Shown piece after piece: positions 1-64,000 of a stretch of DNA of 64,000 bases. The stretch is taken from the NCBI GenBank assembly GCA_963713825.1, contig CAVQNG010000003.1, positions 384,001-448,000 of the forward strand, in the 5' to 3' direction. The DNA is from an uncultured Acidobacteriota bacterium (GTDB taxonomy: Bacteria > Acidobacteriota > Thermoanaerobaculia > Multivoradales > JAHEKO01). Position 1 is the first letter of the stretch; every line of letters begins with the position of its first letter. The notes under the pieces are model-generated. The model ran no database searches. It was not told where the DNA came from and was given only the letters and a program-made list of their open reading frames with translations. Made by a program: the position numbers and the translations under genes.

Positions 1-1
1 C

Positions 2-1144
2 GTTCTGGCGGTCGGTATGACCGACGAGGTAGCCACCGAGCTGAACCGGTTCCAGGACCTCGTCGTCATTCCCTGCCAACTAGCTCACCCGAGCGACGGC
101 GGGCTGCCGAGCCCGATGGAGCTCGGCACGGAAACCGGCGCGCGCTTCCTGCTGCAGGGGACCATTCGCAGGGATCCGAAGACGGTGAAGGTCTCGGCGC
201 ACCTGACCGATGCGAAGAACGGCCGGCAGATCTGGGCCGAAGCCTATTCGCACCCTCTGGACGCAAGTCGCCTCATCGCGACGCAGGAAGCGATTGCGCG
301 CAGTGTCGTCGAGGCGATCGGCGGCGAGTACGGAATCATCGCGCGACGGTTGTCGGCCGAGTCCCGGAGAAAGTCTCCGGCTGAGCTGGACACCTACGAA
401 GCCATGCTCCGCTACTACTCCCACCAGATCGCGCCCTCGCCGGAGTCGAGTGAGGCCTGCTTCATGGCGCTACAGAAGGCCGCGGAGCGAGAGCCGGACT
501 ACGGCCCGGTCTGGTCGGCGTTGGCGACTCTCTACAGTCAGATGTACTCGGTGGATGCTCCAGGGTTCGACCGACCGCTCGAGACCGCCCTGCGTTACGC
601 CCGCCGGGGGGTCTACCTGGAGCCTGGCTCCCAGCTCGCCCGCCTCATCCTGGCTTATGCCAGTTATCTGAGCGAGGACTCCGAGGTTTTTCAGCAGGAG
701 ATCGAGACGGCCCTGACCCTGAATCCCAACTCCCCTTACACAGTTGGAACAGCCGGCTACTTCCACGTGATGCGCGGGGACTTCGAGCTCGGTCTGCCGC
801 TTCTGGACCGGGCCATCGCGATGAACCCCTGCCATCCGAGGTGGTTTCATGGCGCCTATATCGTCGACGGCCTCCATCGACGCGACTACACCCGTGCCCT
901 GCTCGATCTCGAGAGGCACCGGCCGTTCCTGCGCTTCTGGATCCCGGTCGTCTACGCCGCGATTCTGGGCAAGCTCGGGCGTATCGAGGAAGCGAACGTC
1001 CATCTCCGGAAGTTGGAGGAGCAGAAGCCAGAGTTTGCTCACCGGGCCCGAGAGCTGTTTCGTCGAACTCTGAAGATCGACTCGATCATCGACGACCTGA
1101 TCGATGGGCTCGGCAGGGCGGGCCTGTCGATCGACGACAGCTGA
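2..1144 (+). CDS. TolB-like domain + TPR protein, 5'-truncated by the window edge
   Basis: Frame is open from base 2. LQGTIRRDPKTVKVSAHLTDAKNGRQIWAEAY is a TolB-like motif, followed by TPR-like helices. Resembles the C-terminal half of the kinase at 47409. Confidence 0.8.
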   Translation, partial: VLAVGMTDEVATELNRFQDLVVIPCQLAHPSDGGLPSPMELGTETGARFLLQGTIRRDPKTVKVSAHLTDAKNGRQIWAEAYSHPLDASRLIATQEAIARSVVEAIGGEYGIIARRLSAESRRKSPAELDTYEAMLRYYSHQIAPSPESSEACFMALQKAAEREPDYGPVWSALATLYSQMYSVDAPGFDRPLETALRYARRGVYLEPGSQLARLILAYASYLSEDSEVFQQEIETALTLNPNSPYTVGTAGYFHVMRGDFELGLPLLDRAIAMNPCHPRWFHGAYIVDGLHRRDYTRALLDLERHRPFLRFWIPVVYAAILGKLGRIEEANVHLRKLEEQKPEFAHRARELFRRTLKIDSIIDDLIDGLGRAGLSIDDS

Positions 1145-1216
1145 GATCTCCCCGAACGCTGCGCTAGCGGACCCACCTCGATCTGGAGAAGGGTCGCGGA
1201 CTCGCTCCGTCTTGTT

Positions 1217-1233
1217 TTTATCTGTTTCAACAA
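1217..1233. promoter_or_regulatory. Putative MarR operator, site 1 (TTTATCTGTTTCAACAA)
   Basis: 15/17 identical to 1729-1745; core inverted repeat TGTT-N2-AACA; directly upstream of the MarR gene. Confidence 0.7.
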
Positions 1234-1246
1234 CTAATATCGAGCA

Positions 1247-1711
1247 GTGACTGAAAAACTCTTAAAAGAGCTCAAGCAGAGTCGCCCCTTCGGTAGCCTC
1301 GAGGAGGCTACTTTCCTCTCTTTGCAAAGGACGGCGAGCACCTGGATGCAGGCCCTGGCCCACAGACTGCGGCCCTTCGACCTCACACCGACTCAATACA
1401 ACGTCCTGCGGATTCTTCGGGGAGCTCATCCCGGGTCGCTGACCTGTACTCAGATTGGGGAACGCATGGTCACTCCGGTTCCCGATGTCACAAGACTTCT
1501 CGACAGGCTCTTGGCACGTCACCTGGTGTGGAAGGCCCGAGACGAAACCGACCGCCGCATCATGAGGGTGGAGATCTCTGGCCAGGGCCTCGAGCTACTC
1601 GCATCTCTCGACGAGCAAGTGCTTTCCTGGCTCCAGGAGCTCCTGTCACCACTCGAGCAGGAGGAAATGCGGACTCTCGGCGCTCTGGCAGCCAAAGCGC
1701 GACACGCGTGA
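1247..1711 (+). CDS. MarR family transcriptional regulator (MhqR-like context)
   Basis: LTPTQYNVLRIL...VTRLLDRL...DRR winged-helix motifs; GTG start. Confidence 0.9.
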   Translation: MTEKLLKELKQSRPFGSLEEATFLSLQRTASTWMQALAHRLRPFDLTPTQYNVLRILRGAHPGSLTCTQIGERMVTPVPDVTRLLDRLLARHLVWKARDETDRRIMRVEISGQGLELLASLDEQVLSWLQELLSPLEQEEMRTLGALAAKARHA

Positions 1712-1728
1712 GTGGAATTTCTCGGCTA

Positions 1729-1745
1729 TTTATCTGTTATAACAA
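1729..1745. promoter_or_regulatory. Putative MarR operator, site 2 (TTTATCTGTTATAACAA)
   Basis: Second copy of the motif, upstream of the dioxygenase gene. Confidence 0.7.
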
Positions 1746-1777
1746 GCAACTTGGAAACACTAGCTATGGAGGTCTCT

Positions 1778-2740
1778 ATGAGCCAAATAGCCCAGGGAAT
1801 TCACCATGTCACCGCCATCGCCGGCGATGCGCAGCGCAATCTCGACTTCTACGCCGGACTCCTCGGCCTGCGCCTGGTCAAGCGGACGGTCAACTTCGAC
1901 GATCCGGGTACCTACCACCTCTACTACGGTGACGAAGAAGGCCGGCCGGGAACCATCATGACCTTCTTTCCCTGGAAGGGAGCGCCGCGGGGAAGCATTG
2001 GCGCCGGTCAGACCAGCGCCACCGCCTTCTCCGTGCCCGAAGGGTCCCTCGGATTCTGGGAGGAGCGCCTGAGCACCGCCGGTCTGCCAGTGGAGAGCCC
2101 TTCGAGTCGCTTCGATGAGCAGGTGCTCGCCTTTGCCGACCCTGATGGTCTCCGACTCGAGCTGGTGGCCCATGCAGGGGTTGCAGACCTGCCGCCTTGG
2201 CAGGACGGTCCGGTACCGTCGGTCCACGCGATTCGCTCGTTTCACGGTGTCACTCTCGTGGAGCGCTCCCTGGAGGCGACTGCCGAGATCCTCACCAATA
2301 GTCTCGGTTTCGAGGCCGGCCACTCCTCCGAGAGTAGGTACCGTTTCAATGCCCCCGACGGAGGCCCCGGGTCCCGGGTGGACATCGTCGTTCGTCCCGA
2401 ACAGGCCTTTGGACGAATTGCCGTCGGTTCCGTCCACCATGTGGCCTTCCGCATCGCTGGAGACGAGGAACAGATCCTCTGGCGTAGCGAGGCGCTCGCC
2501 AGGGGACTGCAGGTGACTCCAGTGCAGGATCGCAACTACTTCCATTCGGTCTACTTTCGTGAGCCCGGCGGTGTGCTGTTCGAGGTCGCCACGGATCCGC
2601 CCGGCTTCACAGTGGACGAGAGCGTGGCTGAATTGGGCGCCTCGCTCCGTCTGCCCGATTGGCTCGAGCCCGAGCGCGAGGTTCTGGAAGCGAAGCTTCC
2701 TCCTCTCGACTTGCCGTCAGTCGAGCCGGTGGCATCATGA
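1778..2740 (+). CDS. Ring-cleaving dioxygenase, VOC/glyoxalase family (MhqO/LinE-like)
   Basis: GIHHVTAI, KRTVNFDDPGTYHLYYGD, VHHVAF, YFHSVYFREPGGVLFEVAT; GGAGG RBS before ATG 1778. Confidence 0.92.
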   Translation: MSQIAQGIHHVTAIAGDAQRNLDFYAGLLGLRLVKRTVNFDDPGTYHLYYGDEEGRPGTIMTFFPWKGAPRGSIGAGQTSATAFSVPEGSLGFWEERLSTAGLPVESPSSRFDEQVLAFADPDGLRLELVAHAGVADLPPWQDGPVPSVHAIRSFHGVTLVERSLEATAEILTNSLGFEAGHSSESRYRFNAPDGGPGSRVDIVVRPEQAFGRIAVGSVHHVAFRIAGDEEQILWRSEALARGLQVTPVQDRNYFHSVYFREPGGVLFEVATDPPGFTVDESVAELGASLRLPDWLEPEREVLEAKLPPLDLPSVEPVAS

Positions 2741-3381
2741 GCGCCTTCGGGCCTCACGCGGCACAGCCGACAGCCTACGGCGGCCTGCCGCCGGAAGAGG
2801 CTACTGTGGCCTTGGTGTTGGTGCACGGTCGCGGCGGCAGCGCCGAAGACATTCTCGCCCTTGCGGAGTTCGTCGACCCTCGGAACCTCACCGTCGTCGC
2901 ACCACAAGCCGCGGGCCACACCTGGTACCCGCAGAGCTTCCTCGCACCTGTCGCCGCGAACGAGCCCGGCCGCAGCTCTGGACTCTCGGTCCTCGAGTCG
3001 ATCGTGCAAGAGCTCGCGGCTGGAGGAATCCCGCCTGAGAGACTGGTCCTGGCCGGCTTCTCTCAGGGAGCCTGTCTGACCCTCGAGTTCGTCGCTCGCC
3101 ACCCGCAGAGATTTGGCGCCGTTGCGGGACTGACAGGAGGGCTGATCGGTCCTCCTGGCACTCTCGGTGGTTACCAAGGCTCGCTCGAGGGCACACCGAT
3201 CTTCCTCGGGTCGGGTGATCCCGATCCTCACGTGCCCTGGGCCCGAGTCGAAGAGACTGCCGCCATCCTGGAGCAGCTCGGAGCACAGGTCGAGCTCGCG
3301 CGCTACCCGGGTCGCGCCCACACCATCAGCGAGGACGAGGTGCGGCACCTGGGCTCCCTCGTCGAGCTGGTCAGAAACTGA
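2737..3381 (+). CDS. Phospholipase/carboxylesterase (MhqD-like alpha/beta hydrolase)
   Basis: HGRGG, GFSQG nucleophile, DPHVP, AHTI; ATGA overlap with the upstream stop. Confidence 0.9.
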   Translation: MSAFGPHAAQPTAYGGLPPEEATVALVLVHGRGGSAEDILALAEFVDPRNLTVVAPQAAGHTWYPQSFLAPVAANEPGRSSGLSVLESIVQELAAGGIPPERLVLAGFSQGACLTLEFVARHPQRFGAVAGLTGGLIGPPGTLGGYQGSLEGTPIFLGSGDPDPHVPWARVEETAAILEQLGAQVELARYPGRAHTISEDEVRHLGSLVELVRN

Positions 3382-3665
3382 AAGGGGGTCCCGATCTCGA
3401 CATCTGGGACGCCAGACTGGTCAAGGCCAGAGGCGAGCCCCTGGAGCACATCGACGACAGCGAAAAGGCGGATCGCTGACCACCCACACCTGCCCAGCTC
3501 CAACCTCCTCGACGCATAGGTAGACCGAGCTAGCGAGCTCACAGGATTCTGCGCCGGACCCGCAGACGCGATGGGCGTAACGCGGCCCTTTGGATCAGCA
3601 CGGAACCACCACCTGTACAATGAGATGACCTTCTCGACCAGGTTGACCGGGAACGATCCGACTTC

Positions 3666-6399
3666 ATGATCGGCCAGACTCTCTCTCACTTCAAGATCAC
3701 TCGCCAAGCTCGGCGAGGGTGGTATGGGTGAGGTCTATCGAGCCGAAGACACCAAGCTCGGTCGCGATGTTGCGATCAAGGTGCTGCCCGAGGCGGTCGC
3801 CAGCGACCCTGAGCGCCTGGCTCGGTTCGAGCGCGAGGCCAAGCTGCTGGCCTCGCTCAACCACCCGAGTATCGCGGCGATCTACTCCTTCGAATCTACC
3901 GAACGGGAGGGGGCAAGCCCCTCCCCTACACCTGATGAGCTTCTCCTGAGCCCTACTCTCCACTTTCTCGTCATGGAGCTTGCTCTGGGCGACGATCTGA
4001 CCCACTACATCAGCCAGGGTCCCTTACCGATTCAAAGGGCACTGCCCATTGCGAAGCAAATTGCCGAGGCGCTGGAGGCGGCGCACGAAAAGGGGATCAT
4101 TCATCGAGACCTGAAACCGGCCAACATCAAGGTAGACACCAATGGTCAGGTGAAGGTGCTGGACTTCGGACTGGCGAAGGCGCTCGACCCTTCAAGAGCG
4201 TCAGGACCCCAGGACCCCAGGACCTCTCCATGTCGCCGACCCTGACCGCCCAGATGACCCAACCAGGGATCGTCCTTGGCACAGCCGCCTATATGAGCCC
4301 GGAGCAGGCGCGAGGCCAGAGCGTCGATGAGCGCACCGACATCTGGTCGTTCGGATGCGTGCTTTGGGAGAGCTTGACTGGCGAGACGTTGTTCGGCGGC
4401 CCAACGGCATCCGATTCGATCGGGGCCATCCTGCAAACCGAGCCAGACTGGGAGGATCTTCCGGCGGACACGCCATCGACCGTGAGGCGCCTGCTGAGAC
4501 GGTGCCTCGCCAAGGATCCACACGACCGACTGCACCACATCGCCGACGCGCGGATCGAACTGGAGGACACAGAACCCCCGTCTGAGCCCACCGCAGTGCG
4601 TTCGACGCGCGGCTACAGGATCACCGTCGCGATTCTGGCGATCGCTCTGATCGCGAGCCTGGCCGCTTGGCTGCTACCTGTCTGCGCAACCGGCAGCCGA
4701 CCAGGCCAGCTCGGAGAGAGACAATCCTCTCGCCGGCGCCAGGTTCAGCAAGGTCACCAACTTCGCAGGGTCCGAGTTCGATGCCGCGATCTCACCAGAC
4801 GGCAGATTTGTCGCTTTTGTCTCCGATCGAGACGGGCCGTTCGAGGTTTTCGTAGGTCAACTCGGGACGGGCGAATTCCGCAACTTGGCGTCCGGCGCGG
4901 ATGAGGCCACGGTCCAAGACGCCCGCGCACCGGTACGCAGCGTCGGGTTCAACAGCGACGGGTCGGAGATCTGGCTTGGCGGTGGCCCGTGGCAAAGGGT
5001 GCGATCGATTCCCCTGCTGGGTGGCCCGATGCGCAACTTCCTCGGAGAAGACGTCGTCAACGTGGATTGGTCGCCCGACGGCGAGCGCATCGTCTATCAC
5101 GAGCGTCTCGCGGGAGACCCGCTCTATGTCGCTGACCGCAACGGAGCGAATGCTCAACTGATCCTCGATCCACCTGCGGGAACACACCAGCACTATCCGA
5201 CATGGTCGGCCGACGGAGAGTCGATCTACGTCGTGCGCGGCCGACCGATAACCCTCGAAATGGACCTTTGGCGTGTGCACGCGGACGGCGAGGGATTGGA
5301 GCAACTGACCTGGCGGAAGCTGGACGTGCGATACCCGACACCGATCGATGAAAGGACCGTGCTTTACAGCGCGCGCGATGCGGACGGCGCCGGGCCGTGG
5401 CTGTGGGCGGTGGACGTGGAGACCAAGGTCTCGCGACGGGCCAGCGTCGGGCTCGAACAGTACGCTTCCGTGGCGGCCAGTGCCGACGGAAGCCGTCTGG
5501 TCGCAACAGTCCAAGATCGTCGAGCAGGCCTGTGGAGTGTGCCGATTCTCGACCGTCTGGCGGCCGAGAGTGATGTCAAGCCCTTTGCCGACCTGTCGAC
5601 GACGCGTGCGCTCGCGCCGCGCTTCGGTGGTTCCTCGCTGTTCTATTTGTCGTCGCGGGGCAGCGGCGATGGATTGTGGCGTTACGAGGGGGGAAAAGCC
5701 CGGGAGATCTGGCGAGGCAGCGAGACGGCATTGCTCCAGCCGGCTGCGGTCTCGCCCGACGGCGATTCGGTCTCACTGGTGCTGCGACGCGATGACGGAT
5801 GGCACTTGAGCGTTCTCAGCGCCGACGGTGCCGAGATCAGGGCACTATCGAAGAGCGTGGATGTCCGGGGCGCAGGCGCATGGTCGCCAGATGGGAAGTG
5901 GATCGTCACGGGAGGCATCGCAGACGATCAACCAGGGCTATTCAAGATCCCCGCGGACGGCGGCGAACCGATGCGAATCGCCAACGGAGAGGCGACGAAT
6001 CCCGTGTGGTCGCCGGACGGGAACTTGATCGTCTACGCTGGTGCACAGGTGAACGTGGTATCACCGCTGTTGGCCGTCAACCCCGATGGAGCTCCGGTCG
6101 AGCTGCCGGAGATCAGGGTTTTTCGAGCCGGCGAGCGCATACGATTCCTTCCCAGTGGTACGGGACTCGTCTACATGCGAGGCTTCGGGCTCACTCAGGA
6201 CTTCTGGGTGCTCGATCTCGCCACGATGGAGAGCCGCCAACTGACCCAACTCGACTCGACAGCCAAGATGCGCACCTTCGACATCACCCCTGACGGAACT
6301 CAGATAGTGTTCGACCGATTGAGCGAGGATTCCGATATTGTGCTCATCGAGTTGAGCGAGCCCTCTGCGAACCGACGAGAAACCCCACAGACCGACTAG
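3666..6399 (+). pseudogene. Ser/Thr kinase + TM + PD40/TolB beta-propeller, split by 3 frameshifts (pseudogene or assembly error)
   Basis: MIGQTLSHFKIT start, GEGGMGEVY, HRDLKPAN, DFG, YMSPE, repeated WSPDG. Frame breaks at ~3701, ~4210 and ~4670-4720. Confidence 0.8.
3905..3929 (-). repeat. GTAG-family REP-like palindrome inside a CDS
   Basis: Minus strand reads GTAG GGGAGGGG CTTGC CCCCTCCC; related copies at 57037 and 63308. Confidence 0.7.
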
Positions 6400-6421
6400 G
6401 CTTCGAACTGCATCTCGTCAC

Positions 6422-6463
6422 AAGAAACAACCGCCGGGCAACTCGTCATGAGTCACCCGGCGG
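6422..6463 (-). terminator. Rho-independent terminator of the ECF/DUF4097 operon
   Basis: CCGCCGGG...CCCGGCGG stem followed on the minus strand by TTGTTTCTT. Confidence 0.65.
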
Positions 6464-6495
6464 CAAGAGAACATCGATCTCTTGGCGGCAGGCCT

Positions 6496-7308
6496 CTACT
6501 GGGTCTTGCGCAGAATGATGTCGCCGTGGAAGGTCTTGAACCGCAGCTCGGGGCCGCCCCCGCCGATCGAGCCCTCGACCGCCTTCTCCATGCGGACCCG
6601 GTAGCTGCCACCACCCTCCTGCTCGCGGGTCACCTTCGCCTGGGTTGGCTGCAGCTGCAGGTCGAAGTCCGTGTACACATCTCCCTGACCCGACTGCATG
6701 AACAGGTTGGCCTGGACCGCCGCTGGCAGGGTCACTTCGACATCGCCGTTGAAGGTACTGAACGACATGGGCGTGTCGGCATCGACCTCGAGCAACTCGA
6801 CCACAACCTCTCCGTTCGTCGTGTTGGCGACGACCGAGCCACGCATGTTCCTGGCCGTGATCTCACCGTTGGTGTGGCTCAGCTCGTGGGTGCCCTGGAC
6901 CCCTTCCACCTCGATGAAGCCACCATTGACAGCGCTGAGGCGTAGAGAGGTCTGATAGGGAACCTTGATCGACAGAGCAACTTCTTCCTTGGACCAGTCG
7001 GTACCGATCTCGACCTTGTTGCCCTTCTCCTCGACGGTGACGCCCGCCGAATAGCTGGGGATGCGCGTCAATCCCTCGCGCTCCTCCCCATCGGACTCGT
7101 CGTCGTGCTCCTCTTCGAAGGTCACTTCAACCTGGACTTCGGCCCCTTCATAGCCCACCACTGTGATGGAGCCCATCAATACCGAAGCCTCCAGCACCGC
7201 GGGTTGCCCCGGATTGCTCAGCGGCACCACGAAGTTCTGTGGCTGGGCTGCAAGAGCACCACACATCAGGGTCATACAGGTCAGGATCATCAGGCTCGTT
7301 CTTCGCAT
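6496..7308 (-). CDS. DUF4097 beta-strand repeat exported protein
   Basis: Signal peptide MRRTSLMIL; repeated TNGEI/TFNGDV/TFHGDI motifs; GAGG RBS before ATG 7308. Confidence 0.8.
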   Translation of the reverse strand: MRRTSLMILTCMTLMCGALAAQPQNFVVPLSNPGQPAVLEASVLMGSITVVGYEGAEVQVEVTFEEEHDDESDGEEREGLTRIPSYSAGVTVEEKGNKVEIGTDWSKEEVALSIKVPYQTSLRLSAVNGGFIEVEGVQGTHELSHTNGEITARNMRGSVVANTTNGEVVVELLEVDADTPMSFSTFNGDVEVTLPAAVQANLFMQSGQGDVYTDFDLQLQPTQAKVTREQEGGGSYRVRMEKAVEGSIGGGGPELRFKTFHGDIILRKTQ

Positions 7309-7322
7309 GGTTTTCACCTCTT

Positions 7323-8189
7323 TCAACTCGTCCCCTTGCGGACGTAAATGTTGCCGTTCAGTGTTTCGAAGGAATGGGTCGGGCCTCCACCGTCCACCCG
7401 CACCCGCGAGCCACGCTGCAGCTCGATGACGGTACGCCCGCCTTCCGTGCGTTTCGTCGGCGGCGGGGAAGGCAGTGCTTCGACTTTGTACTCGCTCCAC
7501 AGCTCCCCCCACCGTGCCACCATCTCGAGGTCGGCTGAGAGACCGGGCTGAAAGCTCACGTCGATCTTGCCGTTGATGGTCTCGAAGTGGCTGTTCTTCT
7601 TGGGATTCGAGACAAAGCTCGCCACCACAGGGCCATTGACCGTCGTCGCTTCGCCGGATCCAGCCAGCCCCGAAAGCTCGATGGAACCGTTGACGTTGTT
7701 GACGACAAAATCTCCGCGCACGCCAGAGACCTCGATGTCGCCGTGATTTACGGTTCGCACCTCGATATCGGTGTCATGAGGCACACGGATCCGAAAGTCG
7801 TAGATCACTTCATAGCGGTCATGCCAGTTGTTCCAGCAGTTCCCTTGCTCGGTCCTGTCATGACAGCGGAAGGGACCATCGACGTAGAACTCGACCTCGC
7901 CGTCCTGCTTGTTGACTTGTAGCTCGACCTCACGCCTCGCCTGGTCGATCCGCTCTGCCGTTCTTGCGCGGACGGTCTCGACGGCGGTCATTTCGACCGT
8001 CTCGCCTTCATAGCCTTCGACTGTGATCGAGCCCCAGACGTTGTCCACGATGACGCGCTGAGGCCCAGAGCGCTCGAGCGCAATCGACCGATTGAGGGTC
8101 CGACTGTCGCTCAGCTGCTCGGCCGAACTGGGTATCGCGAGCGTGAGGGCAATCAGAACTACCGATAGATTTCGATTCCTTTGGCGCAT
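7323..8189 (-). CDS. DUF4097 beta-strand repeat exported protein
   Basis: Signal peptide; VNGSI/TVNGPV/TINGKI/TLNGNI repeats. Confidence 0.8.
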   Translation of the reverse strand: MRQRNRNLSVVLIALTLAIPSSAEQLSDSRTLNRSIALERSGPQRVIVDNVWGSITVEGYEGETVEMTAVETVRARTAERIDQARREVELQVNKQDGEVEFYVDGPFRCHDRTEQGNCWNNWHDRYEVIYDFRIRVPHDTDIEVRTVNHGDIEVSGVRGDFVVNNVNGSIELSGLAGSGEATTVNGPVVASFVSNPKKNSHFETINGKIDVSFQPGLSADLEMVARWGELWSEYKVEALPSPPPTKRTEGGRTVIELQRGSRVRVDGGGPTHSFETLNGNIYVRKGTS

Positions 8190-8989
8190 TACAGGCTCTC
8201 CGCTTGGGCTGCGTAGTACTCGAGTAGGGTCTGGTCGACATCGCTGGCCTCTCTCAGTCTCTGCAGCTCACCATTGCGCAGCCCCTCCTCGCCAGCGACA
8301 GCCTCGAGCACTGCCAGCTGCACGAGAGGAGATTTCTCGACTTCGAGGGAGTTCATCAAACTGGTGCGGACGGCTCCCTGGTCGACATACCCCGCCAGGG
8401 CGTCCACAGCTGCCAGCCGCACGTTGACGTTGGGATCCGAGCGGGCCGAGTCCAACAGCGCGGTCAGGACCTGCTCATCGCCTCCCGCCATCCGACTCCA
8501 GCTGACTGCTCGAAGACGCTCGGAGGCCGACTGGTGCTGTAGCAGTGAGACCGTGACAACGCGGCTCATCGTTTCGACTTCGGCCCTGAGCTCGGCGAGA
8601 TCCTCGTTCGTCGCCTGGCGCCAAGTCATGCCAGCACCCAGAAAGACACCCACGAGCAGAACAGCAGCCGAAAACGCCGCCTGCCATGCTGGCCGTGCCG
8701 TCCACGGACCGGCCCACCAATCGCTGAATCCGGGCCGGGGAGTCTCGTGAAGATTGGTCTCGAAGTCGGCCAGAGCCAACTGAAATCGGCGAGTCAGCTT
8801 CTCACTGGGGACTTCTTGTGGCGATTCGTCGAGACTCCCGAGCTCATGCCACAGCGTCTCCATCTCCGTCGCTTCCTCGCCGCACCGTTCACAGGACGCC
8901 AGGTGCTCGTCGAGCTCCCGCCGATCCTCGGTACCCAGGGCGCCCATCAGGGAGTCCATCAGCAGCTTGTCGGCTTTGTCGCAGTTCAT
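8189..8989 (-). CDS. Anti-sigma factor (zf-HC2 + TM + HEAT repeat)
   Basis: HLASCERC (HxxxCxxC), one TM helix, DPNVNVRLAAVDAL HEAT repeat. Confidence 0.88.
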   Translation of the reverse strand: MNCDKADKLLMDSLMGALGTEDRRELDEHLASCERCGEEATEMETLWHELGSLDESPQEVPSEKLTRRFQLALADFETNLHETPRPGFSDWWAGPWTARPAWQAAFSAAVLLVGVFLGAGMTWRQATNEDLAELRAEVETMSRVVTVSLLQHQSASERLRAVSWSRMAGGDEQVLTALLDSARSDPNVNVRLAAVDALAGYVDQGAVRTSLMNSLEVEKSPLVQLAVLEAVAGEEGLRNGELQRLREASDVDQTLLEYYAAQAESL

Positions 8990-9543
8990 GACTCGCCCTC
9001 TTTCAACATCTCGCTGTAGGTGTCGCGCAATTGATTCATCGCCCGGTGCACCCGCACCTTGACCGCCCCGACCGAGCAGCCCAGAAGCTCGGCGATCTCG
9101 TCGTAGTGGCGAAACTCGAATCGACTCAAGATCAACACCTCACGACGCTCGACTGGCAAGCGCAGCAGGGCCTGGCGCAACAAGCAGACCTGCTCCCTTT
9201 GTTGGGCGGCGTCGAGGGCGCTGGGGTCGGGACTGATTGCCTCGACCAAGTCCTCCCCTGTGATTGGAAAGCGTTGGTTCTTGTGGAAGTGGTCGTTGCA
9301 TACGTTGCGCGCCAGCCGATAGAGCCAGGGCAGGAAGTCAGCATCGCCACGAAAGGTCTGGCGGTACTTCAGGGCCCGCATGAAGGCCTCCTGCACCAGG
9401 TCCTCACTCGCTGCCGGACTGCCCGTCATCCGCAGGCAGAAGTTGTAGATCCTCTCGTGATGACGCTCGAAAAGAGTTCCCATTCCGCCGACTTCGCCTT
9501 TTTGCACCGCGATCATGAGCTCCAGGTCCGTAGGTTGATTCAC
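8986..9543 (-). CDS. ECF RNA polymerase sigma factor
   Basis: EDLVQEAF, WLYRLARN, YDEIAELLGCSVGAVKVRVHRA. GTG 9543 preferred because ATG 9594 lies inside the putative promoter. Confidence 0.9.
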   Translation of the reverse strand: MNQPTDLELMIAVQKGEVGGMGTLFERHHERIYNFCLRMTGSPAASEDLVQEAFMRALKYRQTFRGDADFLPWLYRLARNVCNDHFHKNQRFPITGEDLVEAISPDPSALDAAQQREQVCLLRQALLRLPVERREVLILSRFEFRHYDEIAELLGCSVGAVKVRVHRAMNQLRDTYSEMLKEGES

Positions 9544-9583
9544 GCTCCGTTCGCTCCCTCTCCCATTCCCGTCTTCTGTAGTG

Positions 9584-9611
9584 ATGACCGTCATAACAAG
9601 AAAAGGTTACA
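9584..9611 (-). promoter_or_regulatory. Putative autoregulatory ECF promoter (TGTAACC...GTCAT)
   Basis: Minus strand TGTAACCTTTTCTTGTTATGACGGTCAT matches the AAC(-35)/GTC(-10) ECF pattern. Confidence 0.55.
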
Positions 9612-9710
9612 GGTGGCCTTCTCCCGGTCAAGAAGCAGATCCAGAACAGCCCTGGAGAGCCGCTGTACCGTGGTGGCCCGGAACACTGCCGCCCGGACCC
9701 ATCAGGCGCC

Positions 9711-11216
9711 CTACCGTTGGGGAGCTGGAGTCTCGAGAAGGATGTGAAGCAGGTTGTTCTGGAAGGTCGGATTGCCCAGCAGGGTGCGGTGCATATCCGT
9801 CAGGAAGATCTTCCGGTTCCACGGAATGGGCGAGCTGACGAATCCCGTGTCGCCACCGAGAAGCCGCTCGTCGGCTACTGCAGAGGCGCGGGTGACGGAA
9901 CCGTCGCCCGGAGCCTTGAGAGTCAGGGCCTTCGTGTTGTCGAAACGCAACACCAGCTTGCCGTCTTTCTCGGTCACCCACGCTCTTGCCGGCGTCGGCT
10001 GCACATCGGCGGCAAACAGGGTGAGCTCTGCGGGACAGGGCTCATCGGCGTGCTGGTCCATGACTCCGAAAAACTGACGGGCTCTTGTAAAAGCCGCTTC
10101 CATGAAATCGCGAATCTTCTTCTCGCGCTCCTGCGCGGAAGGCTCCCCAGGAAAGACCCACGCCAGATACTTGTCTTGTCCGGGAGCAAAGGGTCCCCAG
10201 TCATTCTCGAACCAGGTTTGGGCTGAGAGGAAATCGATCTCGATGGCATCGCCCGCCGCATCCACCCAGACCTTCTGCCCCTCTCTGGGCACCATCTGGT
10301 AGGCGGATACCCAGGTCGCGATCATGGCGGGCTCGAATTTGATCCACGGATAGCGCCGACCGAGGACCATCTCCTTGAAGACCCGCATGGAACCGAAGTT
10401 GGGTGTCGAAATCATGATCAGCCGGTCCAGGTAGTCGGCTCCGGCCCAGGTCACAGTGGGTTTCGGGTCCTCCAGAACGTCTTCCGCTCCGTATCGCAGG
10501 AAGTACCGGGCCACCAGCCCCCCCATGGAGTGGGCGATAAGGTCGAACCGGACTTCCTCGTTGCCTCCTGTGCCTGCAGAGCTCGCGACCTCGGCTATCT
10601 GCTGACGCGCCTTTTCGAGGAACCGTCCCAGTCGAATCGCATTGCCCACGTTGTCCTGGCGCCAGTCATAGAAGAAGGTCAAGCAGGGCGGGGTCTCGAG
10701 ATTCGCGATCGCTGTCGGATTTTCCTGGCATGAGCCATAGCCGGACTCCTCCATCAACTCGACCAGCGCCGCGTAGATGCCGATGTTGACATCCATCACG
10801 CCGGCATCGGCTGTGACTTCCTGGAGTAGCCCGACGGCCTGGGTGTCGTCTTCGATGAAAGCCAAGCGGCCCGGATCCAGCGGAGGCTGCAGCCGATCGA
10901 CGTCCAGGGCGATGGCCTCCAGGCCACCCGGTTTCGAAGGCAGCAGAGAGTTTTTCGTAAAGAGGGTTCCCCAAACCGTGGCGCCATCCTCGACTCGACG
11001 CAGCGTGGAGCCGGCGAAGCCGTGAATCAGCACCACCGGGTTGCGCTGCGCGTTGGGCAGGGCGGCTTTATAGATGGCCTCCATATCCGAGCTCGGATAT
11101 TGAGCCGCTACCTGACGAGCCGTCTTGCACCCTGCGCTGAGGACGGCCGTGAGCAGCAGAACCGCCACGGCTAGAGCACGCTGTTTGGCTTTCGCTGAGA
11201 CCACCGGCAACATCAC
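9711..11216 (-). CDS. Lipase/LCAT-like alpha/beta hydrolase lipoprotein
   Basis: LSAGC lipobox, IHGFAGS, YDWR, AHSMGG, GDGSV, late His. Confidence 0.8.
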   Translation of the reverse strand: MMLPVVSAKAKQRALAVAVLLLTAVLSAGCKTARQVAAQYPSSDMEAIYKAALPNAQRNPVVLIHGFAGSTLRRVEDGATVWGTLFTKNSLLPSKPGGLEAIALDVDRLQPPLDPGRLAFIEDDTQAVGLLQEVTADAGVMDVNIGIYAALVELMEESGYGSCQENPTAIANLETPPCLTFFYDWRQDNVGNAIRLGRFLEKARQQIAEVASSAGTGGNEEVRFDLIAHSMGGLVARYFLRYGAEDVLEDPKPTVTWAGADYLDRLIMISTPNFGSMRVFKEMVLGRRYPWIKFEPAMIATWVSAYQMVPREGQKVWVDAAGDAIEIDFLSAQTWFENDWGPFAPGQDKYLAWVFPGEPSAQEREKKIRDFMEAAFTRARQFFGVMDQHADEPCPAELTLFAADVQPTPARAWVTEKDGKLVLRFDNTKALTLKAPGDGSVTRASAVADERLLGGDTGFVSSPIPWNRKIFLTDMHRTLLGNPTFQNNLLHILLETPAPQR

Positions 11217-11289
11217 TTCCTCTCCCGGTCAACCTCTTCCCCGGGGCGGGCCCAGATGCTAGCAGCAACGGCATGGCCGATCAGAACGT

Positions 11290-11517
11290 CCTGCCCCCCC
11301 GGCGATGCCGACTGCGACGAGGTTCGAACGGTCTGGAACGGCATGAACGACCGACGGCGTGTACTCCAACTACATGGATGGCGACGAAGATGGGCGCGCG
11401 GTGGCGGCCTTTGCAGACAACCTGGAGCGACTGAAGGTCATCAAGGCGAAGTACGATCCGGACAACTTCTTCAACGCCAACCAGAACATCGTCCCGGTCG
11501 CGACGGCCGTCGACTAG
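11290..11517 (+). pseudogene. Internally deleted relic of a FAD-binding (BBE-family) oxidoreductase
   Basis: PGDADCDEVRTVWNGMNDRR (N-terminal motif) joined out of frame to GVYSNYMD...NLERLKVIKAKYDPDNFFNANQNI (BBE C-terminus). Confidence 0.75.
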
Positions 11518-11633
11518 GTCGGCACCTGTTTCGACCCCTCACAAACTCGTGTGGCACCGAGATTCGTCCTCTGGCCATCGAGACAAATCGGGGGCTTCAC
11601 CAACAGGCGGATGCGCTACAATCCGCTGCACAC

Positions 11634-14096
11634 GTGATTGGACAAACGCTTTCTCACTACAAAATCACCGGCAAGCTGGGCGAAGGCGGTATGGGGGCGG
11701 TCTATCGAGCCCAGGACTCCGAGCTCGACCGCGAAGTAGCCCTCAAGGTTCTGCCTGCCGAGATGGCGGAAGATTCTGATCGGCTCGAGCGCTTCCAACG
11801 CGAGGCCAAGGCGGTCGCTGCTCTCAATCATCCCAACATCATCACCATCCACTCGATCGAATCTGCCGTAATCGAGGAAGAAGTCGGAGAGGAGAGCTCC
11901 GCCGCCTCGAGAACAGTTCATTTCATGACCATGGAGCTGATCGATGGCGACAGCCTCGATGGCCTACTGCCGCCAGGCGGCCTATCGCTATCGAGGACAT
12001 TCGACATCGCGATTCCACTCGCCGAAGCTCTGACGGTGGCCCACGAGAAGGGCATCGTTCACCGGGATCTCAAGCCGGCGAACGTCATGCTGACCAGAGA
12101 TGGGAGGGTCAAGGTACTGGATTTCGGGCTGGCCAAACTGGCTGCTGGGGGAGACCCGGCCGCAGACGGTGAGGCCACCGAGATGGCGACTCGAACAGCC
12201 CTCACTCGGGAAGGCGTGGTCATGGGCACTGCGCCCTATATGTCGCCAGAGCAGGTGCAGGGTGAACGGGTCGATCAGCGCACAGACATCTTTTCGCTGG
12301 GAATCGTGCTCTACGAGATGGTCACCGGACAGCGGCCCTTTCAAGGCAGCAACTCTGCGGCATTGGTGTCCAGCATTCTGAAAGACACTCCGCCCCCAGC
12401 CATCGAGGTGCGCACCGACTTACCGCGCCACCTGGGCCGGATCATCCAGCGCTGTCTGGAGAAGGAGCCCCGGGAGCGCTATCAAACAGCCCTCGATGTG
12501 GGAAACGAGTTGAAGGGGATCCGCAAGGAGTTGGAATCGGGCGAGCTCTCCAAGGCGAGTGGGACGCAACCGGCAGCACCGCAGTCTGCCGAGGTCTCAG
12601 CGGCGACAACCGCACACTCCGACTCGATGCCACAGGTCCATGCACCTCGTCGTGGTCTTTGGGCAGCAGTGGCGGCTGCAGTAGTCGTGCTGGTGCTGGC
12701 CGTTGGCTGGTGGCTCGGCCGTGGCTCTGGGCCCGATCGACCAGCGAGCGAATCAACCGATCGAGCCACGGGTTCCGCCTCGACCATGGCGACCAGACCC
12801 TCGACCGAGCCCTCAGTCGCAGTGCTGCCCTTCGCCGACTTGAGCCCGAACAAGGACCAGGAGTACTTCACGGACGGGTTGACCGAAGAGCTCATCCAGG
12901 CTCTCGCCAAGGTCGAAGGGCTCCAGATTCCTGCCCGCACTTCGGTCTTTGCTCTCAAGGGCACCAACCTGAGTGTCCAGGAGATCGGCGATCGCCTGGG
13001 TGTCGAGAACGTCCTCGAAGGCAGTGTCCGCAAGTCGGGGAATCAGCTGCGCATCAGCGCCCAATTGATCAAGACGTCGGACGGTTTCAACCTCTGGTCC
13101 GAGACCTACGACCGTGAGCTCGAAGATGTCTTCTCGATTCAGGACGAGATCGCGAGCAACATCGTCGGGGCTCTACAGCTGACCCTGAGTCCAGGCGAGA
13201 AGAGGGGGATTCAAGCCGAGCGCACTGCCGACGTCAGGGCGTACGACCTCTACCTGCGGGGCAGGGGATTCTTTCGGCGACGCACGATCGAGGGCTTTCA
13301 GTCGGCCCGTGATTTCTTCTCCGATGCCATCGAGCTGGACCCGGAGTTTGCCGCAGCCTACGCCGGACTGGCGGACACCTACACCGAGATCTGGACCAAC
13401 TACGAGGGGACCGACGAGAACCTGGCCAAGGCGGAGGAAGCGAGTCGAAAGGCAATCGAGCTCGATCCCAACCTCGCGGAGGCTCACGTGGCACGAGGCT
13501 ATGCCCTCGGGCGACAGCAGTACGGAGAGGCCGAGCGGGAGTTTCAGATCGCCATCGAGCTCAACCCAGGGCTCTTCGAAGCCTATTATTCCTATGGTCT
13601 TTCCGCCTTCGCGCAGGGAGAAATGGAGAAGGCGGCCCAGATGCTGGAAAAGGCCCATGAGGTCGCTCCGGAGGACGAAAGAGCCCTGCGACTTCTGCCT
13701 CAGGTCTACCGCAGCCTCGGCCGTCTGGAAGATGCGAGCAAGGCCAACGAACGCCGACTGGTTCTGGCGGAGAAGCGCCTCGAGCTCCATCCCGAGGATG
13801 TCTATACCCTCCTCGACGGAGCGTACTCGCTGGCCGATCTCGGCAAACGGGAGCGTAGCTTGGAGTGGGCTGCCCGGGTGTTGGAGGCGCAAACGGACGA
13901 CGGTCTGATTCTCTACAACCTCGGCTGTTTCTTCTCCATCGCCGGCGAAGCCGAGCCTGCTCTCGATGCACTGGAGAGGTCCTACGAGGCGGGATTGTCC
14001 GACCCCGATTGGATGGCCCAGGACAGCGACCTCGACAACATCCGCGACCAGCCCCGGTACAAGGCTCTCGTCGAGCGCATGGAAGCCGACAGGTAG
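11634..14096 (+). CDS. Ser/Thr kinase + TM + TolB-like + TPR
   Basis: GTG start aligned with the paralogues (IGQTLSHYKIT), complete kinase motifs, SVAVLPFADLS, TPRs. Confidence 0.9.
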   Translation: MIGQTLSHYKITGKLGEGGMGAVYRAQDSELDREVALKVLPAEMAEDSDRLERFQREAKAVAALNHPNIITIHSIESAVIEEEVGEESSAASRTVHFMTMELIDGDSLDGLLPPGGLSLSRTFDIAIPLAEALTVAHEKGIVHRDLKPANVMLTRDGRVKVLDFGLAKLAAGGDPAADGEATEMATRTALTREGVVMGTAPYMSPEQVQGERVDQRTDIFSLGIVLYEMVTGQRPFQGSNSAALVSSILKDTPPPAIEVRTDLPRHLGRIIQRCLEKEPRERYQTALDVGNELKGIRKELESGELSKASGTQPAAPQSAEVSAATTAHSDSMPQVHAPRRGLWAAVAAAVVVLVLAVGWWLGRGSGPDRPASESTDRATGSASTMATRPSTEPSVAVLPFADLSPNKDQEYFTDGLTEELIQALAKVEGLQIPARTSVFALKGTNLSVQEIGDRLGVENVLEGSVRKSGNQLRISAQLIKTSDGFNLWSETYDRELEDVFSIQDEIASNIVGALQLTLSPGEKRGIQAERTADVRAYDLYLRGRGFFRRRTIEGFQSARDFFSDAIELDPEFAAAYAGLADTYTEIWTNYEGTDENLAKAEEASRKAIELDPNLAEAHVARGYALGRQQYGEAEREFQIAIELNPGLFEAYYSYGLSAFAQGEMEKAAQMLEKAHEVAPEDERALRLLPQVYRSLGRLEDASKANERRLVLAEKRLELHPEDVYTLLDGAYSLADLGKRERSLEWAARVLEAQTDDGLILYNLGCFFSIAGEAEPALDALERSYEAGLSDPDWMAQDSDLDNIRDQPRYKALVERMEADR

Positions 14097-14318
14097 AGAG
14101 CGTCTGATCGGGCGAACGCTCCGGGCTCGCTCTGGAGACGCAGCATTTTCCTGACTCTCCCAACCAACCTGGCTTCCCTTCAACGGTGTTGCTTCCCGGA
14201 GAGACGTACGAAACCACGACAATCTTCGCGCTCTCCGCGCATCGAAGCGCACCACCCGAACCCTGAAGAGAGTCTAGGACCGAGCCATAGCTGGTCGAGC
14301 CGGAGACCGGCCGGTCGA

Positions 14319-15008
14319 TCAGTCCTCCGTGCCGCCGATGAACTTGTAAACGGCCGCTCCCAGGAAGGCACCCGCGATTGGAGCGACCCAGAAGAGCCAC
14401 AACTGGGCAGTCGCCCAATCGCCGACAAACAGAGCAACACCGGTGCTCCGCGCTGGGTTGACCGATGTGTTGGTGACCGGGATGCTGATCAGGTGGATCA
14501 GGGTCAGCCCTAGACCGATGGCCAAGGGAGCGAAGCCTTGAGGTGCTCGCTTGTCCGTTGCACCGAGAATGATGACCAAAAACGCCATGGTCATGACGAC
14601 TTCACAAACCAGGGCAGCCAGCAAGGTGTAACCGCCTGGAGAGTGGGCGCCGTAACCATTGGAAGCGAAACCGTCGGACAAGCTGAAGCCGGCTTGACCG
14701 CTGGCAATGACATAGAGGACACCGCCCGCGACGACAGCACCCAGGACCTGCGCGATGATGTACGGCAGGAGTTGCTTCGCCTCGAACCGACCACCGGCCC
14801 ACAGCCCGATCGAAACCGCCGGATTGAGGTGGCAACCTGAAATGTGCCCAATCGCGTAGGCCATCGTGAGTACCGTCAGGCCAAAGGCGAACGCGACACC
14901 TAGCAGGCCAATCCCCACTTCGGGAAAAGCAGCGGCCAACACCGCACTGCCGCAGCCGCCCAGAACCAACCAGAACGTTCCAAAGAACTCCGCGCCGTAA
15001 GCCTTCAT
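14319..15008 (-). CDS. aqpZ: Aquaporin Z
   Basis: [38 protein letters not shown]; GAGGAGGAG RBS. Confidence 0.96.
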
Positions 15009-15264
15009 CGTCTCCTCCTCCCGGTTGTTGAAGAACGGGCCCATTCTAACCGTGTCGGCACCTGAGCCGAGGGTCTTGGAGCAGCAACTCCTCCCTCGGG
15101 GCCCGTCCGGTCAGTTTTCAAAGGAAGATCGCGAACTGCGGAGAATTCACCCTCGCGACGCGTTTCCAGACAGGACGGGGTTCACGCCCGAGACCGCCAG
15201 TAACTCTGGCGGACCTACCCATGCGGACGGTTCGTCATCGGGGATAATCTGATACGCAGACGTC

Positions 15265-16545
15265 ATGAGCTCTCGGCTTCGATGCCTCGCCCTGATCACC
15301 GGCCTCCTGCTGGGTTCGGAAGCGTTCGCCCAGGCAGTTCTGACTCTGGAGCTCGACTACTCGAATCCCGGTGCTCGGAGTCTCGGTTTTGGGGGGGCGT
15401 TCGTTGGCCTGGCCGATGACGCCACCGCGGCCTACGCCAACCCGGCTGGTCTGGTCCAACTCTCGCGTCCGGAGATCTCGATCGAGGGGCGGTCCTGGAG
15501 CTACGCGACGCCCTATGTCTACGGCGGCCGTGCCAGTGGCGCCCCCACGGGGATCGGCATCGACACGACACCAGAATTGCGTTGGAGAGATTCAACGGCC
15601 GACTTCACCGGCCTTTCGTTTCTCTCCTACGTCCATCCCCTGAAGAAGTGGTCGCTGGCAATCTACCGCCATCAACTAGCCAGATTCGCGTCGTCCTACT
15701 CCACCAACGGACTCTTCGCCGAGGGCTCGACCTATCTCGATACCGACCGCTGGATCGACAGGCCCGGCTCCACCGACCTCGGTGTGGTCAGCTGGGGCTT
15801 CGCCGCCGCTCGCCGCATCAACGACTCGTTCAGCCTGGGCTTGACAGTCACCTACCTGGAAGTCGACCTCGATCTCGAGACCATCGCCTATCTTCCCGAC
15901 AGCGACACCCTGGAATCCTTCTTTTCGACCAACTCCTACCTCCCAGAGCGGTCGGCGTGGCGCACCTCGACGCGAGCGCACGACTCGGGCGAGGGGGCGA
16001 CTCTCGGATTTCTGTGGCAGCCAGCCAAGCGCTGGAGAGTGGGTGGCTTCGCGCATACGGGTTTCGACGTCCTCGCACGCTGGGATGGCTGGCTCGGACC
16101 CGCCTACACACCTGACAACCCGGGGGAGTGGAATTTTACCGGCCGCTGGGAGTTCCCACCGGTGGTCGGCCTGGGCTGTGCCTACACCTCCCGAGACGGA
16201 CGTGCCACCCTGAGCTTCGAGTGGGACTACGTGGCCGCTCTCTTCGAGGGAGATCCCGACGAGGCGATTCCCGACGTTCACGAGCTTCACCTGGGTGGCG
16301 AGTACGCCTTTCTGCAGAGTCGTCCCGTCCTCGCCGTGCGGCTCGGCGTCTGGCTCGACCCAGACCATCGTGTCCACTCCACAGTCGATGACGATCTATT
16401 CAGCGCGGTCCTCTCCCCCGGATCCGACACTCTCCACTACGCTGTCGGCCTCGGCGCTGCCTTCGAACGCGTTCAACTCGATCTGGCGGCGGATTTCTCG
16501 GATCTCCGCGACACTCTCTCGCTATCGGCGATCTTCTCGTTCTGA
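15265..16545 (+). CDS. OmpP1/FadL/TodX family outer-membrane channel
   Basis: Signal peptide, GARSLGFGGAFVGLADDATAAYANPAGL hatch motif, C-terminal Phe. Confidence 0.82.
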   Translation: MSSRLRCLALITGLLLGSEAFAQAVLTLELDYSNPGARSLGFGGAFVGLADDATAAYANPAGLVQLSRPEISIEGRSWSYATPYVYGGRASGAPTGIGIDTTPELRWRDSTADFTGLSFLSYVHPLKKWSLAIYRHQLARFASSYSTNGLFAEGSTYLDTDRWIDRPGSTDLGVVSWGFAAARRINDSFSLGLTVTYLEVDLDLETIAYLPDSDTLESFFSTNSYLPERSAWRTSTRAHDSGEGATLGFLWQPAKRWRVGGFAHTGFDVLARWDGWLGPAYTPDNPGEWNFTGRWEFPPVVGLGCAYTSRDGRATLSFEWDYVAALFEGDPDEAIPDVHELHLGGEYAFLQSRPVLAVRLGVWLDPDHRVHSTVDDDLFSAVLSPGSDTLHYAVGLGAAFERVQLDLAADFSDLRDTLSLSAIFSF

Positions 16546-16556
16546 TCTTCTGCTGC

Positions 16557-18296
16557 CTACTCTTGATCCGTCCTGACAAACGCCAGGCCTCGGACCATGT
16601 CGCAGCTCAGGCTCAATCCCGTCACCTGATTGGAATCGTCTCGCTCGAGCAGAATCCGCACGTCCTGCGGATACCAGGGAACGGCAACAAAATGCCGGGC
16701 CAGGAGGTCATCAGGTCCGATCTGGACCGTCGGCGCAACAAGAGCATCGTCAGCCCATCCCAGGTGAATCCTCCCATCCTCGACCTGGAGCCGCAGCTCT
16801 CTCTCGAGCTCGTCGCTCCAGTATCTGCCTGCATAATCGGCAAGCGAACCTACAGGCAAGGACTCGAGACGCTTGAACTGCGTCGGTTCCTGTTCCTCGA
16901 TGGTGACCGTCATCGAGCGGGCTTGGATCCCGTTTCCAGTCGCGAACTCCACTTCAACGTGCCCTCCAACGTCGATCATGACGAACCGACCCGCTTCGAG
17001 TGCACCGAGCTCGGTCGAGTTGTCCTCTCCCCGGACGTAGTGAAGCACGCCGTCGCGAACTTCGATTGTTCGCAAGAGCAGATCGGGCTCGCTCCAGTAG
17101 GTGCCTTCGTACTCCGCCAGGGCGTCGAGCGGCAGGTCGACAGTGCCCGGTGCCTCGGATTCGGACGGCCGCGATTCTGGGGTCGCAGGCGCAGCCTCTC
17201 GTGTCGCACCCCCCGGAAGGAGATCGGCAACGCTCGACACCGGCATGTCGATCGACGAGGCGTTGGAGAGGAAGATGACGGTCAGGCGTCGCTCTGGGAA
17301 CCGCGATACCTGGGCCCGATAGCCCATCCAGGCCCCGCCATGCTCGATCACTGCTTGGCCTCCATAGTCGGAGACGAACAGACCGGCAGCGTAGTCGGCG
17401 GACTTGCCATCATTGAGAGTCCCCGGCGTGACCATTCTCTCGATCAGCGCGGCGCCACCGCTCAGCTTGTTGTCGTAGAAGTTGGCGTCCCACAGGGCCA
17501 GATCCTGGATGGTCGTGTACAACCCCGAGGGGCCTGCGAACGGTAGATACCACAGCGCCATTTCATAGCTGCCATCCGGGCCGGTTGAGTAAGGGATGGC
17601 GCGATCCTTGATGATCTGCCCAGGGGTGTCCCAGTAGACCGTGTGGCTCATGCCCAGCGGGCGGAAGATCCGCTCGTCGGCAAACTCACGCAGCGTTTGG
17701 CCACTGACCCGCTCGACCATGTAGGCCAGCAGGAGATAGCCGGAGTTGCTGTACAGGAACTGGCTCCCGGGAGCGAAGTTGAGCTCCTTCTGGCGGGTGA
17801 TGAGTTCCAGTTGTCGCGCCGGCGGGTAGTAATTCGTGTAGTGCCATCCAGCCAGGGGAATCAGCGTCTCGATGTCGCGCATGCCGCTGGTGTGATGCAG
17901 AAGGTGCCGGATCGTGATTGGATGCTCGTACTCCGGCAACTCCGGAAAGTAGTCTCGGACGTCGTCATCGAGCGACAGCTTGCCATCCTGTTCGAGCAGC
18001 AGGATGCACATGGCCGTGAACTGCTTGGAGACCGAGCCGATCTCGAAGACCGAGCGTGGCGTCAGGGCGACACCACGTTCGAGGTCGGCCATGCCAAACG
18101 CGTTCTCGTAGACGATTCGACCGTCCTGGATGACCGCCGCGACGACCCCGGGAGCAGCGCTGTTGTTCCGATCCGCAAAGAGCTCATCAATCTGGTCCGA
18201 CAGTGTTGGAGTCGCGGGCTCCGCCCCGGCTCCCAGCGCGAGAAACACGCATCCAATAGCCAAACAGGCCCATACCCTCGAACGCAGTCTCTTCAT
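16557..18296 (-). CDS. Serine hydrolase, beta-lactamase-like/D-aminopeptidase-like family
   Basis: Signal peptide, SVSK (SxxK), LLHHTSG, YSN, HGG. Confidence 0.88.
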   Translation of the reverse strand: MKRLRSRVWACLAIGCVFLALGAGAEPATPTLSDQIDELFADRNNSAAPGVVAAVIQDGRIVYENAFGMADLERGVALTPRSVFEIGSVSKQFTAMCILLLEQDGKLSLDDDVRDYFPELPEYEHPITIRHLLHHTSGMRDIETLIPLAGWHYTNYYPPARQLELITRQKELNFAPGSQFLYSNSGYLLLAYMVERVSGQTLREFADERIFRPLGMSHTVYWDTPGQIIKDRAIPYSTGPDGSYEMALWYLPFAGPSGLYTTIQDLALWDANFYDNKLSGGAALIERMVTPGTLNDGKSADYAAGLFVSDYGGQAVIEHGGAWMGYRAQVSRFPERRLTVIFLSNASSIDMPVSSVADLLPGGATREAAPATPESRPSESEAPGTVDLPLDALAEYEGTYWSEPDLLLRTIEVRDGVLHYVRGEDNSTELGALEAGRFVMIDVGGHVEVEFATGNGIQARSMTVTIEEQEPTQFKRLESLPVGSLADYAGRYWSDELERELRLQVEDGRIHLGWADDALVAPTVQIGPDDLLARHFVAVPWYPQDVRILLERDDSNQVTGLSLSCDMVRGLAFVRTDQE

Positions 18297-18473
18297 CGAA
18301 TCCCCTCCAGGAAGATCGAGGACAAATCCTTTCAGTCCTCGAGATTCACTACGAGTCCCCGATAGCCAAAGTTGCGACGATGGTTCGGGGCTACGGACAA
18401 CCCGCCGCCCGAGATCATCGAGCGGCGGGGAAGTGAATGCAGGCCGAGAACTGAAGAACGACGTTGGTGTCGG

Positions 18474-20630
18474 TCACTCGTCTTCGTAGTAGCTTCCCGC
18501 AGCAGGGGTGAGACGCCGGGCTTGTCCAATGAGGGTCACGAGATCCTGCACTCCCCGGTCACCGCGGAAATCAGCGGCGACAACCGCCGCCCGCTGCTCG
18601 AGCCTGTCGAGGCTGCCATCTTTGGCCCAGTAGGAGCCCTTGAGGATCTCGGCGAACTCCGCGACCACCGAGCTGAGACGTAGAGCCGGCGAGGCGTTCT
18701 CCCAACGGTTGGAGATATTCCTTCGCGTCAGATCGACGGCAGTTTCGACGACCTCACCAGAAGCCTTGGAGCGATACCGCAGCCGCAGTATGGCCAGAAG
18801 GTCACGCTTGCCGACATCCTCCTGGAGCTTGATCTCATATAGCGCGGTGATCTCGTGGCCAACACCGATCTCACCGGCGTCGACGCTGTCGTCGCGAAAT
18901 CGATCGTCGGCAATGTCCCGGTTCTCGTAGCCGATCAGACGATACCGGCTTACCGTTTCGGGATTGAACTCGACCTGGACCTTCGCGTCGGAGGCGATGG
19001 TCTGCAGAGTCCCCGTGAGGTTCTCGACGAAGATCCGTCGGGCCTCGTCCAGGGTATCGACGTAGGCGTAAGAGCCGTCGCCCTGATCGGCGAGCTGTTC
19101 CATCAACAGATCGTTGTAGTTGCCCATGCCGAAACCAATCGTGGTGAGCTCGACACCCTGGTCGGCACCGTTCTGGATGCGTTGCAGGATCGATTCTGGC
19201 CCGGTACGGCCGACGTTGGCGACGCCATCCGAGCACAGGATGATTCGGTTTATGGCGCCCCGGCGCCGGTAGCTTCTGGCGAGATCGTAGGCCAACGTCA
19301 GACCCTCCTCGGCGTTGGTCGAGCCATTTGGAACGAGACGCTGGATCGACCGCTCGATGGCGTACTTGTCACTGGTCGGCTCGAGTAGTATCTGCCCCCG
19401 GCTGCCGTAGACCACCAGACCGACCTGATCCTCGGGCTGCAACTGATCGAGCAGAAGCTCCAGAGAGCGCTTGACCAGACCGAGCCGATTCTCCTGCTGC
19501 ATCGAACCCGAGACATCGACCACGAAGATCAGCATGGCGGGCTGGCGCTCTGCGTCACTGATCTCACGACCCTTGATTCCAAACCGAACCAGCTGGTAGC
19601 GCGGCCCGGCGGCGAAGGGCGATGGCCCTCCCTCAGCGGTGATGGTGAACTCACCCCGGCGAGGGGCTGGATCGCCATAGTCGAAGTAGTTGATGAACTC
19701 CTCGACCCGGATGGCCTCACTCGGCGGCAGGTGACCTCGCTCGAGATAGCTGCGTGCAAGGGTGAAGGAGCCCGTGTCGACATCGAGCCCAAAGGTCGAC
19801 TGCGCATCGTCTTCGGTGTCGATAAACGGATTGGTGCCGTAACCCTTGAAGAACATGTCTCCGAAGGGATCGTCGTTGGGCTCGCGGGTTCCGCCCGTCG
19901 AAGGTGAAACGGTTGACTGGCTCTCCGGCGGCACTTCTCGAACTCTCCTTTGAGGCGCGTCAAGCATTCGCAGTGCCTCACGCCCTTCCTGGCTGCCGAG
20001 GTAGCTGTCGGTATCGACCTCATAGAAGCGGCCTGCGCTGGTATCGGCCATGTTGGAAGATTTCAGCTCTTCGGCCATTTCCGCAGCGGTTGGGGTTTCT
20101 TGCGGACTTTGCGTCTCGCTTCGTTTTGGCTCGATCGCAGATTCCAGCTCCACCCGCTCCCCATGTTCGCTCTCCGAGACATAGCCGAGGGCTTTCAGTC
20201 GCGTCTGCTCTTCAGCGGCCGCGGGGGGTGGTGGCGACGATGCGCCTTCGGTATCCACCGTAGTGACTGGATCGGCCGGGTCTGCTTCTCTGGCGACTGG
20301 CTCGACGGCATCTCTTTCGATGACAACTGGATCGACCGGGCTTGTCTCGGTGACGACTCGGCCCTCTGGCGCTTCTCGGCCTCCCAGCTGCGGCATAGAG
20401 GACTTCAAGGTCACTTGGAGGGCTAAATAGCCGCCCAACACCACAACAGCGATCGAGGCAGCGATCAGGCGGAGACGTCGGGCAGAAAAGGTGGCCTCCC
20501 GTTCGTCCTCGACCAGGTGAAGGTGGTCGGGAATCTCTTTCTGGATGCTCTCCAGAAGCCCCTCAGGCGGCTCGGGAGCTGCCGGCGGCGTCAGGCGATC
20601 TTCTATTCTCTTCATTTCGTTGCTATTCAC
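18474..20630 (-). CDS. YfbK-like VWA protein with anti-sigma-like N-terminus
   Basis: STFGLDVDTGS, RVEEFINYFDY, DVSGS MIDAS, YRLIGYENR, DAGEIG; N-terminal TM; GTGA overlap with the sigma gene. Confidence 0.85.
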   Translation of the reverse strand: MNSNEMKRIEDRLTPPAAPEPPEGLLESIQKEIPDHLHLVEDEREATFSARRLRLIAASIAVVVLGGYLALQVTLKSSMPQLGGREAPEGRVVTETSPVDPVVIERDAVEPVAREADPADPVTTVDTEGASSPPPPAAAEEQTRLKALGYVSESEHGERVELESAIEPKRSETQSPQETPTAAEMAEELKSSNMADTSAGRFYEVDTDSYLGSQEGREALRMLDAPQRRVREVPPESQSTVSPSTGGTREPNDDPFGDMFFKGYGTNPFIDTEDDAQSTFGLDVDTGSFTLARSYLERGHLPPSEAIRVEEFINYFDYGDPAPRRGEFTITAEGGPSPFAAGPRYQLVRFGIKGREISDAERQPAMLIFVVDVSGSMQQENRLGLVKRSLELLLDQLQPEDQVGLVVYGSRGQILLEPTSDKYAIERSIQRLVPNGSTNAEEGLTLAYDLARSYRRRGAINRIILCSDGVANVGRTGPESILQRIQNGADQGVELTTIGFGMGNYNDLLMEQLADQGDGSYAYVDTLDEARRIFVENLTGTLQTIASDAKVQVEFNPETVSRYRLIGYENRDIADDRFRDDSVDAGEIGVGHEITALYEIKLQEDVGKRDLLAILRLRYRSKASGEVVETAVDLTRRNISNRWENASPALRLSSVVAEFAEILKGSYWAKDGSLDRLEQRAAVVAADFRGDRGVQDLVTLIGQARRLTPAAGSYYEDE

Positions 20631-21226
20631 TGCAAACCCCCTTCGAGGGTTGTTGCCAGTTGTTTGTAGGCGCGCGCGAGGCGCTTGCGGATGCCGACGG
20701 GGGAGAGCCCTTGGTGTCTGGCGATCTCGGCGACCGACAGCTCAGCCCAGAACCGCGCTGTCACAGCGAATCGGAGCTCATCGGGAAGCTCCAGAACAGC
20801 ACGTCGAAGCCGTTCGGCCTCGGCGCTCCTCGCTGTCGCTTCATCGGGGGTCTCGTCTGGATCGAGGAGTTGGTCGATCTGCTCCTCGGTCATCGGCTCG
20901 AGCCTTCTTGGACCCCGGATGTGATTCAGAAAGGTGTTGTACGCGATGCGATACAACCAGGTAGAGAACTTGCTGTTACCCCGGAACTTGCCGATCGACC
21001 GCCAGGCTTTGCGGTAGGTCTCTTGAGTGAGGTCGGCAACCAGCTCCTCGTCGCCGCCAGTGAGTCGGCACAACGATGCGAAGACGGCACGGTACGTACA
21101 GCGTGCCAGCGCATCCGCCGCGTCGAGGTCTCCCTTCGCGGCTCTTGGCCAGAGGACTGCCTCGTCGTCGGCCATCGGAGGCGGGCCACCTGGGTCGGGT
21201 GTTTCCACTGCGCTTATGCTCTCCAT
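20627..21226 (-). CDS. ECF RNA polymerase sigma factor
   Basis: DLTQETY, FSTWLYRIAYN, region 4 HTH. Confidence 0.9.
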   Translation of the reverse strand: MESISAVETPDPGGPPPMADDEAVLWPRAAKGDLDAADALARCTYRAVFASLCRLTGGDEELVADLTQETYRKAWRSIGKFRGNSKFSTWLYRIAYNTFLNHIRGPRRLEPMTEEQIDQLLDPDETPDEATARSAEAERLRRAVLELPDELRFAVTARFWAELSVAEIARHQGLSPVGIRKRLARAYKQLATTLEGGLQ

Positions 21227-21232
21227 GCCTAG

Positions 21233-21261
21233 TTAGACATAGAACGAGGCGAAAAGGAAAC
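21233..21261 (-). promoter_or_regulatory. Putative ECF promoter, probably leaderless
   Basis: GTTTCC-N17-GTCTAA ending 6 nt before ATG 21226; no SD sequence. Confidence 0.45.
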
Positions 21262-21384
21262 TCGCGGTCGGAGCTGATCAGCCGATGCTCCGGGCTCGAT
21301 CACCAGGTGCAGAGGCCGAGGTGGAGATCCGACTTCGTTTCAGCAGCAATGGCGAAATCAGGATTACTGAAAAACGATGAGGAT

Positions 21385-21416
21385 TTATTGTTTATCAATA
21401 ATTTCTTAGATATAAT
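21385..21416 (+). promoter_or_regulatory. Sigma70 promoter with an overlapping palindromic operator
   Basis: TTGTTT-N17-TATAAT; palindrome TTATTG-N5-CAATAA at 21385-21401; weaker copy at 21364-21380. Confidence 0.7.
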
Positions 21417-21445
21417 GGCACTTCCTGACACGGGAGGGTATACCG

Positions 21446-22126
21446 ATGAGTGCCAAGAGCAAGAATCTGCCCGTTCGCGTTCTGAAGATCTGGTTCGACG
21501 TCGCGCTTGTCCTTGGTGGCGCAGCCACTGTCGTCTTTCTGCTGTGGTTGACACTCTCACCGTTTCTGATGGCCGGCGGCGACCTGCAAGCCGACGCCAC
21601 GGTGCGCGTGGTTGTGGGAGAACGAAGCTGGATTCCTGTCTACGCGCTGGAGTTCATCCCGATGGGGGACTCTGGCGATTTCTGGATGGAAGAGGCCCGC
21701 CTGGTCAAAGCCGGCGGGGAGCTACGGTTTCTCACCACGAGCTGGTGGCTACACTTCGCCTCGCTCGGCGAAATCATGCTGGGCGCGATCATCGTCCTCT
21801 ACATAATCTGGAGCCTGCGCAAACTCCTTGTCAACGTGCTCGATGATCGGCCGTTCGCAGCCGCCAACGGGCAGATCCTGCGCCGGTCCGGCTTCATCAT
21901 CTTGATTGTGGGCGCTGTTTGGCCGGTGGCGGACTTTGCTCTCTCCGACTACGTTCTGTCGCGCATCGATGTCGCCAACATCGATCTTCGCCCGGCCATC
22001 ACTCTCGACAAGAACGTCTTCGTCGTCGGTCTCTTGTTCCTCGTCTTCGGCGCCATCCTGACTCACGGCCACGAGCTCCAGGAGCACGAACGGGCGCTGG
22101 AAGAAGAGCAGGCCTTCACCATCTAG
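21446..22126 (+). CDS. DUF2975 membrane protein
   Basis: Four TM segments, PF..AN motif, C-terminal LEEEQAFTI; paired with an HTH gene. Confidence 0.85.
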   Translation: MSAKSKNLPVRVLKIWFDVALVLGGAATVVFLLWLTLSPFLMAGGDLQADATVRVVVGERSWIPVYALEFIPMGDSGDFWMEEARLVKAGGELRFLTTSWWLHFASLGEIMLGAIIVLYIIWSLRKLLVNVLDDRPFAAANGQILRRSGFIILIVGAVWPVADFALSDYVLSRIDVANIDLRPAITLDKNVFVVGLLFLVFGAILTHGHELQEHERALEEEQAFTI

Positions 22127-22143
22127 ACGGACGAGCGATCACA

Positions 22144-22356
22144 ATGCCCATCCAAGTGAACCTCGACCTGATGCTGGTGAAACGCAAGGTGTCGCTCACC
22201 GAGCTCGCAGATCGCGTCGGCATCACCATCGCCAACCTGTCGATCCTCAAGACAAACAAGGCTCGGGCGGTTCGCTTCTCCACTCTCGCGGCGCTTTGTC
22301 GCGAGCTCGATTGTCAGCCGAGCGATCTGCTGGAATACGTTGACGACATTCAGTAA
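22144..22356 (+). CDS. XRE/Cro HTH regulator (YozG-like)
   Basis: MPIQVNLDLMLVKRKVSLTELADRVGITIANLSILKTNKARAVRFSTL...CQPSDLLEY. Confidence 0.92.
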   Translation: MPIQVNLDLMLVKRKVSLTELADRVGITIANLSILKTNKARAVRFSTLAALCRELDCQPSDLLEYVDDIQ

Positions 22357-22419
22357 GCCGACTGCAATCTGGCCTCCGCTCACTCTGCTCCGAGACACTC
22401 TTGTGCAGTCGGGAAGATC

Positions 22420-24003
22420 CTATTCCTGGCGACCGAACAGGCCCATGGACTTGACCAATCTCGACTCGATCGGCCATCGGGTCTCGAGGTTGGAGACGCG
22501 ATACCGTGCCACCGGGTAATAGAGCTTGGCCAACGCGACCACCAGGGGATTCGTCTTCTTGTACGGATTGACGAAGTGTCCCTTGCCCAGGAACATCAGA
22601 GGAAAATCAAGCGCCGTGATCATCTTCTTGGTGGCAGCCGGCAGCCAGGGTGAATCAGCTGCCACGTTGCGGAAGTTGAAGTGCCCCCACCCCTCGAGGG
22701 TTGCGGGCTCGCGCAATCCCTGCTCGACACAGACGTCGTACAACTGTGTTCCCGGGTATGGCGTGTAGATGTTGAAGGTCTTGACGGCTCTGGGGTTCTC
22801 GTCCGTGAGCTGGACCGCCAGCTGAATACTCTCTTCGAGCTCTGCGGGGGTCTCCGAGGGCAGTCCCATCATGAACAGGTAGATGGGCACGATCGGATAG
22901 GGAATCAGCTTCCTATTGGCCTCGATTACCTGCTCTACGGTGACGTCCTTCTTGATCAAGTCGAGAAGCCGTTGGCTGCCGGACTCGACCCCGACTGTGA
23001 GGCGCTTGACCTTCGCCTGAACCAGGAGCTCCAGAAAGTCCTCATCCATCTTGCAGATGGTGTCCGCTCGGATCTGCAGCTTGCTGATGGAGATGTCCAG
23101 GTCGGCACGAACGATGGCCTCCAAGATGGACCGCGCCCGCTTCATGTCGATGAAGAAGTGGTCGTCGGTAAACAGGAATCCACGGATGTCGTGGTCAGTG
23201 ATGATGCGTTGCAGCTGCTCGAGTACGGTATCCGGCTGCATCGCTCGCCATTTCCGCTTGTGCATCACCGGGTCCCAACAGAAGTTACAGCGGAAGGTGC
23301 AGCCCCGGCTGGAATTGAAACTGACGTGATCGATGCCAAAGAGCCGCCGTCGATAGCGGTTCATGTCGATCAGATGGTAGGAGAGAGGCGCCTGCTCGTC
23401 CATATTCACGAAGGGCCGCTCGCCGGTCCACCGGAAGCCGTTGGACTCCACCACTGGACCAGCGCAGGAGCTGTCGGCTTGGGGTTTCAGGACAGGCAGG
23501 ATCGATCCAGCCTCGGCGCGCACAGTGCCGGAAGCGGCGGAAGTCTCTCCATCTTCCTTGTACCAGATGCCGGCGACCTGGCTCAGCGGCGTCCCTGACT
23601 CCAGAGCTTTGACCAACTCCAGAAACGTCTCTTCGCCCTCACCCACGACGACGATATCCACCAGGGGATGCGACAGGGTCTGCTGCGGCATCAGGCTGGC
23701 GTGAACGCCTCCCCAAACGATCGGCACGTCAGGGTGTCGCTTGCGCACCAACCTGCAACCTTCGAGCGCATGCCAGATCTGAGGTCCCGTCATACAGGTG
23801 ACACCGAAGCAAATCGGCCGCTCCTCGATGCCAGCCAACAACTCCTGCTTCCAATCTGGATTGGCAAACTCGTCGATGATCTGGATGCGGTAACCGAGGC
23901 GATCCAATGGCGTCGCCGTGCACAACAGGCTCAAGGGCAGCTCCACCCGTCGCTGCACTTGCTTGCCTGCCCTCGGCGCTGGATTGAAAAGTACGATGTC
24001 CAT
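22420..24003 (-). CDS. B12-binding radical SAM protein
   Basis: N-terminal B12 domain (WGGVHAS, VVGEGE), SRGCTFRCNFC, GVESGS, MGLPSET, TPYPGT. Confidence 0.92.
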   Translation of the reverse strand: MDIVLFNPAPRAGKQVQRRVELPLSLLCTATPLDRLGYRIQIIDEFANPDWKQELLAGIEERPICFGVTCMTGPQIWHALEGCRLVRKRHPDVPIVWGGVHASLMPQQTLSHPLVDIVVVGEGEETFLELVKALESGTPLSQVAGIWYKEDGETSAASGTVRAEAGSILPVLKPQADSSCAGPVVESNGFRWTGERPFVNMDEQAPLSYHLIDMNRYRRRLFGIDHVSFNSSRGCTFRCNFCWDPVMHKRKWRAMQPDTVLEQLQRIITDHDIRGFLFTDDHFFIDMKRARSILEAIVRADLDISISKLQIRADTICKMDEDFLELLVQAKVKRLTVGVESGSQRLLDLIKKDVTVEQVIEANRKLIPYPIVPIYLFMMGLPSETPAELEESIQLAVQLTDENPRAVKTFNIYTPYPGTQLYDVCVEQGLREPATLEGWGHFNFRNVAADSPWLPAATKKMITALDFPLMFLGKGHFVNPYKKTNPLVVALAKLYYPVARYRVSNLETRWPIESRLVKSMGLFGRQE

Positions 24004-24015
24004 TGCGCTCCTGAC

Positions 24016-24996
24016 TCAGTCTTCCGACGTTTCGCCTCTATTGGCCCCCGCCGGTGCGCTCTGAAGGCGACGCTCGCCGCCCACCAGGTCGGGATTGAAC
24101 GCTTCGAACTCGGCGGGCTCGGCAAGATGGCTCGGGGATCGATGATCGAAAGCGTACTCTCCTACCACCGGGGCCAGGCCAGACACCGGAACACCGCTCC
24201 TTTCAGCGACCAATTTGGACACGGGACGAAGCTGAGACAGGTCGATTCCGGTCTCGAAGCCCTCACGCCCGAGGAGCACCGCCACCTGCTCGAGACTGGC
24301 ATTGCCCGCCCGGTCGCCCAGTCCATTGATGGTCGCATCGATAACCGACGCACCCGCCAGAACCGCGGCCAAGGAGTTCGCGGTGGCCAGGCCCAAGTCG
24401 TTGTGACCGTGAAAGATCACCGTCGTACCCAGCTCTCCGACCAAACGGCCGACGATCTCGCGAACGCCAAACGGCTCGGCGCTGCCGTTGGTGTCGTAGA
24501 AAGTGATTCGCCCGGCACCGGCAGCGGCCGCCTGGCCAGCGATGTCAACGACAAAATCCTCATCGGTCTGGCTGGAGTGGGGAAACCCCACACCGACGTC
24601 GGAAAAGTGCTGGCAGGCCCAGGACAGAGCCTCCAGCATCATGGATACCTTGCCCTTGCGGGATGTGGGCTCACGCCTGGCCGACAACGGCACGAGCAGG
24701 TCGATACGATCGAGAAGGGCCGCAGCCTGCTCCACCTCACCTCGGAACTCAGGGGACGAAGCGTAGATCAACCCGGAGAGACGCAGACCGACCGCCGACT
24801 CCCGAAGCGCGCGGACAACTTCGAGGTCCGCCTCGACGCGGCTTGGCGCGACGACCTCTGCCTCCGCAACACCCAGCTGAGCCAAGGCCGTGGCAATCTC
24901 AGTCCGAGCTGCCATGTCGAACCACACCCCAGGGGTGTCCATGGCCTCCCTCAGGGTCGAGTCTCGCAGGATGATATGGCGCTTTGAATCCGGCAA
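24016..24996 (-). CDS. Homocitrate/isopropylmalate synthase-like DRE-TIM enzyme lacking the regulatory domain
   Basis: DSTLRE, HGHNDLGLATAN, GLGDRAGNA; GAGGAG RBS before TTG 24996. Confidence 0.85.
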   Translation of the reverse strand: MPDSKRHIILRDSTLREAMDTPGVWFDMAARTEIATALAQLGVAEAEVVAPSRVEADLEVVRALRESAVGLRLSGLIYASSPEFRGEVEQAAALLDRIDLLVPLSARREPTSRKGKVSMMLEALSWACQHFSDVGVGFPHSSQTDEDFVVDIAGQAAAAGAGRITFYDTNGSAEPFGVREIVGRLVGELGTTVIFHGHNDLGLATANSLAAVLAGASVIDATINGLGDRAGNASLEQVAVLLGREGFETGIDLSQLRPVSKLVAERSGVPVSGLAPVVGEYAFDHRSPSHLAEPAEFEAFNPDLVGGERRLQSAPAGANRGETSED

Positions 24997-25031
24997 TGGA
25001 GAATCTCCTCGGGAGAACGGCCCTGCTCGGG

Positions 25032-26219
25032 TCAGTCCCCCGCCTCCCACTCCTCGGCCCACGCTTCCGGAACAACCTTACCGTCCGGCCTACCTGTACC
25101 GCTGGTGAGACACACCAGGACTCGGGTGCCGGCGGCAATCCGGCCGGCGGCAATCTCTTTCAGCGTCCCGGTCAGTGCCAGCAGGCCCGTCGTTTCCACG
25201 ATCTCTCCTTCTCGGACGAATATGTTCACGCCTGCTGCCGCCAGGACGTCCAAGATCCCGGCACCGTCGAATTCGTCCTCCAGTAGACGTCTGAAGTCTG
25301 CCGAGTCTACAAGAGTCAGATCACCTTTCGTCTCGCCCAGAATTCCGCGCAACTCCTCGACCGTACCGTAGCTTTGCGGGCTGGCGTCATACATGACACG
25401 GGTCAGGAGCCGCCCCGTTGAATCGATCTCTGAACCGACCTCTCCCGCTCCGGCGCCCGTGTCAGTACCCCGTAGGGCGCGATACATGGGGCAATTGGGG
25501 GCTTGCTGGACACCGAGAAAGCTCGGCAGTCGACCCAGGTCGTGCTTGTGCTGGCGCAGCACCCGAAAGATGCCGATGGGGGCAAAGGCTGCGCTGATGG
25601 TCTGGGCCAGAATGTCGAACCGCAACCCAGAGAGCATGGCTTCGAGCAGGAAGCTGCCGATGAACGTCGATGCCTCCAGGCGCCACTCGGGCTGCGGAAC
25701 CTTGGGGAGCCCCTCGCGCTTGCGAAGCTCACTGGCCACTTGCTTGACGCGGTGACGATCCCGCACAGCAATGAGATGCGTGGTCGTAGCCTCGAAGGCG
25801 GCACTGTCCAGGAGACTGAGATTCTCGCCTGGGAGAACCAGGTACGTCTCCAGTCCGACCCGCCTGCCGTAAATGGAAAGTGCTGTACCAGTGTTGCCGC
25901 CCGACTCGAACGCGACCTTCTGATACCCCCGCTGCAGCGACCTCGCGATCGAGACCGCTCCGTCGATCGACTTCAGGGTGTGCGTGTGCATCAGGGAGGT
26001 CTCATCCAGCACCGAAATCTCCACGTCGCGGTAGGTAAGGAGCGGCAAGATCCTCAGCCCCTCACGGATGCTCGTGCGTTCCAGGAGCCCCTTGAAAGCC
26101 TCATCGTCGGCTGGCGACTCCTCGAAGCGCAGGCAGTTCCGATACCGCAGAACCACGCTTTGCTCGCCGCTATGACGCCGATCGATAGCGCCCAGAAACT
26201 CACTCGCCGAAGAATTCAT
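25032..26219 (-). CDS. PLP-dependent fold-type II enzyme (threonine synthase-like)
   Basis: THTLKS (PLP Lys), ESGGNTG, GVQQ, VETTG, VLVCLTSG. Confidence 0.78.
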   Translation of the reverse strand: MNSSASEFLGAIDRRHSGEQSVVLRYRNCLRFEESPADDEAFKGLLERTSIREGLRILPLLTYRDVEISVLDETSLMHTHTLKSIDGAVSIARSLQRGYQKVAFESGGNTGTALSIYGRRVGLETYLVLPGENLSLLDSAAFEATTTHLIAVRDRHRVKQVASELRKREGLPKVPQPEWRLEASTFIGSFLLEAMLSGLRFDILAQTISAAFAPIGIFRVLRQHKHDLGRLPSFLGVQQAPNCPMYRALRGTDTGAGAGEVGSEIDSTGRLLTRVMYDASPQSYGTVEELRGILGETKGDLTLVDSADFRRLLEDEFDGAGILDVLAAAGVNIFVREGEIVETTGLLALTGTLKEIAAGRIAAGTRVLVCLTSGTGRPDGKVVPEAWAEEWEAGD

Positions 26220-26772
26220 GATGCGTCATCTCTGCCAGAGGCCGTAGTTGTTTGGTCGGGGGCGTCTCGTCCGGATAGCCAAGAGGGAGAAGGGTCACCA
26301 GCCGAATCCCCTCGGGTAAACGCAGGAGCTTACCGAGCTCCACTTCGAGGCCGCGATCGTGTGGCTGGTAGGCCGACAGATAGACGCTGCCGAGCCCCTT
26401 GTCTTGCGCCGCCAAGAGCAGCCATGCGGTGGCCAGAACGCCATTCTCCAGGTCGCGGCCAAAGGACCGGTCCTGATCCACCCCCACCGCCACAATCACC
26501 GGGGCCCGGGAAACAAAGTCGGCCAGGAAGGAGCTCTTCTCAGCTGGGCAGAAACGGTTCTTGAGCTCGCTGATCCGCCTCTTGGTCTCGGCATCACGGA
26601 CAACGACAAAGCACCACGGTTGCCCATTCATGGACGAAGGTGCCTGCCTCGCTGACTCCAGGATCTCTGTTATCACCGCCTCCGGCACGTCTCGAGTCTG
26701 GTAGCGGCGAATCGACCGGCGTTGCAGGACAACCTCTTCGAAATTCTGGGCTGACACAGTTCTCTCTCCCAT
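26200..26772 (-). CDS. Nitroreductase family flavoprotein
   Basis: RRSIRRY, APSSMNGQPW, GLGS, LGYP. Confidence 0.92.
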   Translation of the reverse strand: MGERTVSAQNFEEVVLQRRSIRRYQTRDVPEAVITEILESARQAPSSMNGQPWCFVVVRDAETKRRISELKNRFCPAEKSSFLADFVSRAPVIVAVGVDQDRSFGRDLENGVLATAWLLLAAQDKGLGSVYLSAYQPHDRGLEVELGKLLRLPEGIRLVTLLPLGYPDETPPTKQLRPLAEMTHHEFFGE

Positions 26773-26798
26773 CCGTGAAGATTCTCGATCCTGGAGGA

Positions 26799-28019
26799 CT
26801 ATAGTCGCAGTGACCTGCGAAAGTACGGCTTGGACAGAGCTCCCACCAGGGACACCGGTAGCCAGCCACGGCGGTGGCCTTCCAGTGCCAGGTTCATCAA
26901 ACGGGAGCTGGCCGAAGGATTCTCTGCTGCAGCCCTCACCGCCTGGTGTCGCTCCACGGCGATCGGCTCCGCGATCGAGCGCACGGTGAGCCCGCGGCTG
27001 TCGGCCTGCTCGAGAAGATCCGTCATCATTCTTCTCATCCAGTTGTCGATGAGGTTCGCTGCCTCCTGCAGGGCGATGCCGGCAAAATCCATCGTGCCGC
27101 CCAGGACTCCACCGCTGTTACACACGAAATCGGGAAGGTAGAGGTGGCCGCGATCGAAAAGAGCCGCCTCGGCTTCTGGAGTCGCCGGATTGTTGGCACC
27201 CGGACAGATGATGGGAGCAGCGATCCGAGAGACATTGTCCTGGTGCAGTGAGTAGTGCCGTGCACAAGGAAGAAGCAGGTCGACGGGCAACTCGAGCAGC
27301 TCATGGCGTTGCAGTACGAGCTTGGGGTCGTACTCTTTGACGATTCGGCTGCCCATTTCCCTTGCCATGCCCCGTAGTCGATCGATATCCAAGCCCTCGG
27401 GGTCGTAGAGAGCTCCCTGCGAGGTAGATATCGCCACCACCTTTGCACCGCGACTGCTAAGCAAATCTGCCACCACAGAACCCACACTTCCGAAGCCTTC
27501 GATCGCGACCTTGCTGCCTACAAGGCTGCCCTGCCGCCACTCCACGGCTGCCTGAGCGGCCGCCACACAGCTCACCGCGGTGTAGTAGCCGGAGTCCCTC
27601 CCACGCCACTCGCGGTGCTTCACCGCTAGACCGATGGAGCACATCATCGAGCGTATGTCCTCTCCTCGGGTGCCCAGGTCGGCATCGGGTTGATAAACCC
27701 TCTGCATGAGATAGGGACGAACAGCAGCTGCAAAGTCGCTCAACAACCGCTGCCTTTCCTCTGGTGGCGCTTCGGCATCGCCGCGAATTCCCGCCTTGGC
27801 TCCTCCCTGAGGCAATCCAAGGAGACCGTACTTCAGCGTCATCGCGCGGGCTGCCACGCACAGCTCGACCTCGCTGAGATCAGGAACGATCCGCAGGCCG
27901 CCCCGGGAGCACTCACCAATTGTGGAGTCGATGACGATGAAAGCCGCCGGGGACTCCCCGCCTCCGACCTCGATAACGCGCTGCTCGTCGCGCTGACGGC
28001 TCTCGACTTCCCAGGTCAT
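26799..28019 (-). CDS. Glu/Leu/Phe/Val dehydrogenase family protein
   Basis: GGLR, MTLK, GGAKAG, EGFGSVG, GANNP, PDFVCNSGGV. Confidence 0.9.
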   Translation of the reverse strand: MTWEVESRQRDEQRVIEVGGGESPAAFIVIDSTIGECSRGGLRIVPDLSEVELCVAARAMTLKYGLLGLPQGGAKAGIRGDAEAPPEERQRLLSDFAAAVRPYLMQRVYQPDADLGTRGEDIRSMMCSIGLAVKHREWRGRDSGYYTAVSCVAAAQAAVEWRQGSLVGSKVAIEGFGSVGSVVADLLSSRGAKVVAISTSQGALYDPEGLDIDRLRGMAREMGSRIVKEYDPKLVLQRHELLELPVDLLLPCARHYSLHQDNVSRIAAPIICPGANNPATPEAEAALFDRGHLYLPDFVCNSGGVLGGTMDFAGIALQEAANLIDNWMRRMMTDLLEQADSRGLTVRSIAEPIAVERHQAVRAAAENPSASSRLMNLALEGHRRGWLPVSLVGALSKPYFRRSLRL

Positions 28020-28276
28020 GACGGAACCTGCCGCACCACGAGCTTGAACTTCCGGGATTCTGGAGGTGGAAAGAAGTCAGTCTGGACCAGAGAAACATCC
28101 ATGTCTTCGTGTGTGAGGCGCCACAAAATCTGGAGCAATCACCACCGACTCGCCTCTGAGGCACTGTCTGGGTTCGCGCCTCCGTAGGGGAGAGCCATCA
28201 GGAATTCGGCAGTCAATTCAAGTGCGAACTGTACCAGTCTCTCTGGTTCCCTGGGACAGTAGATCCGGGTCGCCAG
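28016..28276 (-). CDS. Small protein with an in-frame UGA (candidate selenoprotein); start CTG 28276 or ATG 28198
   Basis: Single frame with TGA at 28141-28139, a hairpin just downstream, and an ATGA overlap with the dehydrogenase start. Confidence 0.5.
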
Positions 28277-28316
28277 GAGAGACTTCCGGATCGATGTCGA
28301 TCAGTACGATCAGGCG

Positions 28317-29666
28317 TCAGTCGACCGCGGCACCAACGGCGAAACCCGGATCGCTGTCCGGGTCGAACCCGAGCGCGTCTCGGTCCAGGATCCGGCCTCC
28401 CCGCATCACCATGTGTATGTCACGAGTCCGACGGATGTCCCGGTCGGGCCGACCCTCGACGACGATCAGGTCGGCCACCTTGCCGGCGGTGATGGTGCCC
28501 CAGTCGTCGGCACCGATCAGAAGCGCTGCGTTCCGCGTCGCAGTCGTGATGGCTTCGAGAGGGGACAGCCCCGCCTCCACGAGTAGCTCGAGCTCCCGGT
28601 GGATGCCCTCCCCCTGAGCCACACCCGGATAGGGAGCGTCGGTGCCCGCGACCAACAGAATACCTGCTCGGTGCAGCCTTTGGACGTTCTTCGTGGCGAT
28701 GTCGAGCTTCACTCCGCTAGCCGCGGCAACCTTCTTGTCCTCGTCCGTGAGGTCCTGGGTCGCGTGCTCCCGCAGGGCAGCCAGAAAGGCGGGCGGAGTG
28801 GTGTTCGCGATCAACGGGTGGTCGAGGAAAGCCGGCTCCTCGAACCGCCGCCGCGAGTGCGACTCCTGCACCGCCAGGGTGGTGATGACCATGGTCTTCT
28901 TCTCGACGATCAGGTCGAAGCTGAGCTGGTCGATCTCGCGCGTCGGCGCGTGGGCAAGTGCGGCGATCCCGGCGGCGGTCACGTCATAGGAGCCGTTGCG
29001 ACTCCAGAGATCGGCAATCACGGGAAGAGAGCTCCCAGAGGCGACCTCGACCAGTTCACGAAGAAGTGGAACCGAAAGTCCCCCGTACGCTTTGACAGCG
29101 TCGACGCCGGAGCGCTCCAGCATCGCGACCACATCGGCTACCTGGGAGTCGATGACAAGACCGACTGAAAACGGCGGCCATGATGGATCGGCATCGTCCA
29201 CCAGCGGACCGACACAGTAGATCCGGGGACCGGCGATGGTGCCTGCCGCGACCTCGTCCCGGAGCTGCAGAACAAACGGCATGATATTCCCAAGATCGAA
29301 GACAGTGGTGACCCCGGAGTACAGAAGGGCATTCAGATACCTTTGATAGCCGAGCCAATCCGAACCGACGCCATCCCACCCGCCCATCAGATGGACGTGC
29401 ATGTCAGCGAGACCTGGCATCACGGCTCTTCCCTCGAGGTCGATCACTCTTGCGTCAGTCGGGAGGCGGACCCTAGCCGCCTCACCCACGGCCTCGATCC
29501 GCCCATCACGCACCAGGACCACGCCGTTCTCGACGGGCGTTCCACCGTTTCCGTCGATGACCACGCCACCAATGAGGGCGACAGGGCTTTCACCGAACAC
29601 CACTCCGGGGCACACGAGTGCCATGACAAGGCTGAGCACTCGCACGATCCTCTTGCCACTGGCCAT
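28317..29666 (-). CDS. Exported metal-dependent amidohydrolase
   Basis: Signal peptide, PGLADMHVH, AGTDA, GKVADL. Confidence 0.88.
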   Translation of the reverse strand: MASGKRIVRVLSLVMALVCPGVVFGESPVALIGGVVIDGNGGTPVENGVVLVRDGRIEAVGEAARVRLPTDARVIDLEGRAVMPGLADMHVHLMGGWDGVGSDWLGYQRYLNALLYSGVTTVFDLGNIMPFVLQLRDEVAAGTIAGPRIYCVGPLVDDADPSWPPFSVGLVIDSQVADVVAMLERSGVDAVKAYGGLSVPLLRELVEVASGSSLPVIADLWSRNGSYDVTAAGIAALAHAPTREIDQLSFDLIVEKKTMVITTLAVQESHSRRRFEEPAFLDHPLIANTTPPAFLAALREHATQDLTDEDKKVAAASGVKLDIATKNVQRLHRAGILLVAGTDAPYPGVAQGEGIHRELELLVEAGLSPLEAITTATRNAALLIGADDWGTITAGKVADLIVVEGRPDRDIRRTRDIHMVMRGGRILDRDALGFDPDSDPGFAVGAAVD

Positions 29667-29796
29667 CTTCAGGTCCTCCTCAACTGGTGGGTCCGCTCGT
29701 CGCCGTGCATTTCTCCGTCAGTCTCGTTAGATGCACCCGACTCCCAGTTGGTTGCGCACCCATTCCAGGTGTAGACGCTCCTTCCACCGGCGGGGC

Positions 29797-29829
29797 AAGA
29801 AAAAGCGCCGGGGAGTTGCCCCCCCGGCG
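29797..29829 (-). terminator. Rho-independent terminator after the TonB receptor
   Basis: CGCCGGGG...CCCCGGCG stem followed by CTTTTTCTT. Confidence 0.8.
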
Positions 29830-29861
29830 ATAAAGCGTGTGGCCTGGTTTGAATGGACGAC

Positions 29862-32800
29862 TTACCGCCAGTTCAAGCGGACACCGAGTCGGAAGACCCG
29901 AGGTGCCAGCGAGGTACTGATCCACCCCACGTTGCTGGAGGTGGTGTTGCGGAAGCGATCCAGTACGACACCGTCGTTGAAGATATTAAAGGCATCGATC
30001 GAGAAGGTCAGGCCGAGGTTACCCGTCGTCCTGAATTCTTTCTCGAGCCGCATATCCATGGAGAAGAGATCCTCCAGGCGATAGTCGTCGATGTTCGGAG
30101 CGGCCTGAATCGACCGTGCGATTCCGTCCAGACCGGTTCTGTTCCCGTAGTACGGAATCGGATAGCCATTGCGGCCGGTCATGTTGGCGGCGACGTTGAA
30201 GCCCCAGGGCTTGTCAGGCGCCACCTGATACATGCCGTTCAAGTTCCAACCCCAGTCTGACTGCAGCCACGACTCGTTGCGGCCGGAACCGGTCGACTGC
30301 ACGACGTACTTCGAGCCGTCGATCACAAAGCCCTCTTGAGGCACTGTCGGCAGCGCTCGGTTGGGATCGTTGTTGTTGAAGTAGCTACCCGGCACGCTCC
30401 AGGACTCGTCGAAGTTGTACTGGATGTAGCCACGCATCATCCACTGGTTCGCCAGTCGCTTCGTGAAGCCGATGGTTGCACCGAGGTAGTCGATCTCACG
30501 GTCACCGTTGGTGAACAGCTGACCACCCGTGTAGTTCCATTTCGACGGATCCGCCGAAAAGGTGTCATACGAGTAGGTCGCAGCAGGTCCACCAATGCCC
30601 GGCACCGTGATGTCGAGTTGCGTCGGGTCCGTGATGTACTCGCTGGCCGGAAGCGTCCTTGGCGTTGCCTGATCGTCGCCGACCGGCGTGAACAACCGCT
30701 GGAAGTCCTGTACATCCGTGACCTTACGCCAGGTGAGGGTACCGCTGACCACGAACTCAGGCAGGAAGGCATGCTCGGCACCAAGGATCAACTCGTTGGT
30801 GAGCGGAGCATCCATGCCCGGGTCGTTCTTGTTGGATGACGACAGGGCTGTCGGGTCATTCGGGTTGAAGCCCCAGTATCCCGCCGCTACCGAATACTGC
30901 TCACCGTCATCGTAGAAGCCGGGGAAACCACCCGTATCGTCGACGAAGACGATGTACGCCAACTGAGCGGACAAGGGGTTCGTCCGGCTGATGTTGGTCA
31001 ACGACATGACATCCGGGAACTGCGAGAAGCTACCGCGCAGCAGCGTCTTGCGCTCCTCACCGAGGGCGTAAGTGACACCCAGGCGAGGAGTGATACTCGA
31101 CCAATCGAGTCCGTCGGCATCGTTGCCCGCGAAATCGATGGACGGCATGACATTCGGGAAGCCGGGGTTGGCGTCCACGACACCAGCCGTGTTCTCACCG
31201 TTCTGCTTGTCGTATCGGAAGCCGACGTTGAAGGTCCACTGGCCCATCGTCATCGTGTCCTGTACCCACAACGAATCGTAATTCGTGATGACAGGTACGG
31301 GACCCTGACGGTAGGCGTAAACCGCAGCGTAGTCGTCCGCACGGTTCACAGGCAGTCCGAGCGAGGCACCCAGAGCAACGTCGCCCGCCACTCCGGCATA
31401 GGTGCCGTCGTAGTGGAAGAGGTTCCGACCAGGATACGACCAGGCGCTCTCGGTGGAGGCTTCACGCGTCCGACCACCAAACTTGAGCTCGTGGTTCAAG
31501 CTCGAGGTGGTGAAGAAGTAGGAACCGTCGATCTTGATCTCCTCGGTCGGACGGCTGTTGCCGCCGGAAGCGTTGTTGGTCACGAAGCCGTTGCCGTCCG
31601 TGTACTTCTCACCGCCGGGGAACGGATCCGCAGCGTTGCCCGTACCGGCACCACCCTGCGCCGTCAGCGAGAAACCGCCGTCGACGAAGGAGTACTGACC
31701 GGTCAGGAACAGGTTCGAGCCGAAGACGTGCGTGTCCTCGATCTTGGTGATCCCCGTCGGACCACGCTGGTTCCAGGTCGCCGAGGGGTCGTTGTTCGGC
31801 GCCGCACCACGGCCGATCTTCCGTTTGTCACCGTTGTTGAACGAGGCAACGAAAGAGTTGGCATTGGTGAACTGCGCGTTCAGCTTGATCGCGGTGCCCT
31901 CGAGGATCGTGCGGTCGGACTGACCACCACCGGTGATCCGGTTGATGTCGTTCTGACCCCACGAAGCCCACAGCCAGACGCGATCCCGCCACGCCGGACC
32001 ACCGGCCTCGAAGCCGAATTCCTGAATCCGATCGACGGTGTCACCTTGGTAGTTGTCCTGACCCGGTCCGAGATCGCTGTCCGAGTAACCCGGATCCGCG
32101 GCTTCGAGCGCGCCAAAGTAACCAGCGGCATCTGTCAGCAGAAAGCGTGCCGTGCCGCGGAACTCGTTGGTACCACGCTTGGTGACCATATTGACCGAGA
32201 CACCGGCTGCGCCCTTGCTTACATCGGGACCACCGGTTGCCAGCTGAATCTCGGAGAACTGGTCGAAGTCGTAGTAGGTCGGTGAGGAGCCGATGGCGGA
32301 CATGTCCGTGATCTGGACACCGTCGACGAGAAAGTCGTTCTCGTCACCGTTGTTGGCCTGGCCACGGAAGACGGCCTGCTGGCCGCTCTCGTTACCACCG
32401 ACGTTGATGCGGTCGGTCATGACTCCGGGAGCCTGCTGCACGATGGCCCACGGGTCACGCGCGCTCGGAATGCTCTCGAGCTCGACCTGACTGATCGTGG
32501 TACCGGCGGTGAGCCGGCGCTCATCCAGCAGCGGGCTCTCGGAGGTCACCGTGATCACCTCACCAATGGCAGCACTGAGCTGCACCAGGATCGTGGTGTT
32601 ACGGCCAACCCTGACATTGACGGTCGGGTACTCAACGGAGGAGAACCCGTCTAAGGAGGCCTTGAGCGCATAGTCGCCTGGGGCCAGACCGAGGAAACGG
32701 GTCTCACCTTGCGCGCTGGTAATCCCGAGCTTGGGAGCTCCACCACCCGTCAGCTCGACACTGGCGCCCGGCAGAGCTTGTTCTGTGGTGTCGGTGACCT

Positions 32801-32906
32801 GGACGTAGATGTTCCCGGTCTCCTCTTGTGCGATTGTGGTTGCCGCTGTGCTCAGCAGTAGTACGACTGCCAACGCTAGCGGCCATGACCATCTGTTCGT
32901 TCTCAT
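29862..32906 (-). CDS. TonB-dependent receptor, Oar type with an N-terminal carboxypeptidase-regulatory-like domain
   Basis: Signal peptide, LPGASV, ARDPW plug, VTKRGTNEFRG, SPRLG-like motif, C-terminal PRVFRLGVRLNWR. Confidence 0.9.
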   Translation of the reverse strand: MRTNRWSWPLALAVVLLLSTAATTIAQEETGNIYVQVTDTTEQALPGASVELTGGGAPKLGITSAQGETRFLGLAPGDYALKASLDGFSSVEYPTVNVRVGRNTTILVQLSAAIGEVITVTSESPLLDERRLTAGTTISQVELESIPSARDPWAIVQQAPGVMTDRINVGGNESGQQAVFRGQANNGDENDFLVDGVQITDMSAIGSSPTYYDFDQFSEIQLATGGPDVSKGAAGVSVNMVTKRGTNEFRGTARFLLTDAAGYFGALEAADPGYSDSDLGPGQDNYQGDTVDRIQEFGFEAGGPAWRDRVWLWASWGQNDINRITGGGQSDRTILEGTAIKLNAQFTNANSFVASFNNGDKRKIGRGAAPNNDPSATWNQRGPTGITKIEDTHVFGSNLFLTGQYSFVDGGFSLTAQGGAGTGNAADPFPGGEKYTDGNGFVTNNASGGNSRPTEEIKIDGSYFFTTSSLNHELKFGGRTREASTESAWSYPGRNLFHYDGTYAGVAGDVALGASLGLPVNRADDYAAVYAYRQGPVPVITNYDSLWVQDTMTMGQWTFNVGFRYDKQNGENTAGVVDANPGFPNVMPSIDFAGNDADGLDWSSITPRLGVTYALGEERKTLLRGSFSQFPDVMSLTNISRTNPLSAQLAYIVFVDDTGGFPGFYDDGEQYSVAAGYWGFNPNDPTALSSSNKNDPGMDAPLTNELILGAEHAFLPEFVVSGTLTWRKVTDVQDFQRLFTPVGDDQATPRTLPASEYITDPTQLDITVPGIGGPAATYSYDTFSADPSKWNYTGGQLFTNGDREIDYLGATIGFTKRLANQWMMRGYIQYNFDESWSVPGSYFNNNDPNRALPTVPQEGFVIDGSKYVVQSTGSGRNESWLQSDWGWNLNGMYQVAPDKPWGFNVAANMTGRNGYPIPYYGNRTGLDGIARSIQAAPNIDDYRLEDLFSMDMRLEKEFRTTGNLGLTFSIDAFNIFNDGVVLDRFRNTTSSNVGWISTSLAPRVFRLGVRLNWR

Positions 32907-32972
32907 AGGTGATCCTCCATTCGTTGGGTGAGACCTTCACGCTGTGAACGGCTGTCAATTAGGAGGACCCAG

Positions 32973-32988
32973 AGCAAGGCGAGTGCCA
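32973..32988 (-). promoter_or_regulatory. Sigma54 (-24/-12) promoter
   Basis: TGGCAC-TCGCC-TTGCT, full consensus, about 66 bp upstream of the receptor ATG. Confidence 0.8.
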
Positions 32989-33318
32989 AGACCCGCAAGC
33001 AGCGCTCATGACTCGCTAAATCGTGTCGAAAACCACCGCAATCATTGGCGATGCTGGCAGTCGGTTCTCGTCCACGCCTCGATGGCCGCCGATCCTGCGC
33101 ATCGAGAGCCGCGAGAATCGGACCCAGAATCTTGAAGCAAACTCGGACGGCGGTCTTCCAGTTGCCGACGAGGCAACTCGTGATTTCTCAAGTGCTTGTA
33201 AACAAAGCGCTTACGGCGGCGCGGCCAGAATATCAACACTGATTCAATATTCCGTACAACCCCGCAGCAGAAAATGCGGAGAAATGAACTTCCACCCTCG
33301 AAGGGCAGACCTTCCGCT

Positions 33319-34104
33319 TCAACCTTGATTATTGCGGGGAGATTCGCTCGAACCCTGGACGAGCTTCTTCACCGCACCCATCGAAGATCGGCTGACCCTG
33401 AGGCTCTTGCCTCCGGTCATCACGATCTCGACGCCACCCGAGTCGGCAGGGAGGACATCTTGAACGTGGTCCTTGTTGACCACGATCGAGCGGTGAATTC
33501 TCACAAAGGTGTCGGGGCTGAGTTTCCCCAAGAGGCAGGCGAGCGAGTCTTGACAGTGAACAATACGACCCTGCAGGTACAGACGGGTGCATCGGCCTGC
33601 CGCATCGATCCAGCGAATCTGGCTCGGCTTCATGAAGACGTAGACGCCTTCCTCCGAGTGCACCATGAGCGTGTCATGGTTCGAGGATCTTCTGGTCAGT
33701 GCGCGGTTCACCTCTTCGTACCAGGGCTCGCTCGTCTCCTCGCCCGATCGGTCATCAAGGTAATGGAGGAGGTCGACCGCTTCCGTGAGGCGGAGTCGAT
33801 CGACAGGCCTACTGAGACAGATCGTCTTCATGGACAGCGCACGATAGGCATCCCCGTTTTGTCCCTTCGGGCGCTCATTCACCAGGTAGGACTCGAGGTC
33901 GAGTGAACCCGCCAGGTAGCAGGCACCGCAGCCCGGCAGCCACGATTCGATAATCCACAGCTCTGGCGCACTGGGACCGGCCGCTGTTATGGCGTCGTCG
34001 ATCGTGGCGCACTCTTTGACAACTTCGACGTCTTTCATCGAGTCCAGCGCCCGCCGCAGCGTCCCCCGGGCAGCCAGGTCCGAATCCACAATCAGGGCTT
34101 TCAT
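33319..34104 (-). CDS. LytTR regulator with a degenerate receiver domain
   Basis: MKALIVDSD receiver-like start; FVRIHRSIVVN and LRVSRS LytTR motifs. Confidence 0.85.
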   Translation of the reverse strand: MKALIVDSDLAARGTLRRALDSMKDVEVVKECATIDDAITAAGPSAPELWIIESWLPGCGACYLAGSLDLESYLVNERPKGQNGDAYRALSMKTICLSRPVDRLRLTEAVDLLHYLDDRSGEETSEPWYEEVNRALTRRSSNHDTLMVHSEEGVYVFMKPSQIRWIDAAGRCTRLYLQGRIVHCQDSLACLLGKLSPDTFVRIHRSIVVNKDHVQDVLPADSGGVEIVMTGGKSLRVSRSSMGAVKKLVQGSSESPRNNQG

Positions 34105-34357
34105 TGAGATCCTCCCTCGAGTGGCATCGAGTCGAACCCAGAACAGGAACGAGGAACCCGAGCTACCGTGAAAAGCACTTCCGCCGCAAACATGGCAAAC
34201 CCCTTCGAGAAACAACTCCTCGGTTGAGAACACCGAGGCATTCAACTTCTATACGTAGATTCGGCCTGCAGGTTTGCAAAGCCATCCGCAGAGCCCTGAC
34301 AGCACTACAGATCGGCAGCCGCGTCAATGTAAACTGCGCTCTGGGAAGGTTCTGGAT

Positions 34358-36826
34358 ATGAGCGCCAGTTCGCGGACCTCAGACCTGCTCGGCAGCGACA
34401 TGCTGGACTATCTCCGTATCGGTGGCACCGAGACGGAGCTTGCGGCTGGCGACACCATCATTCACAAAGGCGATCCCGGAGTCGCGGTCTACTTCATCCT
34501 CGCCGGCGAGGTCGAGGTCAGCCTGCAGGCTGCCGACGGTCGCCACCTGGCATTGTGCCGTCTCGGCCCGAGCGAGTATTTCGGCGAGCTCTCTGTGCTA
34601 CGCCACGAGCCGGTCTCCGCCGACGTCTCTTCCACCACTCCGGTTCGACTGTTGCGTTATCCGGCCGAGCTCTTCCCGACCGCCCTCACCGAGTGCGAGC
34701 CGCTGAGAGAGATGCTGCTCGGCCGTCTGGCGCAAGATCTCCAACGATCCACCACCGACGCGTGGGACCTGTTCAAGCGAGAGCAGGCGTTCTCCGACCT
34801 CGCCCGTGGAGAGGGAGTCGAGGATTCGATGGTGGTTGCCTCCCCACGGATGCGCACCATCAAGAAGAAGCTCGTGGCGTTGGGGGACGGAGACGAGTCG
34901 GTCCTGATCACCGGCGCACCAGGCACCGGCAGGACATTGGCAGCGCGGCTCGTCCATCACTCCTCCAGCCAAGCCAACCAAGCCTTGCTGGTCGTGGATT
35001 GCCAGGATCTTCCCGTCGATGGAGCCTACACGGCCATCTTCGGGTACAGCGTCGACGGCGACAATCGGGAGGATTCGAGCAATTTCGGAGCCCTCCACCT
35101 GGCTCATGGGGGCGACCTCATCCTGCGCAACCTCGGAGCGCTCGCCGCTCGCGAGCAGGAGCAGCTCGCCGACTATCTGCAGCGGAGAAGGCTTGGGGAG
35201 ATCGCCACGTTTCCTCTGGTGCGAGTCATCGCGACTGCCCCGGACCTCGAAGATCCTCACTATGCCGCAGAGGTCAGTGAGGCTCTTCGCACCGAGTTCT
35301 CCGAGGCCGTTCGCCTGCCTTCGATCGTAGAGAGACCGCGTGACATTGTTCCCCTGGCCCGCCACTTTCTATCGGAGATCGACGGGGCCCAAGACAACCA
35401 CCTCAGCCAGGGTGCCGAGCATGCCCTGGTGTCCCTGCGTTGTCCCGTACGCAATGTCGATGAGCTTCGCGACATCGTCGAAATGGCGGCTCGATGCAGC
35501 GCGGGGAACGAGATCCGCGCCGACCAAATCTTCATCGGCCTCGGTGAAGACGAACCGCTCGGTCTGGCCCTCGGCCGACCGCCGCTCATCATGCGGTTCC
35601 TCAATGGCGGCGGCCTCACCCTTTTACGCAGTGTGACTTTGGCGTCATTCCTCGCCGCGATCGTCCTCTGCATGATGGCCGGAACGACCGTCGCCGGTCG
35701 AGTTGCCAACGGTCTCATCTGGAGTGTGTGGGAGCCTGTGGTCTTTGCCCTCTTCCTCCTCGGGGGAGCCCTCTGGTGCACCGTTTGCCCACTCTCGACC
35801 GCCGGCCGCCTGGCGAAACGCGCCATTGATCTCGACCGACCTCCGCCGCCGTGGTTGACCGGCAAGCTTGCGGCCGCTCTTCCCGCCATCGCATTCTTCG
35901 CCATCGTCTGGGTCGAGTGGGTCTTCCACATGACCGAGGCTCCCCTCGGGTCTGGTCTTCTCCTGCTGGCGCTCATCCTGTCTTCGGTGGTGCTGTGCAT
36001 GATCTACCAGCGCGAAGTGTGGTGCCGCTACGTCTGTCCCCTGGGCCGTTTGGCCGTGGTCTTGGCCCCGGCAGCCCCGCTTTCTGTCGCCGCCGACCGC
36101 AATCTCTGCGCTTCGACCTGTACCACTCACGCGTGCTACCAGGGAACGGACAAGGTCCCCGGCTGCACGGTCTTCCGTCATCCCATGAATTCCAGTGAGG
36201 CTCACAACTGCAAACTCTGTGGGGACTGTCTGCGCTCCTGCCCTCATGGATCGACCGGCCTTTTCCTGAGGCCACCGGGACAGGGAGCCGTGCACCTCGG
36301 AGGATCAGGCAGGTACCCCTCGGCGTTCGCCCTCACTCTTCTCCTCCTCGCACCGATCTTCCTTGCCGCGGACACTACAGAAGTGATGAAACAAGCGGCC
36401 ATCCTCACCATCTCGGGAATCGGCGCGATCGTCATCGGCCTGGCCCTCGGCTGGCGCCTGCCTCACTTTCTCGGAGTCCAGGGAGAGAATCCAGCTGCCG
36501 CCCAGCGCGTGGCTGCCGCGTTGGCAGTTCTGGCCTGGGGGCCCTTGATGGCCGCTCAGTTCCGCAGGATCGCTATCTTGGAGGACCTCTACGTCCGGTC
36601 CGAAAGCGGAGCTGCCTGGTTCGGCCCGTTTACCGAAGGCGTGACCTTCCTCACTCTGGCCAGTGTGGGAATCGTGCTGCTCGCTGGTGCCTTGTCTGCA
36701 ATCATCTTGTGGCGCGCTCGGAAACGCTGCAGAGACGAGCTGCGGCCCATCGCACGTTCTGCCTGGCACAGCATCGGTGTCGTCTGGCTGGTGTCAATCG
36801 TCGTGTCGCTGGCGCTGGTTCTCTGA
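34358..36826 (+). CDS. cNMP-binding + degenerate sigma54-type AAA+ + membrane 4Fe-4S (Fer4_5-like) protein
   Basis: FGELSVL; ITGAPGTGRT, LPSIVERPRDI; WCTVCP, WCRYVCP, CKLCGDCLRSCP; many TM segments. Confidence 0.82.
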   Translation: MSASSRTSDLLGSDMLDYLRIGGTETELAAGDTIIHKGDPGVAVYFILAGEVEVSLQAADGRHLALCRLGPSEYFGELSVLRHEPVSADVSSTTPVRLLRYPAELFPTALTECEPLREMLLGRLAQDLQRSTTDAWDLFKREQAFSDLARGEGVEDSMVVASPRMRTIKKKLVALGDGDESVLITGAPGTGRTLAARLVHHSSSQANQALLVVDCQDLPVDGAYTAIFGYSVDGDNREDSSNFGALHLAHGGDLILRNLGALAAREQEQLADYLQRRRLGEIATFPLVRVIATAPDLEDPHYAAEVSEALRTEFSEAVRLPSIVERPRDIVPLARHFLSEIDGAQDNHLSQGAEHALVSLRCPVRNVDELRDIVEMAARCSAGNEIRADQIFIGLGEDEPLGLALGRPPLIMRFLNGGGLTLLRSVTLASFLAAIVLCMMAGTTVAGRVANGLIWSVWEPVVFALFLLGGALWCTVCPLSTAGRLAKRAIDLDRPPPPWLTGKLAAALPAIAFFAIVWVEWVFHMTEAPLGSGLLLLALILSSVVLCMIYQREVWCRYVCPLGRLAVVLAPAAPLSVAADRNLCASTCTTHACYQGTDKVPGCTVFRHPMNSSEAHNCKLCGDCLRSCPHGSTGLFLRPPGQGAVHLGGSGRYPSAFALTLLLLAPIFLAADTTEVMKQAAILTISGIGAIVIGLALGWRLPHFLGVQGENPAAAQRVAAALAVLAWGPLMAAQFRRIAILEDLYVRSESGAAWFGPFTEGVTFLTLASVGIVLLAGALSAIILWRARKRCRDELRPIARSAWHSIGVVWLVSIVVSLALVL

Positions 36827-36844
36827 TCGCTCCCGAGTCCGTAG

Positions 36845-36881
36845 TCCCACCATCGAACGAGCCGATCCCAACATCGAACGA
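36845..36881. repeat. 16-bp direct repeat with a 21-bp period
   Basis: TCCCACCATCGAACGA / TCCCAACATCGAACGA. Confidence 0.75.
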
Positions 36882-36923
36882 ACATCGCAGGGACTGCGGC
36901 AACAATACAAGCCAAAGAGCCCA

Positions 36924-36939
36924 TGGCACGGACATTGCT
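36924..36939 (+). promoter_or_regulatory. Sigma54 (-24/-12) promoter
   Basis: TGGCAC-GGACA-TTGCT, full consensus, upstream of the ADOP permease. Confidence 0.75.
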
Positions 36940-37067
36940 GTTGAGGGGGGCGGGAATCATTCGGACGATCAAGCAACCGGACGCACGACTCGAACCCATG
37001 ACCCATGTAGATCCAAACAAAGAGCAGCAGGAAAGCGCATCCTCGATCTCGTAAGGAGCCAGACACC

Positions 37068-39473
37068 ATGTCGCCGGATCTACGCTATGCCCTTCGTTCG
37101 CTCATCCGACGTCCCCTCTTCTCCCTGATCTTGATCTCCATCCTGGCCATTGGCCTGGGCGCCAACACGGCGATGTTCAGCGTCGTCGACTCGGTGCTCC
37201 TGGAGCCTCTGCCCTATCCCGACGCCGACCAGTTGGTCTGGATGTGGGGTCTGACTCCTGAGCTCCGAAACAACACGCTCCCAGCCCTCGACTACATGGA
37301 CTATCGGGAACAGAGCAGTTCGTTCGAGCACCTGGCCGCCTTCTCGATCTGGCAGGAGCGGTACGTGGTCACGGGCGATATCGAGCCCGAGGTCCTGGTA
37401 GGCGCCGCGACGTCGTGGAACCTCTTTCGTACGCTGGGTATAGAGCCGATCCTCGGTCGGGGCTTCGTGCTGGGGGACGAAGACCCTACCCTGGGCAACC
37501 CGGTGGTGTTGAGCCACGAGCTCTGGCAGCGTCGCTTCGGTCGTGACCCGAAGATCCTCGGCCGAACGGTGAGCCTCGAGGGCAATGCCTACGAGGTGGT
37601 CGGCGTCATGCCCGAGGGGTTTGCCTTCCCGAATTGGGCAGAGCTCTGGCGGCCGATGCGAATGAGCGAGCCACAGGCCGAGGGCCGCCGCAACAGCAAC
37701 TTCCGGATCATTGGCCGGATGAAGTCAGAGGTAACCATCGAGCAAGCCGACGCCGAGTTGGTTGCTTTGCATGCCGGCCTGGCTGAGCAGTTTCCCGACG
37801 TCAAGGAGGGTTGGTCGGTAAAGCTGGTTCCCCTCGAAGACGTTGTCGTCGGCAACGTGCGTGGCGTGCTGTGGATCTTGCTGGGCGCGGTAGTGCTGGT
37901 CCTGCTGGTCGCCTGCGCCAACGTCGCGGCCCTGCTTCTTGCACGGGCGACTGGGCGACAGGGTGAGATGGCAGTGCGCGTGGCCTTGGGGGCATCGCGG
38001 GGGAGGGTAATCCGGCAGTTGCTTACCGAGAGCATAGTCACCGCCCTGATCGGCGGCACCCTCGGAATCGCCCTTGCGGCCGCCATTCTCAGGGGCCTCG
38101 CCAGGATGGGCACTGAAGCGGTGCCACGGCAAGCGACCATCGAGTTCGATCAGACAGCGCTGGTCTTTACACTGATCGTCTCCTTGGCCAGCGGAATCCT
38201 GTTCGGCCTCGCTCCAGCATTGCGCGCGTCCCGGCTCCAACTGGTCGAAGCGCTCAAAGATGGGCACCGAGGAAACCGTGGTGCCGGTGGCTCACGGCTC
38301 CAAGCCGGTCTCGTCGTGGGGCAGGTGGGGCTCTCGCTCGTGCTGCTCGTCGGCTCGGCGCTACTGATCCGAAGCTTCGTGACTCTCCAGAGTGAGGAGC
38401 TTGGTTTTGATCCTGAGGGAGTGCTTACCGCCGATCTTCGTCTGTCGGAGGCCGAGTACGGAGAGGACACGGTGCATCCCTATCTCTTCTACCAGGCGGC
38501 GCTCGAGCGCGTCGAGGCACTCCCCGGTGTCGAGAGCGCGGGCATCACCACCGAGCTCCCAGTGGAAGGCGGCTTTGGCCCATACAACGGGGTCTACGCC
38601 GAAGGCCGCCCCCCCGCAACACAGGCCGAGCTGATACCAGCGGTCCGACGGTCCGTCTCCCCGGGCTACTTCGAGGCGATGGGCATCTCACTGTTGCGGG
38701 GCAGGACCCTGAGAGACAGCGATGTGAACGATGCGCCACTCGTCGCTGTCATCAGCCGTAGTCTGGCCGATACCCTCTTCCCGAGCGAGGACCCGATCGG
38801 ACAATCGGTGGTCTATCCATGGGATCCTCCGGTCCTCTTCGAAGTCGTGGGTGTGGTCGGAGATGTGCGCCTCGGCGATCTCGATGACGACATGTTCTCG
38901 ACCATCTACTGGGCAATCAGCCAGCACGAGCGGCTGAACGCAAAACTGGTAGCGAAGACCTCGGGTGATCCCTCGGCGCTGGCACCTGCGCTGCGTGCCG
39001 CAATTCGCGACATCGGGCCCAACGTACCCATCACTTCGATCCGACCGATGAGCGACGTGATCTCCAAGTCGCTGGCGCTAAACCGGTTCCGCACCGTCGT
39101 CTTTGGCGCCTTCGCTGCGGTGGCCATCCTACTCGCCGCACTCGGGCTCTATGGCGTCCTGGCGCAACTCGTCGGCCGTCGAACCCACGAGCTGGGTGTG
39201 CGAATGGTGCTCGGCGCCGACCGCTTGGACATCTTGAATCGGGTTCTGGCTCAAGGCACGAAACTCACCCTGGCCGGCCTTGCCCTGGGTCTTGCGGGAG
39301 CGGCAGCTACCACCCGCGTCATCAAGGGAATGCTGTTCGGAGTGGAGTCACTGGATCCGGAGACCTTTGTCGGTGCGACCGCCTTTCTCGGGGTCGTGGC
39401 CTTGGCTGCGGCTCTGCTCCCGGCATGGCGGGCGACGCGGGTCGATCCGGTCGACTCTCTGCGGTCCGAGTAG
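37068..39473 (+). CDS. ADOP-type duplicated MacB/FtsX ABC permease
   Basis: DLRYALRSL, GLGANTAMFSVV, LLVACANVA, LTES, PAWRATRVDPVDSLRSE; AAGGAG RBS. Confidence 0.92.
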   Translation: MSPDLRYALRSLIRRPLFSLILISILAIGLGANTAMFSVVDSVLLEPLPYPDADQLVWMWGLTPELRNNTLPALDYMDYREQSSSFEHLAAFSIWQERYVVTGDIEPEVLVGAATSWNLFRTLGIEPILGRGFVLGDEDPTLGNPVVLSHELWQRRFGRDPKILGRTVSLEGNAYEVVGVMPEGFAFPNWAELWRPMRMSEPQAEGRRNSNFRIIGRMKSEVTIEQADAELVALHAGLAEQFPDVKEGWSVKLVPLEDVVVGNVRGVLWILLGAVVLVLLVACANVAALLLARATGRQGEMAVRVALGASRGRVIRQLLTESIVTALIGGTLGIALAAAILRGLARMGTEAVPRQATIEFDQTALVFTLIVSLASGILFGLAPALRASRLQLVEALKDGHRGNRGAGGSRLQAGLVVGQVGLSLVLLVGSALLIRSFVTLQSEELGFDPEGVLTADLRLSEAEYGEDTVHPYLFYQAALERVEALPGVESAGITTELPVEGGFGPYNGVYAEGRPPATQAELIPAVRRSVSPGYFEAMGISLLRGRTLRDSDVNDAPLVAVISRSLADTLFPSEDPIGQSVVYPWDPPVLFEVVGVVGDVRLGDLDDDMFSTIYWAISQHERLNAKLVAKTSGDPSALAPALRAAIRDIGPNVPITSIRPMSDVISKSLALNRFRTVVFGAFAAVAILLAALGLYGVLAQLVGRRTHELGVRMVLGADRLDILNRVLAQGTKLTLAGLALGLAGAAATTRVIKGMLFGVESLDPETFVGATAFLGVVALAAALLPAWRATRVDPVDSLRSE

Positions 39474-39715
39474 ACCTGCCCCTTCAGCTCCTCGCCTTCC
39501 ATCCACCCCTTGATGATCTGGATCCGGTCGAGGTTGCCACCAATCGGGTCTTTGAGTGCCACAACGAGAAAGGAAGGCGAGGCCCCGGAGGGTGCGCTCA
39601 TGAGATCACCGCCCATAGGCACACCCTTCTGGCAGCCGATCATGCCGAACTTGAAGGGGTTCATGCCCAGCTGCTCTGCGAGCTTCAGGCCGAGTAGGAG
39701 ACCGCTGCGCGCGTA
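39470..39715 (-). pseudogene. Internally deleted DUF3604 gene relic
   Basis: YARSGL..NPFKFGMIG|[30 protein letters not shown] aligns with the intact paralogue at 49737, with ~106 aa missing. Confidence 0.85.
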
Positions 39716-39760
39716 ACCGTGCAGCCATTGCGATGCTCGAGAGGTTGGAGGAACAGTAGT

Positions 39761-40702
39761 ATGAAGACTCCCAGATTCTTGGTTCTAACATTCGTCACCA
39801 TTCTGGCTGCAAGCCTCGGACCTTCAGCCCATGGCCAGAGCTCCTCTGGCCCCTATCTGGGTCTGGACCCACCCGGAAAGTCGGCACAGGTTTTCGCTCC
39901 ATGGCTCCTGGGGAGCAATATGTCGCCCGGGTGTTCTGGATTCCTCCGTGACGGTATGGTGTTCGTCTTCAGTGCCATGAAGCCAGGATCCGACTGGCGA
40001 TTCAAGTCGACCTTTGTCACGGAACTGAAGGACGGAAACTGGACCGAGCCCGAGGTCGCCCCTTGGAGTGATCACCTGCCCTACAACTTTACGGTCGGTC
40101 CGGCGGGCCAGACCGTCTACTTCACCTCTCTCAAGTCCCCCGACAAGACTTCCAGCGTGCTATTGGAGCAAGCCAATATCTGGGCCGTCACCTTGCGCGA
40201 TTCCGGGTGGACAGAGCCGGTGATGCTGGGGGCTTCCCTCAACACCGAGGCCTACTACGAGAACTATCCCACGGTATCTTCGAACGGCACGGTCTACTAC
40301 ATGAGTCGCCGTGCTGACAGTGTAGGCAAGACGGACATCTATAGGTCAGAGAATCTAGATGGAAAGTACGGTGAGGCGGAGGGTCTCGGCGAACCGGTCA
40401 ACTCCCCCGAGTCCGACCAGGATCCCTTCGTCGCCGCCAACGAAAGCTATCTGATTGTCTGCCTCACGGGACGGCAGGACAGCCATGGCGGGTACGACCT
40501 GTACGTGAGTTTCAGAGATGCGGATGGTCTGTGGTCGGAACCGAGAAACCTGGGCGCAAGTGTCAACTCCGAGGGTGCCGAGTTCAGACCCTATGTGACG
40601 CCAGATGGCAAGCACCTCTTCTTTACCAGCCATGGAAGGGACGGGGACCAGATGGGCGGGATCTACTGGGTCAGCGCCGAGGTGATAGAAGACCTGAGGT
40701 AG
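39761..40702 (+). CDS. Exported PD40/TolB-like beta-propeller protein
   Basis: Signal peptide, GPYLGLDPPG, repeated WSEPRNLG..VNS motifs, PDGKHLFFTS. Confidence 0.82.
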   Translation: MKTPRFLVLTFVTILAASLGPSAHGQSSSGPYLGLDPPGKSAQVFAPWLLGSNMSPGCSGFLRDGMVFVFSAMKPGSDWRFKSTFVTELKDGNWTEPEVAPWSDHLPYNFTVGPAGQTVYFTSLKSPDKTSSVLLEQANIWAVTLRDSGWTEPVMLGASLNTEAYYENYPTVSSNGTVYYMSRRADSVGKTDIYRSENLDGKYGEAEGLGEPVNSPESDQDPFVAANESYLIVCLTGRQDSHGGYDLYVSFRDADGLWSEPRNLGASVNSEGAEFRPYVTPDGKHLFFTSHGRDGDQMGGIYWVSAEVIEDLR

Positions 40703-40872
40703 ACGACCCGCCACAGACTCCACCCCTGCGGGTGTAGAATGTATCGGAGCCTCGACAGCTTCCGGCCCGGCGCGAAATCGGGTTGGATCCTCGCATCGCA
40801 ACAACTCGAGCTTTACCTCGACTCGTCGGCTGTCGAGGGCCGTGATCTTTCTATTGCTTCGGGAGGTTCGCC

Positions 40873-41661
40873 ATGACTGGACTGCCCCTATCGCAAAAGC
40901 TCGCATTTCTTCTTCTCTTCGTTCTGTTGCTGCTGATGGCCTTCTCGGGGTTCCTCGCCTGTGGCGGGAGCGGGGGGGGTGGCTCATCTGGTCCGATCGG
41001 ACCCGTAGATCCTGGTGGCTTCACTGGCTCCGGCAACGTCGTGGAGGAGTCACGGTCGGTCAGCGGGTTCTCGTCGGTGGATCAGGCAGGAGAAGGCCGA
41101 CTGTACATCGAGCAGACCGGTTCCGAGACGCTTCTGGTTCGCGCGGACGACAATCTCCTGCAGCACATTCAGACCAACGTCGTCGGAGATGAGCTGGAGA
41201 TCCGTACAGCGCCTGGGGTCGAGATCAATCCGAGCCAGGCCATCGAGTATTTCCTGACTGTCGATGACCTGATGGCTGCTGAGTTGACGGGAGTGGGCAG
41301 GCTCGAATGCACAGATCTCTCCACGAACAGGCTGGAGGTCGACTTCAGCGGGGTCGGGAGCGTCTTGTTCTCTGGCCTGGACGCTGAGTACCTGGATCTC
41401 AGCATGACTGGTGTCGGTGATGTCCAGTTCGCGGGAAGGGTCACAGAGCAGATGGTTCGGGTCTCAGGTGTTGGGGATTACAAGGCCCAAGGGCTATCTA
41501 GCCTGCTTGCGACGGTCGAGATCAATGGTAGTCAATCGGCCACCGTGCGCGTCACCAATCGACTGGTTGTTCGAATCACGGGCAGCGGTTGCGTTTACTA
41601 CATCGGCAACCCGATCATCGACAGCACCATCACCGGCTCTGGTTGCGTCGAGAAGCTCTAG
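40873..41661 (+). CDS. DUF2807 (GIN domain) lipoprotein
   Basis: FLAC lipobox, GSGNVVEESRSV, ADDNLL, repeated xGVG/xGSG motifs. Confidence 0.85.
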   Translation: MTGLPLSQKLAFLLLFVLLLLMAFSGFLACGGSGGGGSSGPIGPVDPGGFTGSGNVVEESRSVSGFSSVDQAGEGRLYIEQTGSETLLVRADDNLLQHIQTNVVGDELEIRTAPGVEINPSQAIEYFLTVDDLMAAELTGVGRLECTDLSTNRLEVDFSGVGSVLFSGLDAEYLDLSMTGVGDVQFAGRVTEQMVRVSGVGDYKAQGLSSLLATVEINGSQSATVRVTNRLVVRITGSGCVYYIGNPIIDSTITGSGCVEKL

Positions 41662-41854
41662 AGTCGATCAAGCCACTGGCGTCTCGGCTCGCACTGCCGG
41701 AGCGTCCTTCTGGTCCCTTTGGGCAAGAGTCCAACGCACGGAAGGAGAGACACTCTCCTCTGAGAGTGTAGGCTTCCAACGTCACGACAGAGCGAGGAGC
41801 CTCGAAACAGTGATTCGAGCAAGCGACTTGTGGAAACCCGTCACGGTATCCGGG

Positions 41855-42010
41855 CTGCTAGCGATACCAGTAGTGCTCACCGTTGTGCCGGCCGCCTATC
41901 TCGGCAGCCGAGTGAGTCATCGAGTGCCCGTCCTCCGGCTCCGCAGGATATTGGCTCTCCTCATATCCGCTGCAGCTGTGCGGATCTGGATTTCGGTCCT
42001 GTTCTCATAG
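41855..42010 (+). pseudogene. C-terminal relic of a TauE/SafE-like membrane protein
   Basis: AAYLGSRVSHRVPVLRLRRILALLISAAAVRIW resembles the last TauE helices; no upstream part is present. Confidence 0.5.
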
Positions 42011-42089
42011 ACAAAGCTGCAGTCGTCAGCGAACGACGAACAGCTCCGGGGGGAACTGCTGGACTCTCTACCACGCGCCTGATCAAGTC

Positions 42090-42662
42090 TCAGTTCGATT
42101 CCGGCGGGAATGGGCTCTCCCAGGGGACATCGTAGGTGTCGGTGAGCATGTTCATCATGACGCTGAAGAACCCCACCGCAAGAAGCTCGTCGATCTCGCT
42201 CTCCGAAAACCCCTCGTCTCTGAGCTGATTCTCGAAATCCCAATCCGGCTCTTCGACACGCTTGGGTTCGAGCGCGGCGCGAGAGACGATCTCTATGGCC
42301 ACCGGAAACGAGGGTGGAAGATTGGCAGTACAAGCTCCACCGGAAAGGGCCACGAGGTCCTCATACTTCAAAGTGGGGTCTAGATTCAACGCCGCGTGTC
42401 CGTGCAACGAAGTGCAGTATTCGTTGCCCGCGACAATCGAGATCTTGAACAGAATCAGCTGTTTTAGCAGCGCCGGAATCTCGCCTTCGATCACCGTCTC
42501 TTTGAGCATCGACCAGACCGCACGAAGCGTGTGTGGATTGTGGCCGAGGGCTTTGAGGAACTTGAGCACCGTGGGTGAGCCCATCGTGTCCACGATTTCA
42601 TCGTAGATGGCGCAGACCTCGGGTGACGCGTCTTCATACTCGACCTGGCTGGTTCGTTTCAT
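42090..42662 (-). CDS. CMD/AhpD family protein
   Basis: EVCAIYDEI, LKQLILFKIS, NEYCTSLH, GFSESEIDEL. Confidence 0.82.
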   Translation of the reverse strand: MKRTSQVEYEDASPEVCAIYDEIVDTMGSPTVLKFLKALGHNPHTLRAVWSMLKETVIEGEIPALLKQLILFKISIVAGNEYCTSLHGHAALNLDPTLKYEDLVALSGGACTANLPPSFPVAIEIVSRAALEPKRVEEPDWDFENQLRDEGFSESEIDELLAVGFFSVMMNMLTDTYDVPWESPFPPESN

Positions 42663-42718
42663 CGCTGTCCTCTCGTTGGAGCCATTTTCAGTTGCTCAGT
42701 CACATCTGGATTTTTCGA

Positions 42719-44302
42719 TCAGTCAACGGTGATCGGGAGCTTGACCGTGAAACGCGTCTTTCCCGGCCGCGAGTCGACAGAGATCTGCCCACGGTGCTTC
42801 TCTACGACAATGCCATGGGTGAGATTGAGCCCCAGGCCCGTACCCTCCCCGGGGGGCTTGGTGGTGAAGAACGGATCGAAGATCTTCCCTTGCGCCTCCG
42901 GTGGGATTCCGGGCCCGTTGTCGGCAACCTGAACCACCACCCACTCACCCTCCTGGTACGCCTTCAATTCGAGCTCGCCCTCGTCACCCAATGCCGTGAT
43001 CGCGTTGTCGATGAGATGGGTCCAGACTTGGTTGAGCTCGCTGCCGAAGCCCTGAATGCGAGGTACTCCGTCCGAATAGGCGCGGGTCACGTTGATCCCA
43101 CCCCGAAGCCTGCTGTTCAGCATGACCAGAGTGTCGTTCAACCCCTCGCGAATGTCGATCAATTGAACAGGAGCCTGATCCATGAAGGAGTATCCCTTCA
43201 GGGCCTTGACGACCTCCGCAATCCGCCGAGTCCCGTGACCAATGTCCTCGAGCAGGTGGTAGACCGCAAACCGACTGCCAAAGAAGTCGATCACTACCGG
43301 AATCTCTGACGGGTGGAAATCCTTGGTCAGCTCCCCCAGCTCGGCAGGGCAAAGCCCCATCGCCACCAAAGTCGGCGCTACTTCCCACGGATCTTGGATG
43401 CCATTCTGGTCGAGCCAATTTTCTACCTCTTGTTCAAGATCACTGCGAGCAATGGGATCGAGCGAGTTCGGTTCCTTTGCACGCTTCTCAGCCTCCCTTT
43501 CGAGCTCCGCGATGTAGTCGTATTGCTGGTCCGAAAGTCCCGCCGCGCCGAGCGAGAATCGCGCCTGCTCGAGTCGGCCGATCGAGATTCTGAGTTGCTC
43601 CGCCCCCTGTTTGGAGGCAGCAGCCGGGTTGTTGAGCTCGTGAGCCATGCCCGCGCTCAAACGGCCCAAGGTCGCGAGCTTCTCGTTCTGACGCAGCATG
43701 ACTTCCTGTTCGAGGTAGGCTTGCTCCAGATCCCGAAGCTTCTGTTGCTCCCAGAGCATGTGGACCTTGCGGTGAAAGAAGCTACACACCATTGAGAGGC
43801 ACTTGACGTCGAGCTCGGAAAAGGGCTGGCGTCGCTTGCAGAACAGGAAGAGAGCCTGGGTTCTGCCATCCTCGACCAGGGTATTCACCGAGATCTGCTC
43901 GAGGTCCCCTTTCTGAAAGTGGTCAGGTAGCTGTTCCAGTGCTTCGCCCATCGGCTCACCGCAAAGGATGCGCGTCTTTCGGTCTCGCCACAGCTGCCCC
44001 TCGAGTCTCGAGAGGCCAGCCCGATTGGTGCGCACCACATCCGCCCGGCCTCGGAACCCGTCGACCACAATCGCGATGGGCTCCGGCCCCTCGTTGTTTT
44101 CGGGATCGATGTCGAAACAGAGGTAGCGCCAGGCGTAGACATCTGTGACGTATTTGAGCCTGTGTGCCAGTACCTCCCCTACCGCCTCGATGTCGGTCGC
44201 TGCATTGACGGCGCCGGTCAACTCGAAGAGCGCCTCGTATCGCGACACCTTCGAAAGGAGGTCCTGAACCGAGGATTGCGAGCTGGTCGCCTGGTCGCTC
44301 AT
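42719..44302 (-). CDS. Soluble sensor histidine kinase with a GAF-like N-terminus
   Basis: AHELNNP, ELNQVW, DNGPGI, FDPFFTTKPPGEGTGLGL. Confidence 0.9.
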   Translation of the reverse strand: MSDQATSSQSSVQDLLSKVSRYEALFELTGAVNAATDIEAVGEVLAHRLKYVTDVYAWRYLCFDIDPENNEGPEPIAIVVDGFRGRADVVRTNRAGLSRLEGQLWRDRKTRILCGEPMGEALEQLPDHFQKGDLEQISVNTLVEDGRTQALFLFCKRRQPFSELDVKCLSMVCSFFHRKVHMLWEQQKLRDLEQAYLEQEVMLRQNEKLATLGRLSAGMAHELNNPAAASKQGAEQLRISIGRLEQARFSLGAAGLSDQQYDYIAELEREAEKRAKEPNSLDPIARSDLEQEVENWLDQNGIQDPWEVAPTLVAMGLCPAELGELTKDFHPSEIPVVIDFFGSRFAVYHLLEDIGHGTRRIAEVVKALKGYSFMDQAPVQLIDIREGLNDTLVMLNSRLRGGINVTRAYSDGVPRIQGFGSELNQVWTHLIDNAITALGDEGELELKAYQEGEWVVVQVADNGPGIPPEAQGKIFDPFFTTKPPGEGTGLGLNLTHGIVVEKHRGQISVDSRPGKTRFTVKLPITVD

Positions 44303-44325
44303 TTGGAAGTAGCCATTGAAACTCT

Positions 44326-45243
44326 TTAGCTCGGCATGGCCCGTCGCGCGACAGGGGGAACCCCGAAGTGCTTCTTGAACGTTCTCGAGAAATGGCTCCG
44401 GCTCGCGAATCCCACTCGTCGAGCCACCGCCTCCATCGGCAGTTCGTCCCCCCTTTCCAGAAGCCCCAATGCGCGTTCCATTCGAATCCTGCGCACCATG
44501 CTCATCGGGGGCAGGCCGAAAGCTCTTGTGAAGTTCTGTGAGAAGGCCGAACGGCTCATCGAGGCTGTTTCGGCAAGCTTCTCCACCGTGTGCGAGTCGG
44601 CCGGGTCTCGCAGTATGCGGTCGAGCACCCGTGCCAGACGCTCGTCTTCAAGAGCAGCCAACCACGGCAGCGAGCAGGTACCTCCCTCGCAGAGGCGACG
44701 CAGAAGGTGGACGATGCACTGACTCATGAGAGCCGCTTTCATCGCCTCGCTTCCTGGCCCAGCCGTCGATTGCTCGGCCAAGATGGCCTCGAACGCAGCG
44801 CCCGCTTGCGGGATGTCGGACAAGTCTTCGACAACTACATCCTCGAGTTTGTCGAAAAGACCCAGGGCTGCTCCATAGCGGACTTTCACCAAGCCGCAAG
44901 CAACGATCATTTCGGGAGGCTCCACCGATCCCGTTGCAATCACGGCAGCGCTCGGCAGGTGCTCCGAATCCGGATCGATGAAACACTCCTCACCGGATTC
45001 ACCCTTCGTCTCGAGCGAATGCTGCGCTCTTCTGGGAACAATAGCCAACGAGCATGGCTCGAGGAGCTGAGCGGTTCCCGACGCCGATCGCACGAACCCC
45101 GAACCCGCAATCACGAAATGAAGCATCACCCTCGCCGATCCCGGCAAGACGAGCCGCCGCCCCGGGCTCACTTCGCAAAGGGAGAACGGCTCGACATGAA
45201 TGTCGAGATTCGACAGCAGCTTGTCGAGTAACACTGTCCGCAT
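44326..45243 (-). CDS. AraC family regulator with a cupin domain (RclR-like)
   Basis: LHFVIAGSG cupin, WLAALED, ASMSRSAF, FSRTFKK. Confidence 0.88.
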   Translation of the reverse strand: MRTVLLDKLLSNLDIHVEPFSLCEVSPGRRLVLPGSARVMLHFVIAGSGFVRSASGTAQLLEPCSLAIVPRRAQHSLETKGESGEECFIDPDSEHLPSAAVIATGSVEPPEMIVACGLVKVRYGAALGLFDKLEDVVVEDLSDIPQAGAAFEAILAEQSTAGPGSEAMKAALMSQCIVHLLRRLCEGGTCSLPWLAALEDERLARVLDRILRDPADSHTVEKLAETASMSRSAFSQNFTRAFGLPPMSMVRRIRMERALGLLERGDELPMEAVARRVGFASRSHFSRTFKKHFGVPPVARRAMPS

Positions 45244-45395
45244 GCTACTCCCGCTTGCGCCGCGGCGCAAACGAGGCGGACAAAAGAGCACACATCACGG
45301 ACCACTTGACACCCGGGTTTAGCGACACTACTCGAGAAGGCAGCCGACAGTCGGCTCTCAGGATCTGAAGGGAAACAGAAGAGGAGACCCAAGAA

Positions 45396-46160
45396 ATGAA
45401 GACAAGAACCTCAATCGCAATCGTGGCAATCGTGCTGGGGAGTCTGGCAGCAATCGGCGCCAATGCTCAGCTTCCTGATCCAGGCTTGACGATCGACACC
45501 GCCCGAACCGCCGTGGTCATCACCGACCCCCAGAATGACTTTCTCAGCCCAGACGGTGTCACCTGGGGCCTCGTCGGTGCCAGCGTGACCGCCAACAAGA
45601 CCGTAGAGAACATCGAGAGTCTGATCAAGGCAGCCAAGAGTGTGGGCATGCCGGTCTTCATCTCTCCCCACTACTACTACCCGACCGATGATGGTTGGCA
45701 GTTCGGCGGCGCGGTCGAGACGATGATGCACTCGGTCAACATGTTTGGCCGCACCGGTGCTCTCTCAACGGAAGGCTTCAGCGGCTCGGGAGCCGATTGG
45801 CTCGAGCGCTACAAGCCCCTGATCGAAGACGGCAAGACCGTAGTCGTCAGCCCACACAAGGTCTACGGCCCCGACACCAACGACCTGGTCTTGCAGCTTC
45901 GCAAGCGAGGCATCGACAAGGTCATCCTCGGCGGAATGTCCGCCAACCTTTGCACCGAGTCCCATCTCCGCGAGCTTCTCGAGCAGGGATTCGAGGTAGC
46001 CGTGGTCACGGATGCCACTGCAGCCGCGCAGACGCCTGACATCGATGGCTACGCTGCCGCTCTCACGAACTTCCGATTCCTGGCCAACGCCAACTGGACG
46101 ACAGCCCAGGCCACCGGCAAGATCAAGGCTGGCCCCAGCACCGCGGTCAGTGCCGAGTAA
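45396..46160 (+). CDS. Isochorismatase-family cysteine hydrolase with a signal peptide
   Basis: DPQNDF, HK, GMSANLC catalytic triad; N-terminal signal ending ANA. Confidence 0.88.
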   Translation: MKTRTSIAIVAIVLGSLAAIGANAQLPDPGLTIDTARTAVVITDPQNDFLSPDGVTWGLVGASVTANKTVENIESLIKAAKSVGMPVFISPHYYYPTDDGWQFGGAVETMMHSVNMFGRTGALSTEGFSGSGADWLERYKPLIEDGKTVVVSPHKVYGPDTNDLVLQLRKRGIDKVILGGMSANLCTESHLRELLEQGFEVAVVTDATAAAQTPDIDGYAAALTNFRFLANANWTTAQATGKIKAGPSTAVSAE

Positions 46161-46186
46161 CTCGAGACCGAACCGGAACGTAATAC

Positions 46187-46215
46187 GGGCGGGGTCGATC
46201 GTGACCCCGCCCTTT
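46187..46215. terminator. Stem-loop between convergent genes
   Basis: GGGCGGGGTC-N6-GACCCCGCCC then TTT. Confidence 0.65.
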
Positions 46216-46240
46216 GGACCGAGGGGAATTTGCCAGCGGG

Positions 46241-46807
46241 TCAGAACTTCACCAAATAATCCTTCGCTTCAAGGCATACGCTGAAAGCCTTCTTGAAGTC
46301 CTCCACCTGCTGGGCAGTGGCCGCCTGCTGTTGCGCCGCTTGCTGATCGATCTGACCGGTGGCCTCGTTCTGCTTTTGGCGGCGGGCCCTTCGTCCGCCA
46401 AGTCCACCCACGACAGCGCCGATCGCCGCACCGGTGCCGGGATCATCGCTGGCAATCTGCCCGATCAGCGCACCGCCGGCAGCACCGACCAAAGCGCCTT
46501 TGGCCCCGGCGCCCTTTCCTGCTTGTGAGACCTCTCCTTTCGCCGCCTCGGCTTGTTGTTGCTGCTGTTCGGCCTGTTTGGCCAGTTGGAAGGGGTCGGT
46601 GCCGATATTGTTGACCGCCCAGGTGTAGCACTCGGCCTCGTCTATGTTCTGCTGGTCTGCCGCTTGGCCTTCGGCCGGGAAGGCGTAGACGTTCATCGTG
46701 GCTGCCAGAGTCTTCTGTCCCGTTGGTTCGTTGACTGCAGATTGGGCTGTAGCCATGCAAGCAATGGTGAGCGTCACGGCGACGCACAGGATGAGGATTC
46801 GTTTCAT
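46241..46807 (-). CDS. Exported glycine-zipper protein
   Basis: Signal peptide, YPA.GQ...DEAECY, GAAGGALIG, CLEAKDY. Confidence 0.8.
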   Translation of the reverse strand: MKRILILCVAVTLTIACMATAQSAVNEPTGQKTLAATMNVYAFPAEGQAADQQNIDEAECYTWAVNNIGTDPFQLAKQAEQQQQQAEAAKGEVSQAGKGAGAKGALVGAAGGALIGQIASDDPGTGAAIGAVVGGLGGRRARRQKQNEATGQIDQQAAQQQAATAQQVEDFKKAFSVCLEAKDYLVKF

Positions 46808-46818
46808 GATTCTTCCCC

Positions 46819-47238
46819 TCAATCGTTGGGCTCGATCGGTGTGCAGTAGGAAAAGAGAGCCAGAACGTGGCCCTCCAGGACAACGGCGGTCGATCCGGTC
46901 CCCGAGTCCTGGTCGAGAACAATACTGAATGCGCGGCTATCCTGGACACCCTGGATAAAGATCCGGTCTCCTTCGCGCTCGATGCTCTTCATCGGCGTCG
47001 AGCGGTCTTCGCCGCTCGCTGCCGTGGTGCGGAGCATCTTCTCCTTCAAGTCGACCTTGACGAACCGAGGAGCACTCCATTCACCGGGGTTGCCGGGAAA
47101 GCAGCTTCCGTCGGCAAAGCACTCGGTGGCTCGCACTGTGGTACAGAGCAGGTGATCTGCCCCGGTAACGTCATCGGCAAATGCTGGCGCTATCGCCAGG
47201 AGTGCCAGCGACGCGGCGGCAAGAATCATCGGTCTCAT
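46819..47238 (-). CDS. Exported hypothetical protein with Cys residues
   Basis: Signal peptide ending AFA; AGGAG RBS; four Cys. Confidence 0.7.
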   Translation of the reverse strand: MRPMILAAASLALLAIAPAFADDVTGADHLLCTTVRATECFADGSCFPGNPGEWSAPRFVKVDLKEKMLRTTAASGEDRSTPMKSIEREGDRIFIQGVQDSRAFSIVLDQDSGTGSTAVVLEGHVLALFSYCTPIEPND

Positions 47239-47408
47239 CTTCGTTTCTCCTCTATTGCTGGTTTCGAAAGAGGCAGGGCCTGCCTGGGCCAACGAGCTGC
47301 TGCCTCACCGCCCTCCTCCAATCCGCGGCGAACGCATTTGTAGAATTACAACGATACAGGATGTCACCTGAGGACCTCTATCCGCCATCGGGTTACAATC
47401 ACACCAAC

Positions 47409-49619
47409 TTGATCGGCCAGACGCTGTCTCATTTCAGGATCACCGCCAAGCTCGGTGAAGGCGGTATGGGAGAGGTCTATCGCGCCGAGGACACCAAGCT
47501 CAAGCGGGAGGTGGCGCTCAAGGTACTCCCGACTGAGCTGGCGGGCTCTCAGGAGCGACTGGGGCGGTTCCAGCGCGAGGCCGAGACACTGGCGGCGCTC
47601 GATCACCCGAACATCGTCACCATCTACTCGGTCGAGCAGGTCGAGGGTGTGCACTTCCTGACCATGCAGTTGGTCGAGGGCAAGCCACTGTCGGAGCTCA
47701 TCCCCACTGACGGCCTGCCGCTCGAGCGCATCTTCGAGATCGCCATGCCCCTGACCGAGGCCCTGGCCGCCGCGCACGCGAAGGGCGTGATTCACAGAGA
47801 CCTCAAGCCCAGCAACATCATGGTCACCAACGACGGCGGCGTGAAAGTGCTGGACTTCGGTCTCGCCAAAATCGGCCAGGCCGCGGGTGAGGGTGCGCAC
47901 ACCCAGATGCCTACCGAGCTCCTGACCGAGGAGAACCGGATCCTCGGAACGCTGGCGTACATGTCGCCGGAACAGCTTGGCGGCAAGGTTCTCGACGCCA
48001 GCTCGGACATCTTCTCGCTTGGCGTGGTTCTCTATGAAATGGCCACCGGCAAGCGGCCGTTCGACGGCGACACTCCGGTTTCGACCATCACGGCCATCCT
48101 GAACGAAACACCCTCTTCCGCCAGCTCCTTACGCGACTCGCTGCCGGCGTCCCTCGACGCGGTCATTTCGCGCTGTCTGGAAAAGGACCCACAGCAGCGG
48201 TTTCGAAGCGTGGAGGAATTGGGACTGGCTCTGCGCGGATCTGGAACCGACCCGGTCAATGATCATTCCAGCCGACCGCTAGTGAAACTCGCGATCGGGG
48301 CACTCGTGGCTCTTGCTGTAATCATCGCCGTCCTCACCCTGCGGCCGAACGGCGAAGAAGACGTCGCACTCGTCCCCACCGAAGCCAGCGACGCGCAGTC
48401 GCTCGGCCCGTCAATCGCTGTCCTCCCTTTCACCAACGCCAGCGGCGACCCGGAGCAAGAGTACCTGGCCAACGGCCTCACCGAGGAGCTCATCACCCAA
48501 CTGTCCAAGTACCAGGAGCTCATGGTGGTCGCCCGCTCCTCAATTCTCAAGTACAAGGACCTGCCCGTAGACATTCGAGAGGTCGGTGAGGCGCTGGGGA
48601 TTCGCTACCTACTGCAGGGAACCGTGCAGAAATCCGGAGACAAGATGCGGCTGACCGCACAGCTCTCGGATTCCAGCAACGGCCGACAGATCTGGGGAGA
48701 GAGCTACGACCGCGACTTGACCGCCAGTGATTTTTTCAGTCTGCAGGACGAGCTGACCGATGAGGTCCTGAGTGCGATCGCCGGATCGTACGGAGCGCTG
48801 TTCCAAGCCGAGCTCGCGCAGGCGCGACGCAAACCGCCTTCGAGCCTCGACGCCTACGACTGCGTCCTGCGGGTCTACGACTACCTCCAGATCCACTCTG
48901 GAGAGAAACACCTTGCCGCGCGCGATTGTCTGGAAAAAGTGGTGGACGAGAACTCCGACTACGTCGACGCCCTCGCCTGGCTGGCCTACCTCTACGGTGA
49001 GGAATATCACCATCGCTGGAACGCGCGGCCCGACGAATACGACGCTCTCGATCGCGCACTACAAGCGGGCGAAGACGCCGTTCAGCTCGATGCCGTTAGC
49101 CAAGTAGCACATGGCTGTCTCGCAATGACACTCTTCATGCGTGGAGACTACGACCGCGCTACCGTCGAGGCGCAACGAGCGGTCGATCTCAACCCGCGGA
49201 ATGCCGTGTGGCTGGGCTTGATGGGCCTCTATCTCTCCCAGCTGGGAGACTCCGAGCGCGGCCTGCCGATGGTACGCGAAGCGACCCTGCTCAGCCCTCA
49301 TCCGCCAGCCTGGATCCACATGGCCTACTTCTACGACCACTATCTCAACGGCCGCTACAACGAAGCTCTGAATGAAGCGCGCCTTCTGGATTGGGACGGA
49401 GACTTCCGCATCCCGCTATTCGTCGCGGCCAGCTACGGGCAGCTCGGGCGCGCCGACGAGGCTGCACCCGCGCTAGCGGAGCTCAGGGCTCTCTGGACCA
49501 TGCCTGTAGAGGACCTCGGACCCGAACTGATCGAGCGCCACGCGATCGCGCCGGAGTTGACTGACCTTCTGCTGGAAGGGCTGGCGAAAGCCGGCCTCGA
49601 AGGGCTTCCTGGATCCTGA
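47409..49619 (+). CDS. Ser/Thr kinase + TM + TolB-like + TPR
   Basis: TTG start aligned with the paralogues; HRDLKPSN, DFG, SIAVLPFTNAS. Confidence 0.9.
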   Translation: MIGQTLSHFRITAKLGEGGMGEVYRAEDTKLKREVALKVLPTELAGSQERLGRFQREAETLAALDHPNIVTIYSVEQVEGVHFLTMQLVEGKPLSELIPTDGLPLERIFEIAMPLTEALAAAHAKGVIHRDLKPSNIMVTNDGGVKVLDFGLAKIGQAAGEGAHTQMPTELLTEENRILGTLAYMSPEQLGGKVLDASSDIFSLGVVLYEMATGKRPFDGDTPVSTITAILNETPSSASSLRDSLPASLDAVISRCLEKDPQQRFRSVEELGLALRGSGTDPVNDHSSRPLVKLAIGALVALAVIIAVLTLRPNGEEDVALVPTEASDAQSLGPSIAVLPFTNASGDPEQEYLANGLTEELITQLSKYQELMVVARSSILKYKDLPVDIREVGEALGIRYLLQGTVQKSGDKMRLTAQLSDSSNGRQIWGESYDRDLTASDFFSLQDELTDEVLSAIAGSYGALFQAELAQARRKPPSSLDAYDCVLRVYDYLQIHSGEKHLAARDCLEKVVDENSDYVDALAWLAYLYGEEYHHRWNARPDEYDALDRALQAGEDAVQLDAVSQVAHGCLAMTLFMRGDYDRATVEAQRAVDLNPRNAVWLGLMGLYLSQLGDSERGLPMVREATLLSPHPPAWIHMAYFYDHYLNGRYNEALNEARLLDWDGDFRIPLFVAASYGQLGRADEAAPALAELRALWTMPVEDLGPELIERHAIAPELTDLLLEGLAKAGLEGLPGS

Positions 49620-49736
49620 CCAACCTCCCACATCGACGAAGTTGACGGTGCGGAAAACCGGGCACTCACCATCGAGGGACAAGCCGCCTGACGACGAACC
49701 GCACCCCGGGTGTGCCAAGCGACAACCGAATCCGCG

Positions 49737-51704
49737 CTACGGCGTGTACCAGATCGGTGCGGTGTAGGCTCGCTCCTGGTGCGTGGTTTCAGCGCCTTCG
49801 GGTATTTCGACGCCGAAACGAAACGCGTCGTAGACAATCCAGCGCGGCGTCGGGATCTCGAGTACACGTGCATAGTAAAACGCGCGCTGCTTTGGATCGA
49901 AGTCGGGATCGGTCCAGACCGTGGCAAGCTCGGATGCGCCTATGGTGTTCATCCAGTTGGCCGCCGCAATGTCCACCGTATTGCCGACTGCGGGCAGCAC
50001 GCCGCTGGCATTGGGCTCGCGGCCGGCAGACCAGGCGACGTCATAGACCTTCTCGTGCGTCTGGCCATTCGCATCCAGCCAGCCTTTCACGATCTGAATG
50101 CGGTCGAGGTTGGCGCCAATCGCATCGCGCAGAGCGTAGACCATGAAGGTGGGGGCACCGGCGGCGTTGTGTGCCCGCAGATCGCCACCCATCGGCACGC
50201 CTTTCTCGTAGCCCCGGAAGGCGGGCGCGCGGCTATTCAAGTCCTCTGCGGTGAAGTCCCAGCCCCCAAAGAAGCGCACGGTGATGCGCGGGCCCGTAGT
50301 GCCGTAGACCTCCTTGCGTGCCATCGCGTCCCAGATCGCAGTGCGGGTGTTCTCAGCAGCCCAAACGCCGGTATACCCCGAGGCGACCAGCTCGTAACCC
50401 TCGAAGACACCATTCTCGGTTTCCGTGAAGGGGTGCATCATGCGCCCGGGCGAAGGTTCGGCGTTGGTCGCCTTACCGAAGAAATTCTCTTCCTCGACAG
50501 CGGACAGCGCGGTATGGCTGTCGGTCGATCCGATGAGGCCGAACTTGTAGGGATTGGTGCCGAGGTTGTTCTCCAGCAGAAGTCCGTTCTTGAGGGCCTC
50601 GCGGGCATACTCGGTCTTGAGCATCGCTTCGGTCTTGGCTTCGGAAAGATCGAGATTACCGGCGTCCCAGGTCTCGTAGTCAGCGAAGGCGTCATCCGGC
50701 GACAGCAGCGGATGGGCCTCACCGTCGCCCTTGATCTGGGTGACCTCGTACATCGGCTCCCAGCGAGCCCGCTTCTCGACGTAGTTCCGGTCGATCTTGC
50801 GGCCGGTGTACTGCGCGTCAACCGGGAACATGATGCCGTTCGACAGATTGCCATTGTGGGCCAGGGCGAGCGCCGAGCCTCCGGTTTCGGCCTCGTAGCT
50901 CTCCAGATATGCATAAAGATCAAGCGGGTCTGTAGAACCGACCGGTGCCTGGGTGGTGTAGGGCACGACCTGGCCAGCCTTGGCGGCGCCCTCGCGGAAG
51001 ATCACGTTGCGGTGCAGGTTGTTGCCCTTGACCAGTGAGGTCCATTCGAAACCGATGAAGGTGGTGAACGAGCCCGGATCGTTGAAGCGCTCGGCCGCAT
51101 CGACGACCCTCTCCCAGATCGACTCATAGGTCGCACCGCCTGGTGAGTACTCGGCCATCATCTCTGGATTGATCTCACCCTGCGAGAAGGTGGTGATCAG
51201 ATCCAGCGCCGCTGCAACCGAGGAGTCGCCACCGGCCTGCAAGCCGTCGTACCAGCGCTTTCCCTGTTCGTACTTGATGATGTCTGGCTCGCCTGCAGCC
51301 ATGTCGGTGAAGAAACCCATGCCATCGGAATGATCGGCGATCACCAGCCAGTCGAGCGGGCGACCCAGTTTGGCCGGCTGGCCGCTCGAGGCCATCACTT
51401 CCTCGCCGCGGGCGAAGCGGTAGGCGTCGTCCAGGCCGAGGCGGGCGCCGAATAGACCAGCATCCATGGAGAGGCCTGTATGCAGGTGCGTGTCGCCCCA
51501 GAACACCTGGTCGGGGAAGCTGCGCTGTGCATAGGGCGAATACGCCTTGCCGGGATAGAGACCCGATAACGAGTCCTTAGAGGGAGTGATCTGGGCGAAC
51601 ACGGGCGCCGCAGAGCCAACAAGCAAGATCGCACACAGAAGACTGAAGGTCAGGATGGAACGGAAACGTGAGGGGGCCACCGTGGCCAATTGCGTCAAGA
51701 ACAT
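49737..51704 (-). CDS. DUF3604 family protein (PHP-like putative metallohydrolase)
   Basis: [38 protein letters not shown]; signal-like N-terminus. Confidence 0.88.
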
Positions 51705-51941
51705 TGCTTGTTCTCCCTTCTCTAGTGAGGTGGTGCCGCTTTGCGGATCGAGATCTCTTTCTCTACTCTTCTGACCAATGGAGTATTGCAGATTCAAAGC
51801 AGACATTCGCGATCTTCCGCAAGGCTAGCCTGACGTTGGCCATTCACGGGGGAGCTAGCCTCGGGAGAGATCGTGATGCCACAGGACCCGAGCCGCCACC
51901 GCGCGCCAGGGTTGCCACGACTCGGCCAGCATGCCAGCGAA

Positions 51942-52505
51942 TCAGGGCTTCTCCACGGGTGGCGGGGGCGCGCGGAGCATGGCAACGACTTTCAGGTGGC
52001 CGTTCTGCGTCGCAAAGCTCTCAGCGGTATCGCCGTCCACATCCTCCAGATCCGGATCGGCTCCATACGCCAGGAGGACCCGGACGACCTCGACTTGCCC
52101 TTCCGCGGCAGCCGTCATCAGCGCCGTGAAGCCCTCGCCGGTGCCCTGGACATTCACGTCAGCCCCCTTTTCGAGCAGAAGCCCCACGGTCGCAGCGAAC
52201 GGACCACTGGAGGCGTACATCAGGGCCGTCCGTCCGTTCATCTCTCGGGCGTCGATGGTAGCTCCATGCTCCAGTAGAAGAGCGTCCACAGCGGTGTGGC
52301 CGTTGAAACTGGCCCACATCAGAGCCGTGCGGCCGTCGGGATCCGGGACGTCGACGGCGGCACCCTCCTCGAGGAGGCGCTTCACCTCATCCAGATTCCC
52401 GGCAAAGGCCGCCTCGTGAAGGGCCTCTACCTGCGCCGACGGCTGCGCGCCGACGACACCGGACACCAGGGAATTAACGACGAACAGCCAGTGAATGATC
52501 TTCAT
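51942..52505 (-). CDS. Exported ankyrin repeat protein
   Basis: GRTALMWA/GRTALMYA/GFTALMTA repeats; signal peptide. Confidence 0.9.
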   Translation of the reverse strand: MKIIHWLFVVNSLVSGVVGAQPSAQVEALHEAAFAGNLDEVKRLLEEGAAVDVPDPDGRTALMWASFNGHTAVDALLLEHGATIDAREMNGRTALMYASSGPFAATVGLLLEKGADVNVQGTGEGFTALMTAAAEGQVEVVRVLLAYGADPDLEDVDGDTAESFATQNGHLKVVAMLRAPPPPVEKP

Positions 52506-52566
52506 CGGGACATCCTCAGCGACGTTAGCAGGAAACGAGCTCCGGGGCGCCGCAACTGAAGGGTGC

Positions 52567-54002
52567 TCATGTGGACTCTTCGGTCTCGTTGGCTAGTCGT
52601 GACTGCTCGATGGCGAGGCTGACGCGAAACTCGGTCCGGCCCGGGCGGGATTCGACCGCGATGTCGCCATAATACCGGCGCACCAACCGCCGCGTGATCT
52701 CGAGACCGAGACCAAGACCCTGCCCGGCGGCTTGGTCGTGTAGAACGCGTCGAAGATCCGGGCCTCGATATCCGGCGCGATTCCGGGGCCGTCGTCCACG
52801 ACGCGGACCACGACGCTGTCTAGCTCCCGGCGCGCACTAATGTCGATCGAGCCGGACTCGGGGATGGCGTCGAGAGCATTGTCGATCAGGTTCAACCAGA
52901 CCTGGTTCAGCTCGCCTTCGGTGGCGCAAACTGGAGGGAGGTCTGGTTCGACGTCGAGGGCGATGGCAGCGCACTTGGCTTTGGCCTTTGATGCCAAAAC
53001 CAGTATTGTGTCCCTCAATCCTGTCTCTAGGTTTACGGCATTCGGTGCTGCTGGGTTATCCATCTGGGTGAATCTCTTGACGGCGGCTACCAGCTCGTGG
53101 ATCCGGGTGGCGGCATGCTCGATATCGGTGGCAAGAGAGTGGGTCTCGCACCCGACAGCCATCCAGCGGAGCACGGCATCGAGCGTGTCGCCTGACATCA
53201 CCCGGGCCAAGTCGTCCAGAACTTCGATCTTGACGGCTGTCTCGGCAAGGCGCCCCGCGTGGGTCGGGTCGCAGTGGTGTCGGGTGAGCCAGTCGGCGAA
53301 TTCCTCTTCCCGGTCCGCACGCTCGATCGGTGAGATCGCGTCGCCGGCAGGGTCAGCCAAGCAGGCGGCACGCGCCTGCTCGACCGCCTCCCACAGCTCG
53401 TCCGTAAGCACCGCCGCACCGAGAGTACGGGACGCGGTGTCCGCCTCATCCAGTGCCGCAAGAAGTGTCTTGGCGCCCCGCATCGTAGCGGAGGCGGGGT
53501 TGTTGAGCTCGTGGGCCAAGCCGGCCGCGAGCTTCCCCAGCGAGATCATCTTCTCTTCCTGCAGGTCGCTGGCGTTGAACCGTCGCGCTCTATCGAGCAT
53601 TAGATGCACGGTGAACGCAGTGAACTCCGGGCACCGGTGAACCATCTCCGGGAAGTGCTTTTCATGCACCGTAAGCAGCTCGCACGCCTCTTCGATGACG
53701 TTGTCACCGGGAGGTCCGCTCATCCGGGAGTACGGCAGCATGCCGGTCACCTCTCCGGTGCGCCACCCGATGACCCGACGCGGTCCCGCGCCCCGATCCA
53801 CACGAACAGAAATGTGCCCGGAGAGAATGACCCACAGGTTTTCGATCCGCTTGCCCATCGGCGCCACCACCCTGCCGACTTCGCGCAGCTCGAAGTCTCC
53901 GTGGGCCGCGAGCCACTCCAACTCCTCCCGGGGAATCCCCGCGAGACTCGGCAATGCTGCCAGGCGGTCGACGAGGTCGGCAGTAGGAATAGGCTTCTCC
54001 AT
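52567..54002 (-). CDS. cNMP-binding-domain histidine kinase with a 1-bp frameshift at ~52722
   Basis: AHELNNP, ELNQVW, DDGPGI; the G2 box (QGLGLGLEI...) continues in another frame to TGA at 52569-52567. Confidence 0.82.
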
Positions 54003-56876
54003 CAGCTCCCTGAGTCCACTGGCCCCAGATACAAATCGAGCCAGTCCAGTACTTCGCGGATCACCTCGTTGGCGAGGCTGGCACGTTGCAGTCCTCGAGC
54101 AGCACCAGGCGCTTGTGCTCGTCGGGTGTTCCCAGCATGTCGAACATCGGTTTGATGTTGGTCTCCACCGGAGCCCCGAAGTCGTCTCGTCCGTTGATCA
54201 TCAGCGTCGGCACGGTCGAGCGCGGGGCGAAATTCTGCGGAATCGTACCCGGTGCCCAGTCCTCCGGGTAGTGGAACAACCCGCCCGCCAGGAGCACACT
54301 TGCATCGAAGCGCGGCTCGATGGCGGTCATCATCGGACCCACGGTGCCGCCCCAACTCATGCCGTAGTAGGCCACCCTCTCGCTATCGATGTCCTCACGT
54401 GTCTCGAGGAAATCGATCGTTCGCCGCAGGTCCCTGCCGATCTGGATCCTCAGGTCACGTTCGTCATTGGGGCCATGCCGCTCGACCTGGCGTTCGTAGG
54501 TTCCCTGATAGATGGGGTAGACCAGCGCGCGGCCGCTCTTGGGGATGAAGTGTCCGAACGGGAAGCTGGGGTGACGGCTGTCCCTGAGATACCGAGCACT
54601 CGACGGCGGAAAGTAGACCACCGCCTGGTAGGGCGGCTCGACGGCCTTCGGCAGGAAGAGATGAATCGGTAACCGCTCGTCTCCGTACGCCGCTTGCAGG
54701 GACACGACCTCGTGGCGCCAGAACTCCGGATTGTCATCGGTCCATTCGGTCTCCGTGTCGAGCTCCCGTTGGTCGTACTCGAAGTCCCGCAGCACGATCT
54801 GGAAGAGGTCGTCGTCGATGGCGGTGTCCTGTCGATGGTCCTCGACTGTGTGTTCGATCGCGATCAGTGCGGCATCAGGCAGCGGCTCAGAGGTCTGCAT
54901 ACATCGGAAGCCGTTGATCGCCCCCCGGTCATAGGGGTCGGCAGCATCGGTGCTGCGATAGAGGTAGTTGGGCTCCGACCACGCACCTCCCAGGATGTGG
55001 CGCATGTCGCCCGTTCGATTGACGCACCACTCACGGACGTTGCCCGCCATGTCGTAGGTCCCGGTCGGTCCGAGGCCAGAGTAGCTGCCCACCGCCGCTG
55101 GTCCCTCGGTGTCGAAATTGCTCCACAGCAGAATCTCACTGAAGATGCTCTGCTGCGCGGCGTGCCGCCAGTGGAACACCGTCGGCAGGCTCTTGCCGGC
55201 CCAAGCGGCGTAGGCCGACGCCTCGAACCAGCTCACACCTGAGACCGGTAGCTCGTCCTCGCCTTCGGGGTAGTTGCCCAGAGTCCAGTCAGCGGGGCCG
55301 GGACGCCCCGTCGTATCGACAAACGCGCTGCGGTCGACACCCTCATCCCAGAATCGATCGTCGCGATAGCCGCCGTCATCGACGAACGCCTTGTACTCGC
55401 GGTTGGTCACCTCGTACTTGTCGATCCAGAACTCTTCGAGCCCGACTGGGTCAGAGGCGCCGAATTCGGCGGTGCCCGCAGCCACGTAGACCATCCCCGG
55501 CGGCACCTCATCTTCGCGGAACAGCCTGAAGGTCTGTTGCATAGCGAAGGGTGCGCCTTCGAAAGGCAGGTAGCCCTCCTTCTCGATCCGGAACCGGGCG
55601 GGCAATCCGATGGGGACGCTTTCGATGGGAGTCTCACCCAGGAGAATCCACTCTCGCTCGGGGTGGTCGTAGCCCTTGGTGTAGATGGTGGCGCCGGGCG
55701 GATCGGAATCGAAGGACAGCGGAACGGTGATACTGGAGACGTACTCGAGAAGGCGCGGATCCTCCGGAATGATCTCGGATGCTTCGTAGAGCAACCGCAT
55801 CGCACCGTCCCCGATCGCCCGAATCGTGGAGTCGCTCGATCTCAGACAGGGCCTCGTTGCGGGCCCACGACACGCGTGAGTTGCGATGGATCATCCAGGC
55901 TGCACCAGCGGCGATCAGCACGACGAGTAGTGACATGCTGGCGAGCACCCCCGGGCGTCGCAAGAGTGCTCCGAGCCCGGCCGTCGGCGCATCGAGCCGT
56001 CGCTTCAGCGCCAGCAACGCGTCGTGGAGCTCCTGACCCGAGGCAAAGCGCTTCTCGGGCTCCTTCGCCAGGCTCTGGGCAAGGATCTCTTTCAGGTCGG
56101 CCGGTACATCGTGCCGCCCTTCGTCGAGCGGTGCGGGCTCGTCACGCAGAATCGACGACACCGTGTCGAGACTCGACTCGCCTGCAAAGGGCTGCTTTCC
56201 GGTGAGCATCTCGTACAGCAGTACTCCGAATGAGAAGACGTCCGTGCGCGCATCGACCGGCATGACCCTGTACCTGCTCGGGCGACATGTAGGCCAGCGT
56301 TCCGAGGACCTGGCCGGCCCGCGTGACCTGTGGCGAGGCGAGGGCGGTGAGGGTCGGCATCTCGGACGCCATCGGTACTTCGGACGGTTCGCCGTCACCA
56401 ATCAGCTTGCTCAGGCCGAAGTCGAGGATCTTCGGAACACCCTCGTCCGTCAGCACCACGTTGTCCGGTTTCAGGTCGCGGTGCAGCACTCCCTCGCGGT
56501 GGGCTCTCGCAAGGCCAGCCGCGATTCCGGTAGCGATGTCCACCGCTGTCTCCACCTCGAGCGGCTCGTCACGGACCAGGCTGCGGAGCGCCTCGCCACG
56601 CACCAGCTCCATGACGATAAAGGTCACCCCATCTTGCTCGCCGACGTCGTGGACCGTAGCGATGTTGGGGTGATTGAACGCCGCCGCCAACCGCGCCTCC
56701 TGATGGAATCGCGCGCTGCGCTCCGGATCTCGTGTCAGCTCCGGTGGCAGGACCTTCACGGCGACGTTGCGATCGAGTCGCGTATCGGTCGCCTCGTAGA
56801 CCACACCCATACCGCCCTCGCCGATCTTCTTGATCAGGCGGTAGTGGAGTAGTTGTTGTCCGGCCTCGATAGTCAC
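54002..56876 (-). pseudogene. Ser/Thr kinase + FGE-sulfatase (SUMF1) + alpha/beta hydrolase fusion, 3 frameshifts
   Basis: Kinase motifs; KYEVTNREY, YDMAGNVREW, GFRC; GMSWGG. Breaks at ~56267, ~55810 and ~54080. Confidence 0.8.
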
Positions 56877-57036
56877 GTTGCATTCCTCCCCGGTTGCGCC
56901 GAAGGGCTGAGTCAGGTTCTCGCTACTCGAAACCGGGGTTCGTCCAGATTCTACCGCGATCCCTCGAGCTCTTTGGAGCCACCTGGTCTCGACCCGGAGT
57001 CGAGACTGCGACCGCTATCGCACGCACGCCTGATCA

Positions 57037-57060
57037 GGAGAGGGCAAACCTCTCGCCTAC
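57037..57060 (-). repeat. GTAG-family REP-like palindrome
   Basis: GTAG GCGAGAGG TTTGC CCTCTCC. Confidence 0.6.
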
Positions 57061-57151
57061 AACTAGGACTACGGGTCTTACATCGACCTCAATTCATAGA
57101 TCCTGACGCTCGCGATGTATGGATTGCCTCGTGCGATCTCTTCAGCCGCGT

Positions 57152-57286
57152 CTAGGTCTTCGGCTTCCGAGCCTCGGCTCGCTCGTGTGCGTCGTGCTCC
57201 CGCTTTCGCTTCACAAGCAGTGGCACCAGAGCGACAACAAGGGCGACCAAGCTCACCGGCGGCAGTCTCGAGTGTTCATCGCTCAT
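57152..57286 (-). CDS. 44-aa single-pass small membrane protein
   Basis: MSDEHSRLPPVSLVALVVALVPLLVKRKREH...; GAGGA RBS; 33 bp downstream of the HMG-CoA synthase stop. Confidence 0.55.
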   Translation of the reverse strand: MSDEHSRLPPVSLVALVVALVPLLVKRKREHDAHERAEARKPKT

Positions 57287-57319
57287 GGGGTGGTCCTCTT
57301 CCCTCGGACTCGAGGCGAT

Positions 57320-58819
57320 CTACCCGACCGCTGGAGCTGGTCCTGGCTCGCCGCGGTAGCGGTAGTACTCGATGCCAAAGTCGATGAAGTCCTTCTCCTC
57401 GCGCTGCCCGACGCTCTCGACCAGGAACTCCTCACGATGGTCGTAGGTCAGGCCTGGTGAATGACCGTCATCGTGCAGCTGGCGGTACTCCTCGTCGCTC
57501 AAGTCGACGTAGTAGGACAGCGCCTTGGCGAAGCCGATCTTCGCTGCAGCCTCCTGCCAGCCTTTCACCAGCTTGACCGGGATCGCTTCCGAGGCGTCGC
57601 CGCTGCCATAACCGACAAGCAAGATCTCCTCGCCTTCGAGCTGTGACTCTTCCTCGAGCGCCTGCTCGATACCCGCCGCAAGCCAGGCGAACAGCGCACC
57701 GGTGTAGATATTGCCGACGTTCATCATGAGATCGCTTCCCAGGCGCATCTTCGCCAGCACCAGGTCCGGATACTCCTCGGTCTTGCGGAACGTCTTGAGA
57801 AGCTGCACGCAATTGGGGTAGATCTCCTCTCCCAGAGCGTCACGGTACACGAGGTCCCGCACCACCGGCACGGAGTCCATCTCGGCGATCACGTCGTCGA
57901 CATCGACCTCGGCAAGGTCGCAGTACCTCTCCAGCTCACCTCTTGCCCTCTCGTCGTCGTGGGCGAGCGAGAAGAGGTAGCCCATCGCCCAGCCGCTCTC
58001 CGGCATGCGGCGGTACGGCCGGTGCAGAAATACCGCTGCCAGGTCGCGGTAGTACGGTGGGGCATGGATGGCCCGTCGCGTGAACATGTCCTCGAGCGAG
58101 CGCAAGGTCGCTTCGCTATAGCAGGTCGTCGAGTACTTCCCATTGAAGACCGGCAGGTCCTGCAATTGGCCCATGGGCCTCGGCTTCTGCCCCACGAAAC
58201 GGCTGAGGGGCTTGCGGAAATCAGGTCCTCTGTAGTCCGAAGAGCTACCACTGCCCTCGAGATGGACCTCGAGCAGCTTGGGGGCCTCCTCCACCAGCAT
58301 GGCGACGGCGCCGGCTCCCTGCGTCGGTTCTCCGCTGCTGTCGCGAGCGTACTCCGCAATGTCGGAGCAGACGACGATCGCTTGTGAGCCCTTCCCGTCG
58401 GCCATCAAGTAGCGCACAGCACTCTTGAGAGCGTAGACGCCGCCGAGACAGGCGTGCTTGAACTCCGGCACCTCGCACCCACGGGCCAGCAGCTCCTTTT
58501 TGCGGGCGCGCAAGGCATCATCGATCATGCCGCGGACGATCACGGCTCCCGCGGAATTGTCGGTGCTCGATTCGGTGCCAAGGGCGAGGTAGCGAACTCT
58601 TTGCGGATCCACGTCGAACGCGTCGATCAGTCGCAAAACCGCCGTGGCAGCCATCGTATAGGCGTTGTGTTCCGGACCGCGCATGCGGAAACTGCTCCCG
58701 ACGACGGCCTGGATCTTGCCGTAGTTGGCATCCGTCCAGTCACACCAATCTTCGAGGTTCACCCTGTAGGGCGGCACATACAGCGAGAGTCCACTGATGC
58801 CTACTTGCTGCTGGCTCAT
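57320..58819 (-). CDS. Hydroxymethylglutaryl-CoA synthase family protein
   Basis: GTESSTD (Glu), KHACLGG (Cys), GEPTQGAGAVA, HRPY (His), GNIYTG, YGSG. Confidence 0.88.
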   Translation of the reverse strand: MSQQQVGISGLSLYVPPYRVNLEDWCDWTDANYGKIQAVVGSSFRMRGPEHNAYTMAATAVLRLIDAFDVDPQRVRYLALGTESSTDNSAGAVIVRGMIDDALRARKKELLARGCEVPEFKHACLGGVYALKSAVRYLMADGKGSQAIVVCSDIAEYARDSSGEPTQGAGAVAMLVEEAPKLLEVHLEGSGSSSDYRGPDFRKPLSRFVGQKPRPMGQLQDLPVFNGKYSTTCYSEATLRSLEDMFTRRAIHAPPYYRDLAAVFLHRPYRRMPESGWAMGYLFSLAHDDERARGELERYCDLAEVDVDDVIAEMDSVPVVRDLVYRDALGEEIYPNCVQLLKTFRKTEEYPDLVLAKMRLGSDLMMNVGNIYTGALFAWLAAGIEQALEEESQLEGEEILLVGYGSGDASEAIPVKLVKGWQEAAAKIGFAKALSYYVDLSDEEYRQLHDDGHSPGLTYDHREEFLVESVGQREEKDFIDFGIEYYRYRGEPGPAPAVG

Positions 58820-58881
58820 GATGGTTCTTCCCTCCCAGATCGCGACGTGATCGTGAACAGACGTGCTGCGGTCTTCGGGTA

Positions 58882-58897
58882 AGCGGCAATTGTGCCA
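58882..58897 (-). promoter_or_regulatory. Possible sigma54 promoter
   Basis: TGGCAC-AATTG-CCGCT keeps GG-N10-GC; the -12 element is imperfect. Confidence 0.45.
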
Positions 58898-59153
58898 GAG
58901 ATCAGCCAGCTCTGACCACCGCCATGCCGCGACCTGGCCGCCTTTTTCGAACGGTATCTGGCTCGATGATCCTCCGAGGGTCCATTCGGACCGGACCACC
59001 ACTGGACCACTGACCTGCCCCAGTGTTTGCACCACCCATTGGGGCGCCCCAAATTGAGTGCCTGAATCAGAATAGTGACAGGAGTAGAATTCTGGGGGAG
59101 CGAGATCCGATGAGGCGTTGTGACATCGCGGGTACACCTGCTGGGAGGGGAAC

Positions 59154-60134
59154 ATGAACGAGAGGAGTCTCAAGATTCTCGAAGAGGGTGTCGGCGACCT
59201 GCTGACGCCCATCGACCTCGATGCCTTCCGCGCTCACAACCGGGCCAAGGAGAAAGGTCTGGTGGACAAGCGGATGAGCGAGAAGGAGGCCATCCGGCGA
59301 TTCGTCGACGAGGGCGACTACGTCGGAGTGGAGCTCTACGGCACAGTGCGCTGCCCAATGTCGCTGACCCGCGAGCTCATCCGGGCGGGTTACCGCAGCC
59401 TGCGCGGCGTGGGCCAGGGGGTCTACGAATCGGATCTCTTCGCCGCTGCCGGCTCGTTCAAGGCCTTGGACTGGACCTATATCGGTCTCGAGGTCTACGG
59501 CGTGTCGTCCAACCTTCGGCGGGCCGTCGAATCGGGCTATGTGGAGAACATCGTCGAATGGTCCAACGCCGCCCTGGCCTGGAGATTCAAGGCGGCGGCC
59601 ATGGGGGTGCCCTTCCTGCCGACGCGCTCCATGCTGGGGACCGATACCCTCAAGTACTCGGCCGCCAAAGTGGTGGAGTGCCCTTTCACCGGCGAGCCAA
59701 TCTGTTTGCTGCCGGCGCTGATTCTCGATGTGGGCATCATCCATGTGAATCGTGCGGACAAGCACGGCAACTGCCAGATCGACGGCATCTCGGGTTTTGC
59801 AGCCGAGATGGCCTGTGCTTCGAAGAGGGTCATCGTCTCGGCCGAGGAGATCGTCGACACCGAGGCCATTCGACGGAAGCCCGATCGCACCATCATTCCC
59901 TGGTACGTGGTCGACGCCGTCGTCGAAGCACCCTTTGGCTCCCACCCCGGGGAGATGAGCGGCATGTACGAGCGCGACGAGGAGCACATCCGCTCCTATT
60001 TCGAGAGCACCAAGGACGTCGAAAAGGTGAAGGCCTATCTCGACAAGTGGGTCTACGGGGTGGAGACTCACGAAGCCTACCTCGACCTGGTGGGTAGAGA
60101 ACGGCTGGAGGACCTGAGGATCAAAGGGGCTTGA
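59154..60134 (+). CDS. Family I CoA-transferase subunit A (glutaconate CoA-transferase-like)
   Basis: AMGVPFLPTRSMLGTD, ADKHGNCQI, SAEEIV, APFGSHP; GGAGG RBS. Confidence 0.9.
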   Translation: MNERSLKILEEGVGDLLTPIDLDAFRAHNRAKEKGLVDKRMSEKEAIRRFVDEGDYVGVELYGTVRCPMSLTRELIRAGYRSLRGVGQGVYESDLFAAAGSFKALDWTYIGLEVYGVSSNLRRAVESGYVENIVEWSNAALAWRFKAAAMGVPFLPTRSMLGTDTLKYSAAKVVECPFTGEPICLLPALILDVGIIHVNRADKHGNCQIDGISGFAAEMACASKRVIVSAEEIVDTEAIRRKPDRTIIPWYVVDAVVEAPFGSHPGEMSGMYERDEEHIRSYFESTKDVEKVKAYLDKWVYGVETHEAYLDLVGRERLEDLRIKGA

Positions 60135-60135
60135 G

Positions 60136-60903
60136 ATGGCAGAAGAGAGCTACACCAGCACCGAGTTGATGATCTGCCTGGCCAGCCGCACCATGGCCGA
60201 CAATGCGACCGCTTTCATCGGCACCGGCATTCCCATGCTGGCAGCGTCGCTGGCGCAGAAGATGCACGCCAAGAACCTGACGCCGGTCTTCGAGTTCGGG
60301 GGCACCGGCGCCATCCTCGAGAAGCTCCCTCTGGCGGTGGGGGACATGCGCACCTATAACAGGGGCCTCCACGCCGCCGGCATCTGCACCGCCATGGAGG
60401 CGGCGCAACGCGGCTTCATCGAGTATGGGTTTCTCGGCGGCGCCCAGATCGATGCCTTCGGCAACCTCAACAGCACAGTAATCGGCGAGCAGTCGTCGCC
60501 GAAAGTACGACTGCCGGGATCGGGAGGCGGCAACGACGTGGGCTCCGCCTGCTGGCGCACCATCGTCATCATGCGGCAATCGCCCCGGACCTTTGTGTCC
60601 GAGGTCGACTTCCTCACCACTCCTGGCTATCTCGACGGGCCTGGAGCGCGAGAGCGCGCCGGCCTTCCGGTTGACACTGGCCCCTTCCGAGTCGTCACCG
60701 ATCTCTGCACCCTCGACTTCGAGGACAAGAGCAAGCGCATGCGCCTGCTGGCGCTCAATCCGGGGGTCGAGCTGGAGCAGGCACAAGCCGCCACCGGCTT
60801 TGAGATACTTCTGCCAGACGAGATCGGCCGCAACGAGGAGCCCAGCACCGAAGAGTTGCGCCTCCTGCGCGATGAGATCGATAAGGATCGCCTCTACATC
60901 TGA
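60136..60903 (+). CDS. Family I CoA-transferase subunit B
   Basis: FIGTGIP, VFEFG, GGAQIDAFGNLNS, RLPGSGGGND. Confidence 0.9.
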   Translation: MAEESYTSTELMICLASRTMADNATAFIGTGIPMLAASLAQKMHAKNLTPVFEFGGTGAILEKLPLAVGDMRTYNRGLHAAGICTAMEAAQRGFIEYGFLGGAQIDAFGNLNSTVIGEQSSPKVRLPGSGGGNDVGSACWRTIVIMRQSPRTFVSEVDFLTTPGYLDGPGARERAGLPVDTGPFRVVTDLCTLDFEDKSKRMRLLALNPGVELEQAQAATGFEILLPDEIGRNEEPSTEELRLLRDEIDKDRLYI

Positions 60904-60930
60904 CGCCGTTCCAGACTCGAGGCGGGGTAA

Positions 60931-63192
<2,262 letters not shown>

Positions 63193-63277
63193 TCTCGACG
63201 GGAAGGACATCCGTCGAGGGCGCCTCGATCAGGATCGGACGGCCACCCGCGATCAGCAGGCGGATACAACTCTCACT

Positions 63278-63334
63278 GCAGGGGCGGCCCTTGCGGCCGC
63301 CCCACAGCGAGAGGGGACAAGCCCCTCCCCCCGC
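63278..63334. repeat. Inverted REP doublet (REPIN-like)
   Basis: GCAG GGGCGGCC CTTGC GGCCGCCC, short spacer, then GAGGGG ACAAG CCCCTCCCCCCGC, which resembles the 3905 element. Confidence 0.65.
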
Positions 63335-63381
63335 AGAACTCGTTCAAGAAATGGTGGACTGGGTGGGGTCGATATACCCGT

Positions 63382-63999
63382 CTACTTGAATGGATCCAGT
63401 CTTCGAACCACTTTCATGTCGATCCAGTAGACGTCTCTACTGCCGCCCGTATCGCTGTTGAAGAAGAGGTACTTTCCATCCGAAGTGATGAACGGGCGAT
63501 TCTCAGAGCCGGGTGTGTTCACACCATCACCGAGGTTTATCGAGGGAGACCATTGGCCATCTCGATCCTTGAACGACACATAGAGATCATCCATGCCCAG
63601 TCCACTCGGCTTCTTCGAACAGAACACCAGCATGCTCCCGTCCGGCGAGATTGCAGGGTCCCATTCATCCCACTGCGTGTTGATGTTCTCCCCCAGACGC
63701 ATGGGCTCGGAATAGGCGCCGTTCCTGAACTGAGCAGAGAGGATCTCAGAAAGGCCATCATCACCTTCGAACCTCCTGAAGAAATAGAGGGTCTTGTCAT
63801 TCGAAACAGACGGATATGAATCGTGAAGAGGGGAGTTGACAGGAGCTCCCAGATGTACCGGTTCTGACCAAGAACCGTTGCTGTTCTCAACCAGCCAGAT
63901 GTCACTCGACTCGTTCTCTTCATCTCCTCCGCCCAGGGGTCTGTTCGAGGTGAAGTACAGCCTTGCTTCGTTGGGAGCGAAGGTGAAATCTCCGAAACC
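63382..63999 (-). CDS. PD40/TolB-like beta-propeller protein, 5' part outside the window
   Basis: LYFTSNRP, WSEPVHLGAPVNS, PAISPDGS, SDGKYLFFNS; paralogue of 39761. Confidence 0.85.
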   Translation of the reverse strand, partial: GFGDFTFAPNEARLYFTSNRPLGGGDEENESSDIWLVENSNGSWSEPVHLGAPVNSPLHDSYPSVSNDKTLYFFRRFEGDDGLSEILSAQFRNGAYSEPMRLGENINTQWDEWDPAISPDGSMLVFCSKKPSGLGMDDLYVSFKDRDGQWSPSINLGDGVNTPGSENRPFITSDGKYLFFNSDTGGSRDVYWIDMKVVRRLDPFK

Positions 64000-64000
64000 G

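Follow-up and report, generated by a model that had tools for sequence, protein, structure and literature searches.

What is made by the compact block of enzyme genes on the minus strand of this stretch of acidobacterial DNA, which is referred to below, at its full length of 64,000 nucleotides, as the window? Five co-oriented open reading frames at 22420-28019 form one operon, and the five enzyme types proposed from the letters alone were all confirmed by Pfam (Table 1). Read 5' to 3', the genes encode a dehydrogenase, a nitroreductase-fold protein, a PLP enzyme, a homocitrate/isopropylmalate-synthase-like enzyme and a B12 radical SAM enzyme. From low to high coordinate they are separated by a 12-nt gap, a 31-nt overlap (given the GTG start), a 20-nt overlap in which the stop of the flavoprotein gene runs into the start of the PLP gene, and a 26-nt gap, as befits the compact operon of biosynthetic-type enzymes originally described. 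No terminator-like sites were found between the genes, except two weak 5-pair matches within coding sequence.

Table 1. Features of the cassette in the window
Feature	Position	Strand	Basis
B12-binding (class B type) radical SAM enzyme, 527 aa, last operon gene	22420..24003	-	Pfam B12-binding + Radical_SAM
Atypical homocitrate/isopropylmalate-synthase-like DRE-TIM enzyme, <=348 aa	24016..25062	-	Pfam HMGL-like
Very divergent threonine-synthase-like fold-type II PLP enzyme, 395 aa	25032..26219	-	Pfam PALP
Nitroreductase-fold (FMN) protein, 190 aa	26200..26772	-	Pfam Nitroreductase
Glu/Leu/Phe/Val-dehydrogenase-like enzyme, 406 aa, first intact operon gene	26799..28019	-	Pfam ELFV_dehydrog N + C domains
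3' remnant of PaaK/F390-synthetase-like ligase gene, ~40 codons	28019..28137	-	tblastn, DNA alignment with L002

The operon and its truncated ligase gene

All five genes are under purifying selection, with dN/dS values of 0.07-0.20 against three relatives. The genes also occur together in other genomes, as the original prediction required, and keep their order there; together these two observations place the grouping beyond chance. None of the five proteins reaches a curated NCBIfam cut-off, and searches of NCBIfam and the literature found no characterised pathway that matches the cassette. It is a real, conserved and uncharacterised five-gene cassette that probably builds a modified amino or hydroxy acid.

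A sixth gene, for a small protein, had been placed at the head of the block. The frame running from 28276 is interrupted by a stop, and what is left, at 28016-28138, is a 40-codon frame with a TTG start. Its counterpart is the C-terminal end (~47 residues, 68% identity, tblastn) of a 431-aa PaaK-like ligase encoded at the related locus L002, where the ligase gene is intact and lies directly upstream of the dehydrogenase gene; no other part of that protein matches here. The window DNA aligns to L002 from about 28140 downward, and a search of the bacterium's own genome also returned this remnant, its match interrupted by a TGA. Contigs of runs X2 and X9 agree with the window up to 28137 and then run on into ligase-like sequence; the truncated form is bridged by other contigs. 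The supposed small protein is thus the end of a ligase gene deleted in this strain, whose pathway may therefore end differently or be incomplete. The intact ligase of L002 itself scores below the cut-offs of the DVU_1553-type ligase model (115 bits) and PaaK (93 bits).

Just upstream of the cassette, on the same strand, the window carries genes for a secreted amidohydrolase and a TonB-dependent receptor. A strong terminator lies between the receptor gene and the remaining genes, and neither gene is conserved beside the cassette in L001, L002 and L005.

Five enzymes below the NCBIfam family cut-offs

The PLP enzyme passes the PALP threshold of Pfam narrowly (39.8 bits, cut-off 35). Its AlphaFold2 model (pLDDT 85) is closest to class II threonine synthases in the PDB, with 1v7c, 6nmx, 2zsj and 2d1f as the top Foldseek matches, TM-scores of 0.56-0.66 (query-normalised) and 16-19% identity. 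In the alignment with Thermus threonine synthase (1uim) the lysine of TLKSIDG (K83) falls on K61, which binds PLP there, and the protein has the fold-type II PLP fold with its Schiff-base lysine. Nearly the whole length of the fold is shared with the threonine synthases of Thermus (1v7c) and Bacillus (6nmx) and with the related cysteate synthase CapA (9k3c), as are the lysine and the GNT loop. The threonine synthase model gives only 28.5 bits against a cut-off of 303, so by score the enzyme is not a member of that family; models for threonine and cysteate synthases together give 21-29 bits against cut-offs of 303-358. Of the ligands to the substrate phosphate only the GNT threonine can be aligned, the others lying beyond the alignable stretch.

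Threonine synthase is not paired with a nitroreductase-fold gene, whereas this PLP enzyme is. At 61 of the 64 evaluable loci the flavoprotein gene immediately precedes the PLP gene, in the same orientation, and it is the PLP enzyme's most constant partner. The PLP family was taken as 121 representatives at E<=1e-30; among its distant relatives four independent representatives (742-757 aa) are fused to an acyl-CoA-dehydrogenase-like flavoprotein, so that a flavin partner recurs across the clade. The flavoprotein itself is a clear Pfam nitroreductase (PF00881, E 1.9e-23; AlphaFold2 pLDDT 89, with nitroreductases as top fold matches), its family keeping a Cys-Pro and two lysines invariant. It falls into none of the characterised subgroups tested (BluB, IYD, NfsA/B), scoring 70 bits for BluB (cut-off 150) and 53 for NfsA (cut-off 223). 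Among known structures it comes closest to Geobacter nitroreductases that are themselves uncharacterised (35-38% identity) and to iodotyrosine deiodinases. The earlier idea that it supplies reductant understates so constant a partnership.

The synthase-like gene, which starts at the GTG at 25062 or later, directly follows the PLP gene at 60 of the 64 evaluable loci. Its product belongs to the HMGL-like family (E 3.7e-49) and shares with homocitrate, isopropylmalate and citramalate synthases (Sulfolobus 6ktq, Neisseria 3rmj) the TIM barrel, the Arg-Asp/Glu of strand 1 (Arg-Glu here), the HxH metal site and NGLGxRAGN; LRE and HGHND are conserved in 37 family members. Against the NifV-type homocitrate synthase model it scores 217 bits (cut-off 463) and against isopropylmalate synthase 204 (cut-off 517). 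Claisen-condensing DRE-TIM synthases use a GEQ motif and a catalytic Glu on the xSxED strand. Both are missing from the alignment of this enzyme: the enzyme has AMD, and its family consensus GLD, in place of GEQ, while the strand RFTAED of 6ktq, or EFSCED of 3rmj, aligns with GFPHSS in a register uncertain by 1-2 residues. Unlike those synthases it has no C-terminal regulatory domain. With two Claisen motifs lost from its sequence, it may not use acetyl-CoA at all.

The dehydrogenase has both ELFV domains and the catalytic lysine motif GGAKAG. At the Lys and Ser positions which, by the numbering we assume, hold the γ-carboxylate in glutamate dehydrogenase, 28 family members carry R, C, S or H and Gly, respectively; the pocket is therefore not a glutamate pocket, and scores against the NCBIfam glutamate dehydrogenase models (<=145 bits) lie far from the cut-offs of 620-750. 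The radical SAM protein has a class B architecture, with a B12-binding domain at residues 23-130 (PF02310, E 2.1e-18), a Radical_SAM domain at 230-395 (PF04055, E 6.3e-24) and CTFRCNFC as its CxxxCxxC motif. Its best PDB sequence match has an E of 1e-13. It belongs to none of the named characterised subfamilies compared (BchE, HpnJ, PhpK, BzaD, TsrM and others), with 152 bits for BchE (cut-off 481), 120 for HpnJ (578) and 90 for PhpK (600). It is the most conserved cassette protein, at 92-93% identity to close relatives and 57-75% across phyla (dN/dS 0.07-0.10).

An almost invariant core with two back ends

The comparison set comprised 67 related loci that span many phyla, each from an uncultured bacterium. 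At 58 of them the flavoprotein and synthase-like genes both adjoin the PLP gene, making this trio an almost invariant core. What follows the core is of two kinds. Of the 30 loci that have the radical SAM gene, 24 also carry the dehydrogenase and 21 a methyltransferase. The dehydrogenase is likewise present at 30 loci, never with an adjacent NRPS-like gene. An NRPS-like A-T-TE gene directly follows the synthase-like gene at 17 loci, and none of these carries the radical SAM, dehydrogenase or methyltransferase genes. The two back ends, dehydrogenase/radical SAM/SAM methyltransferases and A-T-TE, are mutually exclusive, partly by kinship since the types cluster on the PLP tree. On that tree (a quick one, of 54 rows) the phyla are intermingled and the back end must have changed 2-5 times. 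The spread among this bacterium's relatives is patchy, strong matches being found in 6 of 40 (all five of the same genus and one other), and we read the cassette as accessory and horizontally shuffled. Class I methyltransferases occur at 24 of the 48 loci with full context and PaaK-like ligases at 6. The original statement that the block contains no NRPS holds for the window, but not for these relatives.

Sixteen cassette-adjacent A domains were aligned, L049 and L062 being excluded as a different ligase type. Position 235 (in the numbering we presume) is G or A, not D, in all 16, and a His and a Lys of the pocket are invariant. By this alignment the A-T-TE pocket lacks the Asp that binds an α-amino group. 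Single-module A-T-TE enzymes that activate α-keto acids are the terrequinone, atromentin and ralfuranone synthetases. They have the architecture and the missing Asp235 in common with the relatives' back end; they differ in that the core motif of the latter is SSTE, not YGPTE, in that the enzyme is absent from the window, and in that two of the relatives' loci (L032 and L057) continue with a second module, C-A-T-TE. The A-domain code of that module is DILQLGMVWK, which we take to be glycine-like.

A tentative pathway and its alternatives

Our leading interpretation, to which we would give a little less than an even chance, is a cassette for a methylated non-proteinogenic amino or hydroxy acid made from a 2-oxo-acid intermediate; the product class first suggested, a methylated non-proteinogenic amino acid, still appears reasonable. 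The S/Se content proposed along with it found no support in the analysis. We infer the chemistry from the enzyme types as follows. The PLP enzyme would carry out an elimination, with or without replacement, on O-phosphohomoserine or O-phosphoserine, both of them phosphorylated hydroxy-amino acids from primary metabolism, and the flavoprotein, at a guess, a two-electron step on the product. The DRE-TIM enzyme would condense an acetyl unit with the resulting 2-oxo acid to give a substituted malate-type acid, or alternatively a longer 2-oxo acid, should a housekeeping isomerase and dehydrogenase act on it further; the cassette has no chain-elongation isomerase or dehydrogenase. In this genome the dehydrogenase, with its non-glutamate-type pocket, might aminate a 2-oxo acid and the B12 radical SAM enzyme C-methylate the skeleton, yielding a methylated, neutral non-proteinogenic amino acid. 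The amination and the order of steps are putative. Attachment or activation of the product would fall to the ligase whose gene this strain has lost. Other lineages may instead load the acid, un-aminated, on the A-T-TE enzyme, with a glycine module next in two cases.

The same genes might instead lead to an N-acyl amino acid or to an electrophile derived from an alkylmalate, along the lines of the warhead route of cystargolide and belactosin, although we consider this unlikely. The synthase-like enzyme would make a substituted malate, a class I methyltransferase would mask one carboxylate, a PaaK-like ligase or A-T-TE enzyme would activate the other for lactone or amide formation, and the PLP/flavin pair would only supply an unusual 2-oxo acid. 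The cystargolide cluster combines an isopropylmalate synthase homologue (CysA), adenylating enzymes (CysC and CysF) and a BioC-like methyltransferase, CysG, acting on 3-isopropylmalate (PMC10776993). Comparable company is kept by the synthase-like gene in the methyltransferases, ligases and His/Lys-lined A-T-TE enzymes of the related loci, and the glycine module at two of them would predict an acyl-glycine. The window, however, is without a methyltransferase and its ligase gene is truncated, the synthase-like enzyme has lost its canonical catalytic motifs, and the methyltransferases do not specifically resemble any O-methyltransferase of the cystargolide route whose structure is solved. An esterase and an ATP-grasp enzyme are missing here and are not recurrent partners elsewhere. 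The constant genes, for the PLP enzyme and the flavoprotein, have no counterpart in the cystargolide/belactosin pathway, nor do the dehydrogenase and radical SAM genes, in as much of that pathway as the available text covers (PMC10776993).

Catabolism or salvage is less probable again, with a slim chance at best. On this reading an imported amino acid would lose a leaving group through the PLP enzyme, the dehydrogenase would work in the deaminating direction and the DRE-TIM enzyme would serve as a lyase or aldolase. All three superfamilies have degradative members, and at L010, L015, L017 and L024 the cassette shares its operon with an NMT1-type ABC importer. The amidohydrolase and receptor genes upstream would also fit, but they are not conserved by the cassette in the three relatives named above, and the strong terminator sets the receptor apart. 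The company of the core is moreover biosynthetic: B12 radical SAM enzymes, methyltransferases, NRPS-like enzymes, ligases and glycan-assembly genes. An analogy with phosphinothricin or rhizocticin biosynthesis was drawn originally, and those pathways do draw on the same superfamilies (PmmS/FrbC synthases or aldolases, RhiB as a threonine-synthase-like PLP enzyme, PhpK as a B12 radical SAM methylase, and RhiG). The PhpK-family model does match the radical SAM enzyme, but far below its cut-off and below BchE and HpnJ, and none of the cassette proteins has a specific family membership. PEP mutase (TIGR02320) was not found in the 96%-complete genome by a search that was positive in 7 of 14 control genomes, nor among the recurrent neighbour families scanned with Pfam. 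The phosphonate or phosphinate reading is close to refuted. Modification of a ribosomal peptide or of the small protein, the latter raised at the outset, is unlikely, with scarcely any probability left to it. B12 and SPASM radical SAM enzymes often mature peptides, and methyltransferase models of RiPP type match weakly; against this, the small frame is a gene remnant, a search of 68 loci for small ORFs conserved outside the known genes returned only clusters antisense to those genes, and the dehydrogenase, synthase-like and threonine-synthase-like proteins are small-molecule enzymes.

An aconitase-family gene follows the NRPS-like gene at L049, the only locus with one. In some Thermodesulfobacteriota/deltaproteobacterial, Dadabacteria and unclassified ('Bacterium HR37') metagenome-assembled genomes the cassette lies inside long cell-surface glycan operons.

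The five-gene operon

The cassette consists of five enzyme genes on the minus strand, with 26 nt between the first two, then overlaps of 20 nt and 31 nt (the latter if the GTG start is right), and 12 nt ahead of the last. The five enzyme types originally assigned came back unchanged in a Pfam scan. With NCBIfam all five proteins fell well under the curated cut-offs, eg 217 of 463 bits for NifV, 152 of 481 for BchE, 70 of 150 for BluB, 28.5 of 303 for threonine synthase and 140 of 750 for archaeal GdhA. The protein sequences indicate that the enzyme classes are right and that none of the five genes is orthologous to a characterised enzyme.

Features of the window (positions and strand are those of the window)
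Feature	Position	Strand	Remarks
Glu/Leu/Phe/Val dehydrogenase, 406 aa	26799-28019	-	Pfam, both domains
Nitroreductase-fold protein, 190 aa	26200-26772	-	Pfam Nitroreductase
PLP enzyme, 395 aa	25032-26219	-	Pfam PALP, 39.8 bits, barely over the 35-bit cut-off
Synthase-like enzyme, 348 aa	24016-25062	-	Pfam HMGL-like; GTG start
Radical SAM enzyme, 527 aa	22420-24003	-	Pfam B12-binding and Radical_SAM
TTG frame, 40 codons	28016-28138		Upstream of the dehydrogenase gene
Amidohydrolase	28317-29666		Rejected as cassette member
Terminator-like hairpin	29829-29806	-	10 pairs, 9 of them G-C, then a T run
TonB-dependent receptor	29862-32906		Rejected as cassette member
Ser/Thr protein kinase, large, with TPR tail	11256-14096	+
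Ser/Thr protein kinase, large, with TPR tail	47181-49619	+
DUF3604 protein	49737-51806	-
HMG-CoA-synthase-like protein, 630 aa	57320-59212	-	~130-aa N-terminal extension without Pfam match

Against three related loci in other genomes (L001, L002 and L005; 78-93% protein identity), dN/dS of the five genes was 0.07-0.20, with dS of 0.38-0.78, and the cassette was covered by contigs of four public runs (sediment, freshwater-sediment and salt-marsh metagenomes). The five-gene set is a real, conserved and selected operon. A promoter scan gave no sites, the terminator-like sites within the operon were weak 5-pair matches inside coding sequence, and across the entire window no Rfam family was matched. 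The amidohydrolase and the TonB-dependent receptor were considered as further members and rejected, as neither is conserved beside the cassette in L001, L002 and L005. The strong hairpin follows the receptor gene and precedes the amidohydrolase gene, and so sets the receptor apart.

The original prediction had included a sixth gene, for a small protein, upstream of the dehydrogenase. This gene did not survive inspection: the frame from 28276 has an internal stop, and the remainder is the 40-codon TTG frame. At L002 there is a gene for a PaaK/F390-synthetase-like ligase of 431 aa, the end of which shares the same ATGA overlap with the dehydrogenase start. When this ligase was compared to the window by tblastn only its last ~47 residues matched (68% identity), and the DNA alignment of the window with L002 is good only from ~28140 downward. 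The same fragment, with a TGA within the match, was returned by a search of the window's own genome. Contigs from sequencing runs X2 and X9 track the window to 28137 and continue with letters matching the L002-type ligase end, and the truncated form is bridged by other contigs (X9 record 32 and X1 record 8), so that the ligase deletion is a strain-level polymorphism in the population and the "small protein" its scar. Several metagenome contigs share a breakpoint at 28133-28137, some running into the intact-type ligase and others into different upstream DNA. In the genus to which the window belongs the cassette is on its own, the ligase being present in L002 and absent in the window and L005.

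The conserved trio and its back ends

An alignment of 16 PLP-enzyme homologues, taken from 415 matches, was used to scan one genome per prokaryotic species. This gave 67 loci, all of them metagenome bins by title, from Acidobacteriota (Thermoanaerobaculia, Vicinamibacteria, Terriglobia), Gemmatimonadota, Thermodesulfobacteriota, 'delta proteobacteria', Binatia, Dadabacteria, Nitrospirota, Planctomycetota, Latescibacteria, Krumholzibacteriia, Riflebacteria and Rhodothermales. No cultured carrier was found, and the PLP enzyme was unmatched in the plasmid collection. Neighbours were counted by tblastn with the window proteins and representatives of recurrent neighbours. The nitroreductase-fold gene lies directly upstream of the PLP gene, on the same strand, at 61 of the 64 loci with enough upstream DNA (median gap between matches -11 nt), and the synthase-like gene lies directly downstream at 60 of the 64 with enough downstream DNA. 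Both are beside the PLP gene at 58 of the 67 loci. The window genes thus co-occur in other genomes, as the original prediction supposed; the trio is the constant unit and the radical SAM and dehydrogenase genes are optional.

Closer to the window, strong matches to the PLP family were present in 6 of 40 relatives, ie each of the five other members of the genus and one more genome from the family; in the remaining family and order genomes it was not found, bar weak or distant matches. A decayed variant was seen in G041 (L061 19991-20953, L081 170-704), where a nitroreductase-fold gene in two frames directly precedes the synthase gene and the PLP gene is missing from between the two; 10 kb off lies a PLP copy that is 35% identical and has 4 stop codons.

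Radical SAM and dehydrogenase genes each occur at 30 of the 67 loci. The radical SAM gene is accompanied by a dehydrogenase at 24 of its 30 loci and by a class I SAM methyltransferase at 21. At 17 other loci an NRPS-like gene (A-T-TE, ~900 aa) comes directly after the synthase gene, taking the form of an A-T gene followed by a C-A-T-TE gene at L032 and L057; radical SAM, dehydrogenase and methyltransferase genes are absent from all 17. When only the 48 loci with full context (at least 3 kb upstream and 4.5 kb downstream) were considered, in counts which hinge on the query set and the 9-kb window and in which kin share labels, a radical SAM gene was present at 23, a dehydrogenase at 25, a methyltransferase at 24, a SPASM radical SAM gene at 9, an adjacent NRPS-like gene at 15 and a PaaK-like ligase at 6. 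Neither radical SAM nor NRPS-like genes were seen at 10, several of which have dehydrogenase and methyltransferase only.

In a quick maximum-likelihood tree built from 54 PLP proteins, none from an ORF shorter than 330 aa, the back-end types cluster, yet parsimony needs from 5 (NRPS) to 10 (radical SAM) changes, and the well-supported branches alone still require at least 2-3. Gemmatimonadota and Binatia have members in both back-end types. These comparisons depict an accessory cassette that passes between phyla and exchanges its back ends. Flanks of the NRPS-like type are not conserved; the exceptions are L032, with an ABC exporter, and L049, with an aconitase-family gene. The four genes of this type look self-sufficient. 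The aconitase-family gene (L049 6023-7491), directly after the NRPS-like gene of a Planctomycetaceae locus, is the only cassette-linked candidate isomerase for a substituted malate.

Active sites and a proposed acid product

The PLP enzyme matches solved threonine synthases marginally as a single sequence (E 1e-3) and at E 3e-9 as a family profile; its Schiff-base lysine (TLKSIDG) and GNT loop align with those enzymes. Nearest to its AF2 model (pLDDT 85) are class II threonine synthases, with TM of 0.56-0.66 (query-normalised) and 16-19% identity, followed by threonine deaminase, O-ureidoserine synthase and the cysteate synthase CapA2. An exhaustive HMMER search for the family gave 452 cluster representatives at E<=1e-3, of which 121 remain at E<=1e-30. 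The ESM Atlas offered leads only: clusters of the family itself, an actinobacterial one bearing DUF6002 and one of Bacteroidota cysteate synthases; a literature search for 'DUF6002' found no papers.

The partner flavoprotein is a minimal nitroreductase fold, nearest to two uncharacterised Geobacter proteins and the iodotyrosine deiodinases, and a Cys-Pro and two lysines are invariant in its family. No fused flavoprotein-PLP form was found in a search for longer proteins. The 680-aa nitroreductase+PLP protein P0148 was not trusted as a fusion because it is a frameshift-ridden read-through in a singleton cluster. Four distant homologues (P0223, P0224, P0232 and P0235; 742-757 aa, E 1e-32 to 1e-36) have an acyl-CoA-dehydrogenase-like flavoprotein domain N-terminal to the PLP domain, and therefore a flavin partner recurs in the PLP clade. 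More distant PALP proteins (P0260, P0264, P0269 and P0272) are fused to ribulose-phosphate 3-epimerase, phosphoribulokinase/uridine-kinase or RpiB-type isomerase domains.

The synthase-like enzyme retains the strand-1 Arg-Glu, the HxH metal site and an NGLGDRAGN motif. Its GEQ motif has become GLD in the family and AMD in the window, and its GFPHSS corresponds to the strand RFTAED of Sulfolobus homocitrate synthase and EFSCED of Neisseria isopropylmalate synthase. That strand holds the catalytic Glu of Claisen-condensing synthases, so the chemistry may be other than a standard Claisen condensation. The dehydrogenase keeps the catalytic GGAKAG. Across 28 members of its family the glutamate-binding Lys position is R, C, S or H and the Ser position is Gly, so the pocket is not a glutamate pocket. 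An acidic substrate (sulfonate or carboxylate) was considered and dropped because the window's Arg is not conserved in the family. The radical SAM enzyme has a cobalamin domain and CxxxCxxC, and is the most conserved of the set (57-75% identity across phyla, against ~50% for the others).

The A domains of the NRPS-like genes bear on what the core might make. Sixteen cassette-adjacent A domains were aligned with three canonical A domains of the same loci, L049 and L062 being left out because theirs is a different ligase type. The position of Asp235 (GrsA numbering), which binds the alpha-amino group, is Gly or Ala in all 16. A His and a Lys are invariant in their pocket, and SSTE replaces YGPTE as the core motif. 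The downstream module of L032 and L057 has the code DILQLGMVWK, close to that for glycine. The simplest reading of the cassette-adjacent pocket is an acid without an alpha-amino group. The core would deliver such an acid, probably with a second acidic group, as a 2-oxo acid or substituted malate. In the NRPS-like type it would be loaded as a thioester, and in the window type it would be aminated by the dehydrogenase. The dehydrogenase and the A-T-TE never share a locus, which is consistent with one intermediate having two alternative fates, an argument weakened by kinship among the loci.

Known systems and glycan-operon context

Other readings were considered. A phosphonate pathway is contradicted by a search of the 96%-complete own genome, which gave no match to PEP mutase where control genomes were positive. 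Modification of a small protein, as in a RiPP system, fares no better: there is no precursor gene, and every conserved small ORF is antisense to a known gene. Nor is the cassette obviously catabolic, as the amidohydrolase and the receptor upstream do not accompany it elsewhere and the strong hairpin cuts off the receptor. The closest published gene-set logic found is the cystargolide/belactosin warhead route, where a homologue of isopropylmalate synthase is combined with a BioC-like methyltransferase and adenylating enzymes (PMC10776993); unlike the cassette, it has no PLP, flavin, dehydrogenase or radical SAM component. The cassette methyltransferases gave generic class I matches only against solved structures. 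The expectation that no characterised pathway would match held in the full-text literature found (subscription journals, MIBiG and antiSMASH were beyond reach), where the gene set is undescribed and no published function was found.

The cassette is an uncharacterised modular small-molecule pathway of clear architecture, with its chemistry read at the level of enzyme class only. It is compact and self-contained, and its PLP family numbers 121 or more sequence clusters at E<=1e-30. Three of the enzymes are outlying members of well-studied superfamilies (a distant threonine-synthase fold, a synthase without the usual catalytic motifs and a nitroreductase-fold protein with an invariant Cys), and new chemistry is therefore plausible. 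The modular back ends are a natural experiment for finding the shared intermediate, and the four-gene NRPS-like version is small enough for direct synthesis and expression. A bolder reading, which we consider unlikely, is that the flavoprotein and the threonine-synthase-like enzyme, products of overlapping genes, constitute a redox-coupled PLP catalyst of a new kind which, with the re-tooled DRE-TIM enzyme, would make an unseen class of small acid (eg a substituted-malate warhead, chelator or signal). The genes would be exchanged among bacteria of many uncultured phyla from sediment and soil, which would then pass the product to an NRPS-like releaser, to a methylation/amination branch or to cell-surface glycans.

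At nine loci (L007, L009, L010, L011, L015, L016, L017, L024 and L036), from Thermodesulfobacteriota/deltaproteobacterial, Dadabacteria and unclassified ('Bacterium HR37') hosts, the cassette lies inside a long same-strand operon. Members include GT2, GT87 and GT4 glycosyltransferases, MOP-type flippases, Mur-ligase-like enzymes, a polysaccharide deacetylase, an amine-oxidase-like flavoprotein, alkaline-phosphatase-type phosphodiesterases and an NMT1-type ABC importer, together with a small 110-122-aa protein and a 530-aa protein, both without Pfam match. Class I methyltransferases number up to three, and a second B12-radical-SAM paralogue comes with a SPASM enzyme. At these loci the product probably ends up attached to a surface glycan or lipid. 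Two paralogous B12-radical-SAM genes share one operon in L010 (12184-17065) and L016 (9341-12330), each ~43% identical to the window homologue of the other; those of L010 lie on either side of a methyltransferase and a SPASM radical SAM gene.
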